A program made the position numbers and the translations under genes. A stretch of 63,982 nucleotides of DNA, counting the filler, from Basidioascus undulatus (Eukaryota), in assembly GCA_000826855.1 (NCBI GenBank). It is 13 parts of 13 records of this genome, joined end to end, with 100 filler letters (N's around TTAATTAATTAA, not from the genome) between each part and the next. Parts side by side here need not be neighbours in the genome. Positions count along the whole stretch, not along the records: positions 33,451 to 57,564 come from JTLS01000248.1; 12 more parts are not named here. One strand, given 5' to 3'. The number at the start of each line of letters is the position of its first letter. Positions within the stretch are counted from its first letter, which is position 1. Under the pieces are notes generated by a model. The model did not search any database, was not told the DNA's origin, and saw only the letters and a program-made list of their open reading frames with translations. This document shows positions 1-63,982 of this stretch, in pieces.

Positions 1-586
1 AGGAGGAGCACGGAAAAGAGAAGGGACAAAGTCGGAAGTGAGGTGGGTGGGTTGTGATGCGAGTTGAGTCGAAGAGATGCGATAGGATACCCATTACCTA
101 CCACTCGGTCGCATGGCATTGCCTGCGACGTGATCATCTTGCGGCTTGGCGCGGCGCGTGCTCTGGTATGTGTGGGATGAGGCAGTGTTTGCGCGCGTGC
201 GCTCGTGACAGTCTCTTATCATGCTATGGTGATGGCTTCAAACCGCGTATCGCGCAAGGCACTCGGGGCGGACCGCGAATTGGGGAATATTGTAGTACAA
301 GCGCGTGCTAACCAAACAGCTGAAGACACGATATGCGAGCTCAAGGAAGGATACTCGGACGTCTGGACCGAGTGGGTGGGGGTATCTAGGTCGAACACGG
401 GCGGGCGGAGGGTTTACGTATCGCAAGTAACGCAGAGACAGGAGATGGGAAGGGTGTCGATGTGCGGGAAGGAGGTCGAAGTTGGCTGGGCGAGAGGGGA
501 TGGAGTGAAAGGGAGTGGATGCGGTGCTTGGGCGCGATAGGTGGGAGAGGGGGGGCAGCCACGACGGAGGACGGAGGAGGCCATCA

Positions 587-1671
587 CTACCCCCTGAGCA
601 GCCCGTCCAGCTGCTTCTGCATCCGCTCCAGATCCGCAGCGTCCTCCTCCTCCCTTTCAGCGGTCGGGGCTTCGAGTTCCTGTGTGCGTCCACATGCCAC
701 ACGGTCAGCTAAATACGATCCCCATCCTGAACTCAAAGACGTGGGAGCAATGAAAGGGACGGAGGACAGAGAGGGGAGAGGAGAGGGGAGGGGGAGAGTG
801 GCAGAGGGCAGAGGGATTACGCACCGGCAACGCCTCCCCGCCCGCCGGCGCCGCGGCGCTGAGCTTCCCGTCCGTGAGCTCGAGGAGGACCTTGTCGACC
901 TCCTCGTCCGCCTCCGCGTCGACGTCGTCCTCCTCCACGTCCTCCATCACGTCTTGCAGCATCTCGTCCATGATGCCCGCCTGTCCTTTCCCAACAGCCA
1001 TCAGTTTCTGTCTTATGTTATGCGGAGTAGATGGCGGTGGGGGAAGACGGGAGGGAGAAGCAGAGGGGACAGGGCAGGAAGACAGACCTTGGTCATCTCC
1101 ATGCTCATCTCACGCATGGTCGCCGAGATTTGGGGGAGGTTGATGAGCCGATTGGAGAGCTTCATGATGTCGCTGCTCTTCTGCAGGCTGCCGGTAACCT
1201 TCAGGGTCGCTGTTCCCCCCACCTCGCGATCAGCCACCCGCCGCCGCCTGCCGCCGCTACCAAGAGGTCCGGGGAGATCAAAGGAGGAAGCGTAGACGCA
1301 CCCAGCTGATGCTGCAGCTGCATATCAATCGAGTTCAACGTCGCGCGGCTCTTGAGCAGCCGGTCCCGCTGCTTGTTGCTCCGCACGATCTCCTTTGCGA
1401 GGATGCGTGCGGATTTCTGGTCCCCGCGCTTGGCGACCTGCTTCAGCGATGTGCGTGTTTTGGACGTCGCTTGGTCGAGCTTCTCCGCCCCAGCCCACAT
1501 CCATCACTTCAGTATCGCAGGCGAGAATGACGGGGGAAGAAGAGGGAGCACACGCACCTGCCGGACCTCCCGCTCGAGCTGGCGCCCCTCTTTGCGTAGC
1601 GTCTGACGCCACTTGCGCACGCGCTCTTCGGGCGTGGGGCCGTACACCCACTTGTTTACGGCGGAGAGCAT
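587..1671 (-). CDS. VPS24: ESCRT-III subunit Vps24/CHMP3 (multi-exon, complete)
   Basis: Exons read MLSAVNKWVYGPTPEERVRKWRQTLRKEGRQLEREVRQ / LDQATSKTRTSLKQVAKRGDQKSARILAKEIVRSNKQRDRLLKSRATLNSIDMQLQHQL / TLKVTGSLQKSSDIMKLSNRLINLPQISATMREMSMEMTK / AGIMDEMLQD..EADEEVDKVLLELTDGKL / ELEAPTAEREEEDAADLERMQKQLDGLLRG*. This is the Snf7-family Vps24 pattern; ATG 1669-1671, TAG 587-589. Confidence 0.93.
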
Positions 1672-1880
1672 GCTGTGCGAGAGGGGGATCGTGGCGGGTT
1701 GGGAAGGTGGTGGGGTTGAGTGTGAGCGTTGAGCGTTGAGCGACCGGCGGCGAGGAGCAGTTCCCACGCTCCGTCATTTCATGTGTCAGTGTCCAAGGCT
1801 CGAATTTGGGATCGTATCTTACAGCAACCATCACCACCTCAACAATCGTCTGCTCCCGCTATATGAGCAATCAACCGAGG

Positions 1881-3257
1881 ATGCCCCCCAAACGACCCGC
1901 CCCCTCAGCGGCATCGCCCTCCCCTGCCGCCACCGCCGCCGCGCAGCTGAAGTTGTCCCTGCCCGAGTGGCTCAAGCTGCTCGCGTCCTCGGGGCTGCCC
2001 ATGCAAGCAGCGATGGAGATAGCAAAGAAGCTGTGCGTCCCCTCCCCCTCCCACCTCACTCCCCTCCATAAACGTGCAATCCTCCTAGCCCGCCCGCACC
2101 CACAGCTACGCCACGCACCCGACCCCCGCCTCCCTCGCCTCCCTCACAAAGGGCACGCTCTCCTCCGCCGGCATAACAAACAAAGACCACGTCAAGGCCC
2201 TCCTCTCCGCATCAAAGATGATGAAAGATGCCTCTACCTCTGCGTCCCCTTCCTTGGCGGCTACCTCCTCCGCGTCTCAGACGCCGCCGAAGAAGCGCGC
2301 CCGGCGAGCGCGGGACGACGAGGCGGAGATGGGGCTCAAGGGCCCGCCTGAGCAGGAGGGCGACGCGTATGGCGAGGCGGAGGAGGGCGCGGTGGAGGAG
2401 GAGCTGCAGGGGAGGTGGGACTTTGGTGAGGGGGAGACGGATGAGGAGGTGCGTTGCGTGGTTCCCTTGCTCTCGTTTCCCACCCATCCCTTCCTTTCGT
2501 CTCGACGGTTGCTCAAGCGAACTGAAGTAGCTCCTCAAAACGAAATCCGTCATAATCAACCGCGCCCCAATAATGACAGCGTGGTCCGTCCCTCTCCCCC
2601 CCTCGCCCTTCCCTCTCTCCCTCCCCCACCCTCACCCCACCCTATCTCTTCATCATCTCACACGCGCACACACGCACGCACACACTCACACACTACCGCA
2701 GGGCCACCGTCGTCCTCGAGCGCCTCGGCTTCGCGCGCTCCGAGGCGCTCAGCATCGCGCACGTGTACACGCACCTGAACGCGACGGCGTCGGGGGTCGC
2801 ACAAGGGGTGTATACGGACGCGGAGGGCCGCGAGAGAAGGCGGAGGGAGATTGTTGGGAGTACGCAGCCTTTCGTTGAGTTGATGGGGAGGAAGTACGTC
2901 TTCCGTCCATATCCCCTCCGCTTCCCTTCGCTTCTTTACTGACTTCCCTCTTCCTCCACAGAATGTAAGGTCCCTCGTCCTTTGACTTTCTTCCTCTCAA
3001 CCACGCTCACCTCCCCCGGCAGTCCCGTCCTCCTCCTCCGCTCAACCCAGACCTACCGTGCCCTCCTCTCCTCGCGCCCAATCCCGCCGTCCCAGCCCTA
3101 CTCCTACCTGCAGCGTTCCCTGCAACAAACCCTCCCGCACGTGCTGCGCGCGCTCCGGCTGCTCGCCGCGAGCTTTGCGCCCGACGAGCTCGCAAGGAAG
3201 GCGTGGGGGTTTTACTGCGAGTTTAGGCCGGAGACGGGCGGGTGGGGGAAACGCGGG
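1881..3257 (+). CDS. Uncharacterised conserved fungal protein, multi-exon, 3' end cut by contig end
   Basis: ATG at 1881 (MPPKRPAPSAA..LSLPEWLKLL). GT..AG-bounded exons include KTKSVIINRAPIMTAW/ATVVLERLGFARSEALSIAHVY and YSYLQRSLQQTLPHVLRALRLLAASFAPDELARKAWGFYCEFRPETGGWGKRG, resembling a recurring fungal domain of unknown function. Confidence 0.7.
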
Positions 3258-3357
3258 NNNNNNNNNNNNNNNNNNNNNNNNNNNNNNNNNNNNNNNNNNN
3301 NTTAATTAATTAANNNNNNNNNNNNNNNNNNNNNNNNNNNNNNNNNNNNNNNNNNNN
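3258..3357. other. Artificial contig linker (N44-TTAATTAATTAA-N44). Identical linkers at 6613-6712, 9966-10065, 13316-13415, 16663-16762, 20009-20108, 23349-23448, 26688-26787, 30023-30122, 33351-33450, 57565-57664, 60891-60990
   Basis: Twelve identical 100-nt N-runs with a central six-frame stop oligo; genes are cut at these points. Confidence 0.99.
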
Positions 3358-4095
3358 TCCTCCTCCGCCTCCTCCTCCGCACCCTCCTCCCCGTCTACAC
3401 CGACTTCTCCACCCGAACAGACCGCCCTGCCCGCGCCGCCCGAACCCGCGCCGGCCGTTGGGCTCGGGCTCCACATGCTGGGGCTCAGCGAGCGCGGGCG
3501 GAGACTACTGGCGCTCGCGGAGCAGGCGCCGCCGTCAGACGAGGACGAGGACGAGTGGGACGACTCAGAGCTGTACGACGAGTTTGACGATTCAGAGCTG
3601 AGCATCTCCGAGTCGTCCTCTGTGCTCTCCTCCCAGCTCCCCACGCCCCTGTCAACACCCTCCACGACGCCCTCCCAGCTGTGCCCGCTCCCCTCCATCC
3701 TCCGCCGCTCCTACTCCTCCCAAACATCCTACTCCGCCTCATCCTCCTCCTCCTCCTCCTCTTCCTCTTCCGGCCGCTCCCTCAAGTCCGTCACCTTCTC
3801 CCCGCCCCCGCTCTCCGCGTTCCCGACGTTCTCGTCAGCGACGTACGACCGCACGCCCGCGCCCGTGGGGCGCCTCGGCCCACGCGAGGTGCGTGAGATG
3901 CGCGAGTGGGGGATCTGGGGCGTCGGAAAGGTCGGCGCGCGCATCACGGGCGCCGCCGCTCCGTCGTCTACCCCCCGCCCGCCGCCTCGCGTGCCCGAGG
4001 TCGACTGGTCCATGAAGGACGAGGGCAAGTGGGAGGGCAAGGGCGGGTTCTGGAGCTGTGCCCCCGCTGGAGGGGGTGGGGGAGGCGGCGCCTGA
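3358..4095 (+). CDS. 3' part of a Ser/acidic low-complexity protein with an RVxF-type PP1-docking-like segment
   Basis: Open frame from the contig start to TGA 4093-4095. Contains KSVTFSPPPLSAFPTFSSATYDRTPAPVGRLGPREVREMRE. Confidence 0.6.
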   Translation, partial: SSSASSSAPSSPSTPTSPPEQTALPAPPEPAPAVGLGLHMLGLSERGRRLLALAEQAPPSDEDEDEWDDSELYDEFDDSELSISESSSVLSSQLPTPLSTPSTTPSQLCPLPSILRRSYSSQTSYSASSSSSSSSSSSGRSLKSVTFSPPPLSAFPTFSSATYDRTPAPVGRLGPREVREMREWGIWGVGKVGARITGAAAPSSTPRPPPRVPEVDWSMKDEGKWEGKGGFWSCAPAGGGGGGGA

Positions 4096-6712
4096 ATGTC
4101 CGTCCACGCTTCCTTTCCCCCCTTTTATTTTTGAGCTTCTAACCCCGCGTCTTCATCTCAAGCAGGTCCCGTCCAGCTCCCCAAGACCGTCTTTCGTCCC
4201 CTCCCCCCAAAACCGCATTGCCCCTCGATCCCGACCGCACGCGCACTATACTTAATCCCCTCCCGCATCTCATCGGATACCCGGAAACTCCCATTCCATC
4301 GTCCCATCGCACACACAGCAGCACACCACACCGCATCTGATTTCTCTGATTTCCCCTCGGACTCTCTTCCCCTTATATCATCTCATCTATCATCGCATTG
4401 TTCGTTTCCTCTCCCTCCCTTCTTCGCTACTTCGTTCGTTGTTTTGTCATCCCCGCTTCCGCTTCCTCTGCTTATCGTTTCCCGTGCGGCGCCCAGCAAC
4501 TCAGCGGCAGTGTGCCGCTGGGGCGCGCTTGAACCTTGGACTGTGTGGACGTTGTTATACAGTTGTCTTTTTGCATGTGCGCGCTGTTGTGTGGGTGTGG
4601 GTTGGCAGAGTGGGGTGGTACGTCGAGGTTGTCGGCACTTAAACTTACCCGACAGACTTACCCGACTAGATGAACTACGACCTTATACACTTTGAGCTGA
4701 CTGGACAGAACGCAGACAGGTGTAGTTCACGACACCCGCATAAACATGAATGTACTGCAGTCACTCTGCAATCGTTCACCATATCACCCACTCTCACCGC
4801 CGCAACAGCAGCCTCGCCTGTGACCGCACTGGTATACAGCGCCCCTTGAGCTTCTTCCATCCTACTGCACATCGCGCGGCCCACCTCAGCGTCAGTGAAC
4901 TTGCTCAGCGCCGCAGGAGAAGCACGCATCCCACTCACCTCGACAGCTGCGCAGAACGCACGACTCCGCATCGCAGCCGTAGCGCAGGGGAAGCAGATCC
5001 TAGAACTCACGCATCGCGCTGCAGTCCTGCCCCTCCCCAGTGACGGCCATTCGTCAAGTCCTGGGCAGGTTGACGCTGAGGATGCTCGGCACCGTCAACA
5101 GGGGAATTTTGGTATCTATAAACGTACAGAAAATAAAGGGTTTGAGGCTTACCACTCAACTTCGCTCGTCCCGGCGATAGGGCAGGCCTGCGCCCCGCTG
5201 GAACACAGCGCCTCGGTGCGAGCGGCCAGAGAACGCTTGGAAAGCGGCGCGACGCACGCGCTGGGGAGTGTGGTTCAGCCTAGAACAAAAGAGATCAGTT
5301 TCCCTGTGGACAAAGCTGGCGATCGAGGTAAAAGGAACGTACCCATCATCGAGCCGTTCACGATGTCAGGCGAGCTGCATGTTCCGCAGCTGCCATTCGG
5401 GTCTGCGGGGGGTGGGCGAAAAGTCTAATATCAGTAACCCCTTCCGACAATGTGTTAAACAGGAACTACACAAAAGGTGTACTGATTCTCCCCCGAGCAG
5501 TTGCTCGCGACCCAATACGCCACCTCCCCGCCCGCGGCCTGGCGCGAGCGCAGCGCGCGTGCCGCAGCCGTGCGGCGGCTGACCATCTCGGCCTGCGCGC
5601 GGCGCTGGCTGAGCGCGGAGCAGTTCCCGCCGTACAGGGCCCAGGCGAGGCACGGCGTGGATGAGCCGACGTAGTTGTTGCAGAAGGACTGGCAGGACGA
5701 GATGGTGGTGGCAGTTGTGGAGGTGGAGAGGTGGTGCGCGGAGATGAAGCAGTCGGAGGGGTATTTGGATACGGTGAGGTCTGAGGGTCAGCTGTGTGGC
5801 CTAGTGATCTGCCGCGGGAATAGGCGCAACACTCACACAAAATCGACTCGCAGGAAGTTTGGCAAGCGGTGTTGTCGGTCGTCGCGTAGGATGCCAGTCT
5901 GTCCCGACATCAGTGTAAGCCCGCTTCGCTCCTCAGGTTCTGTGGCAGATGCAGAGTTAAATACTGCTTACGGGTTAAGATATGGCCAGCCGCTTGGAAC
6001 GCCATAGCCTTGGCCATATTGGTAGTGCTGTGTCGACTACGCAGCGGTAGCGTCGAGGTGGTGTTCGTAACCGCAGCCGTCGCATTGTGATAAAGGCTGT
6101 GGTGATCCGTACGGGAGTCAGGCAAAGTGGACAGACTGTTGTCAATGAGGAATCCATTCAGTGGATGCATAGACAGCGTAAGACCACTGCAGAAGGAGTG
6201 GCCAACCGCTCATGACAGGGCCGAGCATCGTCTGGCACAGCTTGGTACAGCCTCACCGGGATGCTGTACTTGGGGGCGATCTTGAAAGACTTCACTGAAT
6301 GGAGACCACCCCTCCCTGATAGTCAAATTTGCCTTGAAAGCAAACGCCCTGGGAGGCCGCGCGTTACCGAAGAGCGGCGCTGCGGCTGTGGGCTTCGTAG
6401 AGCATGACGACCAGGGCAACTGGCAGACCGTAAACCACAAGGCACACAGTTGTGCTGTAAAATATTTTAAGCCTCGTAATGTAGGGCTCAATCTATCCAT
6501 GATCGCCTGACTTCTGCCAATCGACTTGGACTGTGACTCACACGTTATTGTGATGCGTTAACGAGTAGGCAGGCGTGGAGGTTGTGAAGAAGCCTTGGCA
6601 GTGATGCTGGGTNNNNNNNNNNNNNNNNNNNNNNNNNNNNNNNNNNNNNNNNNNNNTTAATTAATTAANNNNNNNNNNNNNNNNNNNNNNNNNNNNNNNN
6701 NNNNNNNNNNNN

Positions 6713-7701
6713 TGCGCACCACCCGGACCGCCGCCGCCCCCACCCTTCTGACTCTCAGCACGAGCACCATCTCCCTCCCCATGATAACTCCCAACACCGC
6801 GCCGCATATCCTCGCCGCGCGGCAACCGCGCCCGCTCAGCCGCCGCGCAGGGATCAGCGATCTCCGCTCGGCAGCGACCACTGCGTCCTCCTCGGCCTCT
6901 CCGCCGCTGCAGCGGCGCCAGCTGGGCAGCTTCGTGGATGAGGTTCTGAATGGAGATGGCTTTGGCGAGTTCTCGCCGTTCAATGGTGTCTTTGGCGACG
7001 GAGGGAACGGAGGGGTAGGCCAGGGCGGTACGGGGGGCGCAGGGGCTGTCGGGGGTGCAGGGAACAACGGACAAGGCGCAGGTGGACAGGAAGGTGCGGG
7101 AGGTACCGGCGGAGCAGGGGGCGACGGAGGCGGTACGGGACAAGGCAACGGTGGGCCCGGCGATCCTGGCGCGGCAGCCGGCGCGCAGCCGACAGTGCCG
7201 GCGTCCGCGCTGCCCATTGGGTCGAACGATTTCAACGGCGGATTAGCGCCTGCACAAGACCCCACTCTCCCTCCCGCTCCCGGTGCTGCGCCAGCCGCGC
7301 CACCCACGGCGCCCTCACTGCGGCGGCGACAGTCGGACGAGGGCGGCAGCGGGGGGACGTCTTCCTCCTCGGTCTCGTCCACCTCCTCGACCTCATCCGC
7401 CAATGCCGATGCCGATGCCGATACCTCTGCCGACGCGGACGGCGAAGGTGAAAGCGGGGCGAGCGAGAGCGGTCGCCGGCGCCGGCGCCTTGTGCGAGGC
7501 GGACACGTCCGCGCGGTCGACATGAGCAAGTACAAGGTCCGGATGTCGCTCGAGCGCGGGCTGTCGCTCGAGCGGTACAGCGAGGCGGAGCGGGCGTGCA
7601 AGGCCGCGGGCCCGCCCCGCATCGTCAACCTCTGGTTTCCCGACGAGCACCCTAAGAACGAGCCGGTGGAGGGTCTGAGGATACAGACGGAGCGGACTTG
7701 A
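6713..7701 (+). CDS. Gly/Ala/Ser-rich, probably secreted repetitive protein (5' truncated)
   Basis: Uninterrupted ORF of more than 300 aa with GGN/GGT-rich repeats and dibasic RR-Q/RR-A junctions (LSRRAG, LQRRQLG, LRRRQSD). Confidence 0.6.
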
Positions 7702-8404
7702 CGTGGAGGTGAGCTTCTCCCATTACATCGGATGCGCTTGAAGCTCAGGCAATGCTGACGTTAGAACGGAGTAAATGGACAGAACAATCGAATGTCTTGA
7801 ACGAGATTGCGAATGAGGGGCGGAGTGGCATTGTGTTTGACGAAGCCAAAATGCATTGGTTCTGGATGCGTCAGCGTTATGAAAGCGGAAATGCATTTGG
7901 TTCTGGAATGCATCAGCATTAGCTACTGGCTGCCGGAAAGCGAAGCAGAATGTGAGAAGCCATGAAGCGCACGTAAGCAGCTCTGCCAATACGTATGTGA
8001 GCAGCTCCGTCGGTGGAAAGTCCGCTGCCTGATATTTTCTTCAATGAAAGTCACCTCTGGCTCAGTATTGCCCCCCTCGTGATAGCAAAGACGAAACGAA
8101 AGCAAGGATCGAAGAGCGAAGCCGCGAAATCATGAAGATGACAGTGATCGAAAGTCCTGCAGCCCCGAGAAGTATTGAGTGCGTGAGTGAATCGGGGAAG
8201 TGATTGCGGTCAGATGCCAAGGGCCAGGCAGAGCTGCTGGTCGTCAGCGAAACGAGCGCCCGCACCAGCAGGCTCGATCGAACTCCCCCCGTTTCCCTAA
8301 GTAATATCAGCCCCTTGCCCCAAACCTCAAACGTACCCCCCTCTCTCTCCCACACAATCTATCGTACACCCGCCCCCCTTCCCTCCCACCAGCGCGACCC
8401 AGCC

Positions 8405-9965
8405 TCACCACAGCATGCTCGCCGCGACCTCCAGATTCCCGCCCGCGGCCTCAAGCGCCGTCTCCGCCTCCTTCCTGCTCACGCCCATCTCCATGATCTT
8501 CTGGATGTCCTCCTCTTTAAACCTCCCCGCGCCCGCGCCCGCCGCCGCCGCCGCACCTCCACCCGGCGCGCCGAGCGTCTGCCCCGCGCCGGGGAAGGGC
8601 GCGGGCGTGCCGGTGGGATTGGGTGGGATCGGTGCCGTCGAGGGTCCAGCGGCGGCAGAAGCGGAGGCGGAGGCAGAAGAGGAGGAAGAAGGATCGTCGA
8701 GTTCCGCGGACTGCTCCTCCCACCGCGCGGACGCTGGGAGCTGGTGCTCGGCCAAGAAGGAAATCTTGCGGCCCTGGATGATGAGCGCGTTCTGGGCGAG
8801 GTCGATGCACGCTTGGTGCCGCTTGAGCATGTCGAGGCCGAAGAGGAGGTCGACGCCCTTGCCCTCCCTAGGGGGGTGAGTGAGATGAGTTCTTGTTGGA
8901 GAGAGAGGGGGAGGGCTGCGTTGGGGGAAGCGGCAAGGACGAACATGATCGTGAACGCGCATTGCAGGTAGAGGTCCCCGAGCTTGATCTGCGCTGAGTG
9001 CACGCGGCCGAGGATCTTGGCCGTGCCGACACCTGTTCATCCATAGCAAACCCGATCAGCACTTGTCCACATCTAGGATGGTTACATAAAGCACGTACCG
9101 CGAGCGATGCCAGCGAACCGGGTGTCGAGCAGGCGCATGATCCCGCACGCCTCGGCGCAGTCGGGACTCACTGCATGCACCCAGGTCAGTCAGACCGCAG
9201 AGTGACTGCGTACCACGAGGAACAGCGCACTGATCGTAGACTGCGCCCCCGAGTCGACAAACGCCTTGACCGGGTGCTTGTTCACTGCCGCCCTCCCCGC
9301 ACTCCGCATCAGGATCGGTCCTTCAGCCCACAAGTGAAAACAGCGCACCCTCCGTGTCGATGTACAGCATCGTCACCCGCCCAAACGTCTCTGGGCTGTG
9401 CTCCATAGCGTGCTCAAAGCTCTCCAGCACGGCCTCCTGCCTGATCGCCTCCTCGATCTTGCGCTGCGCTTCGATGTTGAAGGGGCTGCCGTCCCAACCC
9501 GTCTCGACTCAGTAACCTCCTCGGTGCGGGGGTGCGGGGCGGAGATAAAGAAGAGAGGGTGAGAATGCGATAGGGAAGGAGAAGGACACGCAGTCGTCAT
9601 TTAACGCCTGGATCTCGCGCTGCCGGTTGAGTTCCGCGTCCCGCTGGCGCGTCGCGACGGTGCGCATGAGCTCGTAGAACCGTTCGGGGTTGTTCTGCGC
9701 CGCGTCCGCGAGGTCTGGTTGGGTCTACACCAGCGTCCACGCACACCCGTCAGCCTACCCTCACACTCCTGACGGCTTTCCCTCTAACCGCCCGGACGCA
9801 CCTGCCTAAGCTGCTCCATCAGCCTCTGGTCCCCCAACAGCTGCAAGCGCATCATCTCCCCATCATGCATCGCCTCCCTACCTCCCCGCACCCCCCAAGT
9901 CAGCACTCCCACTCTGTCCACTCAAGAGCGGTAGTTAAAGGGCTGAGCTCACTCCCTGTCACAAC
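8405..9965 (-). CDS. DDI1: DNA damage-inducible protein 1 (retroviral-type aspartyl protease + UBA), 5' truncated
   Basis: Spliced exons give [95 protein letters not shown], with C-terminal [41 protein letters not shown]. Confidence 0.95.
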
Positions 9966-12900
9966 NNNNNNNNNNNNNNNNNNNNNNNNNNNNNNNNNNN
10001 NNNNNNNNNTTAATTAATTAANNNNNNNNNNNNNNNNNNNNNNNNNNNNNNNNNNNNNNNNNNNNTCAGGTCTCCCATGGTGCGCTTCACCACCTACGCC
10101 TCGCCCGCCTCCCCCCGCTCCCGCCAAGGCTCTTGTGCCGCTCCCTCCAGCTCCGGCGGGGATCTCCTCCCGGCTCAGAAGAGTCCCCTTCCGCCACCCG
10201 CGCCGAGTTCGAGCGATGCACACTCCCGTTCACGCGCAGCGTCTCGAGGTTGCGTCTTGGCTTGCGGCGGGAAAACGACATAGACCACGGGGCGCTGTCG
10301 GCAGCGTCGTCTGTGTCGGCAGGCCATGTCGCCCGCGGTCCGGGTGGGGGTGGGAGAACGAGGGTAATGGGATGGGCGTGACGGGTGGAAGATGGAGAAG
10401 GCGCCGGAGAGGGCGGAGCACTCTTAGGAGAAACGGCGCTTCAGGGTGAGGATTTCGAGCTCGAAGGGCGGGAGGATGTGGCGCGTGATGGCGGGTTTGG
10501 GCTGGGAGGGTGAGGATTCGAGGACTTGTGTCTCGTTCATTGTTGCAATGGGTTCTGTGGGCGCGACGAAGCCACTGGAGAGAGCAGCGCTGTGAACGTC
10601 GCTGCTTAGCGGTGCAAGGGGCATGGGCGAGAAGAGTGCCCAGCAAGTGCGTATCTTTAAGGTGCAAACACCATGATAAACCTTCGTGTAACCAGCCGGA
10701 AGATTTGTGGGACTCTAGATACCGCATGTCTACTCTTCCGTTCCGAGTGAGAAGACACGCCGGCTGCGGCTCAAGTCGTTCATTCCGTCTACACGACCGC
10801 GGCCACGCCTTTCGTGAGTCTCACGCAGTCATACTGGAAAGACTTGGACCTCTTTGGGCGCTCGAGAGATTTTATAGGCTTTAATTTGCGTACTGTTAGG
10901 CGACAGCGCAGAAGAGAGCATAGACTGCAGGGTTTCGGGACTCAGTGCTGGGCAGCTGTCAGCAGTTAGAACGGGGGAGGGTGATCGACCAGAGCCAGTG
11001 CCCAGACCATTTCTTATAGAAAATACAGTTTATACAATGTTCTGCAAGTGAGTAGGTTTTCCAATCAGATGTGTTCCATCCTTATGAGTCGCTGCAAATC
11101 ACGCATGGGGAGAACCGAGCAACCTGAGAAAACGACCAACCAGTCTTCTTGAGCTCCATCCAACCACCTTCCTCGACAGTCTGTGAGATGTAACAGTTTT
11201 AATAAGATGAATCTAAGGCCGGCCATTCGCACCTGATGCGCCAGCTGCTGTTGCTTTGTGAGCGCCACTTTCACGCTACCGGACGACCATAAACTCATCC
11301 GCACCGTAAATGCGCCAGCTGTACTCGCTTCCCTCCATTTTTTTTTCTTAATATTAATTGCAAGAGCAAATGCATTATTATTAATTTTTTGTAACGTCCA
11401 AGTAGTTGGGGCATGGGCTGTAACAAACTATAGGAAAAGACCGACCCTCATTGTGTTGTCAATTGCGTCTGCGTCTGTGCGGACAGCCCCGTCTGCACAT
11501 CGCCTTTCATTTCTCAATTCTCTTTTGCTGGCGGCCACGCGGCGGCTCCACGTGCCCCGGTGGCTTCGGCCGGGATGGACCGGGCGGGATTAGCTTGGCC
11601 TCGAGCCGATCGCATCACCGCCCCGGCCCCCGGGCCATCGGCTCCATTCCCTGGCTCGCGCTGGCCATTGGAATGATCGTGCTCGCTGTTGCGGTGCACT
11701 CTATTGCTATTTATAGGCTCCAGGTGTCCATGCACGAGTCTGACTTCTTCACCTTTAGTGAGGATAGACTTTGGGGTGTATTTGAAAGTACTTTTAGTGA
11801 TCCTCTTCCAGATTCTGGCTCTCTGGATCACTGCAGCTGTACATCGGCTGCTGCTGCGCTGCAGTATGGCTGCTCCGGCACTTGTGTTTTGCACCACTAG
11901 CTTGATGAGATGGCCTCAAGACTTGTATATAGCATTGAATTTATGTTCTGATGACCTTGAATGTGGATCACCTTGCCTTCTGCCTAGCACATGGTTCAGT
12001 TGACAAAAACCAGCTTTTGAGCACCTTGACTTTGGTACACCTGCAAGGGGAGACTGTTGTTCTTGATGAGGCTTGTCTGATTGAATCCTACAAGTTGGAT
12101 ATAGGTTAATGGCTAATATTTAAGGTGGAAGTGGATAAAGGAAATGGTGACAGTGTAAGAGCCTGCTGTTGCGTAACCTCTTCACCCTAGCATTCCCAGT
12201 TAACAGTTCATGGCTGCGGATAACAGTCTGACTAAACTACACTCAGAACTCTGATGTTTAGTGTATCCGTACAGCTTGCTGCCTACTCTGTCCGATTTCA
12301 ACGGAGACGGCAATTGGACTGGAACAAAGCCTCATGAGACATTCTGAAAGCAATTCTGACGAGCAGGACCTCTATGTACTTGGAGGGTTACCGAAACGAT
12401 GCATTTAAACATATCTCAAAAGACAGGCAGCATGCACAGCCTGTACATCACTGCACTGCAGGTGCACTGGCTGATGCGAGTTGTTCAGTTTCATGGCCAC
12501 CGACGCATGCACGTTTTCCAGAAGTCCCAGATTGTGCTCTTTGACATGGGAAAGGAATTATAACAGTTAAATAATGAACATATCTTTGTCGCAGCCTCAT
12601 TCCTTCCGTGCAGGACACAAGTATGTGGTGATCCGCTGGTTACTGCCGAGGATGACCGCAGCTGAGAATGGTCTCCTGTGGTAGATCAGCTCCAGTGTGG
12701 TGTAGTCTCAATGTTGAAAGGATTCAAGCTCTCCTCAGTTCTCCATGACTATGATGCTGACAAAAGGCAACATTAAACCATAAGGCCTGCCTGACCGTCA
12801 CGTAAACAGTGCGCAGCGTCGGCCGCCCATCAATCTTGCCAGAGGAGACCTCATTCTGCAAGTCAGTAAGATCGGCTGGGAACTTGAGGATTTTTCACAA

Positions 12901-13469
12901 TGATCCAATCAGGACCAAGCTTGGGGGTATTCTAATCCTCCCCGAGCTGCTAGCATTGCCGCAGGTCCTGGGATCCTGAGCTCAGCCCCAGCCTCATTCC
13001 TCTCAATGCCTGCTGAACAGGGAGCCTGAACCTTCAAGATTCTATGTCCAAGCAAGCATTTCATATTTTATCAGGTTGAATACAAATAGGAGCATAATCA
13101 GAAAGCGGAGGAGGGAGGGGGCAAGGCCGGGGAGGCATTGCAGGAGGGCAGGAGCCAATCGGCGGAAGATCGGAAAAGCGCAAGCTATGTAGAGTGACTA
13201 GGTGTACGAGGAATATGGCGATAGGGGAAGTGAGAGTAACATTTCAGAAGAGAGGGAAGGAGGGAAGGAGGGAAGGGGGGAAGGGGGGATGTGAGTGAAG
13301 TGGGTGGGCCTCACGNNNNNNNNNNNNNNNNNNNNNNNNNNNNNNNNNNNNNNNNNNNNTTAATTAATTAANNNNNNNNNNNNNNNNNNNNNNNNNNNNN
13401 NNNNNNNNNNNNNNNGATGAGGGACAGGGGAAGAAGGGAGGGGGGTTCTTATACTGTGGAGAGACAAAG

Positions 13470-13600
13470 GGAGGCCAGGAGGACAATAGCTTGATGGAAG
13501 GGACAAAGGAAGGCAAGGAGGTGGACAGAGGACAATAGGTCAAAGGAAGGCAAGGAGGTGGACAGGAGGACAATAGGATGAAGGAAGGTGACAATAGGGA
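13470..13600. repeat. Short degenerate tandem repeat (GGACAATAGG..AAAGGAAGGCAAGGAGGTGGACA units)
   Basis: Several imperfect ~36-40-bp purine-rich units, adjacent to the decayed retroelement. Confidence 0.6.
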
Positions 13601-13654
13601 GAGGGTAGAGGAAGGTGTAGATGTCCTTGGTGAAGGGAGGGAGGGTATTCATGA

Positions 13655-14350
13655 CAGGTACTTTGCCTTCTTGACAGCAGGGATGGTGACTGTCCATATG
13701 TTGATATCAAACTCAAAGCTGATGTGTAGAATGACAGTGGTGAAATTGACAGTCTTGTCTGTTGTGATGGGGATGCCAAGCTCGTTGGCAAGGGTGAGCC
13801 ATATGCATACTTATCCGGTGTGTCCCAGGAGTTGAGTGGAAGCTGCACATGCACCTTGGTGTCAGAACAACACTGAGGGGAGAAAGGCGATGCACACATG
13901 ATGTACCCAGAAGATCAGGACGTCATCCACCCACTTGAGCACCGGATCAATGCCCTCCTACTTGAGGATGCGGAGGAAGGTGTCCACACTGTGCCCAAAG
14001 ACACCAGTTCCAGACATGAGGCTTGACAGGAAAAGGTCAATGTAGAACTTGGTGTTCTTATTCTTGACAACAAGACAAGGCTGGGCCACTGGGATGGGTG
14101 GACAGGGACCAAGCGGAAGGCCACTTCAAAGTCTACTGTCGCCGCTTGCACGCCGGGCGGAAGTGATGGGATGGTCTCAATGATGTCCTTGAACTCTCCA
14201 CACTCAGTGGGGAATTCGTCAGAGTCGATGAAGACATTGATGGAGTCGTAAGAGCTGTCCCGTGGGAAAGAGAAAGAGGAGGCGAGATGGGGAATCGAGC
14301 CGATCAAGCGCAAGCGAGCTGTCAGGCAGCGTGAGGACGAGAGCAAAGGC
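13655..14350 (-). mobile_element. Degenerate DIRS/Ngaro (tyrosine-recombinase retrotransposon) reverse transcriptase remnant
   Basis: SINVFIDSDEFPTECGEF..IPSLPPGVQAATVDFEVAFRLVPVHPSQW, then a frameshift to LMSGTGVFGHSVDTFLRILK*EGIDPVLKWVDDVL (WVDD catalytic motif, in-frame TAG), then ELGIPITTDKTVNF..SFEFDI..VTIPAVKKAKY. This matches the layout of fungal DIRS1-type RTs. Confidence 0.8.
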
Positions 14351-16037
14351 AGACAAGACTTTGCTTTGGGCGCGCTGCCCTGTCTCGCTCTCCGTTTCGC
14401 GAACGGAGCCTCGGCCGTCCCCGTTTCTCGTTCGGGCCAACATCCACATCAGCCGGCGGCCATAGATATCTCAGTATTAGAGACGTGTGGGGCATCGATA
14501 AGGTCAGCTTGTGCGGCCTGGACTGCCAGCAGTGCGTTCCACAACCTGCACCCGTGATTCACAGGTGTTGATATAGTTAACTACACGGACGTGCTTCAAC
14601 TCTTCAGGTCTCAGGTTTAATGATCGACCCAAGGACAGGCACGCACTTTTGAGTCCTTTCCGTAGCACCTGCTTCTTCAGGGAACACGGTCCTTACAGCG
14701 TCTTCACCCGGCTGCTCCTCTTCAACGCAGTCGGTTCCGTCCGTCCACCATTCCAGCTCCCAGCTTAGGTCCACTCCTGAAGCACTCATCCCGACATTAC
14801 CTCGACGGTTAGGGGCCGCTTCCGACATGGTGCACAATGTTCCAACGCATTCTGTACAGCTTCAAAGGATCCCAATCATCTGTCTGCATTTCGACTCAGT
14901 ACTGGAAACCACTGGAGAATCCCTTTGGATTGCTTCAGTTGTTCAGGCATCGGAGTCAAATGTGGAAGATTAACCGCGTCCCTTCCCAAATTGCCCTTTG
15001 AACTTTGGTCTGAGCGTGAGCAACAGCTTACGAAGTCTGTACACAGCTGGACGAGGAGGAGGAGGAGAAGGAGGCTCGATAAGATGCCGCACGTTCATTT
15101 GTTCCTCTTGGCATTTGTTGGCATCGACAGACGGACGGACGACGGACGACAGCAAGGTAACCGGCTTTCTCCGCTATCTTCCCCACTTTCGGCCGACCCA
15201 AAGCGATGTCTTTTTGCGGGTCCCCACGATCGAATTGCCTGCGTGCCTTCAGTCTGTCGAATGTCGGAATCAAGCCGCATGATCCGCGGTCTGCACAGAC
15301 GTGCTGTTCAAAATTGCGCCAGAGCACAGACGAGGCGTTGAGGTGCAGATAGGATGTTGGTTGAATGCTGCGATCGCATGGGATTGTGGAAATACGAATC
15401 ATTTCGTCAGAGACAAGCTCGACGTTGGGCGCGTTCCATGACGTTGGTTGGGCGAGGGGGAATTAGGGGGCCTGTTTCAGTGCCAAATGAGCAGGGCGTC
15501 GGCCAGCCGCGCGAGGTCGAGCTCACCGCCACGCACGGCTCCTGAACGGGCAAACTTGACGCTGCTCTCACACTCCTCCACGCCGTCGTTGTCGTCGTCG
15601 CCGCCGCCGCCGTCGCTGCTGCCAGCAACATTCGCTTGTTGTTGTATAACAGACAGTCTCCGTCTCTACTCTCTCTACGCTACACTACTTGCTTTAGCTA
15701 GTGGCGACTCGGAGCAAGGCCCTGCACAACCAGCCGGCCTCGTCCAGTCCACACCCACCGCCGCCGTCGTCCGCCGAGTCCTGACGGTACGTTCCGAATA
15801 TTTGACACGCCATTCGCCGCGACTGGTCCTGCGCTGCCCGTGTACACTGTTGCTAATACACGATATACCGTCTCCCCGCCATTCAAATTACTCTCCCCAT
15901 TCACATCGTCATCATCATCATCGCCGTCATTCGACACTCCACCAAACACCCGCGCTCACACTCCCGGCCCCTCCCCCCGCACCGCCGACGCCGATCCAGA
16001 CTCGCGTCCGGCGTCGACCCCGCTCCTGCGCCAGAGC

Positions 16038-16662
16038 ATGCCAGGCCCCCTGCCCGTGCCCGTCGCCATTGCGCCGACGCGGCCGTCCGTCTACCCGCAC
16101 CAGCCCTCGTCCGGCTCCCGCACCGATGGCAGCGGCTTCCCGCTCCACCCGTCCTCCTTCTCCCGCTCCTTCGGCGCACCGGGCAGCTTCATGTCCATGA
16201 CCATGGGCAGCCTCGGCAGGGACTCGCCCCTGGCCGCCATGACGGGCCTCAGCGGCATGGGCAGCAGTCCGATGTTCAGCAGCCCCGCGATGGCCATGGC
16301 GAGCGCGTGGGCTAGGGGAGAGGGCAGGCAGGTCCAGGACGAGTGAGCACTTTCTTGTCTCGGTGGGCCGCTCAGGAACCGGCGCTGATAGGTCGATGTG
16401 ACAACAGTACCGCGCCTGAGGCGCCAGGGGGGATGTTTGGCATGTCGGTCGAGTCCGATGGCGGTCAATATCTGCCCAAGCTCGAGGCCAACTTCGTACG
16501 CATCATTGCCGTATAATCTACTCATGCTGTGGTGGCTCACCCTGCATCTTCAGTGCCGCAACTTCACCTGCTGTGGCCTGCCGCTCGCGGACCTGCACGA
16601 TCTCGTGCAGCACTACGAGACGCACCACGTCGTGTCTCCGCCTCCCGCGTCGTCCTCCCCGA
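16038..16662 (+). CDS. SFP1: Split zinc-finger transcription factor Sfp1, 5' part
   Basis: Splicing across the introns at ~16343-16408 and ~16496-16553 gives YLPKLEANF/CRNFTCCGLPLADLHDLVQHYETHH, the Sfp1 N-terminal signature. The start codon is uncertain. Confidence 0.85.
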
Positions 16663-16762
16663 NNNNNNNNNNNNNNNNNNNNNNNNNNNNNNNNNNNNNN
16701 NNNNNNTTAATTAATTAANNNNNNNNNNNNNNNNNNNNNNNNNNNNNNNNNNNNNNNNNNNN

Positions 16763-18110
16763 TGCATCCCAGCCGCCGACCACATGCTCGTCGCAGCTTT
16801 AAGCATGTCCAGGATCAACGCGCTCCTCGACCGGCTGCGCACGGCGCTGCAGGCGACCAGCACGCCGTTCTCGCTCGAGCCGCTGCTGGAGCAGGCACGG
16901 CTGCTGCTGCAGGATTGGAAGGCGCGGTGGATCGATCGACGAGGTGCGTCGGGTCCCTTCTCCTTCTTCTTCTCCTTCTTCTCTGTTAGGCCTGTCCTTC
17001 AATGTACGACGGCGGACTAGGGCCTGCGGCCGACCCGACTCATGCGCTGCTGCAGTATTACATCCGCGCGACATCCCTGTGCGCTCTCTCATGTCAGTTC
17101 GAACGAGGCTTGCCTGCTGACCGGGCGTTACCTACAGGGATGTAGCCGAGCTCGAGCTCGGCTTCGTGATCGAGCGGTGCCGAACCGCGGCGTCCCTGCC
17201 CGGCGGGGCCTCCCAGGCTGGCGCGCCCGATGCGCGGCTGGCGCTGAACAAGTGCATTAATAAGGCGTTGGATCTGGTGAGGACCTGACAATAAAGCGTG
17301 CTGTAGAGAATGTTTGCTGATTTCTGATTTCTGATTGCTGGTTGCTGGTTGCTGGCAGCTCGGCTACGTCGTCGACGAGCACGGGCTGAAGAACTACCTG
17401 CCTTACAACCAGGACATCATTCCCCTCGGCGCGGCGCGGACGGCGAGCTGGCTTCTCAAGGTGTGCTTCCCTCCTTCCCTCCCTCCCCCTCTCCACAACT
17501 CTCATTACATAGCATCATCCTCGTTTGCTCTTCCCATAGCACCTAGGCGACATGGACCCCTCCACAGCGCAGATGACGCTCGACGCGTTCCACGGCGTCG
17601 TGCACGCGTGCCAGGGCGTGATGCTGCACGAGCGCGACACGCCCGCGTACTGCGCGCGCTTCTTCCAGAGCCTCGTCAACCTCACCGTCGCCCGCCTCAG
17701 CATCAGCAGCAGCAGCGTTGCCGACGAGGACTCAGAGCCGTCGCCGTCGGAGCCGCCGCATGTGCCGCTGCCGGACGCGAGCGCTGCGTCGATGAGAGGA
17801 CACCCACCATCGTTGGCTCCTCGGCCTGTCTCCCAGCCGGGCCCTTCATTTGTACGACTGCCGAATCGAGCAGCCCTGTGCTCACTGACCGAGGAACCTT
17901 CGTTGCAGGGCGTCCCCGGTCAAGTATTACCGCCGCACGGCCCGATCCCCGCAGCGCCGGATCAGCATTACTGGTGCGTTCTCCATGTCCAGCCTCCCTC
18001 TTGACGATTTATTGACTGACGCATCGCGCGCCAGGGCGTCGGTCTTTCCCGACCTTGACCAGTGGTGGGATTCCTTTACGAACGGCGATCTCGGTCTGGG
18101 GCTGGGATAC
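16763..18110 (+). CDS. C-terminal exons of a probable fungal-specific (Zn2Cys6-type) transcription factor
   Basis: Helical exons flanked by GT/AG (LLEQARLLLQDWKARW; LKNYLPYNQDIIPLGAARTASWLLK; DAFHGVVHACQGVMLHERDTPAYCARFFQSLV) followed by a Pro-rich tail. The family assignment is an inference and the 3' end is approximate. Confidence 0.45.
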
Positions 18111-18547
18111 ACTCGATGACATATTACCTGTTGGACTTGTCTGGTGTCTGTCTGCCTGCCGACTTGTTCGCTTGATAACAGCGTGTGCAGAGTAGACAAA
18201 TGTCGTGTCACTAGCAGCCAAGGAGATAGCAGTGATCTACGATTGCACAGCGCCCGACCGATCTGCCCTTAACCGCCCCTCCAGCCCCTCGCTTCGCCCT
18301 ACGCCTGCCTCCAGGCTGACGGCGATCCGTCAGCCTCTACCGCCCAAAACCCAACACATCTCCAAGCACCTGCACGCCCCCAGCCGGCCACCGTTGGCGG
18401 CCTCCTTGTCCCGTTCCCGTCCATGCACCATCGCAGCCCGTATGCCCCCCATCCCGGACATCTCAGGCGGGGACCGCCCGCCAAGCGTCCCGACCGTCGA
18501 GCTCAGCTCAGACGCCTCCGTCTCCCATCTTCAGTACATCTCCCTAA

Positions 18548-20008
18548 TCAAGGCGGCACGACCACCGCCCCCTCCTCCTCCTCCGTTCCGAGCGGCGAGA
18601 CGGCGGGCGCGTCCGCTGCGCTCCCGCTCGAAAAGTACTGGAGCTCGAGCCCCACGCGCGCGCGGTGGGCGGTGGAGAGGTCCGCGGAGACGCCGAGGGC
18701 GAGGAGAAAGTGTTCGAGCTTGCCGGCGTATTGGAGGGCGATTTGCTGTGGGGTTGGCGGGGGGGTGAGTTGGGGCACGAAGAAGAGGGGGGTGAGTATG
18801 AAGAAGTGGTGATGACGGCGGAAAGGAGCGGGAGAAAGGCGGGAAGGTACCTTGTGCGTCGACACCCTGGCTTTAAAAATGCCGATCACGGGATTCTGCT
18901 CCTCCGTACTCGAGATGCTCTGCCGGCGCCTGCGCAATGCCCACTCTCCCCCAAAGCACGTCTCGCTCTCGTATGAGTACAAGTTGAAGTCGAACCTGCT
19001 TGCGAGGGCGAGGTCGGGTGCCACGCGCGCGGCGTACGAGGCGGAGAGGTGCCCTGTTAGCGGGGAGAGCAGGGCGGCGAGGACTGTGGGAGGGGAGGAG
19101 CTGCCGGGGAGGGTCTGGAAGCGGAGGCCTGTGGAAACTGGGGGAAGGGAGGGAGGTGGATCAGGATCAGGATCAGGATGGGGAAACAGAATTAAGGAAG
19201 GAGAAGTGGGAAGCGGGAAAGAAAGCAGACGAACGCACGCCCAGCGGACTTCTCCAACGCCGAAACATAGACCTCCCCCCCAACACTAAACCGTCCCTTA
19301 AGCCCTCCAGCACTAGCGACCTCCTCATCCACTCTTTTCCCCTCGCCCTTCCGCCGTCCCTGGACAGGGTCGAAATGGTACAGAGCAGAGGCGGACCACA
19401 TGCCGTCCGCGACGGAGTAGGCGTACTCGCTCGCACTCCGGCCCGTGTCGCGCTGGTACGTGATGTGCACGTCCGAGGGGTGCGCGCGCGTTGCGGGGCG
19501 CGGGTGCGTCAGGCTTGAGAGAAGGAGCTGCGTCGTCGGGGAGAGACGGCGCGCGTAGAGCGCGTTGAGGCGCGCGGTGGGGAGGTGCAGCTGGCCGTAG
19601 AGGAGGTAGTCTGGGTCGCTACGCGGTTTAATGAGTTTCCTCCCCCTCTGCATCTCACATAGGAAGGAAGCCAGGAAGGAAGAAAGGGAACGCACCCTTC
19701 TCAAACACCTTCTCCCCCCTATCCCAGACCTCCCTCCCCTCCGGCGGGCGCCCGACGACCTCCTCGCCCACCCCAAAGCGCTCCTCAAACTCGCGCAGCG
19801 CGACATCGCGGCTGGAGGAGCGGAGGACGCCGACGGAGGACGTGAGGTAGGCGATGCTGCCCGCGAGGCCGGGGAGGAGGCTGAGCGTCGCGGACGAGTG
19901 GAACGAGGGCGTGGGGGACGAGGAGAGCGAGAGCGAGAGCGAGGAGGGCGGGGGGAAGTCGAGGACCGCTGGGTAGGAACTTCGGGGGATGGAGGACTGA
20001 ACACTCAC
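18548..20008 (-). CDS. MDM10: Mitochondrial distribution and morphology protein 10 (ERMES/SAM beta-barrel), 5' truncated
   Basis: LDFPPPSSLSLSLSS..GSIAYLTSS; DYLLYGQLHLPTARLNALYARRLSPTTQ; GGLKGRFSVGGEVYVSALEKSAG; LALASRFDFNLYSYESE; GLELQYFS; stop at 18548-18550. Confidence 0.92.
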
Positions 20009-20108
20009 NNNNNNNNNNNNNNNNNNNNNNNNNNNNNNNNNNNNNNNNNNNNTTAATTAATTAANNNNNNNNNNNNNNNNNNNNNNNNNNNNNNNNNNNN
20101 NNNNNNNN

Positions 20109-21405
20109 TACTGACTGTTTGTTGAAATCCAGGAGTCGCCCGTCCTTCTCACTAGGTACATCATCCCGTTCGTCCCTCATCTCCTCCCTCCCCCCTCCCC
20201 CTGTCTCTTCCTAACTCGCGCACCCAACCCGAAAATAGTGGGTGTGGTACATCTGGTCCCTCATCCACGTCCTCCTGCTCGGGACGATCATCTACCAGTT
20301 CACGGACAAGGGACACGAGGTGCGCTCTCTCCCCCTCCCCCTTCCGCACGCCCCGCTGACCATGGGCGAGGGTGGTGGGAGTAGACGGTCGTGAAAGGCA
20401 TCAACTGGCGCTTCCCGCTCTTCGCGGTCCTCATCGCCATCTGGGCGAGCACGTACTCGTCGGGCCACTACGTGCGTCCCTCCCCCTTCCCCCCTCCCCG
20501 CCTCAATGCTTATCAAACCCACACTCACGGATGACGTAATTTGAATGGGGAAGGGAAACAGATCGTCGCCTTCATCTTCTCCCTGCTTGTCTCGTCCGCG
20601 TCGACGCACATCTACTACCGCGTCAAGCGGTACCATGATTCGGGGCACATTGCGGACGAACGTGGGTCGCTTGCTCCTTCTCTTCCTCTTTCCCTCCCGG
20701 CCAGCGGACGCTGATCTCTTCGGCCGCCCGCAGTCTTCGTCCACGTCCCCTTCTCCCTGATCCAAGGTCCGCCTTCCCCTTCCCCTTCCCCCTTCCTATC
20801 CCCTGCCTCGCTTCCTTGCACCGGCAAAAGAGGTGTGCTGATAAGAAGTGTGGTGGGGTACAAAGGCTGGTCCACCGTCCTAGTCGTAATCAGCGTCTTT
20901 GCGGCCTTCGGCCTCACGCGCGACCACCGCCCGGGCATCTGGACCAAAGTCCTCGCCTTCCTCGTGTTCCTCTTCCTGGCTGCCACCAGCTGGGGGTACG
21001 CGTTCTACTCGAAGGAGGGCGACTTGCTCGCTGCCGCCGCTATTTCGTGGAGCTTGTTGGGGATCTACACTCGTGCGTAGCTCCGCTGCCTCACTTTTCC
21101 CTACCTCCCCCCCAGAGAAGAGATGCTGATTAAAAGCGCTGTTGCGGATGGAACAGACCAGCGCCACCCCGCCTTCATCCGCTACTCCGCCCTGGCATTC
21201 TTCATCGTCAGCTTGTTTGCGGTACTCAAGGGTGCATACGGCCTCCTCGCCAAGCGGCGCAAGTTCCAGGGCGTCGTGGCGGATGAGGAGCGGCAGCCTA
21301 TGTGCGTTTGCATTCATTTTCCTTTCTCCTTTCCCTTCTTTCCGGTGATTGAAGATATGCGAACTGACGCGTGGGTGGGCGCACAGTTTGGGCGGGAGCT
21401 CGTAA
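20109..21405 (+). CDS. Conserved fungal multi-pass membrane protein (possibly TspO/DUF1774-like), 5' truncated
   Basis: Hydrophobic exons WYIWSLIHVLLLGTIIYQFTDKG / INWRFPLFAVLIAIW / IVAFIFSLLVSSASTHIYYRVK / FVHVPFSLIQG / WSTVLVVISVFAAFG..WTKVLAFLVFLFL..EGDLLAAAAISWSL / ..DEERQP-ILGGSS*. Confidence 0.75.
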
Positions 21406-22690
21406 GAGCTTGTGGGCTGTGGGGTTCCATCTGGTAGGAGGAGGGATGTGAGAAGGGAGAAGGGAGTCTGGTATGATCATGCCAAGTTGCTCTCTTTCTT
21501 CCGTCACGAGTCGATCCATTCATAGCGTGTTTCTTTCTTTTGTCGACATCTTACGTTCCCCACGTTCAATTATGCTTCTTTACCACTTTAATTGAAGCAA
21601 TATTGCATCTGCGAAGTTTGAAGTTGCATACATGCTCCGTTGTGCTGCAATCTCGGCGTGCTGTAGCGGAAGAACGATTGAAGGCTCCAGCGAGAACTAG
21701 TACCCTTTTCTTCAGCTGCGTTCAGATGTTCTGCCGTCTTCACAGCTCGCTTTCATTTTGGTCTGCTGCATGGGCGCCACTGTACAGCATGCTGCAGGTA
21801 CGTAGCATAGAACTTGCGGAAGGACATCTGCAAAGATAATCACAGTTTCAACATGGCACAGCCATCGTCATTCTCATGCCATCATGGTTGCAGATGAAAG
21901 ATCCGCCGCACCGCCATTCAACAACTTTTTCAGGGGGCTATCGGACACGTCGATGGGCTTGCCCTAGCGGGAGGTGCACGCGGCTAGCCATCAAGGCACC
22001 AACGACCTCACCCCGCAGGGCCCGCACGCCCTCCGGCCTCCTTCGGCTCGGTTGATGCAGATCGTCTGCACGAGGCTGACTGGTGCTGTGGATCGCTCTG
22101 CACCAAGGGCAGCAAGGGCGGCGCTACGAGGTGGATGAGCGGGCGGACCGGAGGATGGGAAACACCAAGGCACAGCTGCGTTTAGTTGTTGCGGGGTAGG
22201 CTGCGTGACAACGCTTTGGATCTGCTGCCTCTTTTCACTCAGCGGGAGGATGGAGGGGTTGGGAAGAGAGAATGGGTCACGAAAAATGACATGTAAACAA
22301 GAAAACATTGCGGATTGAATCTCGCTCGAGACGTTGGTGCAAATAATGCACGGATGTGTTTGGGATGGACGTGTTTGACGTCTGACGTCTGACGTTTGCA
22401 GGTCATGCTGGAGTGCTGGACATGTTCCTCGAACAGCTCGCTTGCCCTCGGACCTCTCATCGTTGCTCGTTGCCTTGCCCTTGCTCGTTGCTCTCCTTGC
22501 GTTGCAACACCCGAACGAACGAGCGAGCGTCGAAGCACGTCCATCGCCCTTGCCCATCCTCACCTGCATCCTCGTCACCGCCCGCCCCTCCTCGCCATCC
22601 ACATCGACGCCGTCCCTATCCCGACCCACACACAGCGCATACACCGACACACGCGTAGTCACCTTCACGCTCTAGTCCGTACTGCCTGGC

Positions 22691-23348
22691 ATGGTCGATG
22701 CGCACGCTGGCGGCGCGGCTGTGTCGGCCGGGGCGCTCACCCCGACCCGCCCGACTGCCGATGGCGAGGAGGCCGTCTGCGGCGGGTGCAAGAAGTCCAT
22801 TGTCGAGGAGGAGGGGAGCATGGTCATCAGTTTTGGGTCAGTCCCGCGTACACAGCGCTGTTGTTGGGAAGCGCCTGGCTGACCACCCCCTTGGTCTCTG
22901 CAGCTCTGCCCTCTTCCACCTCGACTGCTTCCGCTGCGCCAAGTGCCACTCCCAGGTCCAGGCCGACACGAACCTGCTCATCCTCTCCGACGGCCAGCCC
23001 GTGTGCGAGTCGTGCTCGTATCTCTGCGTCGTCTGCAAGCAGCCCATCCTTGACGAGGCCATCATGACCGGCGACGACTCGTACCACGCCGCCTGCTTTA
23101 CCTGCATCTCGTGCGGGTGCAGGATCGACGAGCTCGTGTTTGCACGCACGAGCAAGGGCATCTTTTGCATGCCATGCCATAATCGCAGGGTCGAAAAGAG
23201 CAGGCGGGCGGCCCAGGCGGGGGGAAGAAGGAGGGTCAAGGAGGTGCGCATTCACACACGGGTCTGATCGGCGAAGAGCGCTGATGGAGAGATGGGGCAG
23301 CAGTCCTCAACTGGCAACCCCTCCTCCTCCCGCTCACCTTCCCAGCAC
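22691..23348 (+). CDS. LIM-domain Rho GTPase-activating protein (Rga1/Rga2 family), N-terminal part
   Basis: Two tandem LIM domains: CGGCKKSI..VISFG/SALFHLDCFRCAKC..DTNLLILSDGQPVCESCSYLCVVCKQPILDEAIMTGDDSYHAACFTCISC..FARTSKGIFCMPCH. Confidence 0.88.
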
Positions 23349-23448
23349 NNNNNNNNNNNNNNNNNNNNNNNNNNNNNNNNNNNNNNNNNNNNTTAATTAA
23401 TTAANNNNNNNNNNNNNNNNNNNNNNNNNNNNNNNNNNNNNNNNNNNN

Positions 23449-24006
23449 ATGGCAGGGATGGGGGTTGGGGAGGAAGGAACGCACAGAGGCATCCGACCTC
23501 GTCGCCAGAGCCATACGAGCGCGACGACAAACACGACCGGGCCGAGCGTGAGGCGCGGCGCCTCCTTCCGCAGCTGCGCGATCAGCGCGTCCGCGTTCGC
23601 ACCTGGCGGGACGCTCGCGGTCGGCGCGGGGGGAGGGACAGGGATGAGGAGCGTCGGCGTCGGCCAGTCGGAGACGGAGAACGTGGAGAGCGTGGAGGTC
23701 GTCTTTGGAGGTTGGGGTGTGGATGTGGTGGTGATGGTGGTGGGAGGGGCGGACGTGTAGGTCGTGTGGAAGTCGGACGTGTGCGCGATGGACGTTGAGA
23801 AGACCACCCGGCCGTTGACGATCACGACCTGCCGTTGTCCACCACCCGCATCAGTCCCAACTCGTCTCCAGAGGCGCAGGCTGGCGGCGGACTTGGATGA
23901 TATCCCTCCCCGCCAGGGTATGCAGCGTCGCCGGACCCGGATCGGGTGGGGTTGGCAGAGGAGTCCGTTCCGGACGGGGTGCGGGTGCGAGAGGAAGGAA
24001 AGCCAT
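23449..24006 (-). CDS. Thr/Pro-rich single-pass membrane protein, 3' truncated
   Basis: MAFLPLAPAP..RDIIQ, an intron, then VVIVNGRVVFSTSIAHTSDFHTTYTSAPPTTITTTST..LTLGPVVFVVALVWLWRR (TM segment followed by a basic stop-transfer). Confidence 0.55.
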
Positions 24007-24759
24007 CGAGGCGGGCGAGAAGAGTGAAGGAGCGTAGGGCGTTCGGTCGATCGAGGAAGAGATAGCACAACAGAGTGGAGAAGCGTGAATGAGAGTGAGT
24101 GCCAAGGCAGCGCGGCTGCCCAGGGAAAGACGCTGCGAATTCAAGTGAATTTGACAGAAAACAAAAGTGAGGATGAAGTGGTGCGTGGTGCATCATCGCA
24201 TCTCGCAACAATGAGGATGCCGAGCGGGCCAGTCTGTCAGCGCGTAGGGCAGAGCGAGGGCGAGATTTTGGGTCGGTCGTGGGCGGAAGGCGTAATGAGG
24301 CCGGGAGGCGGAGGGGTCTGCGAAAGAACGTTTCACGTCAGACGATTCGGGGTGCCTGAGTCTTGAAAACAGGGTTGCCACGCTCGCGATTGAGATGATC
24401 GTAGCGGTTCGGGTCCTTTGTAACGGGGAGACAAATAATCAGGGCACCTGTGAGGGCTTGACGAGAATTCATTTTGCGTGTTGATCGACTGCGACTTTGT
24501 GACTTGCGTCCATGGGCCTGCTTCACTGCCGCTTGGTTGGGATCGAAGACCGTCAGCAGTGTATCACTGAGTTCGCATTGAGGACGATCCGAAGGAATTG
24601 ACATACGACTTCAGAAAGGAAGGAGAATGGAAGGAAGCATTCAGTGCCGCCCCTACCTGCCACCCTCTTTCGCGTCCGCCCTGCCAACATCGCCAACAGT
24701 AATCCACGAACCCACAACACCTTCAAAGTGTTTTCATCCCCCATCGCACAGGTAATACC

Positions 24760-25422
24760 TCACAAGAAGACGCCCTCTTCCGCCTCGCCCGTACCCTGAC
24801 CCTCTCCCACAGCAGCAGCCGTCCCCTCTCTCCGCTGCTCGGCCCCTCCACCCCCACCCTGCGCGCCTGGCCGTCCCGGCAGGCGTATATCATAGTGCGC
24901 GAGCTGCTCCTCCCCGAGCTCCACGCCCATCTTCCGCGCCAGCGCCAGCCGCAAGATGGCGATGCGCTCTTCTTGGGACGCTCTGTCGCCCTCCCTTCCC
25001 CAAGTCAGGGACTGCCCTGCACACAGAAGGAAGGAAGAGAACCCACATAGTTGCCTCGTTCTCCCTAATCACATCCCGCAGCATCTCGGCGTCCCCCTCC
25101 TCCTCCAACGCGCGCTCCATCTCCCTCAGCTCCTCCTCGCGCGCCGCGCGCGCCCCCAGGCCCTGGTCGTCGAACCCGCCGTCGTCTGGGCCGCGGTGCG
25201 ACGGGGGCAAAAGGGAGACGAGCTCGGCGTTAGAGCGCCGGAGATGGTTAAGGGAGTTTTGGAGGCGGGCGATTTCTGTAGAGAGGAGCGTGAGGGGGCA
25301 AGGAGGGGAGGGGGGAGCAGGGGAGACGGACCATCGGTGATTTCGGACGCGCCGAGGGAGAGCGCTTGTTGGAAGGTGAAGGGCTGCGGGTAGATGGGCG
25401 TGTAGGATTCGTACAGCGCCAT
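24760..25422 (-). CDS. Tma17/Adc17-like small coiled-coil protein
   Basis: MALYESYTPIYPQPFTFQQALSLGASEITD/EIARLQNSLNHLRRSNAEL..DAEMLRDVIRENEAT/..QEERIAILRLAL..EEGVFL*. The LxNSxxHLxRSN motif and the GVFL terminus are typical of Tma17. Confidence 0.7.
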
Positions 25423-25815
25423 CGTGTGCAGTGGGATTGGGCGGTGAAGTGAGGGAGGTGAAGAGTGGTGAGCGGAGGAAAGGAAGACGCGCACTCGAGG
25501 GTTTCGTCGACGTCGATCATTTACGGCTGGCTTCCAGCGCCTCCTCACTAAGCCCCTGCATAGCCTCCATAGTGTGTTCTTCTGATATGTTTATTCGACA
25601 ATGGTTCAATTATCTGTGTTGGGATTTGATTTGCCCAGCCTGTAACGAAGCGTTTTCTTTGGCACTGCGAGGTGAGCTCGTCATGTCTGCATTTGCATCC
25701 GGCCGAATGTCGCGCGTGCAGCTCGGGCTCATCGCCTCCTCGACACCCAGTGACCCACCACAGTCTAACTCAAACCCATCCCTCTCCCATTCCCATCGCC
25801 AATTCCTATCCGATA

Positions 25816-26687
25816 ATGGTAGAACAAGATTTATCAGTCGATGACGACGCCCCTACAACCCGCTCGGTGCGCATTCGCCCATCGCACTACCCACACCGTC
25901 CCAACTGACCTCGTCCCGTCGCGGTATCCTTGTGGTGGCGTGCCCCCAGCCCGAAGAAGGCCTGATCGAAGTGATCTCCCCCTCGCGCACGCCTGCGCCG
26001 CCGCCGACGCCCCCCGAGCGCTGCAAGCTGCTCTACTCCAAGAGCAAGGTCTATGTCCACCCGACCAACTTCGCCCGCGACAACGTCCCAGGCTACCTCG
26101 CCCTCGTCGACCGCGCGCAGCCCGGCAGCGCGCGCGCGGACGCACTGCTCGCGTGGCTGCCGGAGAGCTTGGTCAGGGAGCGTGATGAGGAGGAGCAGTT
26201 TGTGTGTGTGGAGGAGGGCGGGAAAGGTGAGTCTTATGGGTGGAAGGTCGGGCTGGGAGGCGTCGTGGAGCTCAGCCCCGCGGGAGACGGAGCAGATACG
26301 GTCCTTGTCGCACCGCCCCCGCCCAGAGGGGAGTCGTACGCTTTCTCAGTGCCTTTGGCCGAGGTGTATTCCCTTATCGTGTATAGTGAGTTGTCATTTG
26401 GGTGCGATTTTGAAGGACAACCTGCTCAGCTCATATATCCCATAGCACCGACTATCTCGTCTTGGTATGGGTCCATCACGGTCAATCTCTCAGGCGGGAT
26501 CACCCTTCCCACTCTCTACTTCCACGAGTCAGTAGACCATCCCAAGCCCAATTCGAGGCGAGGACCTCTAATTCACTCCCGGCCTTATCGCAGCGACGAA
26601 AGCCGCAGCACGATGCTCCTCCTCGAGCAATCCCGCTCCGGGTCGACCTCAACCTCCCGCGCCGCCTTCCCCGGGCCCCCCTCCTCC
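25816..26687 (+). CDS. GYP7: Rab GTPase-activating protein Gyp7 (TBC1D15/17 family), N-terminal part
   Basis: CKLLYSKSKVYVHPTNFARDNVPGYLALV..LLAWLPES; YAFSVPLAEVYSLIVY; SWYGSITVNLSGGITLPTLYFHD/DES. Confidence 0.88.
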
Positions 26688-26805
26688 NNNNNNNNNNNNN
26701 NNNNNNNNNNNNNNNNNNNNNNNNNNNNNNNTTAATTAATTAANNNNNNNNNNNNNNNNNNNNNNNNNNNNNNNNNNNNNNNNNNNNCGCCGGGCCGGCT
26801 TGCAG

Positions 26806-28669
26806 TCAGATGCCGTCCTCGTCGGAGTCGTAGAACTCGTCCTCGTCCTCGTCGAGCGCGGCAAGCGTCGCAAAGTCGACCTTGTACCGACACAGCCCGC
26901 CCACGCCTCCAAAGCCCTTGACGAACTGCGCGCCCTCCTGCGAGCGGTCCGTGACAAACTCGAGGTTCGCGCCAAACTGTTTGTAGTTGTCCGCGAACCA
27001 CTCGAGCAGGCTCTGCGGCTCGCGTGCCTGCTCCATCTCAAGCCCCGTCGACGGGTCCGTGAAGCGCTCGCGCTCCTTCTCCTGGTCTTTGTTCGTGTGG
27101 ATCACAATCTCCTCTGTAGCCATCAAACCGTCACATCAGTCTCGAGAAAGAGATTGGGAAGTAGGAGATGTGATAATGGGGAAGGGGCGGGGGGGAAAGG
27201 CGTACCGCCAGAGGCATTGCGAAGGACCCAGCGCGTCATGTCGAGGTTCTCCCAGACGATGAGCGTCTCGACCGCGCCGAGGTCGAGGCCACGGAGGGTG
27301 TCGTCGATTCCGAAGCAGAACTTGCCCGTGTCGAGCGAGATCTCGTCAAAGTAGCGCTGGATGAGCTTCTTCTCCTGGACGAACTTGACGTTCGCGAGCG
27401 ACTCGGCGGAGAGGTCGATGGCCTGTCGAACGTGCACCAAATTCAGCCGATGACACTTCAAGAGCGAAGACACGAGAGAAACGCACCTGGTTGAACCCGT
27501 TCTCACCACCGTAGGAGACGTCTACGACCTTGACGATCTTTGCGCCGAGACGCGGGTCGAAGAGGTCGGACTGGGACAGCTCGGTCTTGAAATCCGCGGA
27601 ACCGGCGAGGACGAGGCCGGCGACGTTGACCTTGTCGTTCGTGATGAAGTGCTGGACGGCGAGCTCGGCGACCTTGCGCACATAGTTGTGGCGCTTCTCG
27701 TCGCGGAGACGCGAGAAACGGAGCGCGGACTGTCCACCACGGCCTGTTCCCCCCCGCCACCAAGTCAGTTAAGCTATGTTGGGGAAGAACAAGGAGAAGC
27801 GGGAGGGTGGAGACGCACCGTGCTTCTTGGGAAGGTCGACGGTGAACTTGTGGATGATCTCGCGCGTGTTGCCGGCGAGAGTGCCGAAGAGGGAGCCGTT
27901 ACCATCCATGACGATGAAGCCGAACTTGGAGTCGGACTCGAGGAGCTCCGAGAGCGCCTCGGTGTGAAACTTGTTGTCGCAAAGGTAAAGCGACCTGTCA
28001 CCTCCCATCGCCCCAATTCAGCTCCTTTCCTTCCGAAACACACTGGGAGCCATTGGGAAGACGCACGTGTTGATAGGCTTGTGGGGCTCAAAGTCAAACG
28101 AGACCTTCTTCTCCTTCCCCTCGTCTGTGAGAATGGTGCCGACAAAGAGGACGAGCCCGTTGGGCGGGACGCGGTTGTAGAGCTTGAGGCGCTGCTGGGT
28201 GGAGGTGATGGCGGAGAGGACTGAGAGGCGGTTGACGCGAGACTTGATGTTGGACGCCGTGCCGTACTCCTGCGTGAGCATGCCCGAGATCTGGGAGATT
28301 TGGGCCTGTGCAACGAGGGTGATTGGATGAGCAAGAGAGAGGCACCGGGAGAGAATGAGGGGAGACGCACCTTGGGAGGGATGATGAGGGAGATCATGGA
28401 GGTGCCGGCACCGCGAGCGGCATCAAGAGACTTGATGAGCTTGCGGATCTTCCAGACCTGTGTGTTGGGGACATGAAAGCGGTCAGTTCACAGCACGAAG
28501 TACAGTCCCACTGCAAACTGTTGCGCTCCCATATCCTTCCCAAGAACCTCCCTCCTCTGTCCCCGAGCATGTCCCGCCCTCCCTCCCAGCTCTACGCGCA
28601 GCGCCACCCCCTCCCAGCAGCCATACGCACCTGGATGTTCTGCTCAGCGGCGTCCGGCTGGTTCGACAT
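26806..28669 (-). CDS. SUP45: Eukaryotic peptide chain release factor 1
   Basis: [103 protein letters not shown]. The NIKS, YxCxxxF and GGQ motifs are canonical. Confidence 0.98.
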
Positions 28670-28978
28670 GGCTGCTGCGGTACCCAATAACGAGGATGGA
28701 GAGTGTCGTCAGGCGGAGTGAGCGCAGTGAGCGTGAGTGCAGTGGCAAGGAGTAGGCACAGGGCAAGCGAAGAACTCGAAAACGCCAGCCTCCGGGGCAA
28801 AGTGCGCGTCATTGCGGGAACAGCTGTTTTCTATCGCCGATGAGGCCAGTCCTCAAGGTTGGCAAACAATCTGGCATTGAGCGTGGGAAACCGCAGGCTC
28901 ACTGCGCTCGCAACGTGTCTCCCTTGTCCGTCTTCCTTCATCCCCTTCTCCTCCTCACACTGACATATACCGCCCAGC

Positions 28979-30022
28979 ATGCGACTCCGCTGGGCATCCC
29001 TAGGGCTACTCCTCCCCGCCCTAGCCTCCGCCCGGGACGACTTTGTCTCTTCCCCCGACCCGTCCCCCGAAGTCCTCGCCAACTCCGCAGCCTCCAACGC
29101 CTCCCTCCTCTGGGGCACCTACCGCCCCCAGCTCTACTTTGGTCTGCGCCCACGAGTACCCGAGTCCCTGCTCACGGGGCTGCTCTGGTTTGGCGTGCAG
29201 GACTACAAGGCGTTTGCCAGTGCGTTCTCTCCCTCCCCATTCATCTCTCTCCGGAAAGAAGCACCTGACAGCCAGCCGGAGGGCAGACATCCGGCATGCA
29301 GCCGACCAGGGTGACGGCCTGGCGGGGTATACCTGGACGCGCCACGACGGCCGGACAGCGGGGCAGCAGCGCCTCCGCGATCCGCTCAACAACGTCGAGC
29401 TGTGGACGGAGCTGCTCAAGGTCGAGGGCGGAGAGCACGGCGGCAGCTGGGGGGCGAGGATCAGGGGGAAGCCGCTGGATGAGAGTAGGTGCGCTTTTGG
29501 GCATGCGTGGGTCTATGGGAAGCTTATTCGGGGAGGTGGTGGGAAGGCAAGCCAATGCGGGTCTCGTTCGTCTCGTACTTTGGCTTGGAGGGGCTGGGCG
29601 AGCTCGAGCTGCAGACGGACGAGGATGAGGATGTGCGTGTTTTTCTCCAATAATTCTTCCTCCTCGCCCTCATGCAGTTCTTTTTCCACAGGGTCTTGAA
29701 TCACCCATAACGCTCGCCGGCAACACCCCCGAACTCGGAGCCTTCACCATCCGGATAGCCGAAAGTGCGCATACAGCCTTTCCCTCCCCCGAAACTCCCT
29801 CCATGCCTGCCTTCCTCGCTTCTTCCCGTTACCATCTTCAAACCCACCTCACCCCCCCAGACCCCACCAACAATCCCGTCACGCCCGTCTTCCACCCCCA
29901 AGACTTCCTCGCGCGCTCCACGCGCTCGCACTACGTCGGCCTGCCCATCCCCGCGACCGCCTTCTCTGCCATCCGCGCTCCGGCGTACAAGGGCCAGCGC
30001 GACGAGGACGAGCCGCAGCGGG
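28979..30022 (+). CDS. CWH41: Mannosyl-oligosaccharide glucosidase I (GH63), 5' part
   Basis: Signal peptide MRLRWASLGLLLPALASA, then NASLLWGTYRPQLYFGLRPRVPESLLTGLLWFG; IRHAADQGDGLAGYTWTRHDGR; GGEHGGSWGARIRGKP. Confidence 0.93.
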
Positions 30023-30122
30023 NNNNNNNNNNNNNNNNNNNNNNNNNNNNNNNNNNNNNNNNNNNNTTAATTAATTAANNNNNNNNNNNNNNNNNNNNNN
30101 NNNNNNNNNNNNNNNNNNNNNN

Positions 30123-30385
30123 CATACCCGTCGCAGCAGTACTACTACCCGCAGTCGGCGCCGCCCGTTCCGCATGGATCGCATCCCGCGCATGCGCCGC
30201 CGAGCCCGACGCTCGAGGACCTCACGGCGCAGATCGACAGCGCGACGTTCGCGCGCAATCTCGACACCGCTAAGCAGGTCTTCCCCCACGTTGAGCCGGA
30301 GGTGTGCGAGCTCGTTCTGCGCGCTGAGGGCGGTGACTTGGGACGCGCGGTGGAGAGACTGTTGGAGATGAGTAGTGGCGGGTGA
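30123..30385 (+). CDS. 3' end of a protein with a C-terminal CUE (ubiquitin-binding) domain
   Basis: This frame is absent from the ORF track: YPSQQYYYPQSAPPVP..QIDSATFARNLDTAKQVFPHVEPEVCELVLRAEGGDLGRAVERLLEMSSGG* (FP and LL CUE motifs). Confidence 0.75.
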
Positions 30386-32176
30386 GAGGGCGACTTCGGG
30401 CATGGGTTGTCGCCTCGAGGTCACAGCATGTCATTCATCGTCGTCTTTCTACATTGCTTCAGCAACTGCTTTTGAATTTGACACGCTTTCGATCGACCTG
30501 CCGGCAGCTTCCTGCACTGCCCCCAGTTCCTTTCCACGCCGGCCTTCAGTTGCTACCACCCTCCGACCGCCCGCATGCTTCGCCGTCGCTCGCACATTGC
30601 GCATGCTCAGGGATCCAATTTCACAGAGATGTTTGTGCCTTTTTTTATACCTTGGTCTGACCTTCCATGGCATGGTAATATACCCAGCTATACCATTGCC
30701 ACCTCGTTCGTGGAACCTCTTCTGCGTTCGCAGTCAGCATCCTGCTGCCTTCCATCTCAGAGTTCGGTTGCAGCAACGCATACAATTGCAGACGTAGTTA
30801 TTGCTGATGTTCTCTTGAAGGTTTGATTCCTTCCAATAGCTGCCTCAAGCCGCTGTTGCCTGAAAGACTCTCCAGGGTTTCCACAAGCCGTCTTTTCAAG
30901 AACCATCAAAGCGAACGAGTCTGGACAAGACTGGTACAGTAGTCTGCTGGGAACAAGACTTCTCGAAGAACTTCCAGGCACTCCTTCTTTCAGTACCAAT
31001 GTGGTCGGAAGAAGATTGAAGCACTCTGGAAACAAATGCCGGTATCACGTCTACAAGACTGCCCCGCTAGGCCCACGGTGGCACGCAGTAGTCTTTCAAA
31101 CGCTGAACTTCCGATACAATTTCCTCAAGTCGGTGTCCTGAGCACACAGGTGGTTTTGGAGACCTAGTTATGCTGTCTTTCGAAAGACTGGAACAGCTTA
31201 GAAAGACCAATGTAGTCTGTGGAAGACGGTCCAAAGCCTGCAGACTTCCCAAATGCCCCGGTTTGGCGAAGACTGCTCCAGTCTACCGCCAACTGATGGA
31301 CTGGTGCCGTCTGGAGAGTCTGGAGAGCAGTCGTTTCAACTATATTGTTCGTGTACTGCGAGGTAGGGCTTGGTAGGGCCTTGTGAAGTCGCCCGTGCCG
31401 CTTGACGTCTGTCGCGCATCACTGCTCAACCATCGGCCCGGGCAATACTAACTTTGCAGCATCTGTGGTGGAAGGAATACAACGAGGAATAACTGTCCGC
31501 AGCACATAGAACAGTGTTCGGTCGCGTTCAGTCGGGTCGAACGACGAAGACGTTTGGAGAGCAATGACAACAGCTCCATCGTCGGTACCGCTCCTCTGGG
31601 TCGACTCACGAGCTCCTTTTGACTCCTCAACTTTGTTCTCTTGATGCTGCTCTTTCTCTTTCAGACCGGTCCATCCTCCCCTTCCCTCCCCAGCCCGTCC
31701 GCACCCATTCCTTTGCGCACATTCGTTCTTTCGCAAGTGCCCGCATCCGCCGCACCGTCGGTCATGAAAGCAAAGGCTGACGGGCGTGGCGTGCCTGAAC
31801 CGGCAGCTCGGACCCCTTCTCTTCGTCACGGGCCATTGCGTCGCAATCGTCTTCAGCTCCTCTTCGCTTGCGCCCATCTTCGATTCTTTCGCGTTTGCTC
31901 TCACACTTACATTCGCTCTCGGTTCCTGGTCACTACGCGGCGGTAGATTAGTGTATTTGGAGCTGATAGTTATGTGAGTCTATGGGGCAGAGGCTGCGGG
32001 CTGGTGGAGCGGAGAGGGCAGACTTGGGTGGGTGGGTGGTGTTGAGGGTCTGCCGGATTTCTAGTGGATTGGAGTCGAGCTGATACACCCTTTATGTGTT
32101 GCACGTACAAAACAAACCTGACAACTCGGCCGACCTAAACACCCGCAGACCCATCGAGCGTGCGGTCTGCCCTTCG

Positions 32177-33350
32177 ATGCCCACCTTGGTCTCCCCCCCG
32201 CCGACGTCAGAGTCCCAGAGCCAGTCCCCGCACTCGCCGCTCACCTCGTTCCTGCACCGCCTCCGTCCGCGCTCTCACTCGCCCGGTACGGCGTCCCCGC
32301 CATCCCCGCTCCCAGACGAGAAGTACACGCCGTACCGCCCGCCGCTCGAGCCCACGCACGCTCAGCAGCGGTATTCGATCGCCCCCGCCGGGATCGGCGA
32401 GAGCCCGAGCGTCCCCCGGCGCGCTACCGACCGTCGTACGGGGGGTTGGAAGGCGGCGGGTACAGGCGGTCACAGAAAGAGTCTTTCGTCCGGCGCGGCT
32501 GAGCAGGCGGTGAGTCCCCCGCCAGCGGCGACGACCACAGCAATGGGCAGCGAGCAGCACGTCTACCACTACCGACGCGCGCGCAGGCCGACGCTGGGCC
32601 GCCGCGACTTGGGCCCCAGCCCGTTGTTTCCCGCGCAGAACCACCCAGACCCCTTCGCGGCCGGTCCGAGATCGGCGCCCCTCCACGCGCACGCGTCGAG
32701 CAGCACGCCCAACCTCCTCTTCCCCGCCCCCGCCCGGCGCACACATACACCCACCAGCCCGGCAACTTCCAATTCCTCTTCCAACTTGATCCCGTGAGCC
32801 GCCTCTCTCCCTTCCCCCCTCTCTCCTCCAAGGTTCCAAGGTTCTCACTCATACACGACCCACCGACGCGCAGGAAATCCTTCGAGCCCGCATCCGTCTG
32901 CGACGCGTTCCTCTTCCCGCGCCCCCGTCTCCGCCCACACGCCATCACGCCCCCATCCCCTACGTCACCCTCCTACGCCTTCCCCCCGCCCCCACCCGCA
33001 CCCCAACCGCAGGGCACGATCCGCAAGACGCGCTCCGAGACGTTCTCGCATCTCGTCCCTGTGTCGCCCGTCACCCCACGCGAGAACGAGACGGACCTCG
33101 AGCGCGTCCTGCGCGAGGGCGCGGAGCTCGAACGCGAGCGCGCGCGCTGGCGCGATACGACCGCGCGGAGCATCACGGGCTCTGCGCCTCGGCGGCGGAG
33201 GTCTTCGTCCGCTGCGCATAGCCAGGCGACGCAGACGCAGACGCAGACGCACAGCCGCACGAGCTCGCGCTCCACATCCACTCGCCGGCGGCCCTCCTTG
33301 CCTTCCCTCTTCCGGCGCCCTTCAGCCGACGCCCCCCCGCTCCCTCCGCC
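32177..33350 (+). CDS. Pro/Ser-rich hypothetical protein, 3' truncated
   Basis: MPTLVSPPPTSES.., an intron at ~32794-32873 (GTGAGC..GCAG), then KSFEPASVCDAFLFPRPRLRPHAITPPSP; the frame stays open to the contig end. Confidence 0.6.
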
Positions 33351-33450
33351 NNNNNNNNNNNNNNNNNNNNNNNNNNNNNNNNNNNNNNNNNNNNTTAATT
33401 AATTAANNNNNNNNNNNNNNNNNNNNNNNNNNNNNNNNNNNNNNNNNNNN

Positions 33451-33567
33451 GGCCCCTTCCCGCTCCTGTATCCCCTCCTGTTGCCCATTAGCGGCCCTTC
33501 TCGCTCCTGTACTCTACCCCTCCTGTTGCCTATTAGCGGCGTCGCATGCAGAGCTCTTAACGCCTAA
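33451..33567 (+). repeat. Direct repeat, copy 1 (second copy at 37769-37840)
   Basis: GGCCCCTTCCCGCTCCTGTATCCCCTCCTGTTGCCCA..GCGTCGCATGCAGAGCTCTTAACG occurs at both sites; copy 1 has an extra internal tandem unit. Confidence 0.85.
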
Positions 33568-34179
33568 CCTACATGTCAAGTCCGTCCTGGAGCAGGACAG
33601 GCGGATAGTGAGGGAGCTCTGTGAACTACGGCCACCCGGCAGTCCTCACCTGACCAGGATAGCTAGTATTATAGACTTGGAATATGCCTCCTATGTGTCT
33701 CTGGAGCTGGCTAGGTATGTACACAAGGCCTGCAACCAGCACTGGCTCTGGAAGACTCTCCACGACGGCCTGGGGGTGGATGCCACCCAGACACAGACGG
33801 CGGTGGTACCCCGACTCTACCACTTTCATTCTCCCCTCATTTCCTTCTTCCCCCTTGTTTCTTCCTCCGAAGCATGAGCGATCACGGTCTTTGCCGAGCC
33901 GGCCACTGGGCGGGCAAGGAGATGAGCACATGCACTACTAGGGGCTTGCCGTTCGAGAGCATATGCGCGTAGTGGCCCGTCTCCGCTTCCTTTCCTCTCC
34001 CGAGACCATGCATGGCGGTGCGTCTCCGCTTCCTTTCCTACTCCGAGACCATGATCTTTCATCACCTTGCGTTGGGTACCCGCTGAGCCGGCTTCAGCAG
34101 AAAAGGTAGCGATTACTTCATCCTCCGCTCTGAGGACAAGGCGGGCAATCGGATCCAGATGATGCGCTTCTGCTTCTCT

Positions 34180-34186
34180 TATTTAA
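34180..34186 (+). promoter_or_regulatory. Putative TATA box of the micro-exon gene
   Basis: TATTTAA lies ~65 nt upstream of ATG 34251, which is in a CAAAATG context. Confidence 0.45.
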
Positions 34187-34250
34187 GAAGCACCGCAGTT
34201 TTGCCAGCCTCTTTTCAGCACACTCTCGAAATCATTGCCGAGCTCCCAAA

Positions 34251-36322
34251 ATGCGTTCCTCCACTCAGACCCTCTTCGTCCTCGTAGCCATTGCTGTGTC
34301 TGCCTCAGTCGAGGTCCTCGCCCTTCCGCAGGTGAGTGTTGCCCTGCCGAATCCTGAGTTACAACGAGGCACTGACGCTGGTGGTGGTATCCTGACCGTC
34401 TCAGACCGTACGTGTTTCCCTGCTGAGTCCTGAGCTTACAACGAGGCACTGACGCGGGCCATCGTCTCCCTGTCGTCTCAGGCCGTACGTGTTTCCCTCC
34501 TGAGTCCTGAGCTGCAACGAGGCACTGACGCAGGCCGTCGTCAACCCATCGTCTCAGAGCGTACGTGTTTCCCTCCTGAGTCCTGAGCTGCAACGAGGCA
34601 CTGACGCGGGCCATCGTCTCCCTATCGTCTCAGGGAGTACGTGTTTCCCAGCTGAGTCTTGGGCTTACAACGAGGCACTGACGCGGCCATCGTCTCCCCA
34701 TCGTCTCAGGCCGTACGTGTTTCCCTCCTCAGTCCTGAGCTTACAACGAGGCACTGACGCGGGCCATCGTAACCCCATCGCCTCAGAGCGTTAGTGTTTC
34801 CCTGTTGAGTCCTGAGCTTACAACGAGGCACTGACGCGGGCCATCTCTCCCTATCGTCTCAGGGAGTACGTGTTTCCCCGCTGAGTCCTAAGCTTACAAC
34901 GAGGCACTGACGCAGGCCATCGTCAACCCATCGTCTCAGAGCGTACGTGTTTCCCTCCTGAGTCCTGAGCTGCAACGAGGCACTGACGCTGGCCATCATC
35001 TCCCTATCGTCTCAGGCCGTACGTGGTTTCCCTGCTGAGTCTTGAGCTTACAACGAAGCAATGACGCGGGTCGTGGTATACCGACCGTCTCAGTTCGTAA
35101 GTGTTTCCCTCCTGGGTCCTGAGCTTACAACGAGGCACTGACGCGGGCCCTCGTCTCCCCATCGTCTCAGTGTGTACGTGTTTCCATGCTGAGTCCCGAG
35201 CTTATAACGAGGCACTGACGCGGGCCATCGTCTCCCCATCGTCTCAGCGCGTATGTGTTTCCCTCCTGAGTCCTGAGCTGCAACGAGGCACTGACGCGGG
35301 CCATCGTCTTCCCACCGTCTCAGGACGTACGTGTTTCCCTCCCGGGTCCTGAGCTTACAACAAGGCACTGACGCTGGTCGTGTTATCCTGACCTTCTAAG
35401 ATCGTACGTGTTTCCCTGCTGAGTCCTGAGCTGCAACGAGGCACTGACGCTGGTCGTGGTATCCTGACCGTCTCAGTTCGTACGTGTGTTTCCCTGCTGA
35501 GTCCTGAGCTGCAACGAGGCACTGACGCGGGCCATCGTCTCCCTATCTCTCAGGGAGTACGTGCTTCCCTGATGAGTCCTGAGCTGCAACGAGGCACTGA
35601 CGCGGGCCATCGTCTTCCCATCGTCTCAGAACGTACGTGTTGCCCTGATGAGTCCTGAGATTGAGGCACTGACGCGGGCCATCGTCTCCCCATCGTCTCA
35701 GACCGTACGTGTTTTCCTGATGAGTCCTGAGCTTACAACGAGGCACTGACGCGGGCCATCGTCTCCCCGTCGTCTCAGGCCGTACGTGTTTCCCTCCTGA
35801 GTCCTGAGCTGCAACGAGGCACTGACGCGGGCCATCGTCTCCCCGTCGCCCCAGAGCGTATGTGTTTCCCTGCTGAGTCCTGATCTTCAACGAGGTACTG
35901 ACGCGGGCCATCGTCTCCCTATCGTCTCAGGGAGTACGTGTTTCCCTCCTGAGTCCTGAGCTTACAACGAGGCACTGATGCCGGCCATCGTCTCCCCATC
36001 GTCTCAGGACGTGCGTGTTTCCCTGCTGAGTCCTGAGCTTACAACGAGGCACTGACGCGGGCGATCGTCTCCCTATCGTCTCAGACCGTACGTGTTTCCC
36101 TCCTGAGTCCTGAGCTACAACGAGGCACTGACGCGGGCCCTCGTCTCCCCATCGTCTCAGTGTGTACGTGTTTCCCTCCTCAGTCCTGAGCTTACAACGA
36201 GGCACTGACGCAGGCCATCGTCAACCCATCGTCTCAGAGCGTACGTGTTTCCCTTCTGAGTCCTGAGCGGCAACGACGCACTGACGTTGGTCGTGGTATC
36301 CTGATTGTCTCAGGCTTCCTAA
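34251..36322 (+). CDS. Micro-exon gene: small secreted peptide of 54 aa from 27 exons, 25 of them single codons
   Basis: Exon 1 is 34251-34331 (27 codons, signal peptide, ends phase 0 at CAG|GTGAGT). 3-nt exons: 34405 ACC, 34482 GCC, 34558 AGC, 34634 GGA, 34710 GCC, 34787 AGC, 34863 GGA, 34940 AGC, 35016 GCC, 35094 TTC, 35171 TGT, 35248 CGC, 35324 GAC, 35401 ATC, 35477 TTC, 35554 GGA, 35630 AAC, 35702 ACC, 35779 GCC, 35855 AGC, 35931 GGA, 36008 GAC, 36085 ACC, 36161 TGT, 36238 AGC. The last exon is 36314-36322 GCT TCC TAA. Confidence 0.85.
34332..36313 (+). repeat. Tandem array of 26 intron units (69-75-nt intron + 3-nt exon, ~77-bp period)
   Basis: Consensus GTACGTGTTTCCCT(G/C)CTGAGTCCTGAGCT(TA/G)CAACGAGGCACTGACGCGGGCCATCGTCTCCCCATCGTCTCAG+NNN. 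Confidence 0.97.
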
Positions 36323-37768
36323 CTACCGAGCGCTCAAGCGGCCAACGTCTCCTGTTCTGTCAGGGGCAGGGGGTGAAATAAGAGGGAAGTGGGAGAAGAA
36401 GGGGGGTTAATTCCGCTTCCCATGTCGATTGGGGTCTTGAATGCAACATTTGTTATCAAGAATGCCTCGACCAGCGCCAACCAGGTGCAGCACCAGCTCA
36501 TCCTATTTTCTCGATTTCGTGCCGCCAATCTGCAAAAAAGGTCCAATGCTAGAGGTCTGGGGCAGCGTCTCGATCCAAGCGGGCGGCCAAAGAGACGCCC
36601 ACGGAGCTTAGCTAGGACCTCGGGAGCAAGGGTCTTGTCCTTGGCTATTGCAAGCGGGTCGTAGCCATGACGGACGAGAAAGCCGAGCTTGCCCATCTGG
36701 TCCTTGATGGCAAGCAACTCGTGAACGCACCCACATGAGTAACTGAAGATCTTGGAAAGCGAAAAACGTGCCGCAGCAAGACTCGTCTTGAGCTGGGTGA
36801 GCGGAAGGCGGGTACGCGGCGGAGGTGGCCTCTCGCGTTGTTGTTTGGCGTTTGAGCGCTCGTCGTACCTGGCTCTCGTCTCTGCGTCTCTCCTCCCTCA
36901 CATCACCACCTTAAGTGTCCTCCTCCCGCTTCTGTCGGCTACCCTGTCAGTGTGTGCAGCCTCCCAGTGGGCAAGAGCAAGTGGCATGAAAAAGGAACGA
37001 AGGGCGGCGGATAATAAACTACTATATTGCGCAACAGGGATACGAGGGAGGACAGCGTGTATGATCCTACATCATTGCGAGCGAAGTAACAGTAAAATGG
37101 GTTAGAGCAGCAAAATACGGAAAGAAGAGGCACGAAAGGCGAAAAAGCGGGGCAAAAGATGGGCGGTGGCGGATACGTGTGTGTGCCTATGCAAAATGCT
37201 AAGAGTGAGCCCAAAGGAAAAGGAAACAGTGAAGAAAACGATACCCCAAGAATAGGAAAGAAAAATGGATGGGAAACCGTCGAAAACCGTGAGACAGCTA
37301 AAAGCGGAGGCTGTGATGTGCGTGCGAGAACTGAACTGGACGGCAAAAAAAGATGAGGGGCAAACGCCAAAAGACGAGGAGAAAGGCAAGCAAGAGGAGG
37401 CGAAGAGGAGAGGAACAATTAGAGATAAAGGTCAACGCTTCGTGTGTGGGTGAGAACGTCGATGAGAGCGCACATTGTGTCAAGTGTCGCCCCTTCCGCC
37501 GGACCCACACCGCCTGCGTCAACACAGCCATCGCCACCACGCTCCCCGACACCCCCATCACCCTCGGCAATGACCACACCATCCCCGGCATCACCCTCAT
37601 CGACCGCCTCCTCAACGCTGCCCCCCACGTCGCCAGTCCCGTCCTCCGCACCATCAAGTCCACCCTCTGTCAAGCATCTGAACACCGTGTCATCCATGTC
37701 ATCCCTACATAGTCTATTCTTCTCCTGCTGGTGCAAAGCCTTCGCTCACGTGGTTTCGGTGCTGGCCT

Positions 37769-37840
37769 GGCCCCTTCCCGCTCCTGTATCCCCTCCTGTT
37801 GCCCACTAGTCGCGTCGCATGCAGAGCTCTTAACGTCTAA
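37769..37840 (+). repeat. Direct repeat, copy 2 (matches 33451-33567)
   Basis: Near-identical to the contig-start sequence. Confidence 0.85.
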
Positions 37841-38944
37841 GTAGACAACTTGAGGGATAAAAACAGTGCATCGCCGCTGAGAAAGGCCGAGTTGAGCTTG
37901 AGCGACAGCTGAGTCACGTGAGCTCATAATTGAAAACATCTCAACAGCTCCTCGGCACCGCCAAGCTTTCCGCACTGGATGGAGAGAAACTGAATTTCTT
38001 CTGTTGAAACCCTCTATCCTGAAAGCTAGACGGATGTATGCATAGAGTGTCGACCTCCGGCGCGTCTGGTTTTCCTACCCACCCCCAGGACTCGACCGGC
38101 TCGAGCAACGCCGAATGGACGCTCCAAGGATCGAACACGACCACCACGTACCTAGGCCTCCTACGCAACAATGACCAGTATGCAATCTTATCGACCCCAT
38201 GGCCACCCCGCCCGCCAACATCCTTACCACACCGCTCTTCCGCGACGACTTCTCGGCCGCATGGAAATTGGACTGCTCGACCATGGAGCTCAAGACGTCC
38301 TGTATGTTGGACGGAGCTTCCTTTCGGAGCTTCCCTGATCTGACGTCCAATCGCTGATACTCTGTCGTCCAGTGAATGGGCAGGAGCTCACGTGCATGTC
38401 CAGCGCTACAACTCTAGCAGCCTACCGCTATCCATCACGTCTGCGCGTCTGGAGGCGCGGCGCAGGCGAAGAAGGCCTGCATCACGAGCGGCATCAACAG
38501 CATCAGCGAGATATCAGGCCTCACTACGCGCGGAGGAGCTGGATGCCCAGAATCCCGCCGCTTCTCATGCCCGGCCGAGGAACCCAGTGGACAGCGGCGG
38601 TCAGAGCCTAACACGAAGTCTCACATGATGGGCGATGAACGTCTGTGGCTCTCCAGTCGAAACCACGTGTCACCACCGGGAGCCCGGCGATCCACAAGGG
38701 GACAGATAACCCTGGCATCCCGAATGACGAAAGTCCACTCTCGCGGCTGTCGCGTCTGTACAAGGCAAAAAACCGGCTAGATCGAGGAGACTGATAGCGG
38801 AGAAGCGAAGGTGAGATAACGTGCACGACCGGCAGGTCGAGCACTCTATTAGGGTGCCTCTGAAATATAAAGGCCGCTCGGTTCGTGTTCAATTGCGGTT
38901 GCCCTTCATCCTATATCACCTTCTCGTCTTCTGTCCTTCACATC

Positions 38945-41042
38945 ATGCGCAGCTTTCAAAACCTGCGCGGGCTTGCCTTAACATGGGCGATCTCAATCTC
39001 TTCTGGATTCTCCTTCCTCCTGTTCGGATGTGAGTGCGGCGCTCCTCCAGTTCGAGCAAAGATGGGAGGGAAGGCGGCTGATACGTTCCTTGGTCTCTGC
39101 GCGCTCAGACGACAATGGTGTCATGTTCGTTCTTCTGCCTGCTTCTCCTAATAACCGAGACTATCCTGACAGTCATTCTTCGCATCGTCCGGCTTTCACA
39201 GGGCCGGCTTAATCACGACCAAGCCATTCCTGACTGCCATGAACAATCCCGGTGCCGGAACTGTTGGAACGATAGTGGCCATTTATAACCTGGTGGGTGA
39301 AGGATCGGTCTTGCGACGATAGCGGGATCGGCAGGAAATTGACGAGCGAATCAAATTGCCTCGGGCTGTGTACAGGGATGCTTCTTCGGATGCGTGGTGA
39401 GTAGCATAATCGGGTTCAAAATCGGGCGCCGCAGGACGATCATGCTGGGCTGCTGGGTCAACGTCGTCGGTGGGTAGACCCCATTTTGAGCTAGTGGGCA
39501 GGTGGCTGAAGTCGACATCGGATATCGACGGGCTCCGCCGAACTCAACAGGCACCCTAATCCAAGCCCTCGCCTTTGGCGTCCCTCAACTCATTGTTGGC
39601 CGCATCGTTACGGGTATCGCGACCGGATTGATCACGTCTTCGATTCCGATCTGGATATCTGAGACCTCGCCCGCTTCCGAGCGGGGCGGCCTCGTAGCGG
39701 GACAATTGGCCATCGTCAGTCTAGGCATCACTATAGCCGACGGCATTGATTTTGGCATGAATTATATCGTAGGAAGCCAGGCAGCTTGGCGTGAGCTTCG
39801 CCTTTTTCCTCGTCGCTCGCGTCTCCGACATAAGCTGAAGCGTATGCACCGGTCACCCTGACACCTCACGCAGGCTTTCCCATCGCCTTCCAGTGTACCT
39901 TTGCACTTCTCACGCTTTCGACCGTACATTTCCTTCCCGAGTCGCCTCGATGGCTCTACGCTGTCGGTCGAACCGACGAAGCCGACGAAGTTCTCACGCG
40001 TCTCAAGGACCTTCCCTTCGACAACGTGGACGTAAAAGCTGAACGCACGGAAATTCTTAGCGCCATCGAGTACGAAAAGACGGTGCCGAAGATGGGAATT
40101 CGAAACATTCTCCGCGGCAAGGGCGAGCTCAAGATCATGCGCCGCATCATGACAGGTTTTGCCTGCCAGTGGTGGCAGCAATTCACTGGTATTGGTGTCG
40201 TGATTGGCTATCTGCCGTTGGTAATCACGAACCTCTTGGGCTTGTCGGAAACGCTCGCCCTAGGCCTGGGCCTGGTTTCGGCGGTCGTCTACACCATCGC
40301 GTCCATCCCTCCAATCTTCTTTGTCGACCGTATTGGGCGGAGGAAGGGCTTGATGTTGGGCAGCACTGCGATGGCCGTCTGTTGGGTCGCCTTTGTCGCC
40401 CTAATCACGCAAACTCAGAGCAAGGCTTGCTTATACGCTGCTGTGGTGATGATCTACTTGTTTCAGATGTGTGTCTGCACCGTCTTTCCCTTCTATTTCG
40501 AGCGAGCAAAGCAAGGCTTACCCCTCAATTCTTTCTTGTCAGCGCCTTCGCCTTTTCGTGGCTCTCAATCCCTTGGATTTACCCTTCCGAAATCACGCCC
40601 CTTGCCGTTCGCCACGTCGGAGCGGCGGTCGGCACTTCCGCTGAGTGGCTGTCGGCCTTCCTTATCGCCGAGGTCACCCCGCTGGCTTTGAAGAACGTGG
40701 GCTGGAAGTTTTTCTTGGTGTTCGCTGTCATGTGGTGCGTGTTCGGGGGAGACCCTACCTCGACGTCGATCGTGGATTCTTTGTCTGGTCGTATCTCGAT
40801 TTGACACCAGCTGATCGCTTCCATTCCTCCTCATGTGCAGCGTCGCAGGCATTCCGTTGGTCTACTTTTTCTTCCCTGAGACGGCCGGCCTCTCTCTCGA
40901 GGCGATCGATCTCATGTACGCTTCCGGTCGGCTCACAGGCGGCATCGAGGAGCAGCGAGAGCAGGCTGGTCGCAGGCACGAGATGTTGGAGAAGCAGGCG
41001 AAAGCGGCAGTGCATGTAGAGTACGCAAGACGGCGAGACTAG
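38945..41042 (+). CDS. MFS sugar-porter family transporter (Stl1-like)
   Basis: LTWAISISSGFSFLLFGY/DNGVM; KIGRRRTIMLG; QLIVGRIVTGIATGLITSSIPIWISETSPASERG; PESPRWL; QQFTGI; VDRIGRRK; WIYPSEITPLAVRHVGAA; VYFFFPETAGLSLEAID. Confidence 0.93.
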
Positions 41043-41649
41043 CTCAGTTTGACGTCCAGGTGGGACGGTGTTTGCTGAAGAGGACACGTTTGTAAGGCCA
41101 CAATGATTGAGGCGTATTCGATGGACTTGCCCGTGGCGAGGAGAGCGAGAATCGGTGACTTGCACTGCTCTTGGTCCTTACTGCCTTGGATATACACATG
41201 CATGTGAAGGCAAACGCCAGCAAACGGAGGCAGACACACTAATGCTCAAGACAAAGACAGGATGAACACGAATACAATGGTAGTGAACAGTTTCTGTGCG
41301 CATTGTGATAGTCGGCGTGTCAGGGCTCGGGAGTGTTCGCCTTTGGCGGCTATCGGAATCAAGATACTCTTATGGTGGACCGTTCAAATATCGTTTCCGT
41401 TTTTACCGCAGAACGGAGACGAAAAATATGTGATGAGGCAGGGCACGATAAGAAAGGATACGAAGCAATGGGGCCTCTTCCCAACTGGGGACAGTGTCAG
41501 ACGCGAACCTTCTTTTTAGCTGAGCTAGAGTGCAGCCCTAACCCTTTGCTTGTGCCATCAGGCGTCTTCCGATTCAAAGTCTAGAAGGTAGGTATTACCA
41601 AAACACATTGCATTGCATAAACCCAGAGACAAGGAGACACATCCGACAA

Positions 41650-43457
41650 TCACGACTGCTTCCACTCCCGCTTGGACAATTTAACATATAGGTCTCCAGG
41701 ATTCTGGTTGAACCTTTCTACGAGAGGCAAAACGAAGTCTTCTCGCTCCAGCTGCCAGTCGTAGTTGTGCACGAGGGTAGCGATGAGGATCTGTTGTTCG
41801 AGATAGGCGAGGTTGCGGCCGATGCACGCGCGCGGGCCCTGCGAGAAGGGCATGACATACTTGCGCAGATTGGCCGACTCGGGCGAATCCTCGAGCCAGC
41901 GCTCCGGGCGGTACTCGTAAGGATCGGGGAAGAGCGAGGCGTTGTGGTGCAAGGTGTAAGTCGGGACCGATACGGTGATACCGCCGGGAATGAATTCGCC
42001 CTGAGAAAGAAAATAATATAACCGATCAGGAAGCCAGAACTAACAGCCCCTCGGGGACAGAGCTTCAAAAATGACAACGATCTGGCGCCAACGACTCACA
42101 GCGATCCATGCACCTTCCGGCGGAGTGACCCTTGGCAATCCGAGGCCAGTCGGAGGCCGGTCTCGCATCCCCTCGTCGATGCAAGCCCTCAAATACTTGA
42201 GTCCCTTGACCTGATCGTACGTCGCAATGCACCTTTCATTGCCGAGCGTCTCATCCAGCTCCGCTCGTAGCGCTTGGAACACGCGTCGATTCTTGATGAT
42301 GTGGTACATGACAGATGTCATGGCCGTCGCGGTTGTATCCGAGCCGGCGTTGATCATTACACCGGCCTCAGCGACGGGCTCGCGGAAGGGCAGGTGGAGG
42401 TCCTCGCCTTTGTTGTCGACGAGAAGGTTTCCCCAAAAGTCGCGGAATTCCGGTTCGTGCCCGAAGCGCTTGCGGATCTTGCGAATGCAGAGGTCGGTGA
42501 ACTCGGCGCCCCCAACGTTACCGGCGTGCCATTTCGTGAGCCACTTGGTCCAGGGGAGAAATTTGGGCCAGTGGGCGAGGATGACGTCGTAGCGCGAGTT
42601 GGTGTGGAAAGCGCGAATGGCGTTGGTATAGTAACGTCGTCCCGAGTCCGTCTCCGCTTCGACCAGATCGGTGCCGGAGTCGAGAAGGTTCGTACAGTCG
42701 TCATAAGCGAGTTTGGTGATGACGTCGAACGTGAAGAGATTGAGCCACCAACGAAGATTGAAGAGGGAAGAAGCGGCAACAGGCGTCGCGGGGTCGGATG
42801 TAAAGCCGTCAAACTTGGACAGGAGCGTCTCGATCTATTGCAAAGAAAATAAAGAAGGGGAGGGTTAGCCTTGACACAAAGAGATACGTGGATGAGCAAG
42901 GAGGAGGGCTGTGTTCACCTTTTCTCGGATATTCGGTTCCATATCCACGATGCTTTTCTGGGAAAACGCCGCGGCGATGTACTTCCTCTTCCTGGAATGG
43001 TCTTCCCTGCTCCTCGTCCCCACGATGCTCTTGTGCTCATTGCTTGAGAAGGTCTCGTAAAATACGTCCTTGAGCATGGGAGAGCCGTGTCCGTAGATTG
43101 CGGAAACCGCATCGGGATGGTTGAAGGAAACATGGGTAGGCTGAATTTTGATGATGGGCCCCAGCTTGGCGTGAGCCTCATCGACGGCGATGGAACGACG
43201 GAGGAACCACGAGTGATACGCCGCCCAGAAATTGGAGAAGCCTGCTATGGACGTTGCCGGAAAGCGCCGGAGACCGTATGGGTCGCCTAAGTAGTACACA
43301 AGGCAGCGGATAATCGCAGCCAGAACAGCGAAGGCGAAAACTGCAGAAAACGGCCAAAACACGTCAGCGTCGGCACGGTCTCATGCGGCAAAACGTGTCA
43401 AGGGAGTGTACTCGACACAATCATGCCTGAAAGACGATGCTGAAACTCGATGAGCAT
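41650..43457 (-). CDS. Cytochrome P450 monooxygenase (CYP53-clan / benzoate 4-monooxygenase-like)
   Basis: N-terminal anchor + DPYGLRRFPA; I-helix INAGSDTT; K-helix EGMR; PERW; heme motif PFSQGPRACIG. The start (MLIEFQH.., 43457) is inferred across an intron. Confidence 0.93.
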
Positions 43458-43791
43458 GGCAAGTTCAACGCAAAAGAGACGGTTAATGCGAATCACTGTG
43501 ATATCCGGTGAACAAGAGCGACTCATCCCCTTCAATAAATACCTGCTCCCGAGCCCTCAGCTCGAGAGGTGGCCAGAGGCGAGGTTGAGGTACGACGAGC
43601 ATCACAGTACGATACGGCCAACTTGGCCCAGCCGGGCAAGACCTTCCTGGGCGTTGAGAGAAGCCCGTCCGGTGACCAACATAGCGCGCTCGGAGCGAAG
43701 ATGACTCCTTCTGACGGCTGAGCGGTCGTCGTCTCGCGAGGTGTACTTGTGGACCTGAGCGCTCATACGGATCTGATTCACGAACGAGGAC

Positions 43792-43841
43792 AACTTCGGC
43801 TCGAACTTGGACCCTCGAACAAGAATAACTTCGGCTCGAAC
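43792..43841. promoter_or_regulatory. Duplicated 15-bp motif AACTTCGGCTCGAAC in the divergent P450/ADH promoter
   Basis: Exact copies at 43792-43806 and 43827-43841, each with a CGG triplet; TATAAA at ~44063 upstream of ADH. Confidence 0.45.
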
Positions 43842-44166
43842 AGAGGCATGCCGTGGCGATCGCCCGAGACACTTGCCTAATCGGGCGAGTTTACGCGCCG
43901 CGGCTGCAGGTCATCCGCGGGCAGCTAGTGGACCGGCTCGCTGCATCTTCTTCTGTTTTGCTTGCTCTTCTTGCATTGGGGAGATCCGAAAGCATGAAGA
44001 AGGATCACATGGGTCGAAGAGTAGAATGTCGGAGCAGACAAGAGTTTACAAGGTACGTCGACTATAAAGACAGCACCAAGGATACCCAGACGGGCTGGCT
44101 ATCGCTTCCCTCCTACGGACTCTCCCCGCTTCATCCCCTTTGCCGCTCACCAACGCACATTTTACC

Positions 44167-45693
44167 ATGGTTTACCCTGACACCTTCAAAGGCTTCGCCT
44201 CGCACTCCCAGGAGCGGTGGTCGGATTTCAAGCTCCTCGAGTACAAGCCGCGTCCTTTCACGGAGTTCGACGTCGACGTCAAGATCTCTCACTGCGGAGT
44301 GTGCGGGTCTGACATCCACACATTGAAGAACCAAGGTGTAAGTTGCTTCTCCGTGGCTCCGTGATGTTCTCGCGCTTCCTGGGGTGCATGTCCTTCCAAG
44401 ATCGTTGCTAACTTCCCGCACGTTACCCTGCCGGCACACTCTCCCCAAGACCTGGATTGGCACGAAGTATCCCATCGTTGTTGGACACGAGATCGTGGGC
44501 AAAGCGGTCAAGGTTGGCTCCAAGGTAACCGACATTGCCATTGGGGACAGGGTCGGTGTCGGCGCCCAGATCGGCTCTTGCGGTGACTGCAAATTCTGCA
44601 AGAACGGGAATGAGAGTGAGCCCCACATGGCGCTACGCTTGCTCTTCCCCTTGCTTTTCCGCTTGAACCCACCCCGCTAATGCTCCCGCGGTTTCGAAAA
44701 GACTACTGCAATGTCAGGATGATTGACACGTACGGAACCACTTTCGAGGACGGCACCGTCCAGCAGGGCGGCTACGCCAATTACATTCGTGCGCACACCC
44801 AGTTCGCCTTCAAAATTCCTGTGCGCCCCTTTTTTGTCGGTAACGGTTTCGAACCTTTTGACAGTTCGCGCTCACTTTCATGTCGTCTTTTCCTCTGTCC
44901 ACAGGATGATATCCCCTCCGATATCGTGGCACCCATGCTCTGCGGAGGCCTTACTTGCTTCTCTCCGCTAATCCGCAATGGTGCTGGCCCCGGAAAAAAG
45001 GTCGGCATCGTCGGCATCGGTGGCTTGGGACACTTCGGTGTCTTGTTCGCCGCTGCACTCGGCGCGGAAGTGTACGCCATCTCGCATTCGACTAACAAGA
45101 AGGAGGACGCGATGAAGGTGGTCTTTGTCTCCCATATTGACGATGGCGAACGTATCGAATCTAACTTGTCACTCGCTCTTGTGCAGATGGGCGCCCACCA
45201 CTTCACTGTCACCTCTGAAAGGGGATGGGCCGAGCCCCTTCGTCATGAGCTCGACCTGATCATCTCCACCACGAATGGCAGCAAAGACTACCCTCTCCAA
45301 GAGTACCTTTCGCTTCTCAGCGTTCACGGCAAGTTCATCAGCGTGGGCCTGCCCGAGGCTCCTTTCCCGCAAATCCGCTGCCAGGACTTCATGTCTCAGG
45401 GAGCGCTCATGGGCGCGTCTCACATCGGCAATAAGGCGGAGGCTTTGCAGATGCTCGACCTGGCTGCCAAGCAGAACATCAAAAGCTGGATTCAGCCCGT
45501 CAAGCTGTCCCAGGCGGGCTGCAAAGAGGTTCGTGGGCACGTCCCTCTTGCTTCTGCATCTCTTTCTTCTCTTGCTCACTGACTAGGGATTTCCGACCCT
45601 CTTGACTACCAGGTCGTGGAGTCGGTCTTGGACGGCAAGGCCAGGTACCGATACGTGCTCACCGACTTTGACGACGAGAAGTTTGCGAACTAG
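44167..45693 (+). CDS. NADP-dependent zinc alcohol dehydrogenase (CAD/Adh6-7 type)
   Basis: CGVCGSDIH; GHEIVGK; GDRVGVGAQIGSCGDCKFC; APMLCGGLTCFSPL; GIVGIGGLGH; ends GKARYRYVLTDFDDEKFAN* (TAG 45691-45693). Confidence 0.95.
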
Positions 45694-47525
45694 ATACACG
45701 ATTCTATAAACCTGTACGGGCCGGGAATTACAGGGTATAGACGGAGCCGGCCAGGGCAAACATGATACAGATCTTGCAACTCTGTTTCGTCTTCACAGAG
45801 AATATTCATATATGCGCCCTTCTTTTTGTTCGGCTCCGAGAAGGTCGGCGGAGCCGCGCTTGTTTCTCCTGGAAAATTCCGCCAGCAAAGTATATCCAAT
45901 GGGGTGCTAGAACAAAAGGAAAACGAGGACAACAGAGAAGAGGGAAACGGCCGCTAGTGCCAAAGAGGCGACTCGAGTATGCCTGTCCAGGGGCGGACCT
46001 CCAACCGCGATGAAGATCATCTACCCTCTGCCAAGGTAGTCCATTCCTTGACGCATGATTGTACCAGTCCTCCGCCAGAGCTTTGAGCAAACCGACCAAC
46101 TCATTCTCTCTGGCAAGGGCCGCCTGAGAAGCCTCCTCCTGCATGGCCAACTCGGCACGGCAAGGAAAAGCAATGGTAGGTTTTCATCCGGTAAGAAGCC
46201 GATGGACGCTTCGAAAGCACTCATCAAGATCAGTAATATGGAGGAGGCGTGCTGCGAGGCCAACTGTTGCTGGTGTCCTTCGATCGCTTGTCGTTGTGCG
46301 GAGACGACGCTTGCGGAATGGACGGTGCAGTCTTTAACGGTAGTACGGTACAAACCTCGCGAATTAAAATCAGGATCCAGTGTGTGGATATTTGTATAAT
46401 GCGAGAGAACGAGACGAAAGAAGAGGAAAGAGACAGGTCAAGAAAGACAGATTGACCGGGGCGAAGCGAAGGTTGCGAAGCAAATGGCACAAAGGGGGAT
46501 CGTTCTGAATCCGCGGGCAGGCTCGTTCGAAGGCTGCAAGGTACGAACGCACCGAACACGTAATTGGGCACTGAGGTCGTCATAAATGAGCCTATGCGAC
46601 GATGTAGGACGCTCTTGCTGGGAGACCAAGCGGGTCAGCGTAGTTCATCCATCCACGGCGTCCTCATGTCACTCCACCTATCAGTGACCCAGGCTTCACT
46701 CGCCTTTTCATGTTCCCTAGTCGCTGCCTCGTCATGTCTTCTTCCCTGGTTTGCATGAGCAACTTCCTCCGTGCATGTCTGCATGCCAGCAGTGACGGCC
46801 GGTTCCGTTTCAGTCCCAAACAGGGTGGAGGCTTCGCGACTTCTGATCGCCCTGCTGTCATCTCCGAAGTGCGAGAATGTTGCAGGCGCATCAAAGAATG
46901 CGCTGATTGGAGAGGACGGCGGCCCAAGAATTAAGTTTTTTACGACCGGATTATAGCGTGGACTTTGAGCCTCCAGCGGAAGAAGAAGAGAGAGATGCGT
47001 GAACACCGTTCTGGGGCGTTAGAAGGGCGAGCTGCGGTGGTCAACGCCCCGCGCTCGGCACCTAGTCGCCTACTTCTCTTTTCCCTTTTCGGCCTTCCGT
47101 CCTTCTTTCCATTCCGATGTAGTTGTCTAGGCCTCAGACGACGACGTAATAGTATACAACAGCTGGAAGGGCCAGCTTCTGGCCGAGCGCAAACTGAGTT
47201 GACAGCGACGTGCGGAGAGGGCACGACTGGCCCCGGTCATCACGGTGAAGGATGCCATGCATCCGCATTGATTCAATGGAGCAGTGGTTGTGTGTGGTTC
47301 CTTTGGGGCCCTCCACAGATGAGACTTGCAGGTGATCGGGATGCCGAGGCGAAATTGGCGGTAAGCAGAAGAGCAATGTCGTTCGCGCTCGGAGCTGATG
47401 GAAGGTTACAGGAAGACACCTACATGAGGCCGCGCGCCGCTCTATCAAGCTGTCAAGCGCACGTCGCCGAGGCCCTGATCATCAGACCACAGACCATTTA
47501 TTGACTCTCCTGCGGCTCTTGGTGC

Positions 47526-50347
47526 CTACCCCTGCTCGCTCGTCCAACCCCAATCGTCCAACAACCCCTTTACGATCGCATGCACTGGCCAAGCCGTCTC
47601 CCCCTCAATCTCTCGCAAAATCTGGATGAGCATCTGCCTCTCTCGGGAAGAGCGCAGGCATTTTCCGGCTGTCGAGCGATTTCCGGCGCAGGAGAAGGCA
47701 GTACATCAATGCGATTTGCACATGAAGACGCCCGACACGAAATGAGGGGGACGACGAGGGGACACGTACCCAGTGCTAACTGTTGCGTCGCGCTGATTCT
47801 CGCGCTCTGACATCGATTCGTGACCGAAATTCCGCAAATTAGTCTGGCGTGTTTGAGGATCTCCTCCTCCAGGCGCTGAAAGAAGCGGAGGCCTGTAAAG
47901 CCGAGCGAAAGGCCGGAGGAAGGGAGGGGGGCAAGGCAGTGCGTGTAGAGTAGAAACCGTGCCATGTGGTATGACTGCATTCCCGCCACTGGTAAATGGC
48001 CGACTCGTCAGACATAGATGGTTGTGACGCAAAACGTAGAAAGAGGGAGATCGAGTGCAACTTTCTGCTCACCGTGCCAATCCGAAAGGAGCCCTACGGG
48101 ATGAAGAGAGCGGCACCAGTTAGATAGACCTCACAGGCGGTGCAGGCGAGACAGGACACTCACAGACTGATGGGAAAGGGTTGGTCTCTCCTTCGTCTGC
48201 TTCCGCATACCAAAACGGCTGAAACCCGGGTGGCAAGCTTTCCTTCCAGCCCTCGACCGCGCCCTCGAGGTCTTTCCACTCCTCCCGTCTCTTGTCGTCG
48301 TTCGTCGTATTCGGCCGACTGAAGCAAAAGTTGATCACCTTGGCCAGCAAGTAGTATATTCGGTTCGCCCACATCTCATCCGACGTGGGCGAATGCAGAT
48401 CGACCGAAGTGAGGAAGCATGAAGACAGATCGATGATCGTCGGCCGGCGGTGTTTCTCCGCCTGCAACAGAAGCATGATCTTTGGCACTAAACGAGAGTA
48501 TCGAAGCGGAAGACGGGACTCACCCAAAGGATGTCCTGACGCAGGAGAACCCAAAAGGCCGCCTTGCGCAGCTCATCCGACTCTTCGCAGATGCTTTCGA
48601 CGCCAATCAGCGAGCATGAGCCGAGGAGGTGATGTTGCAAGTCGGCACCGGACGCTGCCAAATTGTCCATGTGAGTACTCAGTGACAGTCGTGCCCGAAG
48701 AAACGGAATATGCGAACAAGGAACGAGAAAGCCTTACGTTCCAACATCTCGTACATCCTCAGAATCGTCATGGCCGCCAGCAACTCGCCACTTGACGCGC
48801 CACGCCGATCCTGCAGCATAGGAATCATATCCCTCACGCATTCCGAGTGGTAGTATTCGGCAATGAGGCCGTCCATGCACTCGAGACGGGAGAGATGTCG
48901 AGCGCTAAAGGCCAGGATGGCGTTGAGAAGAACAGGATACGAGAAAGCTCTCTCCGGAATGAGCGTCCCAAAGTGTCGGCGAGAGTCTGTCATGTCGAGC
49001 TGAGAGCCGAGGAGAAAGGTCATGAGAATATGGAGAACACATTCGAAAGCGGTTTGGTGACTCACCCATGGTCCCACTACTTCGACGTAATGTCTCATCA
49101 ATCTCATCATCAGTCGATCCCCCCGTGGAATCCTCCTGGTCACCCTTCCCTCCCTCTCTGATGTCCCCAGGTCCAAGGCTCCGTCGCGCTCGCCGTCTCC
49201 CCGTGGTAATGCGATCTCGAGCGCCTCGTTGTAACCCCTTTCAATCTCGTTCTGGTGGCTCACGACCTGGTCGAGCAGCGAAGAGAGGTCTAGCGCGGGT
49301 TGTTCCGGCGACGAAAGGATGGGATCAAACAGGCTGTAGATCTGGACCGAGAAGGGTAGGTTTGGCGGTGAAAGGGTCGTATCTGTAGTCGTGAGCGGCT
49401 CGGAAGGGCGATGCGGGCGATCTGAGCCGTCCTGAAAGTCGCGAGTAAGAAAGGTGGACAAATCCAAGCTGGATGGCAAGCCTTGGCCGTTCGCCGACGG
49501 AGAGAGAAGTGGCGGATGATTAGGGGGAAGAACGAGAGGCGAAGACGTGTTGTGTGAGACCGGAGCGGTGGTGTCTCCTTCACGAGCCGAACAGGTTGTG
49601 TCGGAGACGACGTGCAGGGTTTGCACCGCCATCGCCCCATCCATCGAGGCATCCGTTGTCCAGCGAGAGGCGTCTGCGTTAAGGCTCGGAGTTGCGAGGG
49701 TTTCTCTTCCTCTTGGGACGTTCGACGACAATACAGATGACGGAGAAGGCCTTGAGGGACCATTGACCCGGGAGGTAATGTATCCCGACGCTACCTTGGA
49801 GGTTTCGTCGACGAATTTGAAACCGACTGCTATCGCTCGAGTAGCAGCGTGAGCTCGAGCCTACGCTCTCATATGTTGTAGAGAAGGGAGCACGCACGCG
49901 GAGATATATTTGTTCGTTTCCCGGACCCTCCCACCGAGCCACCATGCAGAACGTTGTTCTTTCGTGGACGGCCGTTCCCAGAATGTGAGTCCGTGTCCAC
50001 GCATTTTCGCCTTGATTTCCGACATCGTTCGCATATTGGCTTAGTCTCGTCGCCTGTCGGCGGTTCACAAGCGCAGGCGGGTCATCGAAGCTATCAGCTC
50101 AAAGCGCAATGGTCAGGAAACGAGAATGACAACAAAACTTCACATTTCAGATGCCTCTGTCGGCACGTAAGACTGTATGAGGATGAACGCGCGTGAGTTT
50201 TCCAATCGAAATCAAGCGCGCACGAGGGACGACTTACCACCCTGTTCGGTCCCTCCGCAGGGCCTTGCCTTGTCCTGTTGCCGTCTTGGGTGGGCTCGGG
50301 CGAGCGGCGCCGTCCATGATGAGAGTCGAGTCTGGCGAATCCACCAT
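47526..50347 (-). CDS. Zn(II)2Cys6 transcription factor with fungal-specific TF domain
   Basis: The spliced DNA-binding cluster reads RDRTG/CLTCRQRHLK/CDETKPICERCRKSRRKC. The middle region has LMRHYVEVVGPW/LDMTDSRRHFGTLIPERA..LLNAILAFSARHL and LRKAAFWVLLRQDI; it ends ..LLDDWGWTSEQG*. Confidence 0.9.
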
Positions 50348-50874
50348 ATTGGTGATGGGATTGTTCTGCTGGGTTAAAGAAGAGGGTCGACGAACGAGAG
50401 GGGAATCGAGGGGAAAAGGCGTGGGCGGCAAAGCGGAGGTATCTCAACGTGCCGGGCCGGGTCGTCGGTCCGGGTGGCAAAAGGCGGATTCAAAGGTTTG
50501 GCATGCGGCGACTGGGAAAGGGCGAATGTAGAGTGGACCCAGCTGACTTGTGTAGTCCGCCCAAGCATGTGAACACACAATTAGACTCTCATCATCGTCT
50601 CATTGCCAGGTTCCACCTAGACTAGAATCCACAAGTCTAGCAACGGGGCATTCATCATGATAAAGCCGCAACTGACAACCCTGTTCCCCCAGTCAAAGAA
50701 TTAAAACAAGAGCCCTCAATTCCACCTGAGTGGGTCAGCCACTAGGACAAGAAGATGGTCTTTTGACACATGACTATAGACAATAATGCAGTCAATAGGT
50801 CATTTTGTTTTGACTGACTTGCATTGCACAAGGGCTTAACCTGCAGGATTTAAGCATGTGCAACCTGTAAGTAC

Positions 50875-51882
50875 CTAGTAGCCCCCTTCTTCAAGGGCGA
50901 GCTCTGCGAGCCCGGATGTAGGAGGTAGTTCGGGAGGGCCGATTGGGATGCGATTGGTGGAATTCGAGTACCAGGGAGTCGTCATCATCGAAGTCATCGG
51001 CAGAAACCCAGCTGCGTTCCTCGGGGCCATAGCCAGCCCAATCGACCAGGTACTGTAACTTCCGGCGGAAAAGGCGGGAGTCGAGGATGCGGGATACTTC
51101 ATACTCCTCCTCTCCTTCGGCATTGATGATAGGTGGAGGCGGTATGGAAGCAGAGCGGGAGGGGAGGCGGAGCGGGGGGGATGGACTGCGTGTGGAGCGA
51201 GGGGAAGTGAGATGGATAAGGTGAGGACAGGTGGAGAAGGGCAGAAGGGGGAGGACGCACCGGATTGGTATGAGAAAGATTGGGGGTCGGAAGGGTCTTC
51301 GCGTAGCTCCGCGAGCAGCTCGTGTGAGATGGGACGGTCGGGGTACTTCTTGAGGACCTGCTCCCAACCATCGCATACAGCGCATCCCAATTCAGCTCCA
51401 GATTATTTCGAAGTATGAGGAAAACAAGGGAGCGAGAAGGGGAGGAAGACGCACCCGCTTCAGATTATCGCAGTACCGCCACTTCGCCTCAGCAGGCGTC
51501 AAGTCCCTCTGCTTTGCCCAGGCATCCCACTTTGCGCGGCCGAGCATATCAAACATCCCCGGCCTCGAGCCGCGCACGTTGCCCTCCGTCGCTGCATCAC
51601 CACATCCGCCACCCTACTATCAGCCCTCCTGCTCAGGGGGGAGGAAGACGCCGGGGGAAAGAGGCGCACCCTGCTTGTACAGGCTGTACATCGCCAGCTT
51701 CTCCTCGTAGCTCGTTTGGATTGGGCCCGTCTTGGGTAGTCTGGCACCATCCCACCCCCACCCGATGAGTTCCCAACTCTCGATGCATGGAGGGGTCAGG
51801 AGACGCACGACTGCACGATCCTGACAGCGCGATCGAAGCGCGCGTCGACGCCGTGCGCGCTCGCGTGCGCGCTGGTCGACAT
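50875..51882 (-). CDS. Acyl-CoA-binding domain protein; last exon runs into the gypsy remnant
   Basis: [103 protein letters not shown].. The predicted last exon ends at TAG 50875-50877. Confidence 0.8.
50878..51140 (-). mobile_element. Ty3/gypsy (chromovirus) pol 3' remnant: chromodomain + polypurine tract
   Basis: [59 protein letters not shown], immediately followed by GAAGAAGGGGGCTAC (PPT-like). No integrase or LTR is visible. Confidence 0.85.
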
Positions 51883-52376
51883 GGCGTCTCAACTGTGCAA
51901 TTGTGGATGGGAGATAGGAAGATGCTGGAGTTGGAGATGCAGGAGGAGGAAGAGAGAGCAAGCGAGCACGGAGGTCGGTGGCGGCCAACAGACCGGCTAC
52001 AGTACCGCGCGGTGGGCCGGCGCAGCTGCCGTTTTGTCGTTCACATGCTGCGTGGGCGCGGGCTCAAGCTTGAGCGCTGGGTTCGCGACGGCTGTAATTT
52101 TTTTGAAGGTATATCGGGATGTATATTTGTGCCGTTCATCAAAGCTGATTAGAAGAAAACAAGTGAAAAGTAGTGCGAAGAAGTCAAGGGGTCGAACTAC
52201 CGCGGGACTCCCGAGGACCGCATGCGCTGCAGTTTTCCCACGAACTTCTGAACTTGTTCCCCCCGGGCTCGTCCTTGTCTTCTTGCCTCGCTCCTTCCCT
52301 TCTTCTCCTATCGATTCCTCTTCCGTTCCTCTCCTAGATCCTTCCACTCTCACCACACGCTCCCCCTTCCCCAACG

Positions 52377-53486
52377 ATGGCCGCCGACGACCGCTTCGCC
52401 GCCTCGATCTCGTGGTCCGACGACGACGCCCCCGCTTCCCACTCCGCCGCCCCCGCCAGCGCCTCCCCGGGCCTCCACTCCTCCTCCAAGAAGCGCAAAG
52501 CCTCCGCGTCCCCCAAGCTCGAGGACGAGGAGGAGGAGTTTGCCCCGGCCCCCGCCCCCGAACCGGAAACGAAGCCGGGCATCATCTACATCTCGCGCAT
52601 CCCGCCCGGGATGACACCCGCCAAGGTGAAGGCTATCATGGCGCAGCATGGGGAGGTGGGGCGGGTGTATCTGCAGGCTTCTCGTGCGTCTTTCCTCCCC
52701 CCATTTCCACCCCATCCCCATACCCACCTCCCTTCTCCTTATTCGTTTCTCCATTCTCTTCTTCACTGTCTGCGATTCTAGGACTGATATTGAGAAATGC
52801 AACTCGTCTAGCCAACTCCCATCCCCGCCGCCCGCACTACACCGAAGGCTGGGTCGAGTTCGCGCGCCGGCGGGTTGCCAAGCGCGTCGCGGCGCTGCTC
52901 AACGCCCAGCCGATCGGGGGCAAGAAGGGCGACAAGTGGCGCGACGACGTGTGGACGATGAAGTACCTTGGCGGCGGGTTCAGGTGGGGGATGCTGAGCG
53001 AACATGTTGGTGCGTCTTTCCCTTCTTTTCCTTCCTTACTTCTCCTTCTCCTTCCTCGTTGTCCTTCCTCCTCCTCCTCCTTCTCTCCCTCTCATCCTTC
53101 CTTCTCCCAAGCGACAGCAAACTGATGACATGAGATGGGACGAAACAGCCTATGAAGCCGCTTCGCACGCCTCTCGCCTGCGCGCGGAGCTCGCGCAGTC
53201 CAAGCGGGAGCAGCAGGACTACCTCCGGCGTGTCGAGCGGGCTCGGATCCAATCCCAGAAAGCCGAGAAGGCAGCCAAAAAGTCATTCACCTCCACCTCC
53301 AACCCCTCCTCATCCTCCACCGCCGCCTCCGCAGCCAAGGCCGCAGGGGAGAAGGGCTTCAGGCAGCGTGGCGTGGTGGATAAAAAGCGGAAGACGGGGG
53401 CTGCGGCGGGGGAGGCGGAAGAGGCGAGGGGGAAGGCGAGGGGGAAGGGGAAGGTCGCGGACGTGTTGGGGAGCGTATTTGGGTGA
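52377..53486 (+). CDS. ESF2: Pre-rRNA-processing protein Esf2 (ABT1 family)
   Basis: [118 protein letters not shown]. Confidence 0.95.
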
Positions 53487-54644
53487 GGGGATGGAGGCAT
53501 GATCTTCGTCTGCGGACGAATTGGCAGGACGCTGTGATGCTGTGCTTGAGGGGCCTCGGGCGGTGGAGATAGGTTGCGTTGCGGGCGGTGCGGAGTCTGG
53601 AGCTGGGCGTGAGCTGGCCTCTCATTGGACACCGTCCCGTTCTCGCTACTGCCAGAGTAACCAAGCCTGCTTTGCTGTACACGGTTCTTCATTATGCAAG
53701 CGAGGGGAGAGCCAAGATGCAAAAATGGGATAAACAGTGCCCGCCTTGTGGCACACCGTCACGAGCGATTCGTACGCAAGATTCCCCCAGCCGGAAGTCA
53801 TTGGCTCCTACTGTTACATCTACATCTATTAAGGGACCCTAAGTCAAGTATCCAAATAAAATGCAGCTTTTGCTCCACAGATGACGATGTACAACTTGTA
53901 CTCTGCACTTCGTGCTCTCATTCCACCGCAGCTTGAGCATACCGCTGCGGCCAGCGGCCATTACTCCAGTCCCTCGGGGCTGCTCCCTGACTTATTATCC
54001 CTGGTCCAAACTTTCGAAATGATCACAAGTATGACAGAGCACGAGACGGTTGTGCTAGCGCGGTGGAGATGATAGGGGGAAGTGGTGCGGTGCAGTGCAG
54101 TGGCCGCTGCAATCAGAGAAAACCCATGGCAACAGCTATCTGAGCGGACCCTTCCTAGGCCGGCGTCTATATCCAAGGGAGGCCCAGCCGCCTCAACGCA
54201 ACCTCACAGCTGCAACTGGAGCTGGCTGCAAGCTGGCGGCCGAGTCGGGAAACCGCAAAGACTTGCTGTAGTTCTCACACGCCCACACAATAACGAGGCA
54301 CAGTTTTGCGTGAGTCTAGGTAAACCTCATCACAATGATTACCTCTCTTCCCGCTCTGTGAAGGTGCAGCAAGTGCCGGAGTTCAGCAACTTGGGCCTGG
54401 CCAGCTGGTTCCTTTCTGGTCGACAAGCAGCGTGCACAACACAGAACGCTTGCTGGCAAGCGGCGTGAGAGCACAGCTGGATTAGGGGCTGCATGCCCAT
54501 AAAAATTGACGGAAAATGTTGCTCCCTTTGTGAGTGTTTAATCTTTATCAGCCCTCTGCTGTCAAAAGACCAGAGGCCGATCGCAGTGTTTGGACTGAGA
54601 GATGTCCCTTTAGATGTAGGGGGGGTTCGTAGGTCCGTTAGAGC

Positions 54645-54698
54645 AATGGCGGTGCACCCCACCTCCATCAAAATGGCGGTGCACCCCACCTCCATCAA
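54645..54698 (+). repeat. Perfect 27-bp tandem duplication
   Basis: AATGGCGGTGCACCCCACCTCCATCAA x2. Confidence 0.85.
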
Positions 54699-54825
54699 AA
54701 TCCGCAATACCGTACTGGTCTCTTCTGAGCCACCAGCAACAAGCTCGACTTTCGAAGTTCGACGTTCGACCTCTACAGCACTTTCTCCACCCCATCGCCA
54801 GCACAGAGGCCCTTTACTCTCCAGC

Positions 54826-56138
54826 ATGGGCAATGGACTGTCCCCACTTCATCTTCGCAGAAGAAAGACGGTGAGTGGAATATTCTCCTGCCTGCCTTCA
54901 AGCACTCGACCGATCGGCATCGTCAGTCCCAAAGATCGCAGTTCTTGGTCCCAACTTCACCAGACACCTGCCTGATGAGATTCTACTTTACATCCTCGAG
55001 CTGGTCGTGGGCGATGGGCCTCGAAGTAGGGCCTCCTGCGATTTCCACTCTGCGTTACGGCTTTCCCTTGTTTGCAGACGCTGGAACGTAAGCCGAAATC
55101 TGCGCTGCATGTCTTTCAAAGGGGGATATTTGACGGTTTACCACAACCCTTTCATCCAGTCACTGGCCACTCCGCTTTTGCATCGATCGATCTACCTTTC
55201 ACGCTGTTCTACAAAATCTAGCGAATATCGAAACACTTCTCGAAGGCAGCCGCTCGAGGTGCGCCGATGGGACATCATGACCATCAATTCGCAAGCACAT
55301 TACATGTCGTGGCCTATACTAACCACATGAGGAGGATGAACTCAAAGTTTGAGAAACACTGCTGCTCGATACTCAGCCATCTTTCCAATCGGCAGGAACT
55401 TCATCTTCATGGCATCATGGCACTCGACGCGTCCCGCTTCGCTGTTCTCGCTGCAAGCCCTTTCACGTCGTCTCTTCGCATTCTGGACGTGACGCTCTAT
55501 CTGGAACCTCGCCAAATTGCGCAAAGCATTTCCAGTTTCCAATTCCTCTCAAGTCTCACAATCCGCTTCGCGTGTGTTCACTACCCCACTGACCCCGAGG
55601 ACGGCGTTTCTACGTTTCATTTCTCGATCGCATTTCCCAGCCCTGCGAAAGCTCAAGCTGGAAGGATTCTATGGCGCCGGACGCCTCTCTCTCGATCGCG
55701 CCTTTCGCAGAATCGGTTCGTCGCTGAAAGCGTTTTACATCGCTTTTGGACCGGGTGCTGAGATCCCTGACATCGGCAGATATTGTCCTTTGCTCTTTCA
55801 TTTTGATGTCGAGTTCTTCGGTGCCTCTCCTCACGCCATTGCCATCTCGCATCGGGGCATCAAGTCCTGTGCATCTGTCATCTGTACTCTTTTCGCGTTA
55901 TAAAGGTATGAAACTTACATCCCGGGTATGTCAACGATGCGTTGATGCCACAGCGCCTGGCCCCCAGCTTCACCTCGTTCGTCCTTTGATCGCAGCCTGC
56001 ACCAAACGACCTAGTTGCACGTATGTAGCTCATTCGAAACATAAAATAGAAACCGTGTACATCCAACCGGTGTCTATAGTATACAATACTCCACACGGAG
56101 AACGGGGCTGTGGAAGACAGACTCTGTCCCCTTTCTAG
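54826..56138 (+). pseudogene. F-box/LRR-like gene with apparent frameshifts
   Basis: HLPDEILLYILELV..LRLSLVCRRWN/SLATPLLHRSIYL. LRR-like segments (LSNRQELHLHG, SSLRILDV, FPALRKLKLEG) lie in different frames without clear introns between them. Confidence 0.6.
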
Positions 56139-56699
56139 CCACGCATATGTCGCGTGTCATTGAAGAAAATGCCGTGGTTAAGTAGAAAGCTATCCAGTCC
56201 AGGTCTCGACAGCCTGAAAGTGCTTATATGGCATGCGGTAGTTCTGAGGTCCAAGTTTGCGGCACCTGCTGCTCTGACGCCTGAACTCCAGCATGTACCA
56301 ACTGCCACTTAAGTCCATCTTTCAGGTTCACATACTGTGAGAACAAATTTCAGTGCACAAAAGGAGTATTCTGAATGCCTAAACTGTGGGAGCCTTCCAT
56401 GAAGCGGATGTAGAGGGGTGAGCGTGCAACACTGGCAACTCTGAAGCCCTGACTGCAGGGTGTCCTGTTTTTCACTCACACACAGATTGAAGGAAGCGAA
56501 TTTGCCTATTCCTGTCACTGACAAATCAAAGTTCTGCATGTAAAAAAAACATTGGACAACCTTCCATATAGCGAAAACCAAGGGCTGGGCTGTCCATCGT
56601 GACTGGGCTGCTGACGGGCTGCTCTCCGTACACAGACGTGGTTCTTCAGCTGGATTCGACGAAATTTTGAGGCAAATGTATAATTCAGCAATTGTAAGC

Positions 56700-57194
56700 T
56701 CAAGGCGTCACGTCCATGAGTGTCACTATTCCTCCTTCCCACAGTCTTCGTCCTCCTCTTCCATCCCCGCCGCTTTCTCCTCCTCTCAAGCGAAAACCTA
56801 TGTAGATCTGGGAAGGTGCGTGAAGGTAAATAATGAAGGGATAAATTAGGGCGCGCTAGGAATGAGAGCGAGGGAATGTTGCGTACTGCACAGCGTCTGA
56901 CTGTGAGGGAGAATACCAAGCGCAGCAGCGGAAGCTGGCAAGTCAGTCGGAAGCGACACTGGCGGGCGAGTGGTGCTCATCAAACTGACCCACAGGGCAC
57001 ACCGGGGGCGGCGGCTGCTTCTTGTCGTGCCGGTCGACCTTCTTGCCGAGCTCGAGCAGCTTGCCGAGGGCGTCCAAGCTGTCGAGCAGCCCCGACGCTG
57101 CAGGTTGGTGACCTAAGGCATGGCGGAGGAAAGGTGTTGCCGTGCATAGCGCAACGAGGAGGTAGAGAACGAGTGCGAAGGAGGGGGCGCCCAT
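56700..57194 (-). CDS. Candidate small secreted protein (3' exon structure uncertain)
   Basis: MGAPSFALVLYLLVALCTA signal peptide, TACATAAAAG ~95 nt upstream, and a GTCAGT donor after PPPPVCPV. Confidence 0.5.
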
Positions 57195-57664
57195 GGTGTG
57201 ATAAGGAAATCGCATAGGGCGGCTTGGGGAGCGCGATGAGGTGAATAATGGGGACACGAACAAGACGAACCCAGTGAAGCAGGCTTTTATGTAGATAGAA
57301 AAAGAAAACACTGCATTTCAAGGTGCACACATGGCTGCAGAGCAATGCAGAGCGGAGTCTGTTGCGCAGGCAGGCCCGCCGGCACCGCGGCAGCCTCCCC
57401 GACAGCCCCCTCCCTTCTTTGACCTCGGACCGGCATCTCAAGTGCCTTGCTTTCCCTTAAGCCATTTTTCCCTCAATCCACCCCGGCAGCTTTCTTTTCT
57501 CTTCAAGGTGCGCTTTATCCAGCTCTGTCTCCCCCTTCTTCTTCTTCTTCTCTCATCCATCCCANNNNNNNNNNNNNNNNNNNNNNNNNNNNNNNNNNNN
57601 NNNNNNNNTTAATTAATTAANNNNNNNNNNNNNNNNNNNNNNNNNNNNNNNNNNNNNNNNNNNN

Positions 57665-58048
57665 TCGCCGTAGTATGCCGTCGCTTGCGCAGCGGCGTAC
57701 TGCCTCCGCCGAGAGCCTGCCGCCGGGGCGAGCGCGGAGCCGGGCGGGGGGGACTGCTGGAGAGGCGGAGAGGATGCGCCCGGCGCGACAAAGCCGGCTG
57801 CGGGGGAGACGGGCGGGTCCCAGGTGACTTGGCCGGTGGTGGTGTCTGTGTGGGTGGGGGACGGTGAGATCAAGGGAGGGTCGGGGAGGAGACGAAGGGG
57901 ATGAAGGACGCACCGGTGAAGCTCCATCGGTTGGCATTAGGATCCCTGACCGGCCCCGCCACATCAATTCAGCCCTTACGTCGGGTTCTCAAGAGCGCAC
58001 AGGGACCCACCACTGCGCGGTCCATCCGGGCGGGAGCTGCTGGGCCAT
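57665..58048 (-). CDS. N-terminal WW-domain region, probably basidiomycete Sec24 (3' truncated)
   Basis: Spliced: MAQQLPPGWTAQW/DPNANRWSFT/DTTTGQVTWDPP..GSRRRQYAAAQATAYYG. A WW domain plus an RRxYA motif resembles basidiomycete Sec24 N-termini (from recall). Confidence 0.65.
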
Positions 58049-61000
58049 GGCTGGCTGGCGGTGTGGGGGGTGTGGGACGGGAGGGCGCGTGTGCGCTACG
58101 GATCAGACCAGGCCGACTTTCTCCTGGAAGCGCTCTGAGAATTAAGACGCTGGGGGGACTAGGAGGAGGAGGAGCGGAAGACGATGGCGGTGGGATGGGA
58201 TGGAGGAAGCCAGAGCTGGAGCGAGCGGGCGCGCGCGCATGCCAGAGTGCGCGACGTGGCCCCGCCCATTCGACGAAATCGCCAAACAGTCGCATTTCTC
58301 GTTTCTCCTTCTCCCTTCACAACACTTCGCATTACTGACCCATCGCCCCTTCGCATTCCAAGCCATATATCGGACTCTTTCGGAAAGATCAATTTCAATT
58401 TAATATTTCTTCTCGAGGCCACCCTGGTACACCCTCACCCTGGCACGGCACTGCACCTGTACTGCTTCGCAGACCACAATACCTCCTCCTTCGAGCCTGG
58501 ATAGAGAGACGCCGCGCTGCAGTTTCTCTGTTATGTGGATTTGTTCTAGTTTTCAGGCGCTCGTCAAGGCTGAGGAAAAAATGTCGCCGCAAATGCGGGG
58601 CGGTAGGGGAGATCCGTCGGGCGGTGGCTGCGGGGGTCGTTCGTGTGTGGTTTCCTTTATCATCTTCATGCCCAATGTATCATAACGACCAATCCCCCAT
58701 ACCTTCTACATTCCGGTGGCACCTGACTGGGCATTCCCAGCCTGCAAATGAGCGCCGTACTTCCGGAAAGTGTGCAAACGCTGAGCTGCCTTGTCAAAGT
58801 GCAGCTCTACAGAGAGCCAACAACCCCGGCCAAGCGGTCAAGCAGCGGCGCATTCCCAAGACCGCAAGTTGTGGTCTGCTGAGGACGCTTCCGGAGGCGT
58901 TCGCATTCTCTGCAGGGCTGCCGTGGTACCAAGCAGGAACACGCTGATGCAGGGGCCGTTTCTCAACTCAGCACGCCCGCCGCCGCAGTGCTGAATTGAG
59001 GATATCTCTCCTCCTCCTCATGTACAACCTTAGATCCGTGTTCCTGAAATTAAATCCGAATTCACGAGGTAGATTAACCAAAGATACTCCGCTAACGGCG
59101 AGATCGCCGGCCGAAACCGGAAATGACTGTCGAGCAGCAGCCACGCAGAGAGCAGCCCTCGCACGCACACAGGTACTGTATGAATGGCCAGGCCGCTCAG
59201 AGATATTTTAAAATATGAAGTACTAGAAAAATAACACAATACAAGAAAGATGTAAAATACTAAAAGACCACTTAACTCAAGTCATTTTCGGGGCGCACAG
59301 GGTGCGCAGCCGCGGTAGTCGCTGGCGGGGCACGTTTTTTTCGTTCCGAACAGCGGTCCCCGGGAGTACAACAGGAATCCTTCGAAGCAAAGAGCTGCAT
59401 TGCCCTCCTTCTTTTGGAAAGCAATCACATGTCATGCGGTGTTGTCCGCGACGCTGTCCCAAACGTACAAGCAGCCACACGCATGCCCTTCGAGCGACTT
59501 GCAGGACCGTCTTCTTTGCTCTTCGAGCTCTTCGGCTTTTATCAAGAGATAAAAAGTATGGGCAGGAAGTATGGGCGATGGCGAACAGTGGTGTGAATTG
59601 TGGGCGTGTGGGAGTGTCCCGGCGAGGGGGAGGGGGACGAGGAACAGATGGGCGTTGGGGTTCGGAGGACCGTCTCAGAAAAGGGTGGAAGTGTCTGGGC
59701 TGCTTTGGAAACTTGCAATAACTTGACTGTCGGTAGTATTGGTAGTATGGAAGACCGCGTATTCCTCAGGAAATGCAAGGGGCTGTCGCGGTCTGCGTGG
59801 GGAGATACGTGCGTTCCTCCATTCGTCTTCTTCCTTTTGATGTAGGCCGACATGGAGGACGCGATAAACATGGGTGTTCTCCCGCACCAAACTACCTCTT
59901 CCCAAGCCTCCCCCTCCTCCTGCCACGGCGGGGGCGAGGAAAGGGGTGAAGCCCCCACCCCGCAGGGCTCGCTTGATGAACCAAAAGTTCCGAGTAATTC
60001 TGACAGCTGTAGCGCCCCAAGGAGACCAGACACCGCAACTTCCTTGTGGACAAACAGGTTGCGCTGCCGCTGCCTCGGGAATCGAAAAGGACTTACACAA
60101 TCGTGAACAAAACTCTCAAAGAGGAACCTCATAAAATCAAGCTGTCTTCTGTACAGTTTAGGACAACGCCGACTTTTGTCTCATTCTCTCCCATGCAACA
60201 CAGAGCGTGCGAGTTAAACTTGCATAAGCAGCTCGTAGCGGAAGCTCTGGAGTTTCCTCCGACTCATCAACGTTTCCGGGGTAGAAAGAACAATATCACT
60301 GGGATTGTTGCACAGGAATTTATTCTGATCTGGGTTGAAGTGTGAGCAGCATTTCGAAGATAATTCAGCTGCCGGGCTTCCTGGGACGTGGCGCACGCTG
60401 CACACTGGCGAAGTTGCTTTTCATAAACACGTAAAGCCGACTTTGTTTCCGAGGAACATGATAGGTGGGCCGCAAGTTACGTCATAAAGCGTGGCAAATG
60501 AGGTATTCTCCTTGACGGCATCTTTTTTGAGAAGTGCAGGTGGGAAAGGCTGTACTCTTGGGTTGCTTCGCGAAGTATTCCAGTGTCAGGAAAACTGCCA
60601 GGCATAAGTACCTATGATCTGGTTCAGAGGATCCCAAGAAAACAAACGGCACACCGACGTGATATACCAAAGTTTTTGCGTCTCTTTGCGCCCACCACGC
60701 TAGACGTATGTTCTCCTTCCGATTCGCATGCCTCCGTGGAAGCTTCTATGAAAAAGGTATACATGGCTACATATTCGGAGACCGGCAGGGGATTCCTTCA
60801 AGATGGCGAAATGTCAGCCCGAGCGCTTTTGGGAACGTTAAGAATTGTCGAGGAGCATCGACGCAAAGACCCCCCCCCCCCCCCCCCCCCNNNNNNNNNN
60901 NNNNNNNNNNNNNNNNNNNNNNNNNNNNNNNNNNTTAATTAATTAANNNNNNNNNNNNNNNNNNNNNNNNNNNNNNNNNNNNNNNNNNNNCTAGCAGTTC

Positions 61001-61414
61001 AGTTTTAGCACGTAACGACCAAACGAAATCGCAAAAGCAATTTCAAAAGTACCACGCATCTTCTTTTTTTTCTTCTTTCTGAGATTTTTTTCGTGATCGT
61101 TGAGTATTGGACGTTGGGCCCGCTTGGGGCTGTCGCTTTGTTATTCGAGTTGAAGTTCTGGCTAGCTAGCGTAGAAGAAGATGAGTCGGTTGGTAGGTTG
61201 GTAGTTGACCAGAGCAGAAGTTGAAGCAGAAATTGAATAGCAAAAGCAAATTGAAGCATGAAACAGTCGATGATCGAGTTATTTGGGCGTGTGAGGGTTG
61301 GCACTGCGCACTGCGTGTTCATGTGGGGGATGGTCGGGTGGAAGGAGGTGGCAAGTTCTTGCTTGGAACCTTTCCCTCCAACCAGCCAGTTCGTCCGTCC
61401 TAACGCGAAGCAAC

Positions 61415-61937
61415 ATGTCGACAGCGCCACCGATCCCGTACTACCAGAAGTGTTCGTCGCACAACAGCTACGACGGCAGCGAGTTTGAACTTCGAGTGTA
61501 CGTATTCCGTTTCTTTACCGGACTTCACCAGTAGTGGCATGGGGGACCTGATTTTGCCGGCGTCTCCCATCTTGTGCAGCGGCGCCATTTTCATCGTCTT
61601 GGTGACTTCCACCTGCGCTTGCTGTCTGCCTGTTGCCAGCCAGCAGACACGCACGTTCAAGCACATTATCCCCGCCTTTGTGCAGGACTTTGCCAGATTC
61701 TTGTGAGTAACTTTTGCTGTGTATCTGGTCTGCGCACGGAAAATTAAGCTTTGTTGCAAACAGTGGTGCGGGCGTAATGCGAGAAATGGCTGCGCCAGTT
61801 TCAGCGGCCGTAGAGAAAGACTCGCTCATTACACCTTTGTTTTTCTCTTCCAGTTCTTCAGCATTGCCACTGCGTTCATCCACTTGCTGGACCTGGCTCT
61901 GCGAGCTTTCACCCGACAATGTGTCCCGCACTTCTGG
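61415..61937 (+). pseudogene. ZIP-family zinc transporter (Zrt1-like) 5' fragment
   Basis: CSSHNSYDGSEFELRV/GAIFIVLVTS..LPV..IPAFVQDFARFF/GAGVI/IATAFIHLL..C. No downstream ZIP exons are recognisable before the opposite-strand F-box relic. Confidence 0.7.
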
Positions 61938-62245
61938 GTGAGTGGCTCGCATCATCTCACTTTCTTCAATGTCGAGAACGTTAGGGGGTGGGTTGGCAGG
62001 GCACGCTAGATCGGTGCAGTGCGGAATGGTGTAGGAGGAAGACTGATATTCTATGCGTTGATATTCAGGCAGTCAGAGTATTTTAAGAGAGAAAAGGAGC
62101 GTGCCAAGCGGTTTGCATATCGACGGCTCAGAGTCAGAGTCAGAGTCAGAGGCCAAACGCCATCGATGCTGATGCTCGCTACATCTGAAGTAGGACCAAC
62201 GAAAGAGTCGCTAGCAAGACCTGCCTCAAAGACCCCCATAACCAC

Positions 62246-63052
62246 CTACTCTTCCAGCTCCCACAGGGTCCCATCAACGATGCGATCAACGAACACTCTG
62301 TACTTTGCAGCCGACATGACGACCACCTTGGCTTGCAGAGCTTCAGGCAACCCATTCGTCACCATGGCGAAGAACTCCTTCTCGTTGTAATCTCGGTGCG
62401 GATCTATTCCCAAACCGAGAATGAGCTTGCGCAGTGTGCGTGCGTTAGTCAGGAACCGCGAGATGCCGCTGAGGTGTGGCTCAGGCGCAGGATCAGGCGC
62501 GGGGTTCCCCAAGTCCAACAGCGACATGACTGAGGCAATATAGTCCGAGCAGCGTGTCCAGCACGCCAGCACATGCGCGATATCGAAAGATAGCGCTACA
62601 CCACAAGGCGCTTGACTGTCTTCGGCGCATACTGGGATATTCGCCAAGCTGATGATATGGAAAGGAGCACTCTTCCAGAGCAAGCGAAAGGCCGTGGTCG
62701 ATCGCGGGGTCGGGGTTGAAGTTTAAGTAGTGTCGTCGCAGGTTGATCATCCCCACAAGGAGAGCTTCACGCTGGCGATGCGACAGGCCGTAATGTGTTT
62801 GAAACGAGTGAGTCAGAGCGAGAAGCTGGGGTTTGGTTTGAGCGGTGTTTGTGAGCTTCGAGAACTGCTTGTCGCTTGACAGGGTAATTGAGTGATAGAA
62901 TAGCGGCTTCGCGAGCGCGGAAGGAGCGCGATAACAGGCATAGGGAAGCCATGGTCTCGGAGACTCTGGTGTAGCGGAGTGGGTGCAGAAGGAGCGCCGG
63001 CCTCGGCGATAATAAGAGCGTGGATCTCCGGAAAGAGATGAGGAACGACCAT
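62246..63052 (-). pseudogene. F-box-like gene relic with frameshifts
   Basis: MVVPHLFPEIHALIIAEA (F-box-like start), then in another frame LAKPLFYHSITLSSDKQFSKL, then a third frame ..FLTNARTLRKLILGL. Confidence 0.5.
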
Positions 63053-63982
63053 CTCGAAAGGTTATGGTGAAGATTTGAAAGTGGACACGTCCGATAGTGT
63101 AGAAGACGGCGGTGGATGGCGAGGGAACGCGAGCGAGATCGTGGCGCTCAGGAGACAAGAGAAGGCGGCGCCGCGCCGCGCGGTTTGCTCGCTCTCGCCC
63201 GACGCGGAGGGATGCGTCCAAGCAGCCCGACATTGGACCACTGGCAGTTGACCGAGGATATACAAGCGCTCTATATACAACACCCTTCCAAAACGCACTG
63301 TACCATCCCAGTTCACCTGACACCCATAAACACATTCTGCCCGAGCCAAAGAACGTCTTGGCGTTTCCATGTCTATTCCCACTCCTCAGACAGCACTCTG
63401 AAGCTTCCCCCAACCTTCATACTGTATCACAGCATGCGCCTCCCTCCAGAATCGCATGCATTCCACCCAGCCAAACACACTGGCACTCCCTCATCGCCCC
63501 GCCCCCGCCCCCCTCGAGCCCGGGTTGCTCATCAGGAACTCGTTCACCCGCCTGAGCGTAACGCGGCTCGGGTTCGACTCCGGCCGGGCGGCGATGACCC
63601 ACTGCAGCCGGCAGGCGATGGAGGGCTTGGTCGCTGTCCGTGGTCCATCTCGTTAGCGGTTCTGCCCATCCTGATTGCCACGAAGGGGGGAAGTGAAAGA
63701 ACGCACCTCTCCGATCTGGGCTCGGCGGATCCAGCTCCATCCTTCCGTATTCATCCCAGAACCTCCACCCCGCCGCCACGCACACCCCCACAGCGACGTC
63801 CGTCCCCTGCGCATCATCAACAATTACCACCCTTCTCCCCGCCCGCAGCTGCGCGCTCACAAAGTCCAGCGCCGGGGAAAGGGAGAGCTGGAACCCGTGT
63901 TGCCCCTTTTTCCCGGGGGGGAGGGGGAGGTGCAGGGTGGGTGTGGAAAACGAGGTAGAAGGAGAGGGAGGAGGGAGGGGAT

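Follow-up and report, generated by a model that had tools for sequence, protein, structure and literature searches.

We predict that a gene for a small secreted peptide, written almost entirely in exons of one codon each, lies at positions 34,251 to 36,322 of the window (the whole stretch of 63,982 nt analyzed here). In the reading that we consider probable, this is a real micro-exon gene for a secreted peptide of ~54 amino acids, made by tandem duplication of a block consisting of one intron and one codon. The anatomy of the locus, the pattern of conservation within it and the recurrence of the same architecture in fungal DNA of unrelated, environmental origin were observed, and all of the indirect tests that were run on the sequence favour the one-codon-per-exon reading.

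Organization of the locus

Tandem Repeats Finder reports a 77-bp period at 34336-36286 (25.6 copies, 85% matches). The boundaries of the array, its spacers and its exons were set by an explicit parse of the sequence, and the features are as follows.

33351..33450, no strand: artificial contig joint, N44-TTAATTAATTAA-N44, one of 12 such linkers in the window
34180..34187, plus strand: TATA-like box (TATTTAAG), 64 nt upstream of the ATG, identified in the sequence; putative promoter element
34251..34331, plus strand: coding exon 1, ATG + 26 codons (81 nt), with a phase-0 end at the first donor (parse)
34332..36313, plus strand: 26 intron-like units (69-75 nt) with 25 micro-exons of exactly 3 nt between them (parse)
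34332, 34408, 34485, 34561, 34637, 34713, 34790, 34866, 34943, plus strand: intron starts, first nine
35019, 35097, 35174, 35251, 35327, 35404, 35480, 35557, 35633, plus strand: intron starts, tenth to eighteenth
35705, 35782, 35858, 35934, 36011, 36088, 36164, 36241, plus strand: intron starts, last eight
34405..36240, plus strand: the 25 single-codon exons, whole span (parse)
34405-07, 34482-84, 34558-60, 34634-36, 34710-12, 34787-89, 34863-65, 34940-42, 35016-18, plus strand: single-codon exons, first nine
35094-96, 35171-73, 35248-50, 35324-26, 35401-03, 35477-79, 35554-56, 35630-32, 35702-04, plus strand: single-codon exons, tenth to eighteenth
35779-81, 35855-57, 35931-33, 36008-10, 36085-87, 36161-63, 36238-40, plus strand: single-codon exons, last seven
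36314..36322, plus strand: terminal coding exon GCT TCC TAA, with the 3' UTR continuing downstream (sequence and parse)

The predicted coding sequence totals 165 nt in 27 coding exons, 25 of which are 3 nt long. The ATG of exon 1 has the context CAAAATG, the stop falls two codons past the last acceptor, and the 25 triplets comprise 10 distinct codons and no stops. On neither strand does an open frame run through the array.

Our parse reproduced base for base the 26 intron units and 25 exact 3-nt spacers of the sequence-only reading, and it recovered the start of the signal exon, the phase-0 donor, the GCT TCC TAA end and the coding sequence length. Translation of the joined spacers is identical to the 25-residue string given earlier (stops at 0/25 positions). 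That reading had also argued from the lack of stops and indels among the triplets; its counts are right, but the argument is weak alone, with P ~0.3 for the lack of stops and no significance for the lack of indels within one array.

The contig that carries the gene (33451-57564, 24.1 kb) is a draft, and the array lies ~800 bp from its end; thus, the exact number and order of units depend on the assembly. Other small repeats occur around the locus near the contig end. The neighbouring genes encode a sugar transporter, a P450, an alcohol dehydrogenase and a Zn-cluster-type factor, and no link between the peptide gene and any of these four was established.

Splice signals of the repeat unit

All 26 units have GT...AG boundaries. 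The donor is GTACGT in 20 of them, the rest having GTGAGT, GTTAGT, GTAAGT, GTATGT (two units) or GTGCGT. The branch motif CACTGAC is exact in 23/26 units, and CTGAC or CTGAT (CTRAY-type) lies 28-29 nt from the 3' end in 25/26, the exception being unit 10 (ATGAC). The acceptor is CAG in all units other than unit 14 (25/26), which has AAG, a weak acceptor. Given this acceptor and the altered branch motif of unit 10, some units are perhaps not spliced as drawn.

We compared 11 signal columns (G1, T2, G5, T6, CTGAC and AG) with the 62 other intron columns. Non-consensus bases occupy 2 of 286 cells in the signal columns vs 149 of 1612 (9.2%) in the others (column permutation P = 8e-5); that is, the signal columns are ~13 times less variable than the remainder of the intron. 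This pattern favours the gene reading: splice signals appear to have been selectively conserved within the array, and the units would be excised as introns.

In its signals, the repeat unit also appears to conform to the intron grammar of the neighbouring genes. Six native introns of the same contig, in the sugar-transporter and P450 genes, were mapped by protein-to-DNA alignment (joining long open frames is too noisy in this GC-rich DNA). Their donors are of the GTRNGY type, their branch sites resemble CTRAY and their acceptors are YAG; at ~83-106 nt they are longer than the array units (69-75 nt). A 17-nt core of the unit has 25 matches in the 64-kb window vs 0.03 expected, and all of these are within the array, none being dispersed through the window. 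The structural pattern of three donors has 9 matches in the window vs 0 in 100 shuffles.

Variability of the triplets and probable duplication history

The triplet is the most variable 3-column window of 76; its summed entropy is 4.51, and the next window without overlap reaches 2.67. In pairwise comparison, triplets are on average 41% identical and introns 86-87%, and even in the closest intron pair (units 4 and 9, 97% identity) the exon bases differ at two of three positions. Introns that are nearest relatives have the same downstream triplet in 10/26 cases (P = 1.5e-4) and the same upstream triplet in 5/26 (P = 0.09). Because related introns share the downstream codon, a duplication unit consisting of an intron and the codon that follows it is visible. 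Across the arrays analyzed (see below), adjacent identical triplets, the mark of recent single-unit duplication, show no clear excess (40/351 vs 34 expected).

Tandem genomic duplication across an AGGT turns a duplicated segment bounded by splice-site-like sequence into a new, immediately spliceable intron. To our knowledge, the intron gains of this kind have yielded one intron each; here there would be 25 in series.

Predicted secreted peptide

Exon 1 encodes a putative signal peptide. The encoded sequence has a basic residue in its n-region and a hydrophobic run (maximal Kyte-Doolittle mean over 9 residues, 3.46) with small residues after it. A rule based on these three properties (hydrophobicity, charge and small residues) is passed by exon 1 and, among ATG-ORFs of at least 27 codons in the window, by 2/892. 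The micro-exons account for 25 of the ~33-35 residues left after the predicted signal peptide.

We searched a collection of 5.8 billion proteins with exon 1 and its read-through (33-105 aa) and identified no predicted proteins sharing words with it. The same kind of protein search with the first exon of a metagenomic analogue (locus L102, see below) gave no word-sharing candidate. The lack of protein matches is to be expected if such genes escape gene callers; equally, no ORF derived from a transcript turned up.

Analogous arrays in metagenome contigs

Metagenome contigs were scanned for three GTACGT donors, each preceded by CAG and 3 nt, and 60 chains of at least 5 units were recovered. The filter required at least 4 distinct triplets and no frame open over at least 90% of the length. 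It was passed by 34 of the 60 chains, which represent 32 non-redundant arrays at 26 loci and about ten unrelated intron families. The longest, at locus L069, has 54 consecutive 3-nt exons. Under the same filter 0/23 chains from a prokaryote control passed, and 0/13 chains from viral contigs show the array architecture.

The 371 triplets of the 32 arrays contain no stops vs 9.6 expected from position-specific base composition (P = 5.8e-5), and the result holds at P = 1.6e-3 when only the 245 distinct codons per array are counted. With a parser blind to spacer length, 391 of 409 spacers are 3 nt and four are 6 or 9 nt, although this spacing is imposed by the search pattern at two junctions and is otherwise largely inherited with the unit; the 374 three-nt exons of that parse likewise include no stops. 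In all 24 metagenome arrays analyzed, the introns (69-91% identity) are more alike than the triplets (25-51%).

Locus L046 carries a complete analogue: its ATG exon comprises 19 codons and encodes a hydrophobic core, and after the first intron come an exon of 15 nt, nine exons of 3 nt and a 15-codon terminal exon with a stop at its end. Homologous signal exons occur at L044, L076 and L102, and L044 and L076 have a TATATAAG/CATATAAG box at a distance from the ATG similar to that of the TATA-like box in the window gene. Of the 11 analogue loci for which upstream sequence is available, only 4 have a signal-peptide exon by our rule, all from a single intron family. One metagenome intron family is present in at least nine loci. 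Where loci have an intron family in common, their first exons are homologous as well, so these loci are paralogous genes. No sequence relatives of the window array were identified by blastn against 231 fetched loci; thus, the metagenome arrays are analogous, not homologous, to it.

Comparison with known systems

The closest likeness is to the micro-exon genes (MEGs) of schistosomes, to which the sequence-only reading had pointed; the comparison is apt as an analogy and does not extend to family membership. MEGs open with a signal-peptide exon and continue with very small symmetrical exons, whose lengths are multiples of 3; their products are secreted, small and quick to evolve, and skipping of any exon leaves the frame intact (PMC4350168). 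Exon sizes of 3-81 bp are given in PMC10526429. The window gene likewise has a coding region mostly of very small symmetrical exons (25/27 are 3 nt) and internal exons that are all phase 0-0, so that the frame would survive any skipping. Its first exon encodes a putative signal peptide by the hydrophobicity, charge and small-residue rule, and its predicted product would be small and secreted. However, the introns of MEGs are long, reaching 5 kb, and do not represent copies of one another, and MEG exon sizes vary (PMC4350168), whereas the window introns are 69-75 nt tandem copies of one sequence and the internal exons are all exactly one codon. The same source states that the MEG family is restricted to platyhelminths; here the host is a fungus, with no sequence similarity and no protein relative found with exon 1 and its read-through. 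Fungal genes of the window include those with Fungal_trans_2 and MDM10 domains, and the closest named relatives of the P450 are from Aspergillus and Exophiala.

Exons of 3 nt are known from fungi. A long-read annotation of Coprinopsis cinerea lists 27 of them in 26 genes (bioRxiv 10.1101/2024.05.10.593147), which indicates that the spliceosome of fungi is able to include a 3-nt exon flanked by two short introns. These are essentially single 3-nt exons in ordinary genes with unrelated flanking introns, in contrast to the 25 in a row between cloned introns here. The earlier claim that the arrangement is undescribed agrees with our literature searches, in which no description of arrays of single-codon exons between cloned introns was found.

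Alternative explanations

The array might be transcribed with its micro-exons mostly skipped, or might leave the transcript in steps as a single large intron. A peptide encoded by the triplets would then have no relevance, and the role of the array would be that of a splicing delay, a regulatory device or a non-coding RNA. We regard this as rather unlikely. The donors and acceptors are near-equivalent, which would make long-range pairing possible, and joining exon 1 directly to the last exon keeps the frame, but that product would be a signal peptide plus two residues only. Recursive splicing, the ordered removal of adjoining introns via a juxtaposed acceptor and donor, is an established mode, and the donor adjoining an acceptor in this array resembles its ratchet sites. 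Ratchet points are, however, zero-length exons that add nothing to the message, whereas each micro-exon here would add a codon. The stop-free triplets of the 32 arrays, and triplets of near-random identity vs conserved introns, argue instead for reading by ribosomes.

A decaying or never-functional minisatellite, in which an intron and 3 nt were amplified by slippage or unequal exchange and are not productively spliced, is in our view quite unlikely. The intron-like look of the units could have been inherited from a founder, since tandem duplication copies splice signals with everything else. The lack of a match among predicted proteins, the position close to a contig end among other small repeats and the weakness, within the window alone, of the arguments from stops and indels also fit such an origin. 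Neutral decay predicts neither the low variability of the signal columns nor triplets that are the most variable part of the unit. Nor does it predict about ten unrelated intron families with 0/371 stops, and signal exons in one of them.

It is very unlikely that the units are copies of a mobile intron (introner or introner-like element) that repeatedly entered an older and continuous ORF. Such insertion would account for introns that are alike around triplets of near-random identity, as if the coding sequence predates the introns, for the lack of a clear excess of identical neighbouring triplets, and for the one family found in several metagenome loci, and introner-like elements do form families of near-identical introns in one genome. 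Insertion does not explain, though, why a 3-nt period should be kept strictly through as many as 54 successive exons. The related introns of the window share the downstream codon, as block duplication predicts, and the metagenome loci with a common intron family also have homologous first exons, which points to paralogous genes. Introner-like elements occur scattered through hundreds of unrelated genes, exceed regular introns in length and are predicted to fold stably (PMC3609843). In contrast, the window units lie in tandem, and within the 64-kb window every copy is part of the array. They are also smaller than the local introns, travel with a codon and have no unusual fold: the z-scores of four units, folded as RNA and compared with shuffles, were -0.32, +0.81, -0.03 and +0.26.

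A host gene releasing a small RNA (snoRNA, mirtron or similar) from each intron, after the manner of mammalian SNHG14 with its tandem snoRNA-bearing introns, is scarcely credible. Similar introns in tandem between exons of no importance do occur in snoRNA host genes (PMC11608373), but there is no Rfam match within the array (33800-36800, E up to 1; one irrelevant weak match lies outside it), the units fold no more stably than shuffles on either strand (z -0.6 to +0.8), a snoRNA would not fit between the donor and the branch site of a 69-75 nt unit, and the stop-free triplets are left unexplained. The lack of an Rfam match in the array and of an unusual fold speaks against a snoRNA host, a mirtron and an ILE-like hairpin.

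Proposed expression and origin

In the micro-exon gene that we favour, a GC-rich filamentous fungus would assemble a message from 27 coding exons, 25 of them single codons. Transcription would start downstream of the TATA-like box. The 26 short introns, with full sets of spliceosomal signals, would be recognized by intron definition and removed one after another, most simply 5' to 3' during RNA synthesis. The standard early splicing complexes cannot occupy a donor and an acceptor simultaneously when the two are 3 nt apart. Because each donor in the array is only 3 nt from the preceding acceptor, intron removal would have to be ordered. The resulting 165-nt ORF would encode a pre-peptide of 54 residues. 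Cleavage of its signal peptide (~20 residues) would leave a secreted peptide of ~33-35 residues with a high content of Ser, Gly, Ala and Thr, whose two cysteines lie 13 residues apart.

The array may have originated by repeated tandem duplication of an intron and its following codon. Selection on the peptide would then have driven the codons apart or maintained their differences, while the introns remained similar to each other and retained the splice signals. The one-codon-per-exon secreted-peptide gene of the sequence-only reading is partly supported: its anatomy, conservation and recurrence are observed, and its transcription, splicing order, translation, secretion and any role in generating diversity are inferred.

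All internal exons are 3 nt long and in phase 0, so any donor could be joined to any later acceptor in frame. Exon skipping and unequal recombination between the cloned introns could consequently vary the peptide codon by codon: recombination between identical introns would add, delete and shuffle codons, and frame-neutral skipping would produce a family of peptides from one gene. It is possible, though we would put it below an even chance, that several fungal lineages carry an unannotated class of genes of this kind, in which secreted peptides encoded at one codon per exon in arrays of cloned introns serve as a generator of diversity by single codons.

Implications

If spliced as drawn, the arrays set a new lower limit of gene fragmentation, with tens of consecutive single-codon exons, and show dozens of working introns in one gene arising from tandem duplication. 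Their demand on ordered splicing, with as many as 54 successive 3-nt exons (L069), would be the most extreme known in nature, and they would offer a natural system for testing intron definition and obligatory ordered splicing. They would also represent a convergent counterpart of the flatworm micro-exon genes, which PMC4350168 describes as confined to platyhelminths. Genes of this class, encoding small secreted peptides, would be invisible to ORF finders and to standard gene predictors, and their products would be candidate effectors, pheromone-like peptides or antimicrobial peptides with hypervariable-like parts.

Anatomy of the probable gene and its intron array

Tandem Repeats Finder reports a repeat at 34336-36286 with a 77-bp period (25.6 copies, 85% matches). 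The sequence-only reading had resolved this repeat into introns separated by 3-nt spacers, an anatomy borne out by direct reading and by a script parse.

34251 start, + strand: exon 1, 81 nt, 27 codons, phase-0 end followed by a GTGAGT donor
34332-36313, + strand: 26 units, each 69-75 nt, starting with GT and ending with AG (direct reading and script parse)
Between the units, + strand: 25 spacers, all exactly 3 nt (script parse)
After the 26th unit, ending at 36322, + strand: terminal GCT TCC TAA (direct reading and parse)
64 nt upstream of the ATG, + strand: TATA-like TATTTAAG box (direct reading)

The donor is GTACGT in 20 of the 26 units, exact CACTGAC occurs in 23 (28-29 nt from the 3' end), and the acceptor is CAG in all except unit 14, which has AAG. 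No frame is open through the array on either strand (ORF scan). A 17-nt core of the unit occurs 25 times in the window, always within the array, against a chance expectation of 0.03; as the parse also matches, we regard the observation as confirmed, and the 25-residue string proposed earlier is the exact translation of the joined triplets. Two units depart from the pattern: in unit 10 (35019-35093) CAATGAC replaces CACTGAC and one more G follows the donor, and unit 14 (35327-35403) ends in AAG instead of YAG. Judging by these motifs, units 10 and 14 are the most likely to be skipped or spliced poorly, and skipping either would keep the frame.

The start codon lies in the context CAAAATG. The 27-residue product of exon 1 has a basic residue near its N-terminus, nine consecutive residues whose mean Kyte-Doolittle hydropathy is 3.46, and small residues after this hydrophobic stretch. 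A home-made signal-peptide rule (not SignalP), which exon 1 passes, is met by only 2 of the window's 892 open frames that begin with ATG and span 27 codons or more. A word-indexed protein search with exon 1 and its read-through returned no candidate of 33-105 residues.

Out of frame with exon 1, an open stretch of ~42 codons starting with ATGATG (34159-34287) runs across the TATA-like box and into the beginning of that exon; for this stretch to act as an upstream ORF, transcription would have to begin further upstream than assumed. The contig opens with a 45-bp unit repeated twice (33454-33540; Tandem Repeats Finder), and a duplicated motif of ~40 bp, ending ...CCGAGACCATG, lies just upstream of the gene (33975-34055).

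Genomic neighbourhood

The window consists of draft contigs joined by twelve N44-TTAATTAATTAA-N44 six-frame-stop linkers, so neighbourhood across a linker is meaningless. Most pieces are ~3.25 kb; 33451-57564 alone is long (24.1 kb), and the gene lies ~800 bp from its start.

3258-3357, 6613-6712, 9966-10065, 13316-13415, 16663-16762, 20009-20108, no strand: linkers (N44 joints)
23349-23448, 26688-26787, 30023-30122, 33351-33450, 57565-57664, 60891-60990, no strand: linkers (N44 joints)
39376-41039, + strand: sugar transporter, same contig as the gene
41659-43314, - strand: cytochrome P450, same contig
44342-45579, + strand: zinc-type alcohol dehydrogenase, same contig
48682-49860, - strand: fungal-specific transcription-factor domain protein, same contig
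50894-51391, - strand: chromo-domain ORF (Pfam E = 2e-10)
Same contig as the gene: F-box-like ORF

The best named relatives of the P450 are from Aspergillus and Exophiala (50-56% identity), which marks the host as a filamentous fungus. The transporter, P450, dehydrogenase and transcription-factor genes follow one another downstream of the peptide gene in a layout that resembles a small metabolic cluster; no link was found between these four neighbours and the peptide gene. The chromo-domain ORF is possibly a chromovirus-type retroelement remnant or a chromatin protein.

The repeat unit compared with native introns

Native introns were mapped by aligning homologous proteins to the contig. We identified six (four from the transporter gene, two from the P450 gene), of ~83-106 nt, with donors GTGGGT, GTGAGC, GTGTGT, GTGCGT, GTGAAC and GTGAGT, CTRAY-like branch sites and YAG acceptors. 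The unit fits this local intron grammar; it is somewhat shorter than the native introns and, if anything, nearer the textbook consensus. The unit has no Rfam match, and its predicted fold is not more stable than that of shuffled sequence (z -0.6 to +0.8); a small-RNA host gene is disfavoured on both counts. Introner-like elements are described as exceeding regular introns in length and having a stable structure (PMC3609843). The unit is instead shorter than the native introns and lacks an unusual fold; by these two measures it is not an introner-like element.

Evolutionary signals within the array

We aligned the 26 units and compared 11 signal columns (G1, T2, G5, T6, CTGAC and AG) with the 62 other intron columns. 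Non-consensus cells number 2 of 286 in the former and 149 of 1612 in the latter, a sum as low being reached in 8 of 100,000 random draws of 11 intron columns. The three exon columns are the most variable of 76 three-column windows: their summed entropy is 4.51, and the next window that does not overlap them reaches 2.67. Averaged over pairs, introns are 86-87% identical and triplets 41%. When each intron is paired with the one most like it, the two share their downstream triplet in 10 of 26 cases (P = 1.5e-4 by permutation) and their upstream triplet in just 5 of the 26 (P = 0.09). Thus, we infer that the array grew by duplication of an intron with its following codon, partly in blocks. Two arguments made earlier carry little weight by themselves: the 25 triplets are indeed free of stops, although random triplets would be so with P of about 0.3, and all spacers are indeed 3 nt, although with just 3 of 77 columns at stake the lack of indels is not significant.

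The same architecture in metagenome contigs

Metagenome contigs were scanned for three GTACGT donors spaced by 45-75 nt, each directly after CAG plus 3 nt. This gave at least 122 stretches, and 121 loci were analysed; a prokaryotic genome collection scanned as a control gave 110 loci. Among the matches listed, 60 metagenome chains have five or more units, and 34 of these combine four or more different triplets with the lack of any frame open across 90% or more of the chain, corresponding to at least 32 non-redundant arrays in at least 26 loci. None of the 23 prokaryotic chains passes the same filter; all are coding tandem repeats, which keep a frame open, lack a branch motif and have "triplets" that do not vary. 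In the control loci (L122-L231), coding tandem repeats of streptococci and enterococci match the structural pattern many times, and coding repeats can give rise to splice-like motifs at fixed spacing. In viral contigs (12 loci, 13 chains) none was of the array kind.

By end consensus and blastn, the listed metagenome arrays can be sorted into about ten intron families, none similar to the unit of the window; examples contain 21, 32 and 26 cloned introns whose signals are typical of fungi. A HET domain encoded in the flank of one locus (L064) points to a fungus. The listed arrays hold 371 triplets and no stop, where 9.6 are expected from position-specific composition (P = 5.8e-5); counting distinct codons once per listed array leaves 245 codons, again with no stop, against 6.4 expected (P = 1.6e-3). 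With intron ends placed by similarity alone, 263 of 265 short spacers among the matches listed are 3 nt, the others being 6 and 9 nt. A second parser, which scored every exon length from 0 to 30, gave 3 nt for 391 of 409 spacers among the matches listed and 6 or 9 nt for four; the other 14 values (2, 7, 10 and 19-30 nt) are mostly at chain ends or were 3 nt by the first parser.

1903-5719, + strand: array of metagenome locus L069, 54 consecutive 3-nt exons, the longest among the matches listed
1153-2482, + strand: array of metagenome locus L075, the diverged partner of L069

In all 24 arrays analysed (23 listed metagenome arrays and the window), introns are 69-91% identical and triplets 25-51%. 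When five diverged pairs of related loci are aligned collinearly, four give 80-88% for introns and 30-41% for triplets; two further pairs are too nearly identical to be informative. The fifth diverged pair, L069/L075, is the only one among those listed with triplets as conserved as introns (81% vs 84%); Thr, Lys and Ile codons abound in the L069 micro-exons. The contrast between introns and triplets may reflect diversifying selection on codons, concerted intron evolution with selection keeping codons apart, or strong constraint along the entire intron. Alike introns and dissimilar triplets would also result if intron copies had inserted into an older ORF, and identical adjacent triplets show no clear excess (40 of 351 vs 34 expected). 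This origin is nonetheless highly improbable, as it accounts neither for the strict 3-nt period nor for the downstream codon shared by related introns.

Analogous candidate genes with putative signal exons

The metagenome locus L046 (reverse complement) has an ATG exon of 19 codons (924-980) with a hydrophobic core. An intron and an exon of 15 nt come next, then nine 3-nt exons, and last a 15-codon terminal exon with a stop; the locus thus holds a predicted complete small gene with a design like that in the window. Homologous first exons, with a TATA box in front, were identified in L044, L076 and L102. Among the 11 listed loci with at least 120 nt upstream, the rule finds a signal exon in four, all of one intron family, and none in the other seven. 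By eye, L073 begins with a hydrophobic M-K-L... stretch missed by the rule, and in L069 and L075 the first coding exon may end right after the ATG. One intron family is common to at least nine loci (L034, L044, L046, L074, L076, L081, L083, L102 and L118), in which the first, signal-peptide-like exon is homologous where the 5' end is present and the micro-exon parts differ. On these sequences the family looks like a set of paralogous secreted peptides in which the leader is conserved and the body hypervariable.

Interpretation and comparison with known systems

Conserved signals, stop-free and near-random triplets, a phase-0 signal exon and recurrence together favour a real micro-exon gene, and the locus probably encodes a secreted peptide of ~54 residues before signal cleavage. 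Recurrence in unrelated families, along with these other features, would be difficult to account for if the triplets were not read as codons once the introns are removed. A donor 3 nt from an acceptor excludes simultaneous occupancy of both sites under established splicing biochemistry; the introns would therefore be removed one at a time, most simply in transcription order. Fungi can include isolated 3-nt exons, as Coprinopsis cinerea long reads show with 27 such exons in 26 genes (bioRxiv 10.1101/2024.05.10.593147). Because all exons are phase 0-0, exon skipping would be frame-neutral; in schistosome micro-exon genes such skipping yields protein variants (PMC4350168).

Like the micro-exon genes of flatworms, the locus combines a putative signal exon with tiny symmetrical exons, and its predicted product is small, variable and secreted. 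Unlike them, it has a fungal host, its introns are short and cloned rather than long and unrelated, and its sequence is unrelated to theirs; it is not a member of that gene family, and works like one. A full-text literature search found no serial single-codon exons between tandem intron copies, in agreement with the earlier view that such a gene is not described; matches were limited to isolated 3-nt exons, schistosome micro-exon genes, introners and tandem snoRNA-bearing introns.

Follow-up and report, generated by a model that had tools for sequence, protein, structure and literature searches.

Micro-exon genes (MEGs) of Schistosoma are described as encoding secreted proteins through a signal-peptide exon followed by very short exons in multiples of three (3-81 bp), whose skipping keeps the frame, and as having long introns (up to 5 kb) that do not repeat one another in tandem (PMC10526429; bioRxiv 10.1101/2023.06.21.545858). 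Exons of only 3 nt are reported in human MAP4K5 (one; PMC8632122) and in lipS of the fungus Dactylellina haptotyla (two; PMC5639578), indicating that the spliceosome can include an exon of this size, in fungi too; the introns of these genes are described as unrelated. Repeat units that hold a whole intron, in which the introns resemble each other more closely than the intervening sequence does, are described for SNORD115/116 in SNHG14 and for the iterated introns of spider silk genes (PMC9779670; PMC1885213). In both cases the units are kilobases long; each intron of the non-coding SNORD115/116 arrays contains an RNA gene, and the silk exons encode long repeats. Finally, tandem duplication of a genomic segment with splice signals can produce an extra spliceable intron, the described gains being single events that copied exon sequence (PMC4974935).

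We analyzed a window of 63,982 nucleotides, filler included, from Basidioascus undulatus (assembly GCA_000826855.1), in which 13 parts of 13 records are joined end to end, and characterized a tandem array on the part derived from JTLS01000248.1 (positions 33,451 to 57,564). As in the Schistosoma MEGs, an 81-nt exon that ends in phase 0 and is signal-peptide-like by hydropathy precedes a series of very short proposed exons, here 25 of them and predicted from sequence. In contrast to MEGs, most of whose exons exceed 3 nt and whose hosts are flatworms, all internal exons of this fungal locus would be 3 nt, and its introns are minisatellite units of ~73 nt. The array may thus be said to work like a MEG by analogy; no membership is claimed, and no cross-kingdom homology is expected. 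It further differs from lipS and MAP4K5 in having 25 such exons in a row between repeated introns, from the SNORD115/116 arrays in lacking a small-RNA signature by Rfam and folding, from the silk genes in its proposed one-codon exons, and from the described tandem-duplication gains in that an intron plus one codon is reiterated about 25 times. The features of the locus are listed in Table 1.

Table 1. Features of the array and its surroundings. Positions are those of the window; each spacer occupies the 3 nt directly before the following intron start.
Feature	Position	Strand	Basis
Direct repeat of roughly 75 nt flanking the gene, left copy	33495..33567	+	self-BLAST and alignment
TATA-like motif TATTTAAG, putative core promoter, 64 nt upstream of ATG	34180..34187	+	sequence reading, inference only
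Exon 1, coding part: ATG + 26 codons, signal-peptide-like, phase 0 end exactly at first donor	34251..34331	+	frame reading and hydropathy
Array: 26 intron-like units and 25 three-nucleotide spacers (proposed one-codon exons)	34332..36313	+	script parse and TRF
Intron starts, units 1-13	34332, 34408, 34485, 34561, 34637, 34713, 34790, 34866, 34943, 35019, 35097, 35174, 35251	+	
Intron starts, units 14-26	35327, 35404, 35480, 35557, 35633, 35705, 35782, 35858, 35934, 36011, 36088, 36164, 36241	+	
Unit 14: sole AAG acceptor (35398-35400); second CTGAC 9 nt from 3' end	35327..35400	+	script parse and branch census
Unit 18: shortest, 69 nt, 5-nt deletion	35633..35701	+	script parse
Last coding exon: GCT TCC and stop TAA, right after last acceptor	36314..36322	+	sequence reading
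AATAAG, possible polyadenylation signal, 55 nt past stop	36377..36382	+	sequence reading, inference only
Direct repeat, right copy	37772-37840		self-BLAST and alignment

A script parse of the array found AG, three nucleotides and GTNNGT at all 25 internal boundaries, with a spacer of exactly 3 nt in 25/25 cases. The units are 73 nt (13 units), 74 nt (11), 75 nt (one) and 69 nt (one) long, and at least seven indel positions occur across the aligned introns. TRF reports a period of 77 with 25.6 copies and 85% matches, as well as a higher-order period of 153. The tallies of splice signals given by an earlier sequence-only reading were reproduced by the script: the donors are GTACGT (20 units), GTATGT (2), GTGAGT, GTTAGT, GTAAGT and GTGCGT (one each), all fitting GTNNGT, and the acceptors are CAG in 25 units and AAG in the remaining one. 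The branch motif is likewise kept in every unit, as CTGAC in 24, CTGAT in unit 22 and ATGAC in unit 10, with its A located 29 nt from the intron 3' end in 23 units and 28 nt in three. The spacer triplets comprise AGC (5), GCC (4), GGA (4), ACC (3), TTC, TGT and GAC (2 each), and CGC, ATC and AAC (one each).

The ATG at 34251 lies in the context CAAAATG; the first in-frame stop upstream is at 34131, and no in-frame ATG occurs from there to 34251. The frame it opens joins the array in phase 0 at the GTGAGT donor. With a single Arg close to its N-terminus and a core that is hydrophobic (maximum of 3.46 over 9-mers on the Kyte-Doolittle scale), the exon 1 peptide is predicted by hydropathy to be signal-peptide-like. 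The ten triplet types stand for ten amino acids (P=0.032 under a random-triplet null), and eight of them end in C (P=0.0008), a third-position preference that could be ancestral. Compared with the codon use of neighbouring genes, six of the ten triplets are the commonest codon for their residue and four the second commonest. None of the 25 triplets is a stop codon, for which the chance in random triplets is 0.49. Only about 0.3-0.4 spacer indels are expected from the intron indel rate, so the constant spacer length is not significant; taken singly, stop-free triplets and constant spacer length are weak signs. Together, the ATG, the signal-peptide-like exon, the C-ending triplets and the stop fit a predicted secreted-peptide gene of ~54 codons.

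The array units were compared with introns of the neighbouring gene for an MFS transporter, which, modelled on a 59%-identical homologue from Saitoella, has an intact frame of 504 codons; the reference for introns of this genome is thus one gene with seven introns. These are 74-106 nt long, with CAG in 7/7 and GTNNGT in 6/7, and in four of the seven, CTGAY or TTGAC occurs at a distance of 26-33 nt from the 3' end. The same gene holds one micro-exon of 16 nt. The units of the array (69-75 nt against 74-106 nt in the seven MFS introns of this one gene) agree with U2-type GT-AG introns in their length, in their splice sites (26/26 GTNNGT and 26/26 AG) and in a CTRAY-like branch motif at the usual distance (A 28-29 nt from the 3' end). 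They therefore look like this genome's own introns, and their removal from RNA is predicted.

By counting parsimony events over the aligned units, we analyzed the distribution of changes among the 74 intron columns, with P values from column permutation and Poisson expectation. The sequence-only reading had held that positions other than the splice signals carry many substitutions and indels, and that the signals are spared. The 26 units indeed contain 162 variant cells and 99 events; every unit differs from all the others, the pairwise intron difference being 0.141 per site on average, with values from 0.027 to 0.311. Where 6.2 events are expected in the GT and AG columns, there are none (Poisson 0.002; permutation 0.0096), and the 11 signal columns (GT, AG, G5T6 and CTGAC) have two against 16.9 expected (Poisson 7e-6; permutation 9e-5). 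Permutation of variant cells gives P=0.009 for GT and AG, P=0.0008 with G5T6 added and P=5e-5 with CTGAC added. Events along the donor hexamer (0,0,3,5,0,0) are confined to positions +3 and +4, in agreement with the claim that donors vary only at tolerated positions. Splice-signal sparing thus exceeds chance. The splice columns belong to the most conserved part of the intron but are not alone in this: 24 of the 74 intron columns are equally invariant, and 44 have at most one variant cell.

The spacer shows the opposite behaviour, and the expectation that it would vary most was borne out. It is the most variable three-column window, with 36/78 variant cells (15, 14 and 7 per column) against 24 in the next non-overlapping window, and with 10, 9 and 5 events (24 in total; P=7.5e-5). 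Over all unit pairs, the difference per site is 0.604 in spacers and 0.141 in introns; in the 32 pairs with at most 8% intron difference it is 0.573 and 0.061, so different triplets come after near-identical introns. Changes are therefore not spread regardless of function, as they would be in a neutral minisatellite: signal columns are depleted (P ~1e-4 to 1e-2) and spacers enriched (P=7.5e-5). With a mean divergence of 14%, this pattern argues against a neutral satellite and for splice-signal constraint in all 26 units. The earlier proposal of selection for splicing of every intron accordingly stands as far as the depletion of changes from the signals of all units goes, and is tempered by the other columns that are just as invariant. 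By itself, splice-signal constraint would be expected both of a micro-exon gene that encodes a peptide and of a non-coding host transcript that serves to produce its introns, and so does not discriminate between the two.

The sequence-only reading also concluded that the locus is a functional, unsilenced gene and not a neutral satellite, in part because the array was thought to be CpG-rich relative to CpG-poor repeat relics elsewhere in the window. The column pattern opposes a neutral satellite, whereas the CpG support for the unsilenced state fails. The array has a CpG observed/expected ratio of 0.976 and the rest of its own contig piece one of 0.966. The contrast holds only against one stretch at about 12-14 kb (0.30-0.47), which sits on other pieces of the concatenated record and not on the array's contig; frames of this stretch (11-14.5 kb) matched no Pfam family. 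CpG content was accordingly rejected as a sign of unsilenced DNA.

On balance, the locus is probably an extreme micro-exon gene for a small secreted peptide, grown by duplication of a unit of intron plus codon; its transcription, the splicing of each unit, translation and secretion are predictions from the DNA. The first exon would supply the start codon and signal peptide, the middle of the peptide would be encoded one codon per exon, and the last acceptor of the 26 short U2-type GT-AG introns, which are tandem copies, would be followed by two codons and the stop, giving about 54 codons before signal-peptide removal. The spliceosome would recognize each ~73-nt unit by intron definition, as it would the ordinary introns (74-106 nt) of this genome. 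Since a 3-nt exon is too small for two adjacent spliceosomes, the introns would probably be removed one by one, most simply 5' to 3' during transcription. Because every spacer is 3 nt, the frame would be kept after full splicing or after skipping of any spacer. Retention of an intron would introduce a stop or a frameshift, except for unit 18, the only one that reads through in frame without a stop. Counted against the micro-exon gene are the conservation or homogenization of the intron interior past known splicing needs, the predicted peptide itself, which is short and has a high content of Ser, Gly, Ala and Thr, and the load that 25 one-codon exons in a row might place on a spliceosome.

Such a gene would have arisen through repeated copying of a 77-nt unit (intron plus 3 nt), in part several units at a time, with slippage or unequal exchange as the mechanism and one codon gained per unit copied. 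Intron gain by tandem genomic duplication is reportedly the subject of the Rogers model. Selection would then have prevented the loss of GT, G5T6, branch site and AG from any copy, while the triplets diverged or were kept different. Particular intron variants are linked to particular triplets, the CGTCAACCC variant being followed by AGC in 3/3 units and the GGGCCCTCG variant by TGT in 2/2, which indicates that blocks of intron plus codon were duplicated. In the unit tree, the most divergent units are those at the edges, 1 and 26.

The array could instead be an intron-derived minisatellite that is not spliced per unit. It would have expanded by slippage from a single intron, in a gene that is small or dead, and would be removed whole, spliced haphazardly or left untranscribed; its uniform motifs would reflect concerted evolution, not selection. 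We regard this as an unlikely alternative, albeit one to be taken seriously. The tandem organization (25.6 copies, period 77), the higher-order blocks seen in the period of 153 and in the unit tree, and the divergent edge units, as in unequal-exchange arrays, would all be expected of it, as would the 24 invariant non-signal columns, which homogenization would give; moreover, no listed RNA run carries the locus. However, homogenization of whole units cannot make spacers 4-9 times more different than introns, and it leaves the restriction of donor variation to +3 and +4 without explanation. At 14% divergence, with no identical units, there was time enough for GT and AG to decay (6.2 events expected, none seen), and an array removed as a single intron would yield a product of a signal peptide and two residues. 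The joint pattern of conserved splice sites, conserved interiors (the 44 columns with at most one variant cell) and hypervariable spacers would be covered at once if the locus were a non-coding host transcript with the introns as its products, as in tandem snoRNA host genes: each excised 73-nt RNA would matter, constraining both signals and interiors, and the 3-nt 'exons' would be free spacers. Tandem introns that each give a small RNA are known from SNORD115/116 in SNHG14, and TGATGA, a box-C-like motif, occurs in units 17-19 on the 5' side of the branch-motif CTGA.

Nevertheless, this box-C-like motif occurs in just 3/26 units, and the recognizable small RNA per intron that marks tandem snoRNA host genes was not found: an Rfam search of 33800-36800 gave no match at E up to 1, and folding of three single units and of a stretch across the unit 2/3 boundary revealed no excess structure relative to shuffles (z = -0.32, +0.81, -0.03 and -0.01). 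A host transcript also leaves unexplained why an ATG and a signal-peptide-like exon stand in phase ahead of the array, why each spacer is 3 nt, why the triplets so often end in C and agree with the codon use of nearby genes, and why a stop comes right past the array; we consider it improbable. Near-identical intron copies are also what a mobile intron of the introner-like type, inserting repeatedly beside itself, would leave, with the 3 nt as remnants of target sites; introner-like elements are described in fungi (PMC4457414). In each of two DNA runs (X1 and X2), a short contig of roughly 337 nt contains unit-like pieces, about 113 nt in all, flanked by unlike sequence, which may point to a second locus. 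Introners are recognized by dispersed near-identical copies in unrelated genes and by a stable secondary structure; in the 64-kb window, no unit copy was found outside the array (16 matches, all of 15 nt or shorter), none of the seven MFS introns resembles an array unit, and no stable structure emerged in the three single units and the one boundary stretch that were folded (z from -0.32 to +0.81). Judging from the unit tree, and from the triplets that go with particular intron variants, the units arose in duplicated blocks rather than by independent insertion, which makes a mobile intron very improbable.

Returning to the micro-exon gene, it can be speculated, with little expectation of being right, that the array serves as a splicing-based peptide diversifier, by which one gene would secrete a family of peptides differing in the residues included. 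Because the exons are one codon each and the intron signals near-identical, any donor could pair with any later acceptor, the frame always being kept; at the DNA level, unequal exchange of 77-nt units would add, drop or shuffle single residues. If true, peptides would here evolve by codon cassettes, a mode not previously described. Provided that splicing proceeds unit by unit as predicted, the gene would be the most extreme split gene traceable in a full-text literature search, which found no precedent for 25 consecutive 3-nt exons, and a minisatellite with a unit of intron and codon would have built these one-codon exons. It would offer a substrate for how an intron-definition spliceosome copes with exons too short for two complexes and for asking whether the order of intron removal is forced, and would bear on how tandem duplication makes new introns and coding sequence, one residue per step. 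To our knowledge, 3-nt exons are not placed by gene finders or RNA-seq aligners, so genes of this kind would stay unannotated.

The flanks and pieces of the array were recovered at 100% identity in two DNA runs from two studies. No contig in either run spans the array, and both have ambiguous joints inside it; thus, a single short-read assembly underlies the order and number of units as well as the peptide sequence. Run X3, from the sample common to run X1, contains a relative about 85% alike to 36342-36814, which retains TAA in the loose end adjoining the place of 36342. Its 255 upstream letters have no match to the array at 85% identity or more, a threshold to be read against array units that themselves differ by up to 31%. 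A metagenome scan for the pattern branch word-CAG-3 nt-GTNNGT-branch word, which matches 15 sites in the window itself, returned six loci, none related (unrelated satellites or chance matches). No protein with shared words was found in a database of 5.8 billion protein sequences queried with the read-through frame of exon 1.

Frames of the gene's immediate flanks matched no Pfam family, and no RiPP-specific family was found among the genes on the array's piece. The direct repeat that flanks the gene was detected by self-BLAST at 85% over 73 nt and, between 33451-33491 and 37769-37809, at 98% over 41 nt. Besides the MFS transporter, the array's piece encodes a P450, a dehydrogenase and a fungal transcription factor, which had prompted the idea of a RiPP-type cluster. 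The best ADH hits are 45-48% identical and come from various ascomycetes.

The array was resolved by TRF as a tandem repeat with a period of 77, 25.6 copies and 85% matches. A script search found AG, 3 nt and GTNNGT at the expected spacing at all 25 internal boundaries, and the array consists of 26 intron-like units, numbered in order, and 25 spacers, every one exactly 3 nt long. The units measure 73 nt (13 units), 74 nt (11), 75 nt (1) and 69 nt (1). Their donors are GTACGT (20 units), GTATGT (2), and GTGAGT, GTTAGT, GTAAGT and GTGCGT (one each), and their acceptors are CAG in 25 units and AAG in one (35398-35400); a script parse reproduced exactly the counts of the sequence-only reading. The branch word is CTGAC in 24 of 26 units, CTGAT in one and ATGAC in one, and in every unit the branch A is 28-29 nt away from the 3' end. 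Units 1, 10, 14, 15 and 26 have a distinct, GGTCGTGGTATCCTGACC-like 3' third in place of the pyrimidine-rich tract, a type that may be the ancestral intron form, since both edge units belong to it. A second CTGAC lies 9 nt from the acceptor in units 1, 14 and 15; unit 26 has CTGAT at this place, and unit 10 lacks any motif of this kind.

Positions of the array, the predicted gene, its neighbours and the linkers
Feature	Position	Strand	Remark
Contig piece carrying the array	33451-57564		24,114 nt
Flanking direct repeat, left and right	33451-33567, 37769-37840
Upstream in-frame stop	34131
TATTTAAG	34180
Predicted start codon	34251		context CAAAATG
Array	34332-36313	+
Units with GGTCGTGGTATCCTGACC-like 3' third	34332, 35019, 35327, 35404, 36241		units 1, 10, 14, 15, 26
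MFS sugar transporter	38945-41042	+	modelled on 59%-identical homologue (Saitoella)
Micro-exon of MFS gene	39109-39124		16 nt
Cytochrome P450	41653-43380	-
Zinc-type alcohol dehydrogenase	44342-45579	+
Fungal-specific transcription factor	48682-49860	-
Chromo-domain frame	50894-51391	-
F-box-like frame	54875-55327	+
Linkers, first six	3258-3357, 6613-6712, 9966-10065, 13316-13415, 16663-16762, 20009-20108
Linkers, further six	23349-23448, 26688-26787, 30023-30122, 33351-33450, 57565-57664, 60891-60990

The MFS sugar transporter gene, 2.6 kb downstream of the array gene on the same contig piece, served as a reference for the introns of this genome. Its model has 8 exons and a 504-codon frame without interruption. 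The seven introns are 74-106 nt long, with CAG in 7/7, GTNNGT in 6/7 and, in 4/7, CTGAY or TTGAC located 26-33 nt before the 3' end; the array units (69-75 nt, CTGAC at 28-29 nt, CAG) fit this profile. One MFS exon of only 16 nt, flanked by introns of 79 and 77 nt, is required to restore conserved residues of the Saitoella homologue, and thus very short exons are normally used in this genome.

Each intron was aligned together with its following 3 nt (MAFFT, 26 units). Across the 74 intron columns, 162 cells are variant and 24 columns do not vary at all; variant cells are absent from GT, G5T6 and AG and number two in CTGAC. Compared with equal numbers of columns drawn randomly from the intron, this depletion is significant for GT and AG (P=0.009), with G5T6 added (P=0.0008) and with the branch word added (P=5e-5). 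To allow for the shared ancestry of units that arose by duplication, parsimony events were counted as well, on a neighbour-joining tree of the units. Of 99 events across the 74 columns, none fall in GT and AG vs 6.2 expected (Poisson 0.002; permutation 0.0096), and two fall in the 11 signal columns vs 16.9 expected (Poisson 7e-6; permutation 9e-5). Along the donor hexamer the events number 0, 0, 3, 5, 0 and 0, so that variation is found solely at +3 and +4, likewise the positions differing among the seven MFS introns. The splice columns are thus distinguishable from the remainder by their fewer changes, and selection on the splice signals, as proposed from the sequence alone, is supported statistically by both approaches. 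The array is not a young one: identical units do not occur, the two most similar differ at 2 sites, and pairwise difference averages 0.141 per site (maximum 0.311). One third of the remaining intron columns are as invariant as the splice columns, which implies that the introns overall are conserved or homogenised beyond known splicing needs.

Of all 3-column windows in the unit, the one separating AG from GT varies most, with 36/78 variant cells (24 in the next non-overlapping window) and 11 distinct states in the 26 aligned units. The expectation that the 3-nt exon column would be the most variable was therefore borne out: parsimony events number 10, 9 and 5 by position vs 1.34 per intron column (P=7.5e-5), and per-site difference is 0.604 in spacers vs 0.141 in introns, or 0.573 vs 0.061 among the 32 unit pairs with intron differences of 8% or less. 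No intron column changes as fast as the first two spacer positions; this means either that constraint extends over all 74 intron positions, or that selection changes the triplets or keeps them different. With so few indels, the uniform length of the spacers is without significance.

The 25 spacers comprise AGC (5), GCC (4), GGA (4), ACC (3), TTC, TGT and GAC (2 each), and CGC, ATC and AAC (1 each), and they look like codons. None is a stop codon, a weak sign given a chance of 0.49 in random triplets. Each of the 10 types encodes a residue of its own (random-triplet null P=0.032), and 8 of the types end in C (null P=0.0008), which could be ancestral; third-position C is 44% in 551 codons of three neighbouring genes. 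By the usage of these genes, six of the 10 triplets rank first among the codons for their residue and the other four rank second.

Upstream of the array, an ATG is preceded by an in-frame stop, with no further in-frame ATG between them. It opens 27 signal-peptide-like codons, with one Arg and then a hydrophobic core (Kyte-Doolittle 9-mer maximum 3.46), which finish in phase 0 precisely at the first donor; the last acceptor is followed by GCT TCC TAA. No long reading frame crosses the array on either strand. Fourteen units contain an in-frame stop, and intron retention would give a stop or a frameshift for every unit except unit 18; a retained 73- or 74-nt intron shifts the frame, and a skipped spacer leaves it intact. 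The reading that covers most of these features, and towards which we lean on balance, is a coding micro-exon gene, in which a signal peptide is followed by one codon per exon. Such a gene would have been enlarged by repeated duplication of a 77-nt unit of intron plus codon. Block duplication is supported by intron variants that go together with particular triplets: AGC follows the CGTCAACCC variant in 3/3 units and TGT follows the GGGCCCTCG variant in 2/2. The functional gene of the sequence-only reading is best described as a predicted one.

The hypervariable spacer and the confinement of donor variation to +3 and +4 are the two features on which a minisatellite without unit-by-unit splicing fails, and we consider that explanation unlikely, if a serious contender. 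Conserved introns with free spacers would also be accounted for by a non-coding host transcript whose introns are the product; such a transcript is rather improbable, as an Rfam search (E up to 1) of the array revealed no small-RNA signature, nor did folding against shuffles of three single units and one stretch across the unit 2/3 boundary, and neither the signal-peptide exon nor the phase nor the codon bias would be explained. A mobile intron that had piled up locally seems very improbable, dispersed copies being absent from the 64-kb window.

The closest known architecture to the predicted coding gene is that of the Schistosoma micro-exon genes (MEGs), for which two reports describe products that are secreted and exons whose lengths, 3-81 bp, are divisible by three (PMC10526429; bioRxiv 10.1101/2023.06.21.545858). 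The introns of those genes are long and mutually unrelated, whereas the array introns are tandem copies; the predicted array gene would work like a micro-exon gene and is not filed as a member of the MEG families. Single 3-nt exons are on record, one fungus included (PMC5639578), as are tandem introns in snoRNA host genes and silk genes (for silk, PMC9779670 and PMC1885213). No precedent for tandem introns split by one-codon exons was found in the literature searched, as distinct from the literature at large.

The window joins 13 pieces through linkers in which TTAATTAATTAA stands between two runs of 44 N; this word has stops in all six frames, and pieces on either side of a linker have no physical linkage. 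The pieces are ordered by falling length (3257 to 3226 nt; the last ends with the window at 2,992 nt), an order broken by the array piece, the sole long one. In two DNA sequencing runs from two studies, X1 and X2, the array flanks lie in contigs of 899 and 1331 nt, many array pieces are matched at 100% identity, and depth is present in 30/30 and 29/30 bins, respectively; that many distinct units exist is solid. Unit order and number depend on the assembly, since no contig of X1 or X2 spans the array and both have the same ambiguous internal joints. A contig of ~337 nt in both runs (placed at 34399-35352) contains ~113 nt of unit-like pieces, flanked by 88 and 136 letters without any match in the stretch; it may represent another locus, with one or two members of this intron family.

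Among the sequencing runs listed for the locus there was no RNA run. A metagenome scan gave no relatives of the array, and the protein database searched contains no proteins sharing words with exon 1 and no close annotated relative of this fungus; the best matches of two neighbour genes are at 59% (Saitoella) and 45-48% (various ascomycetes). Run X3, from the same sample as X1, contains a second organism with a stretch ~85% alike to 36342-36814, just downstream of the gene; segments have been replaced in it, with length differences (75 and 42 nt) divisible by three, and the loose end of this stretch is similar to 36314-36342 and retains TAA. A pyrimidine-rich element of roughly 75 nt forms a direct repeat on either side of the array gene, its copies separated by ~4.3 kb and 85-98% identical, with partial duplication on the left; a small dispersed repeat or a segmental event could have left it as a remnant. 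The genes at 38945-55327 loosely resemble a metabolic cluster, and no peptide-modifying families were found among them.

The array had also been described as CpG-rich. Its observed/expected ratio of 0.976 is on a level with the remainder of its contig piece (0.966) and not depleted, and MFS introns and exons reach 1.05 and 1.14; as the array equals its flanks, CpG content adds nothing to the argument for a gene. The sole clearly CpG-poor stretch, at ~12000-14000 (ratio 0.30-0.47, GC 0.48-0.51), lies on pieces other than that of the array (10066-13315 and 13416-16662), and its frames contain no Pfam families. Its (CpA+TpG)/(ApC+GpT) is high, about 1.5, and its TpA/ApT is normal, a pattern that resembles the deamination of methylated CpG more than it does RIP.

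Follow-up and report, generated by a model that had tools for sequence, protein, structure and literature searches.

Organization of the locus

The window analysed here is a stretch of 63,982 nt from Basidioascus undulatus. The gene under study lies on a fungal contig piece (33451..57564; 24,114 nt) which carries N44-TTAATTAATTAA-N44 linkers at both ends and shows Pfam matches to Fungal_trans_2, Sugar_tr, p450 and ADH. Matches to LIM, GH63 and CUE belong to other pieces of the window and do not mark neighbours of the gene. By direct reading, the introns of the neighbouring sugar-transporter gene match those of the array described below in size and signals. Pfam assigned no domain to the ORFs flanking the gene (33.4-39.3 kb) and no UstYa-type or tyrosinase domain on the gene-bearing piece.

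Positions 34251-36322 of the plus strand are readable as a single gene, composed of a first exon, an array of alternating introns and codons, and a short last exon; all features below lie on this strand. A TATA-like motif, TATTTAAG (34180..34187), was read directly 64 nt upstream of the ATG and may represent the core promoter. Exon 1 (34251..34331; 81 nt, 27 codons) comprises an ATG at 34251 in a CAAAATG context and 26 further codons, and it ends in phase 0 at CAG/GTGAGT. Its product resembles a signal peptide, with one arginine, a 10-residue hydrophobic core and the small residues S-A-S before the likely cut site. Hydropathy over nine residues reaches 3.46, and the putative signal peptide is assigned from hydropathy and direct reading.

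The array (34332..36313) consists of 26 intron units with 25 one-codon exons interspersed. While the introns range from 69 to 75 nt (73 nt in 13 cases, 74 nt in 11, and 75 and 69 nt in one each), the spacers between them measure exactly 3 nt in 25 of 25 cases. From the first (34405-34407) to the last (36238-36240), each spacer is a sense codon in phase 0. The coding part of the last exon (36314..36322) contributes two codons followed by TAA (36320-36322). The locus thus displays 25 consecutive symmetric (3n) micro-exons, each of 3 nt and in phase 0, flanked by an ordinary first and an ordinary last exon. Together, the 26 introns amount to 1,907 nt. A first-pass annotation had described 25 spacers at 34405..36240, with every intron in phase 0, every internal exon a single sense codon, and donors and acceptors nearly interchangeable. 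Coordinates, counts and phases stand as given there, and the likeness of the splice sites is borne out by GTACGT in 20 of the 26 donors and CAG in 25 of the 26 acceptors.

Intron units and one-codon exons

All 26 donors begin with GT and all 26 acceptors end in AG. The remaining donors are GTATGT (twice), GTGAGT, GTTAGT, GTAAGT and GTGCGT, and the remaining acceptor is AAG. The branch motif CTGAC is found 28-29 nt from the intron 3′ end in 24 of the 26 units. In donor (GTRNGT-like), branch motif (CTRAY), acceptor (YAG) and host-typical length, the predicted introns agree with fungal U2-type introns.

The commonest unit measures 73 nt, runs from GTACGT to CAG and has CTGAC 29 nt from its 3′ end. 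This form is adopted by introns 3 (34485..34557), 4 (34561..34633), 9 (34943..35015), 15 (35404..35476), 17 (35557..35629), 20 (35782..35854), 24 (36088..36160) and 26 (36241..36313), and intron 5 (34637..34709) departs from it only by CTGAC at 28. Four further 73-nt units ending in CAG carry other donors: intron 1 (34332..34404; GTGAGT, CTGAC at 29), intron 7 (34790..34862; GTTAGT, CTGAC at 28), intron 13 (35251..35323; GTATGT, CTGAC at 29) and intron 21 (35858..35930; GTATGT, CTGAC at 29). Among the 74-nt units, GTACGT, CAG and CTGAC at 29 are combined in introns 2 (34408..34481), 6 (34713..34786), 8 (34866..34939), 12 (35174..35247), 19 (35705..35778) and 25 (36164..36237), and intron 16 (35480..35553) has the same sites with CTGAC at 28. 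The other 74-nt units are intron 11 (35097..35170; GTAAGT to CAG, CTGAC at 29), intron 14 (35327..35400; GTACGT to AAG, the sole non-CAG acceptor), intron 22 (35934..36007; GTACGT to CAG, branch motif variant CTGATG) and intron 23 (36011..36084; GTGCGT to CAG, CTGAC at 29). Two units have a length divisible by three, both running from GTACGT to CAG: intron 10 (35019..35093; 75 nt), with one in-frame stop and the branch motif variant AATGAC, and intron 18 (35633..35701; 69 nt), which has no in-frame stop.

In order, one-codon exons 1 to 10 occupy 34405..34407, 34482..34484, 34558..34560, 34634..34636, 34710..34712, 34787..34789, 34863..34865, 34940..34942, 35016..35018 and 35094..35096. Exon 11 (35171..35173) holds the first cysteine codon. 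Exons 12 to 23 follow at 35248..35250, 35324..35326, 35401..35403, 35477..35479, 35554..35556, 35630..35632, 35702..35704, 35779..35781, 35855..35857, 35931..35933, 36008..36010 and 36085..36087. Exon 24 (36161..36163) provides the second cysteine codon, 13 codons after the first, and exon 25 (36238..36240) closes the series.

The predicted pre-peptide has 54 residues (27 + 25 + 2 codons), including these two cysteines. Only one arginine and no lysine are encoded by the 25 array codons, and neither the dibasic sites nor the nearby tailoring genes of a Kex2-processed repeat precursor (peptide/RiPP) were found. Seven of the 10 distinct array codons rank first or close to first among their synonyms in the Pfam-supported ORFs of the window (P = 0.08). 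Taken alone, zero stops in 25 triplets is compatible with chance (P ~0.3 with uniform bases, ~0.7 with the triplets' own composition). No reading frame is open across the array on either strand, the longest ORF touching it being 148 aa, and the array is therefore not a coding tandem repeat, which would have an ORF through the repeat. Protein-database searches returned no match to the 60-aa read-through ORF from the ATG (within a length range of 33-105 aa) or to a 127-aa antisense ORF of the array (within 69-223 aa), a blank being no proof of absence in either case.

Repeat structure and growth of the array

As DNA, the array is a minisatellite, built head to tail from a unit within the 10-100-nt range. 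Tandem Repeats Finder reports a period of 77, 25.6 copies, 85% matches and 2% indels. A 13-mer of the unit occurs 26 times in the window, always inside the array (2.67 occurrences expected), and a three-unit splice pattern gave 12 matches against none in 100 shuffles. Outside the array, the remaining 62 kb of the window yielded no copy of the unit.

Variation is distributed unevenly along the unit. The donor-to-branch half is nearly invariant, and the triplet columns are among the most variable (1.65, 1.82 and 1.23 bits, where most other columns stay at <=0.5 bits). Pairwise differences per site amount to 0.60 in the triplets and 0.13 in the introns, which makes the triplets 4.7x more diverse. 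When each unit is paired with its nearest relative by the 3′ half of the intron, the following codon is identical in 10.8 of 26 cases, against 2.2 expected; pairing by the 5′ half leaves the preceding codon identical in 2.7 cases, again against 2.2. Overall, the likeness of codons correlates little with the relatedness of introns (r ~0.1).

Since recurring codons move together with the 3′ half of the preceding intron, this linkage demonstrates, as a pattern read from the units themselves, that the array expanded by duplication of cassettes made of an intron 3′ half and the codon that follows. The duplications probably arose through unequal recombination inside the nearly invariant 5′ half of the unit. 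A cassette contains a whole codon, and each gain or loss therefore keeps the frame. It may be added that plain duplication does not suffice to explain triplets near saturation beside introns that differ by only 13%.

Related arrays in metagenomes

Similar genes occur in soil metagenomes. A generic splice-signal pattern with 3-nt spacers matched at least 129 metagenome loci, none of which showed similarity to the array unit of B. undulatus in blastn. Because coding repeats also match this pattern, arrays were required to have at least four distinct triplets and no ORF through the chain. Prokaryotes served as control: the pattern matched 89 loci, mostly Streptococcus serine-rich repeat genes, an ORF ran straight through 65 of 65 chains, and none passed the filter, against 53 metagenome chains that did. 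Forty-two filtered chains on 30 metagenome loci yielded 36 non-redundant arrays with 496 triplets, the longest run comprising 37 consecutive 3-nt exons.

None of the 496 phase-0 triplets is a stop, where 19.4 would be expected (P 2.5e-9); the other two frames contain 12 stops in 460 triplets and 77 in 460. With the B. undulatus array included, phase 0 is stop-free in all 37 arrays, and in 31 of these 37 both remaining frames are broken. Phase 0 is also the sole phase in which the loss of any unit, from DNA or from RNA, avoids chimeric codons. A modal intron length divisible by three is seen in six of the 36 arrays against 12 expected, the arrays being non-independent, and 57 of the 118 introns of such length contain an in-frame stop.

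Since automatic detection of the outer exons of these arrays proved unreliable, such exons are described from visual inspection, which covered L052, L062, L068, L042, L015 and the L001 family. In L052, an exon encoding a ULD_2 domain, a 52-nt intron and a second exon together give 130 stop-free codons, the last of which abuts the first donor of the array in phase 0. In L068, the array continues in phase 0 into an ordinary 46-codon exon. A protein encoded by a 1,185-nt Logan contig, P0001, aligns to L068 with the predicted last array intron (58 nt) absent exactly, as are two ordinary introns further downstream. The same protein, the one transcript-like sequence obtained for the class, retains the array intron preceding the last one-codon exon, so that removal of array introns may be slow or incomplete. 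P0001 could alternatively come from a genome which lacks those three introns.

In L042, the frame of the array meets a stop where the last exon begins, some 95 nt ahead of the start codon of an ORF with a HET domain, the place in which a leader would sit. Domains adjoining metagenome arrays include HET, NACHT, ULD_2 and HeLo-like (PigL_N). At their edges, old arrays have unique introns. Across four paralogous loci, four of six old one-codon exons are unchanged, while the unique introns around them have accumulated substitutions and indels; the retention of these codons fits constitutive inclusion. Lastly, arrays with a common intron family encode unrelated peptides, and the peptide sequence may therefore be little constrained.

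Proposed gene model and expression

We consider it reasonably probable that the locus is a genuine gene from a filamentous fungus that codes for a small secreted peptide through 25 one-codon exons and a repeated spliceosomal intron, and that this gene belongs to a wider fungal class. The first exon would supply the start codon and a signal peptide, and most of the remaining peptide would come from the 25 consecutive one-codon exons. These would be separated by copies of one ordinary-sized (~73 nt) spliceosomal intron, and the final exon would add two codons and the stop. The array would have grown by duplication, gaining or losing whole codons with the frame intact, and the locus would be one member of a fungal class with one-codon-exon arrays.

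Splice sites would be recognized across the intron, the nearest donor pairing with the nearest branch site and acceptor. Since a 3-nt exon is too small for two spliceosomes side by side, the introns would be excised one after another. Such stepwise splicing, which the first-pass annotation had offered as its second option, is likely on these steric grounds. The model requires 26 successive splicing events. Any order of removal would give the identical mRNA of 27 + 25 + 2 codons, and the 54-residue pre-peptide would be cut to ~33-35 residues with one possible disulphide. Twenty-four of the 26 introns would shift the frame if retained, and one of the other two would introduce a stop. That fungal spliceosomes include such exons is indicated by passages on Coprinopsis cinerea, with 27 exons of <=3 nt in 26 genes (10.1101/2024.05.10.593147), and on the lipS gene of Dactylellina haptotyla, with two 3-nt exons (PMC5639578).

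One isoform or a family of peptides

Skipping of any exon would be frame-neutral, because each internal exon comprises a single sense codon in phase 0 and the splice sites could almost replace one another. The first-pass annotation had therefore envisaged free pairing of donors and acceptors among units, so that subsets of exons are skipped and a large family of secreted peptides arises which differ by whole residues. All 37 arrays, moreover, are stop-free in precisely the phase where unit loss makes no chimeric codon. Exon skipping in schistosome micro-exon genes has cDNA evidence. The near identity of the sites also favours such a family, and these genes offer a known precedent for secreted variants (10.1101/2023.06.21.545858). 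Against this, passages in PMC6616335 describe the short introns of ascomycetes as paired across the intron, with the nearest sites joined, and give a mean intron of 73 nt for A. nidulans, the size of the array units, which are thus typical in length. Outside animals, intron retention is dominant and exon skipping uncommon, as stated in PMC6142364 and PMC12861292. The old one-codon exons keep their codon across paralogues, and two cysteine codons 13 apart suggest a defined peptide. We regard the combinatorial family as distinctly unlikely. By analogy with the intron-definition splicing known in ascomycetes, we lean towards one main isoform, and gain or loss of cassettes at the DNA level is a better-supported source of variation than exon skipping.

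A broader proposal joins both levels. The arrays may be a fungal device for peptide hypervariability in whole-codon steps, in which cassettes are duplicated, lost or exchanged in DNA and splice sites are alternatively paired in RNA, and which is employed in secreted peptides and in proteins of non-self recognition, as their tails or leaders. Neither the changes in DNA nor the alternative pairing would do harm, but solely for the reason that all arrays read in phase 0, and the use in non-self recognition is suggested by the HET, NACHT, ULD_2 and HeLo-like (PigL_N) domains next to metagenome arrays. As a whole, we hold this proposal to be improbable.

Other explanations of the array

It is unlikely that the array is a neutral minisatellite which grew out of non-genic DNA or out of the one intron that a small gene possessed, with no peptide expressed or with a decaying gene. 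The period and 85% matches are those of a typical tandem repeat, 25 stop-free triplets are not significant by themselves, and the protein database returned no relative of the read-through ORFs. Neutral drift would, however, have to place three adjacent, most variable columns precisely where an invariant AG ends and an invariant GT begins, and to keep splice signals throughout 26 units. It would also have to leave the array in phase after an ATG and a signal-peptide-like exon, with a stop directly behind. Like arrays elsewhere, whose 496 triplets include no stop and some of which join exons with protein domains in frame, speak against neutrality as well. The introns themselves might instead be the purpose, yielding many copies of an intron-derived RNA or timing and gating expression through many splicing steps, with the triplets as open spacers. 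Such a role could account for the unusually invariant donor-to-branch half, for unrelated peptides within one intron family and for the array of L042 at a leader position. Yet the six units folded (of 26) are no more stable than shuffles (z -0.60 to +0.81), and the array has no Rfam match at E up to 1, so that the features of an intron-hosted small RNA array (snoRNA/miRNA host) are missing. Mere spacers, furthermore, need not be 3 nt long, in phase 0 and stop-free, and the gene has its own signal-peptide-like exon. This makes a purpose in the introns extremely improbable.

A last alternative concerns the origin of the array and is compatible with the gene model preferred above. A mobile introner-like intron may have inserted repeatedly beside itself, adding 3 nt each time (for example by a 3-bp target duplication), in place of local unequal recombination. 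In the metagenome families, introns from different loci are indeed as alike as introns within one array (0.12 versus 0.11-0.12 in L001, L028 and L036), but the contigs compared may be pieces of the same loci. The near absence of correlation between codons and intron relatedness also speaks for insertion, while the cassette linkage fits recombination. A 3-bp target duplication, like single-unit duplication, should leave identical triplets side by side, and these show a weak excess (50 against 40.8 +/- 5.5 expected). The other 62 kb of the window hold no unit copy, and the unit differs from the introner-like elements described in PMC3609843 by its ordinary length and lack of structure. We therefore judge this origin very unlikely.

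Significance

If spliced as read, the gene would have coding exons of the least possible length, in a run longer than any other for which a record was found. The gene would also be a natural substrate for studying how the spliceosome handles dozens of abutting introns, including the order of removal, steric limits and the placement of exon-junction marks. Furthermore, a coding sequence could grow codon by codon through minisatellite-like dynamics, its frame always intact. To our knowledge, 3-nt exons cannot be placed by gene finders or RNA-seq aligners, and a class of fungal genes, some with HET, NACHT and ULD domains, is therefore probably missing from annotations or truncated in them.

Comparison with known systems

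A full-text search of the openly available literature found no description of one-codon-exon arrays. A close architecture is that of the micro-exon genes (MEGs) of Schistosoma, an animal, as presented in 10.1101/2023.06.21.545858. Their products are secreted, an ordinary first exon is followed by symmetric 3n micro-exons, exon loss keeps the frame, and both they and the array genes form families of fast-evolving small proteins. The likeness between animal and fungal genes is one of architecture. MEG exons span 3-81 bp and lie between long introns of up to 5 kb that are not repeats, whereas all internal exons of the array gene are 3 nt and its introns are tandem copies of 69-75 nt.

Introner-like elements, according to passages of PMC4457414 and PMC3609843, share with the array the property of forming families of near-identical spliceosomal introns which degenerate to ordinary introns with time. 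However, they are scattered over unrelated genes, exceed regular introns in length and are predicted to be structured. The array unit is local, of ordinary length, unstructured and confined to one site in the window; copies in many genes, and long, structured introns, are not what is seen here, with no outside copy in the window and lengths of 69-75 nt. Intron gain by tandem duplication offers a further parallel, as a duplicated segment with splice signals becomes a new intron inside a gene. One case is that of the potato RdRp (PMC4974935), and tandem duplication makes up <1% of intron gains in Z. tritici according to PMC4457414. Known cases are single events, in contrast to 26 copies with exactly one codon each.

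Recursive splicing and spliceosomal twin introns, covered in passages of PMC6616335, resemble the array in that abutting splice sites are used successively under intron definition. Their steps leave nothing or complete a disrupted signal, whereas each step in the array would leave a 3-nt exon in the mRNA. Finally, the isolated exons of <=3 nt in C. cinerea and lipS, as far as the cited passages describe them, share with the array the inclusion of 3-nt exons by fungal splicing. They stand singly in ordinary genes, in contrast to 25 in a row here and up to 37 in metagenomes, with flanking introns that are copies of one another. As judged from the DNA, this long consecutive run between mutually copied introns is what appears to be new.

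Anatomy and setting of the gene

The gene occupies 34251-36322 on the plus strand. Exon 1 (34251-34331, +) spans 81 nt, or 27 codons from the ATG at 34251, and ends in phase 0 at CAG|GTGAGT. It is followed by an array of 26 intron-like units of 69-75 nt (34332-36313, +): thirteen of 73 nt, eleven of 74 nt, one of 75 nt and one of 69 nt. The spacers between neighbouring units are exactly 3 nt long in all 25 cases (the first at 34405-34407, the last at 36238-36240), and each reads as a sense codon when the frame of the ATG is followed. The coding part of the last exon (36314-36322, +) holds two codons and then TAA. Donors begin with GT in every unit and read GTACGT in 20 of the 26, acceptors read CAG in all units except one, and CTGAC lies 28-29 nt upstream of the acceptor in 24. 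When the frame, units and spacers were re-read, the first-pass annotation, which had described internal exons of one sense codon each between nearly interchangeable splice sites, agreed base for base.

Tandem Repeats Finder reports the array with a period of 77, 25.6 copies and 85% matches. A 13-mer of the unit occurs 26 times, always within the array, against 2.67 occurrences expected, and a splice pattern spanning three units has 12 matches, where 100 shuffles gave none. The tandem repeat is thus far beyond chance. It is the sole such chain within the window, where no copies of the unit were found outside it. No open frame runs through the array on either strand, which rules out an unspliced coding repeat. 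Six units were folded, and their predicted structures did not stand out from those of shuffles (z from -0.6 to +0.8); no Rfam match fell in the array.

The 13 pieces of the window are separated by linkers of the form N44-TTAATTAATTAA-N44 (3258-3357, 6613-6712, 9966-10065, 13316-13415, 16663-16762, 20009-20108, 23349-23448, 26688-26787, 30023-30122, 33351-33450, 57565-57664 and 60891-60990), so gene neighbourhood across them is meaningless. Pieces 1-10 measure about 3.23-3.26 kb each, in descending order of size. The gene lies 800 nt from the start of a piece of 24,114 nt (33451-57564), which also carries a sugar transporter, a P450, a zinc alcohol dehydrogenase, a fungal-specific transcription-factor domain, a chromo domain and an F-box; the host of the gene is therefore fungal. 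On direct reading, introns in the sugar-transporter gene match the array units in size and signals. Matches to LIM, GH63 and CUE are on other pieces, and no recognisable flanking features were found within 3 kb of the gene. At the very start of the piece, a 45-nt direct repeat is present in two copies with 86% matches (33454-33540).

Predicted peptide

The start codon of exon 1 stands in the context CAAAATG, and a TATA-like TATTTAAG lies 64 nt 5′ of it. In the encoded peptide, one arginine is accompanied by a hydrophobic core of ten residues, with hydropathy reaching 3.46, and the small residues S-A-S come after the core; this is the profile of a putative signal peptide. Splicing between nearest sites would yield an mRNA of 27 + 25 + 2 codons. 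The array would contribute residues of ten kinds (five Ser, four Ala, four Gly, three Thr, two each of Phe, Cys and Asp, and one each of Arg, Ile and Asn), with cysteines in one-codon exons 11 and 24 and a recurrent motif, T-A-S-G.

The coding evidence from this locus by itself is modest: the lack of stops in 25 triplets is compatible with chance (P about 0.3-0.7), and the lean of the array codons towards host-favoured codons has P = 0.08. On balance, we lean towards the view that splicing and translation of this locus follow the gene model given here.

History of the array

In the alignment of the 26 units, the entropy of the three spacer columns is 1.65, 1.82 and 1.23 bits, whereas most intron columns stay below 0.5; the pairwise difference per site is 0.60 for triplets and 0.13 for introns. 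Across arrays of this design, triplets are near saturation and introns differ by only 11-39%. Within the unit, the half from donor to branch is almost invariant, and the half from branch to acceptor falls into a few types. When each unit is paired with its nearest neighbour by intron 3′ half, the two have the same following codon in 10.8 of 26 cases, where 2.2 would be expected; the corresponding comparison of 5′ halves with the preceding codon (2.7 against 2.2) is uninformative. Since 3′-half types track the following codon, the duplicated element is a cassette that combines an intron 3′ half with its codon, as seen in the four GGA units, three of the AGC units and both TGT ones. The simplest history would be repeated unequal recombination inside the conserved 5′ half, each event gaining or losing whole codons. 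Variation at the DNA level through gain and loss of cassettes is directly supported by the sequence.

Arrays of the same design in metagenomes

Metagenomes were scanned with a pattern of splice signals only: a donor and then, two times over and at intron spacing, an acceptor, any three bases and another donor. At least 129 loci match. By itself the raw pattern lacks specificity, as coding repeats match it too: among the matches listed, one chain in two is an ordinary coding repeat, in which the triplets are identical and an ORF crosses the chain. A family of sixteen long loci, mutually 77-87% similar (L021, L069-L075, L088, L094, L103, L104, L115-L117 and L121), was set aside as ordinary coding repeats: in the 13 of them that were parsed, the pattern falls on repeats whose CAA/CAG-type triplet is always the same and which an ORF traverses. 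In 596 Gb of prokaryote genomes, used as a control, the pattern matched 89 loci (L130-L218), mostly serine-rich repeat genes of Streptococcus and Enterococcus. With at least four distinct triplets and no ORF through the chain as the filter, none of the 65 control chains passed, all being traversed by an ORF, against 53 metagenome chains among the matches listed.

A filter of six or more triplets of at least four kinds left, among the matches listed, 42 chains from 30 loci. With redundancy removed these are 36 arrays, which hold 496 triplets and include runs of 37, 33, 31, 27 and 27 exons of 3 nt as the longest. In loci such as L123, L042, L056, L036 and L062, these exons lie between near-identical introns of 60-70 nt. 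Not one of the 496 triplets is a stop in phase 0, where their composition would predict 19.4 (P 2.5e-9); one and two bases off register, 12 and 77 stops appear. Phase 0 is therefore common to all the arrays. Triplets are 1.6-5.7 times as diverse as introns in each of the 14 largest arrays. The window intron has no sequence relationship to any metagenome array. These form several intron families of their own, in which introns from different loci are as alike as those inside one array; a possible reason is that the same loci were split into assembly fragments.

Several arrays show signs of belonging to real genes. In L052, an exon with a ULD_2 domain, an ordinary intron of 52 nt and a second exon give 130 stop-free codons that reach the first array donor in phase 0. 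In L068, the array passes in phase 0 into an ordinary exon of 46 codons with similar composition. In L062 (+, about 996) and L100 (-), the ATG is the first one-codon exon of the chain, preceded by an intron-unit 3′ half; here a leader intron may precede a start codon that is an exon in its own right. Same-strand domain neighbours are NACHT/NPHP3_N (L015:3269-4639, -), HET (L042:1-1377, -), PigL_N and ULD_2 (L052:1020-2080, +) and a protein kinase (L062:5198-5512, +). Three of these four neighbours have domain types of fungal non-self-recognition proteins. Among the four loci, in-frame continuity from array to domain gene is seen in L052 only; in L042 the array frame ends about 95 nt before the HET ATG.

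At the array edges of L015, L068 and the family of L001, L028, L036 and L076, unique diverged introns still flank 3-nt exons. The four family members have paralogous 3′ ends (L001, -, 800-1615; L028, -, 300-1250; L076, -, 250-1150; L036, +, 1800-2358) with six one-codon exons, whose introns are unique rather than repeated, and then a short last exon that is conserved. Four of the six codons are identical throughout, their introns carry substitutions and indels, and the repeated arrays upstream encode unrelated peptides.

Splicing and the number of isoforms

We infer that transcription would start from the TATA-like promoter and that each unit would be recognised across its intron. According to PMC6616335, ascomycete introns are short, with a mean of 73 nt in A. 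nidulans, and nearest sites pair; inclusion of exons of 3 nt or less by fungi is described in 10.1101/2024.05.10.593147 and PMC5639578. Because a 3-nt exon leaves no room for neighbouring spliceosomes together, the introns would be removed stepwise, and any order of removal would give the same mRNA.

A protein from a 1,185-nt Logan contig, P0001 (126 residues), bears on this order. It matched the exon query from L068, and tblastn aligns it to reverse-strand coordinates 1376-1875 of that locus, where it covers the last one-codon exon together with the end of the intron ahead of it and the ordinary exon after it. The predicted last array intron of 58 nt is exactly absent, as are two further ordinary introns downstream, and the array intron preceding the last one-codon exon is read through. 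Three other matches to the L068 exon run straight through introns, like genomic ORFs. P0001 could possibly derive from a genome without those introns. Read most simply, it would be a relative's transcript in which splicing was only partial, and it suggests that a downstream intron can be removed before its upstream neighbour.

The first-pass annotation had proposed that skipping any subset of one-codon exons could turn the locus into a peptide library. The frame-neutrality on which this depends holds by construction, since all spacers are single phase-0 sense codons. Universal phase 0 is a requirement of a skip-tolerant or indel-tolerant design, and we have no other account of it at hand. Retention would shift the frame for 24 introns, and one of the two with a length divisible by three has an in-frame stop. 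Intron 18 (35633-35701) is the sole such unit free of one, and its retention would add 23 residues in frame. What is generally known of fungal splicing and the conserved old one-codon exons of the L001/L028/L036/L076 family argue for one main isoform.

Comparison with known systems

Full-text searches yielded no report of one-codon exons in runs, nor of introns repeated in tandem within a coding region, though such papers may exist beyond the texts covered. We rate the gene as a kind of micro-exon gene, in a form for which we found no earlier account. In mechanism, it comes closest to isolated 3-nt exons in fungi, to intron gain by tandem duplication and to introner-like elements. In design, its nearest counterparts are the micro-exon genes of schistosomes, whose exons measure 3-81 bp and are separated by long unique introns (10.1101/2023.06.21.545858).

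Follow-up and report, generated by a model that had tools for sequence, protein, structure and literature searches.

Positions 34251-36322 (+) of the window, meaning the whole 63,982-nt stretch of DNA from the filamentous fungus Basidioascus undulatus that was analysed, probably hold a real protein-coding gene that consists of a first exon, 25 exons of one codon each and 26 near-identical introns, and that has grown by the copying of units. The gene model runs from ATG to stop over 54 codons, and the gene product would be a small peptide that is probably secreted. Exon 1 would be conventional and encode the secretion signal, followed by 25 one-codon exons between U2-type introns that are about 73 nt long. 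That this gene is transcribed, that its RNA is spliced and translated and that the product is secreted are predictions from its sequence. The features are listed in Table 1. The preliminary description had placed the array at 34381..36313, the end of which coincides with the end of the last intron, while its start has to be moved upstream, as the intron array begins at 34332 and the gene model at 34251.

Table 1. Features of the proposed gene, with positions counted along the window
Feature	Position	Strand	Remark
TATA-like box	34180..34187	+	TATTTAAG, ~70 nt 5' of ATG; sequence read directly, function putative
Exon 1	34251..34331	+	ATG + 26 codons (MRSSTQTLFVLVAIAVSASVEVLALPQ), signal-peptide-like; A at -3; ends CAG before donor GTGAGT, phase 0
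Intron array	34332..36313	+	26 tandem intron units, 69-75 nt each, broken by 25 three-base exons
Exon 2	34405..34407	+	ACC (Thr)
Exon 3	34482..34484	+	GCC (Ala)
Exon 4	34558..34560	+	AGC (Ser)
Exon 5	34634..34636	+	GGA (Gly)
Exon 6	34710..34712	+	GCC (Ala)
Exon 7	34787..34789	+	AGC (Ser)
Exon 8	34863..34865	+	GGA (Gly)
Exon 9	34940..34942	+	AGC (Ser)
Exon 10	35016..35018	+	GCC (Ala)
Exon 11	35094..35096	+	TTC (Phe)
Exon 12	35171..35173	+	TGT (Cys)
Exon 13	35248..35250	+	CGC (Arg)
Exon 14	35324..35326	+	GAC (Asp)
Exon 15	35401..35403	+	ATC (Ile); sole exon after AAG acceptor
Exon 16	35477..35479	+	TTC (Phe)
Exon 17	35554..35556	+	GGA (Gly)
Exon 18	35630..35632	+	AAC (Asn)
Exon 19	35702..35704	+	ACC (Thr)
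Exon 20	35779..35781	+	GCC (Ala)
Exon 21	35855..35857	+	AGC (Ser)
Exon 22	35931..35933	+	GGA (Gly)
Exon 23	36008..36010	+	GAC (Asp)
Exon 24	36085..36087	+	ACC (Thr)
Exon 25	36161..36163	+	TGT (Cys)
Exon 26	36238..36240	+	AGC (Ser)
Terminal exon (start)	36314..36322	+	GCT TCC TAA (Ala, Ser, stop), then 3' UTR

The 26 units of the 77-bp tandem array fill 34332-36313. Tandem Repeats Finder reports a single array (34336-36286, 85% matches) which, with a period of 77 and 25.6 head-to-tail copies, falls within the 10-100 bp unit size of a minisatellite. Each unit combines a canonical fungal-type intron of 69-75 nt with exactly 3 nt. A regular-expression scan for [C/T/A]AG-NNN-GTNNGT retrieves 25 sites in a gapless series, spaced 72-78 nt apart, and the distance from acceptor to next donor is 3 nt in 25 of 25 spacers despite the range in intron length, so that a single gene would have the long run of 3-bp exons that characterizes the Tuber nank type. 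No frame is open through the whole array. The start of the array coincides with the donor of an ATG-initiated, phase-0 exon of 27 codons, and the frame closes two codons after the last intron. The hydrophobic core of exon 1 covers residues 7-18, with a Kyte-Doolittle 11-residue mean of up to 2.9, and by eye and hydropathy this start is signal-peptide-like.

U2-type introns of filamentous fungi have a GTNNGT donor, a CTRAY branch site, a YAG acceptor and a length of about 45-100 nt. The array agrees with this consensus in 26/26 donors (GTACGT x20, GTATGT x2, and GTGAGT, GTTAGT, GTAAGT and GTGCGT once each), in 25/26 CTRAY-type branch sites (ATGAC in unit 10), in 25/26 YAG acceptors and in all lengths (69-75 nt). 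The acceptors are CAG x25 and AAG x1, the latter in unit 14; this AAG is non-canonical and was counted against the gene model. In our reading of the alignment, the main branch-like site is the CTGAC located about 29 nt 5' of the acceptor, with CAATGAC (unit 10) and CTGAT (unit 22) as the two deviants. Such a branch-to-acceptor distance is rather far for fungal introns, a further point against the gene model. A rough search for conventional introns in the rest of the window, intended as a comparison for these signals, gave 26 candidates, which were left unused since many overlap and are probably false. As the preliminary description had already pointed out, some introns have a GGTCGTGGTATCCTGACC-type end; these are units 1, 10, 14, 15 and 26, where a second CTGAC stands 9 nt before the AG.

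Variation along the array is concentrated in the triplets. The entropy of the three exon columns is 1.65, 1.76 and 1.11 bits compared to a mean of 0.35 for the intron columns, ranking them 2nd, 1st and 8th among the 80 aligned columns. Pairs of units differ on average by 0.68, 0.69 and 0.41 per site at triplet positions 1-3 and by 0.13 in the introns, a contrast that could be inflated by concerted evolution (gene conversion) of the introns. The lower variability of the third position is the pattern expected of codons. Within the introns, 12 splice-critical columns that had been fixed in advance contain 3 deviating cells out of 312, versus 159/1612 in the other 62 columns, and 10 out of 100,000 random 12-column sets are as conserved as the splice-critical set. 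After copying, the codons would diverge by point substitution far faster than the introns, with the splice signals kept by purifying selection. A RIP signature is absent, with 74 transitions, 68 transversions and normal dinucleotide indices.

The triplets are AGC x5, GCC x4, GGA x4, ACC x3, TTC, TGT and GAC x2 each, and CGC, ATC and AAC x1 each, the recurring ones exactly as counted before. None of the 25 is a stop, which by itself is a weak argument, with a probability of about 0.3 by chance for uniform triplets at n=25. Nineteen of the 25 end in C, with a GC3 of 0.66 for the coding proxy of the window. Each amino acid is represented by one codon, the joint probability of which is about 4e-8 under the local codon usage, as estimated from five pieces of ORFs in the window that have Pfam support.

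When metagenomes were scanned with a generic pattern, at least 120 stretches were obtained, and 119 loci among the matches listed were included in the analyses. Among these matches, 76 chains have at least five units, the longest counting 33. Half of them (38/76) contain at least four distinct codons, 36 of these 38 being non-redundant; the other 38 are plain repeats with fewer than four distinct triplets, so the search pattern also catches ordinary repeats. In total, at least 36 varied arrays belonging to at least eight intron families are present. By blastn, the array of the window matches none of the 119 listed loci, and its intron family is common to none of them. In the varied metagenome arrays, 1 of 419 triplets is a stop, compared to 11.3 expected from position-specific composition (P=1.3e-4), and TAT occurs 15 times versus zero times for TAA. 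In 13/13 metagenome arrays, which had been preselected for varied codons, one or more triplet positions are among the two most variable positions. One intron family (family 0) serves at least eight different arrays. Loci L046 and L074 are paralogs that have the core promoter, the 5' UTR and a signal-peptide exon of 19 codons in common; they use the same intron family and spell different peptides. For L046 a complete model could be drawn, in which the signal exon is followed by one exon of 15 nt, nine exons of 3 nt and a stop-containing terminal exon. Two further arrays, each found in two samples, are colinear at 99.5% and 99.9% identity, with an unchanged number of units over the overlap.

Some leads from these loci were dropped. 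The pair L048 and L058, in which 7/7 aligned triplets differ between introns that are about 85% alike, was rejected as evidence for diversifying selection, since units within one array are equally alike and unit orthology can therefore not be assumed. A cold-shock-like motif in L046, a locus that turned out to be a short signal-peptide gene, and a cupredoxin-like motif in the array-spelled peptide of L072 were impressions only.

These data bear on another explanation, namely a non-coding minisatellite that mimics introns after a short ORF and is not spliced or translated as proposed, or a copy-number artefact of the assembly. The array is formally a 77-bp minisatellite, and half of the listed metagenome chains are plain repeats. 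Exon 1 plus read-through (61 aa) shares no words with any protein of length 33-105 in a collection of 5.8 billion proteins, so no annotation supports the gene model. However, a minisatellite of this kind is very improbable given the selective conservation of the splice signals, the restriction of hypervariability to a triplet of constant length, and an array bounded at its start by the donor of a signal-peptide exon and at its end by an in-frame stop. It also fits poorly with the depletion of stops and with the same architecture occurring in unrelated intron families, including paralogs that conserve the signal exon.

Within the array, units with the same codon share closer upstream introns (permutation p=0.0004 for the whole intron, p=0.0017 for its 3' half); no signal was obtained for the 5' half of the upstream intron (p=0.11) or for the downstream intron (p=0.18-0.27). 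The preliminary description had proposed such an association between intron haplotype and codon, and it is thus present, in the 3' half of the upstream intron. The motifs it had linked to codons were found as well: CCCTATC before all four GGA, the GGGCCCTCG variant before both TGT and the GCAGGCC.TCGTCAACC variant before AGC, here in three of five cases. The T-A-S-G block occurs twice, as claimed, and the codons of units 1-9 (T A S G A S G S A) recur at units 18-26 (T A S G D T C S A). At this lag of 17, the difference is 0.56 nt per codon compared to about 1.8 at other lags, a likeness reached in 0/20000 shuffles at lag 17 or any lag from 1 to 18. The introns show p=0.02 at that lag, but 2918/20000 shuffles match them when any lag is allowed, and only the codon-level signal of the lag-17 duplication is firm. 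Because of the link between codon and intron 3' half and the duplicated nine-codon block, the array can be said to grow by copying intron+codon units. Since units are copied together with their codon, tandem copying is a route to 26 introns in one gene, in line with the intron-gain route suggested earlier. The array would have originated and grown by tandem duplication or unequal crossover of these units, singly or in blocks.

The earlier proposal went further and read the units as a fixed alphabet, with one cassette type per amino acid and a peptide evolving mainly by reshuffling of cassettes and not by point mutation. The link of codons to upstream introns (p=0.0017) and the single codon per amino acid (~4e-8) speak in favour of it, as do 14 of 50 valid within-array tests at p<0.05 (about 2.5 expected) in 13 other arrays. 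Nevertheless, this strong form is quite unlikely. The nearest intron relative carries the same codon in 13 of the 22 units with a recurring codon (3 of these 13 being ties) and another codon in the other 9. Introns differing at 2-3 positions precede codons differing at 1-3 of 3 positions. Two intron positions separate unit 4 (GGA) from unit 9 (GCC), and three separate unit 4 from unit 24 (TGT) as well as unit 2 (GCC) from unit 23 (ACC). The CCCTATC variant precedes not only GGA but also one GCC (unit 9) and one ACC (unit 23). Inside the duplicated block, the changes are GCC/GAC, AGC/ACC, GGA/TGT and GCC/GCT, including single-substitution differences; the codons there changed by point substitution. 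Furthermore, arrays L058, L038 and L074 have no within-array association, and same-codon likeness between arrays is absent in 6/6 metagenome intron families (p=0.20-0.68) in an ungapped, acceptor-anchored comparison of limited power. What stands of the cassette idea is that units are copied with their codon (p=0.0017; 0/20000); the fixed, reshuffled, amino-acid-specific alphabet is not supported.

According to the gene model, a pre-mRNA of about 2.1 kb would be spliced by intron definition, probably 5' to 3' during transcription. With removal in this order, each step would leave a normal long upstream exon before the next donor. The spliced product would contain the 54-codon frame of a small secreted peptide with two cysteines. 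Since all internal exons are whole codons, the frame would survive whenever a 77-bp unit is gained or lost or an exon is skipped. A donor only 3 nt past an acceptor implies steric competition between adjacent spliceosomes, which counts against the model. Another possibility is that the array is transcribed but that its product is not the 54-residue peptide: most or all micro-exons might be skipped, or the array removed in a few large pieces, the locus then acting by way of its many excised introns or as a splicing-dependent regulator, or a mixture of exon-skipped peptides might result. Near-identical introns let any donor pair with any later acceptor, whole-codon exons keep skipping in frame, and alternative splicing of 3-bp mini-exons is among the reported features of Tuber nank genes. 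This outcome is unlikely, since triplets that are never included would leave unexplained the codon-like variation, the stop depletion across the class (1/419) and the codon-level conservation of the nine-unit block, and the introns show neither an Rfam match nor a fold signal.

Regarding the latter, an Rfam scan of 33900-36700 at E<=1 returned no family, and the folding of four introns gave no gain over shuffles (z -0.32 to +0.81), hence no stable structure. A snoRNA-host or structured-RNA reading was ruled out on the absence of an Rfam family and of a fold signal in the four introns folded. A box-C-like TGATGA is found in 3/26 units (units 17-19).

Exons of 3 nt are beyond the reach of gene finders, and fungal annotations therefore overlook such genes. 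Should the gene model prove correct, an entire class of small secreted peptides has gone unnoticed, among them candidate effectors, signals and antimicrobials. The locus would also be a natural experiment on bulk intron gain by iterated tandem duplication, each copy being splice-competent, and on how the spliceosome handles 25 successive acceptors that each have a donor only 3 nt further on. A broader and so far speculative idea is that signal-peptide genes with intron+codon arrays constitute a class of fungal secreted-peptide genes that is widespread and all but absent from annotations, and in which the minisatellite acts as a frame-proof evolvability device and combinatorial in-frame skipping gives a family of peptides. 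One repeat unit being one residue, unequal crossover would then edit the length and content of the peptide with the frame intact. One locus would secrete related peptides, similar to the mini-exons of truffle NLR genes but extracellular.

A phrase search of the literature for serial 3-nt exons, tandem introns and fungal micro-exon genes returned no such arrays; the Tuber precedent was found by a targeted search. Intron gain by tandem duplication is a general model in which a segment containing AG|GT is duplicated. Here too a segment bearing splice signals is copied, and the association and block-duplication data fit, but the process has been iterated to 26 introns per gene, with a 3-nt exon captured in each unit. 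Introner-like elements have a predicted stable secondary structure, unlike the four introns folded here. In Dothideomycetes, they are described as spliceosomal introns that form families of near-identical copies, scattered one by one over unrelated genes (PMC4457414). The likeness to that description lies in families of near-identical copies, such as family 0 in the metagenomes; in contrast, the copies in the window stand in tandem within one gene, and their core motif occurs nowhere else in the 64-kb window (26/26 matches inside the array).

Isolated 3-nt exons have been described in lipS of Dactylellina haptotyla (PMC5639578), and the long-read annotation of Coprinopsis cinerea is cited with 27 exons of 3 nt in 26 genes (PMC12230235). 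As far as these accounts go, fungal spliceosomes handle 3-nt exons, at about one per gene compared to 25 in a row in the window. The micro-exon genes (MEGs) of Schistosoma mansoni have secreted products and are outlined as carrying short symmetric exons of 3-81 bp between conventional end exons, with frame-preserving skipping leading to protein variation (PMC10526429). The likeness to the window gene, with its hydrophobic core in exon 1 and its symmetric 3-nt internal exons, is one of architecture only. In the excerpted account, MEG introns are long, at up to 5 kb compared to 69-75 nt in the window, with no mention of tandem copying, and MEG exons are mostly longer than 3 bp; MEGs are moreover trematode genes and the window, which includes an ORF with a Fungal_trans_2 domain, is fungal.

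The closest relative in layout is the nank (NACHT-ANK NLR) gene type of Tuber melanosporum, reported to contain dozens of alternatively spliced 3-bp mini-exons (Iotti et al. 2012, Fungal Biol 116:261, via PMC4986451, PMC9815663 and PMC10197012). As summarized in those sources, both systems have many consecutive 3-bp exons in one gene, Tuber being a filamentous ascomycete, with whole codons and in-frame skipping, and the nank arrays have been proposed as a diversification device. Their host is an intracellular NLR of which the arrays diversify the C-terminal recognition domain, and alternative splicing is documented there, while it would be hypothetical for the window array. The window gene is no NACHT-ANK NLR but a model of 54 codons with a signal-peptide-like exon 1, in which the array spells the whole mature part except two terminal codons. 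The ORFs on either side of it, 32503-33402 (+) and 36334-36897 (-), match no Pfam family. Judging from these partial accounts, the one-codon-exon layout seems rare and reported before only in truffle immune-type genes, the new element here being a signal-peptide gene in which it would account for the mature peptide in full. What is reported for mini-exons of truffle NLR genes would thereby extend to another type of gene and probably to further lineages of fungi.

Tandem Repeats Finder identified one array at 34336–36286. Based on sequence reading and a pattern scan, it contains an uninterrupted series of 25 acceptor-NNN-donor sites with a spacing of 72–78 nt, and cutting at these sites results in 26 intron-like units of 69–75 nt, each followed by the triplet to which it is assigned here. 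The spacer between acceptor and donor is constant at 3 nt despite the varying intron length. GTACGT is the most frequent donor (20 units), followed by GTATGT (two units) and GTGAGT, GTTAGT, GTAAGT and GTGCGT (one unit each). A branch-like CTGAC lies about 29 nt upstream of the acceptor, with deviants in unit 10 (ATGAC) and unit 22 (CTGAT), and the acceptor is CAG in 25 of the 26 units. The AAG of unit 14 is unique in the array and precedes an Ile codon, which would be skipped in frame if this acceptor is weak. The core motif of the unit has 26 matches in the window, all within the array, with 0.23 expected by chance. Except for one 2-site chain at 32507–32622, no other chains of acceptor-NNN-donor sites were found in the window.

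Features of the predicted gene and its upstream region in the window
Feature	Position	Strand	Description
45-bp unit	33454-33540		two copies, 86% matches, upstream of the gene
~33-bp direct repeat	33960-34050		GTCTCCGCTTCCTTTCCT..CCGAGACCATG; two copies ~45 nt apart, ~200-290 nt upstream of the ATG
Exon 1	34251-34331	+	ATG-initiated, 27 codons, phase 0; translates as MRSSTQTLFVLVAIAVSASVEVLALPQ
Tandem array	34336-36286		period 77, 25.6 copies, 85% matches
AAG acceptor of unit 14	35398-35403		only AAG acceptor of the array
Terminal exon start	36314-36322	+	2 further codons, then stop; in frame after the last acceptor

The onset of the array coincides exactly with the donor right after exon 1, the product of which has a hydrophobic core at residues 7–18. 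An A occupies position -3 relative to the ATG, with a TATA-like box about 70 nt upstream. If all 26 units are spliced out, the predicted product has 54 codons (computed by script), while no open reading frame runs through the array on either strand. Since neighbouring ORF pieces in the window hold Fungal_trans_2, P450, sugar-transporter and zinc-dehydrogenase domains, the DNA is fungal. Two short repeats precede the gene, of which the ~33-bp direct repeat may be a promoter element.

Next, conservation was compared across the units for 12 splice-critical columns fixed in advance, i.e. donor positions 1, 2, 5 and 6, CTGAC and CAG. Only 3 of 312 cells deviate in these columns, whereas the remaining intron columns have 159 deviating cells of 1612, and equal conservation occurred in only 10 of 100,000 random column sets. 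This near-invariance suggests that every copy was held competent for the predicted splicing while changes of about 13% per site accumulated elsewhere in the unit. The introns gave no match to Rfam, no fold signal and no RIP signature.

The three exon columns have an entropy of 1.65, 1.76 and 1.11 bits (2nd, 1st and 8th of 80 columns) versus an intron-column mean of 0.35, and pairwise differences at triplet positions 1 to 3 amount to 0.68, 0.69 and 0.41. With a third position biased towards C and stops absent from all 25, the triplets vary in a codon-like manner. The use of one codon per amino acid has a joint probability of ~4e-8 under local codon usage. In the local codon-usage proxy, 27–33% of the Ser, Ala and Thr codons end in G. 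Triplets ending in G are rare: the window has 0 of 25, and 36 varied metagenome arrays among the matches listed have 8% of 419. The usual donor preference is a G at -1, and this scarcity may reflect a constraint that splicing places on 3-nt exons in particular.

The preliminary description gave codon counts and intron-end variants that are exact, and linked codons to variants of the upstream intron end. This link holds, as upstream introns resemble one another more when their units carry the same codon (whole intron, p=0.0004; 3' half, p=0.0017); no such similarity was detected in the 5' half (p=0.11) or in the downstream intron (p=0.18–0.27). The CCCTATC variant does precede all four GGA codons, and in addition one GCC and one ACC. 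The association shows that units are copied together with their codon. Moreover, the codons of units 1–9 recur at units 18–26, with five of nine identical, three one base apart and one two bases apart. This return of the codon series (0.56 differences per codon vs ~1.8 at other lags; matched by 0 of 20,000 shuffles at any lag) indicates a block duplication, as expected from unequal crossover. The intron-level signal at the same lag is weakly distinguished, so the introns have diverged or been homogenised since. Both the association and the 9-codon block agree with the earlier proposal that whole intron+codon units were copied, and unit copying as a route of intron gain was judged right. The array holds a clear record of such growth.

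Comparable arrays were searched for in metagenomes with a pattern of a donor followed twice by acceptor-NNN-donor at 40–70 nt spacing, which is blind to the intron family of the window. At least 120 stretches matched and 119 loci were analysed; the window's family is absent from all 119 among the matches listed. Among these matches, 76 chains have at least 5 units, 38 being plain repeats in which distinct triplets number fewer than 4 and 38 (36 non-redundant) having varied triplets, with as many as 33 consecutive. The chains belong to several unrelated intron families, and six families hold at least two varied arrays spelling different peptides among the matches listed. Again among the matches listed, the 36 arrays have 419 triplets, of which one is a stop (11.3 expected given the position-specific composition, P=1.3e-4); TAT occurs 15 times and TAA 0 times. 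In 13 of 13 arrays checked, all picked for varied codons, the two most variable columns include at least one triplet position. Two arrays, each present in two samples, are colinear at 99.5% and 99.9% identity, and fast unit turnover is not visible across these two pairs.

It had also been proposed that amino-acid-specific cassettes form an alphabet reshuffled by recombination, which is wrong or unproven and, in its strong form, fails on several points. Of the 22 units with a recurring codon, 9 have a nearest intron relative that carries another codon, and introns only 2–3 positions apart carry GGA vs GCC, GGA vs TGT and GCC vs ACC. Point substitutions separate the codons of the duplicated block, and between arrays of one intron family same-codon units show no closer resemblance (p=0.20–0.68 in 6 of 6 families, in an ungapped test of limited power). 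Within other arrays the association is frequent yet not universal (p<0.05 in 14 of 50 valid tests; none in loci L058, L038 and L074). The two colinear array pairs described above count against the strong form as well.

In the complete small gene model of locus L046, the signal exon has 19 codons and is followed by one exon of 15 nt and nine of 3 nt, and the terminal exon contains a stop. Its paralog L074 has a common core promoter of ~90 nt, 5' UTR and signal-peptide exon, with unrelated DNA further upstream, and its array spells a different, unrelated mature peptide. Venom-peptide superfamilies combine a conserved signal with a hypervariable mature part, and this pair is reminiscent of them. 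L063 has a 33-unit one-codon array (~1925–4113 in plus coordinates, minus strand) upstream of a same-strand HET-domain ORF (89–1606), and may encode the N-terminal part of this protein; more 3-nt exons with unrelated introns flank the array. L048 (613–875, minus strand) and L058 (2022–2274) share five consecutive extra one-codon exons that spell I Q N W R. Their introns do not repeat one another, and the set has the look of an old array with diverged introns. In L071 (1–2603), ~36 consecutive one-codon exons have two alternating intron subtypes (period 2) and three GTACAT donors, and in L011 and L032 a chain of 5 units precedes a same-strand protein-kinase ORF by ~1.2 kb.

Phrase searches of the literature found no description of serial 3-nt exons. 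Three citing papers (PMC4986451, PMC9815663, PMC10197012) describe the work of Iotti et al. (2012) on the 3-bp mini-exons of Tuber melanosporum nank (NACHT-ANK NLR). Going by these accounts, a structure of this kind is already known from one fungal gene family. A long-read annotation of Coprinopsis cinerea reports 27 exons of 3 nt across 26 genes (PMC12230235), and lipS of Dactylellina has two such exons (PMC5639578). In schistosomes, micro-exon genes encode secreted products and have exons of 3–81 bp and long introns (PMC10526429). For Zymoseptoria, tandem duplication is mentioned as an uncommon way to gain introns (PMC4457414). Compared to these systems, what would be new in the window is a predicted signal-peptide gene with a mature part spelled almost wholly by 25 one-codon exons, to which the array adds tandemly copied introns, every copy apparently kept splice-competent.
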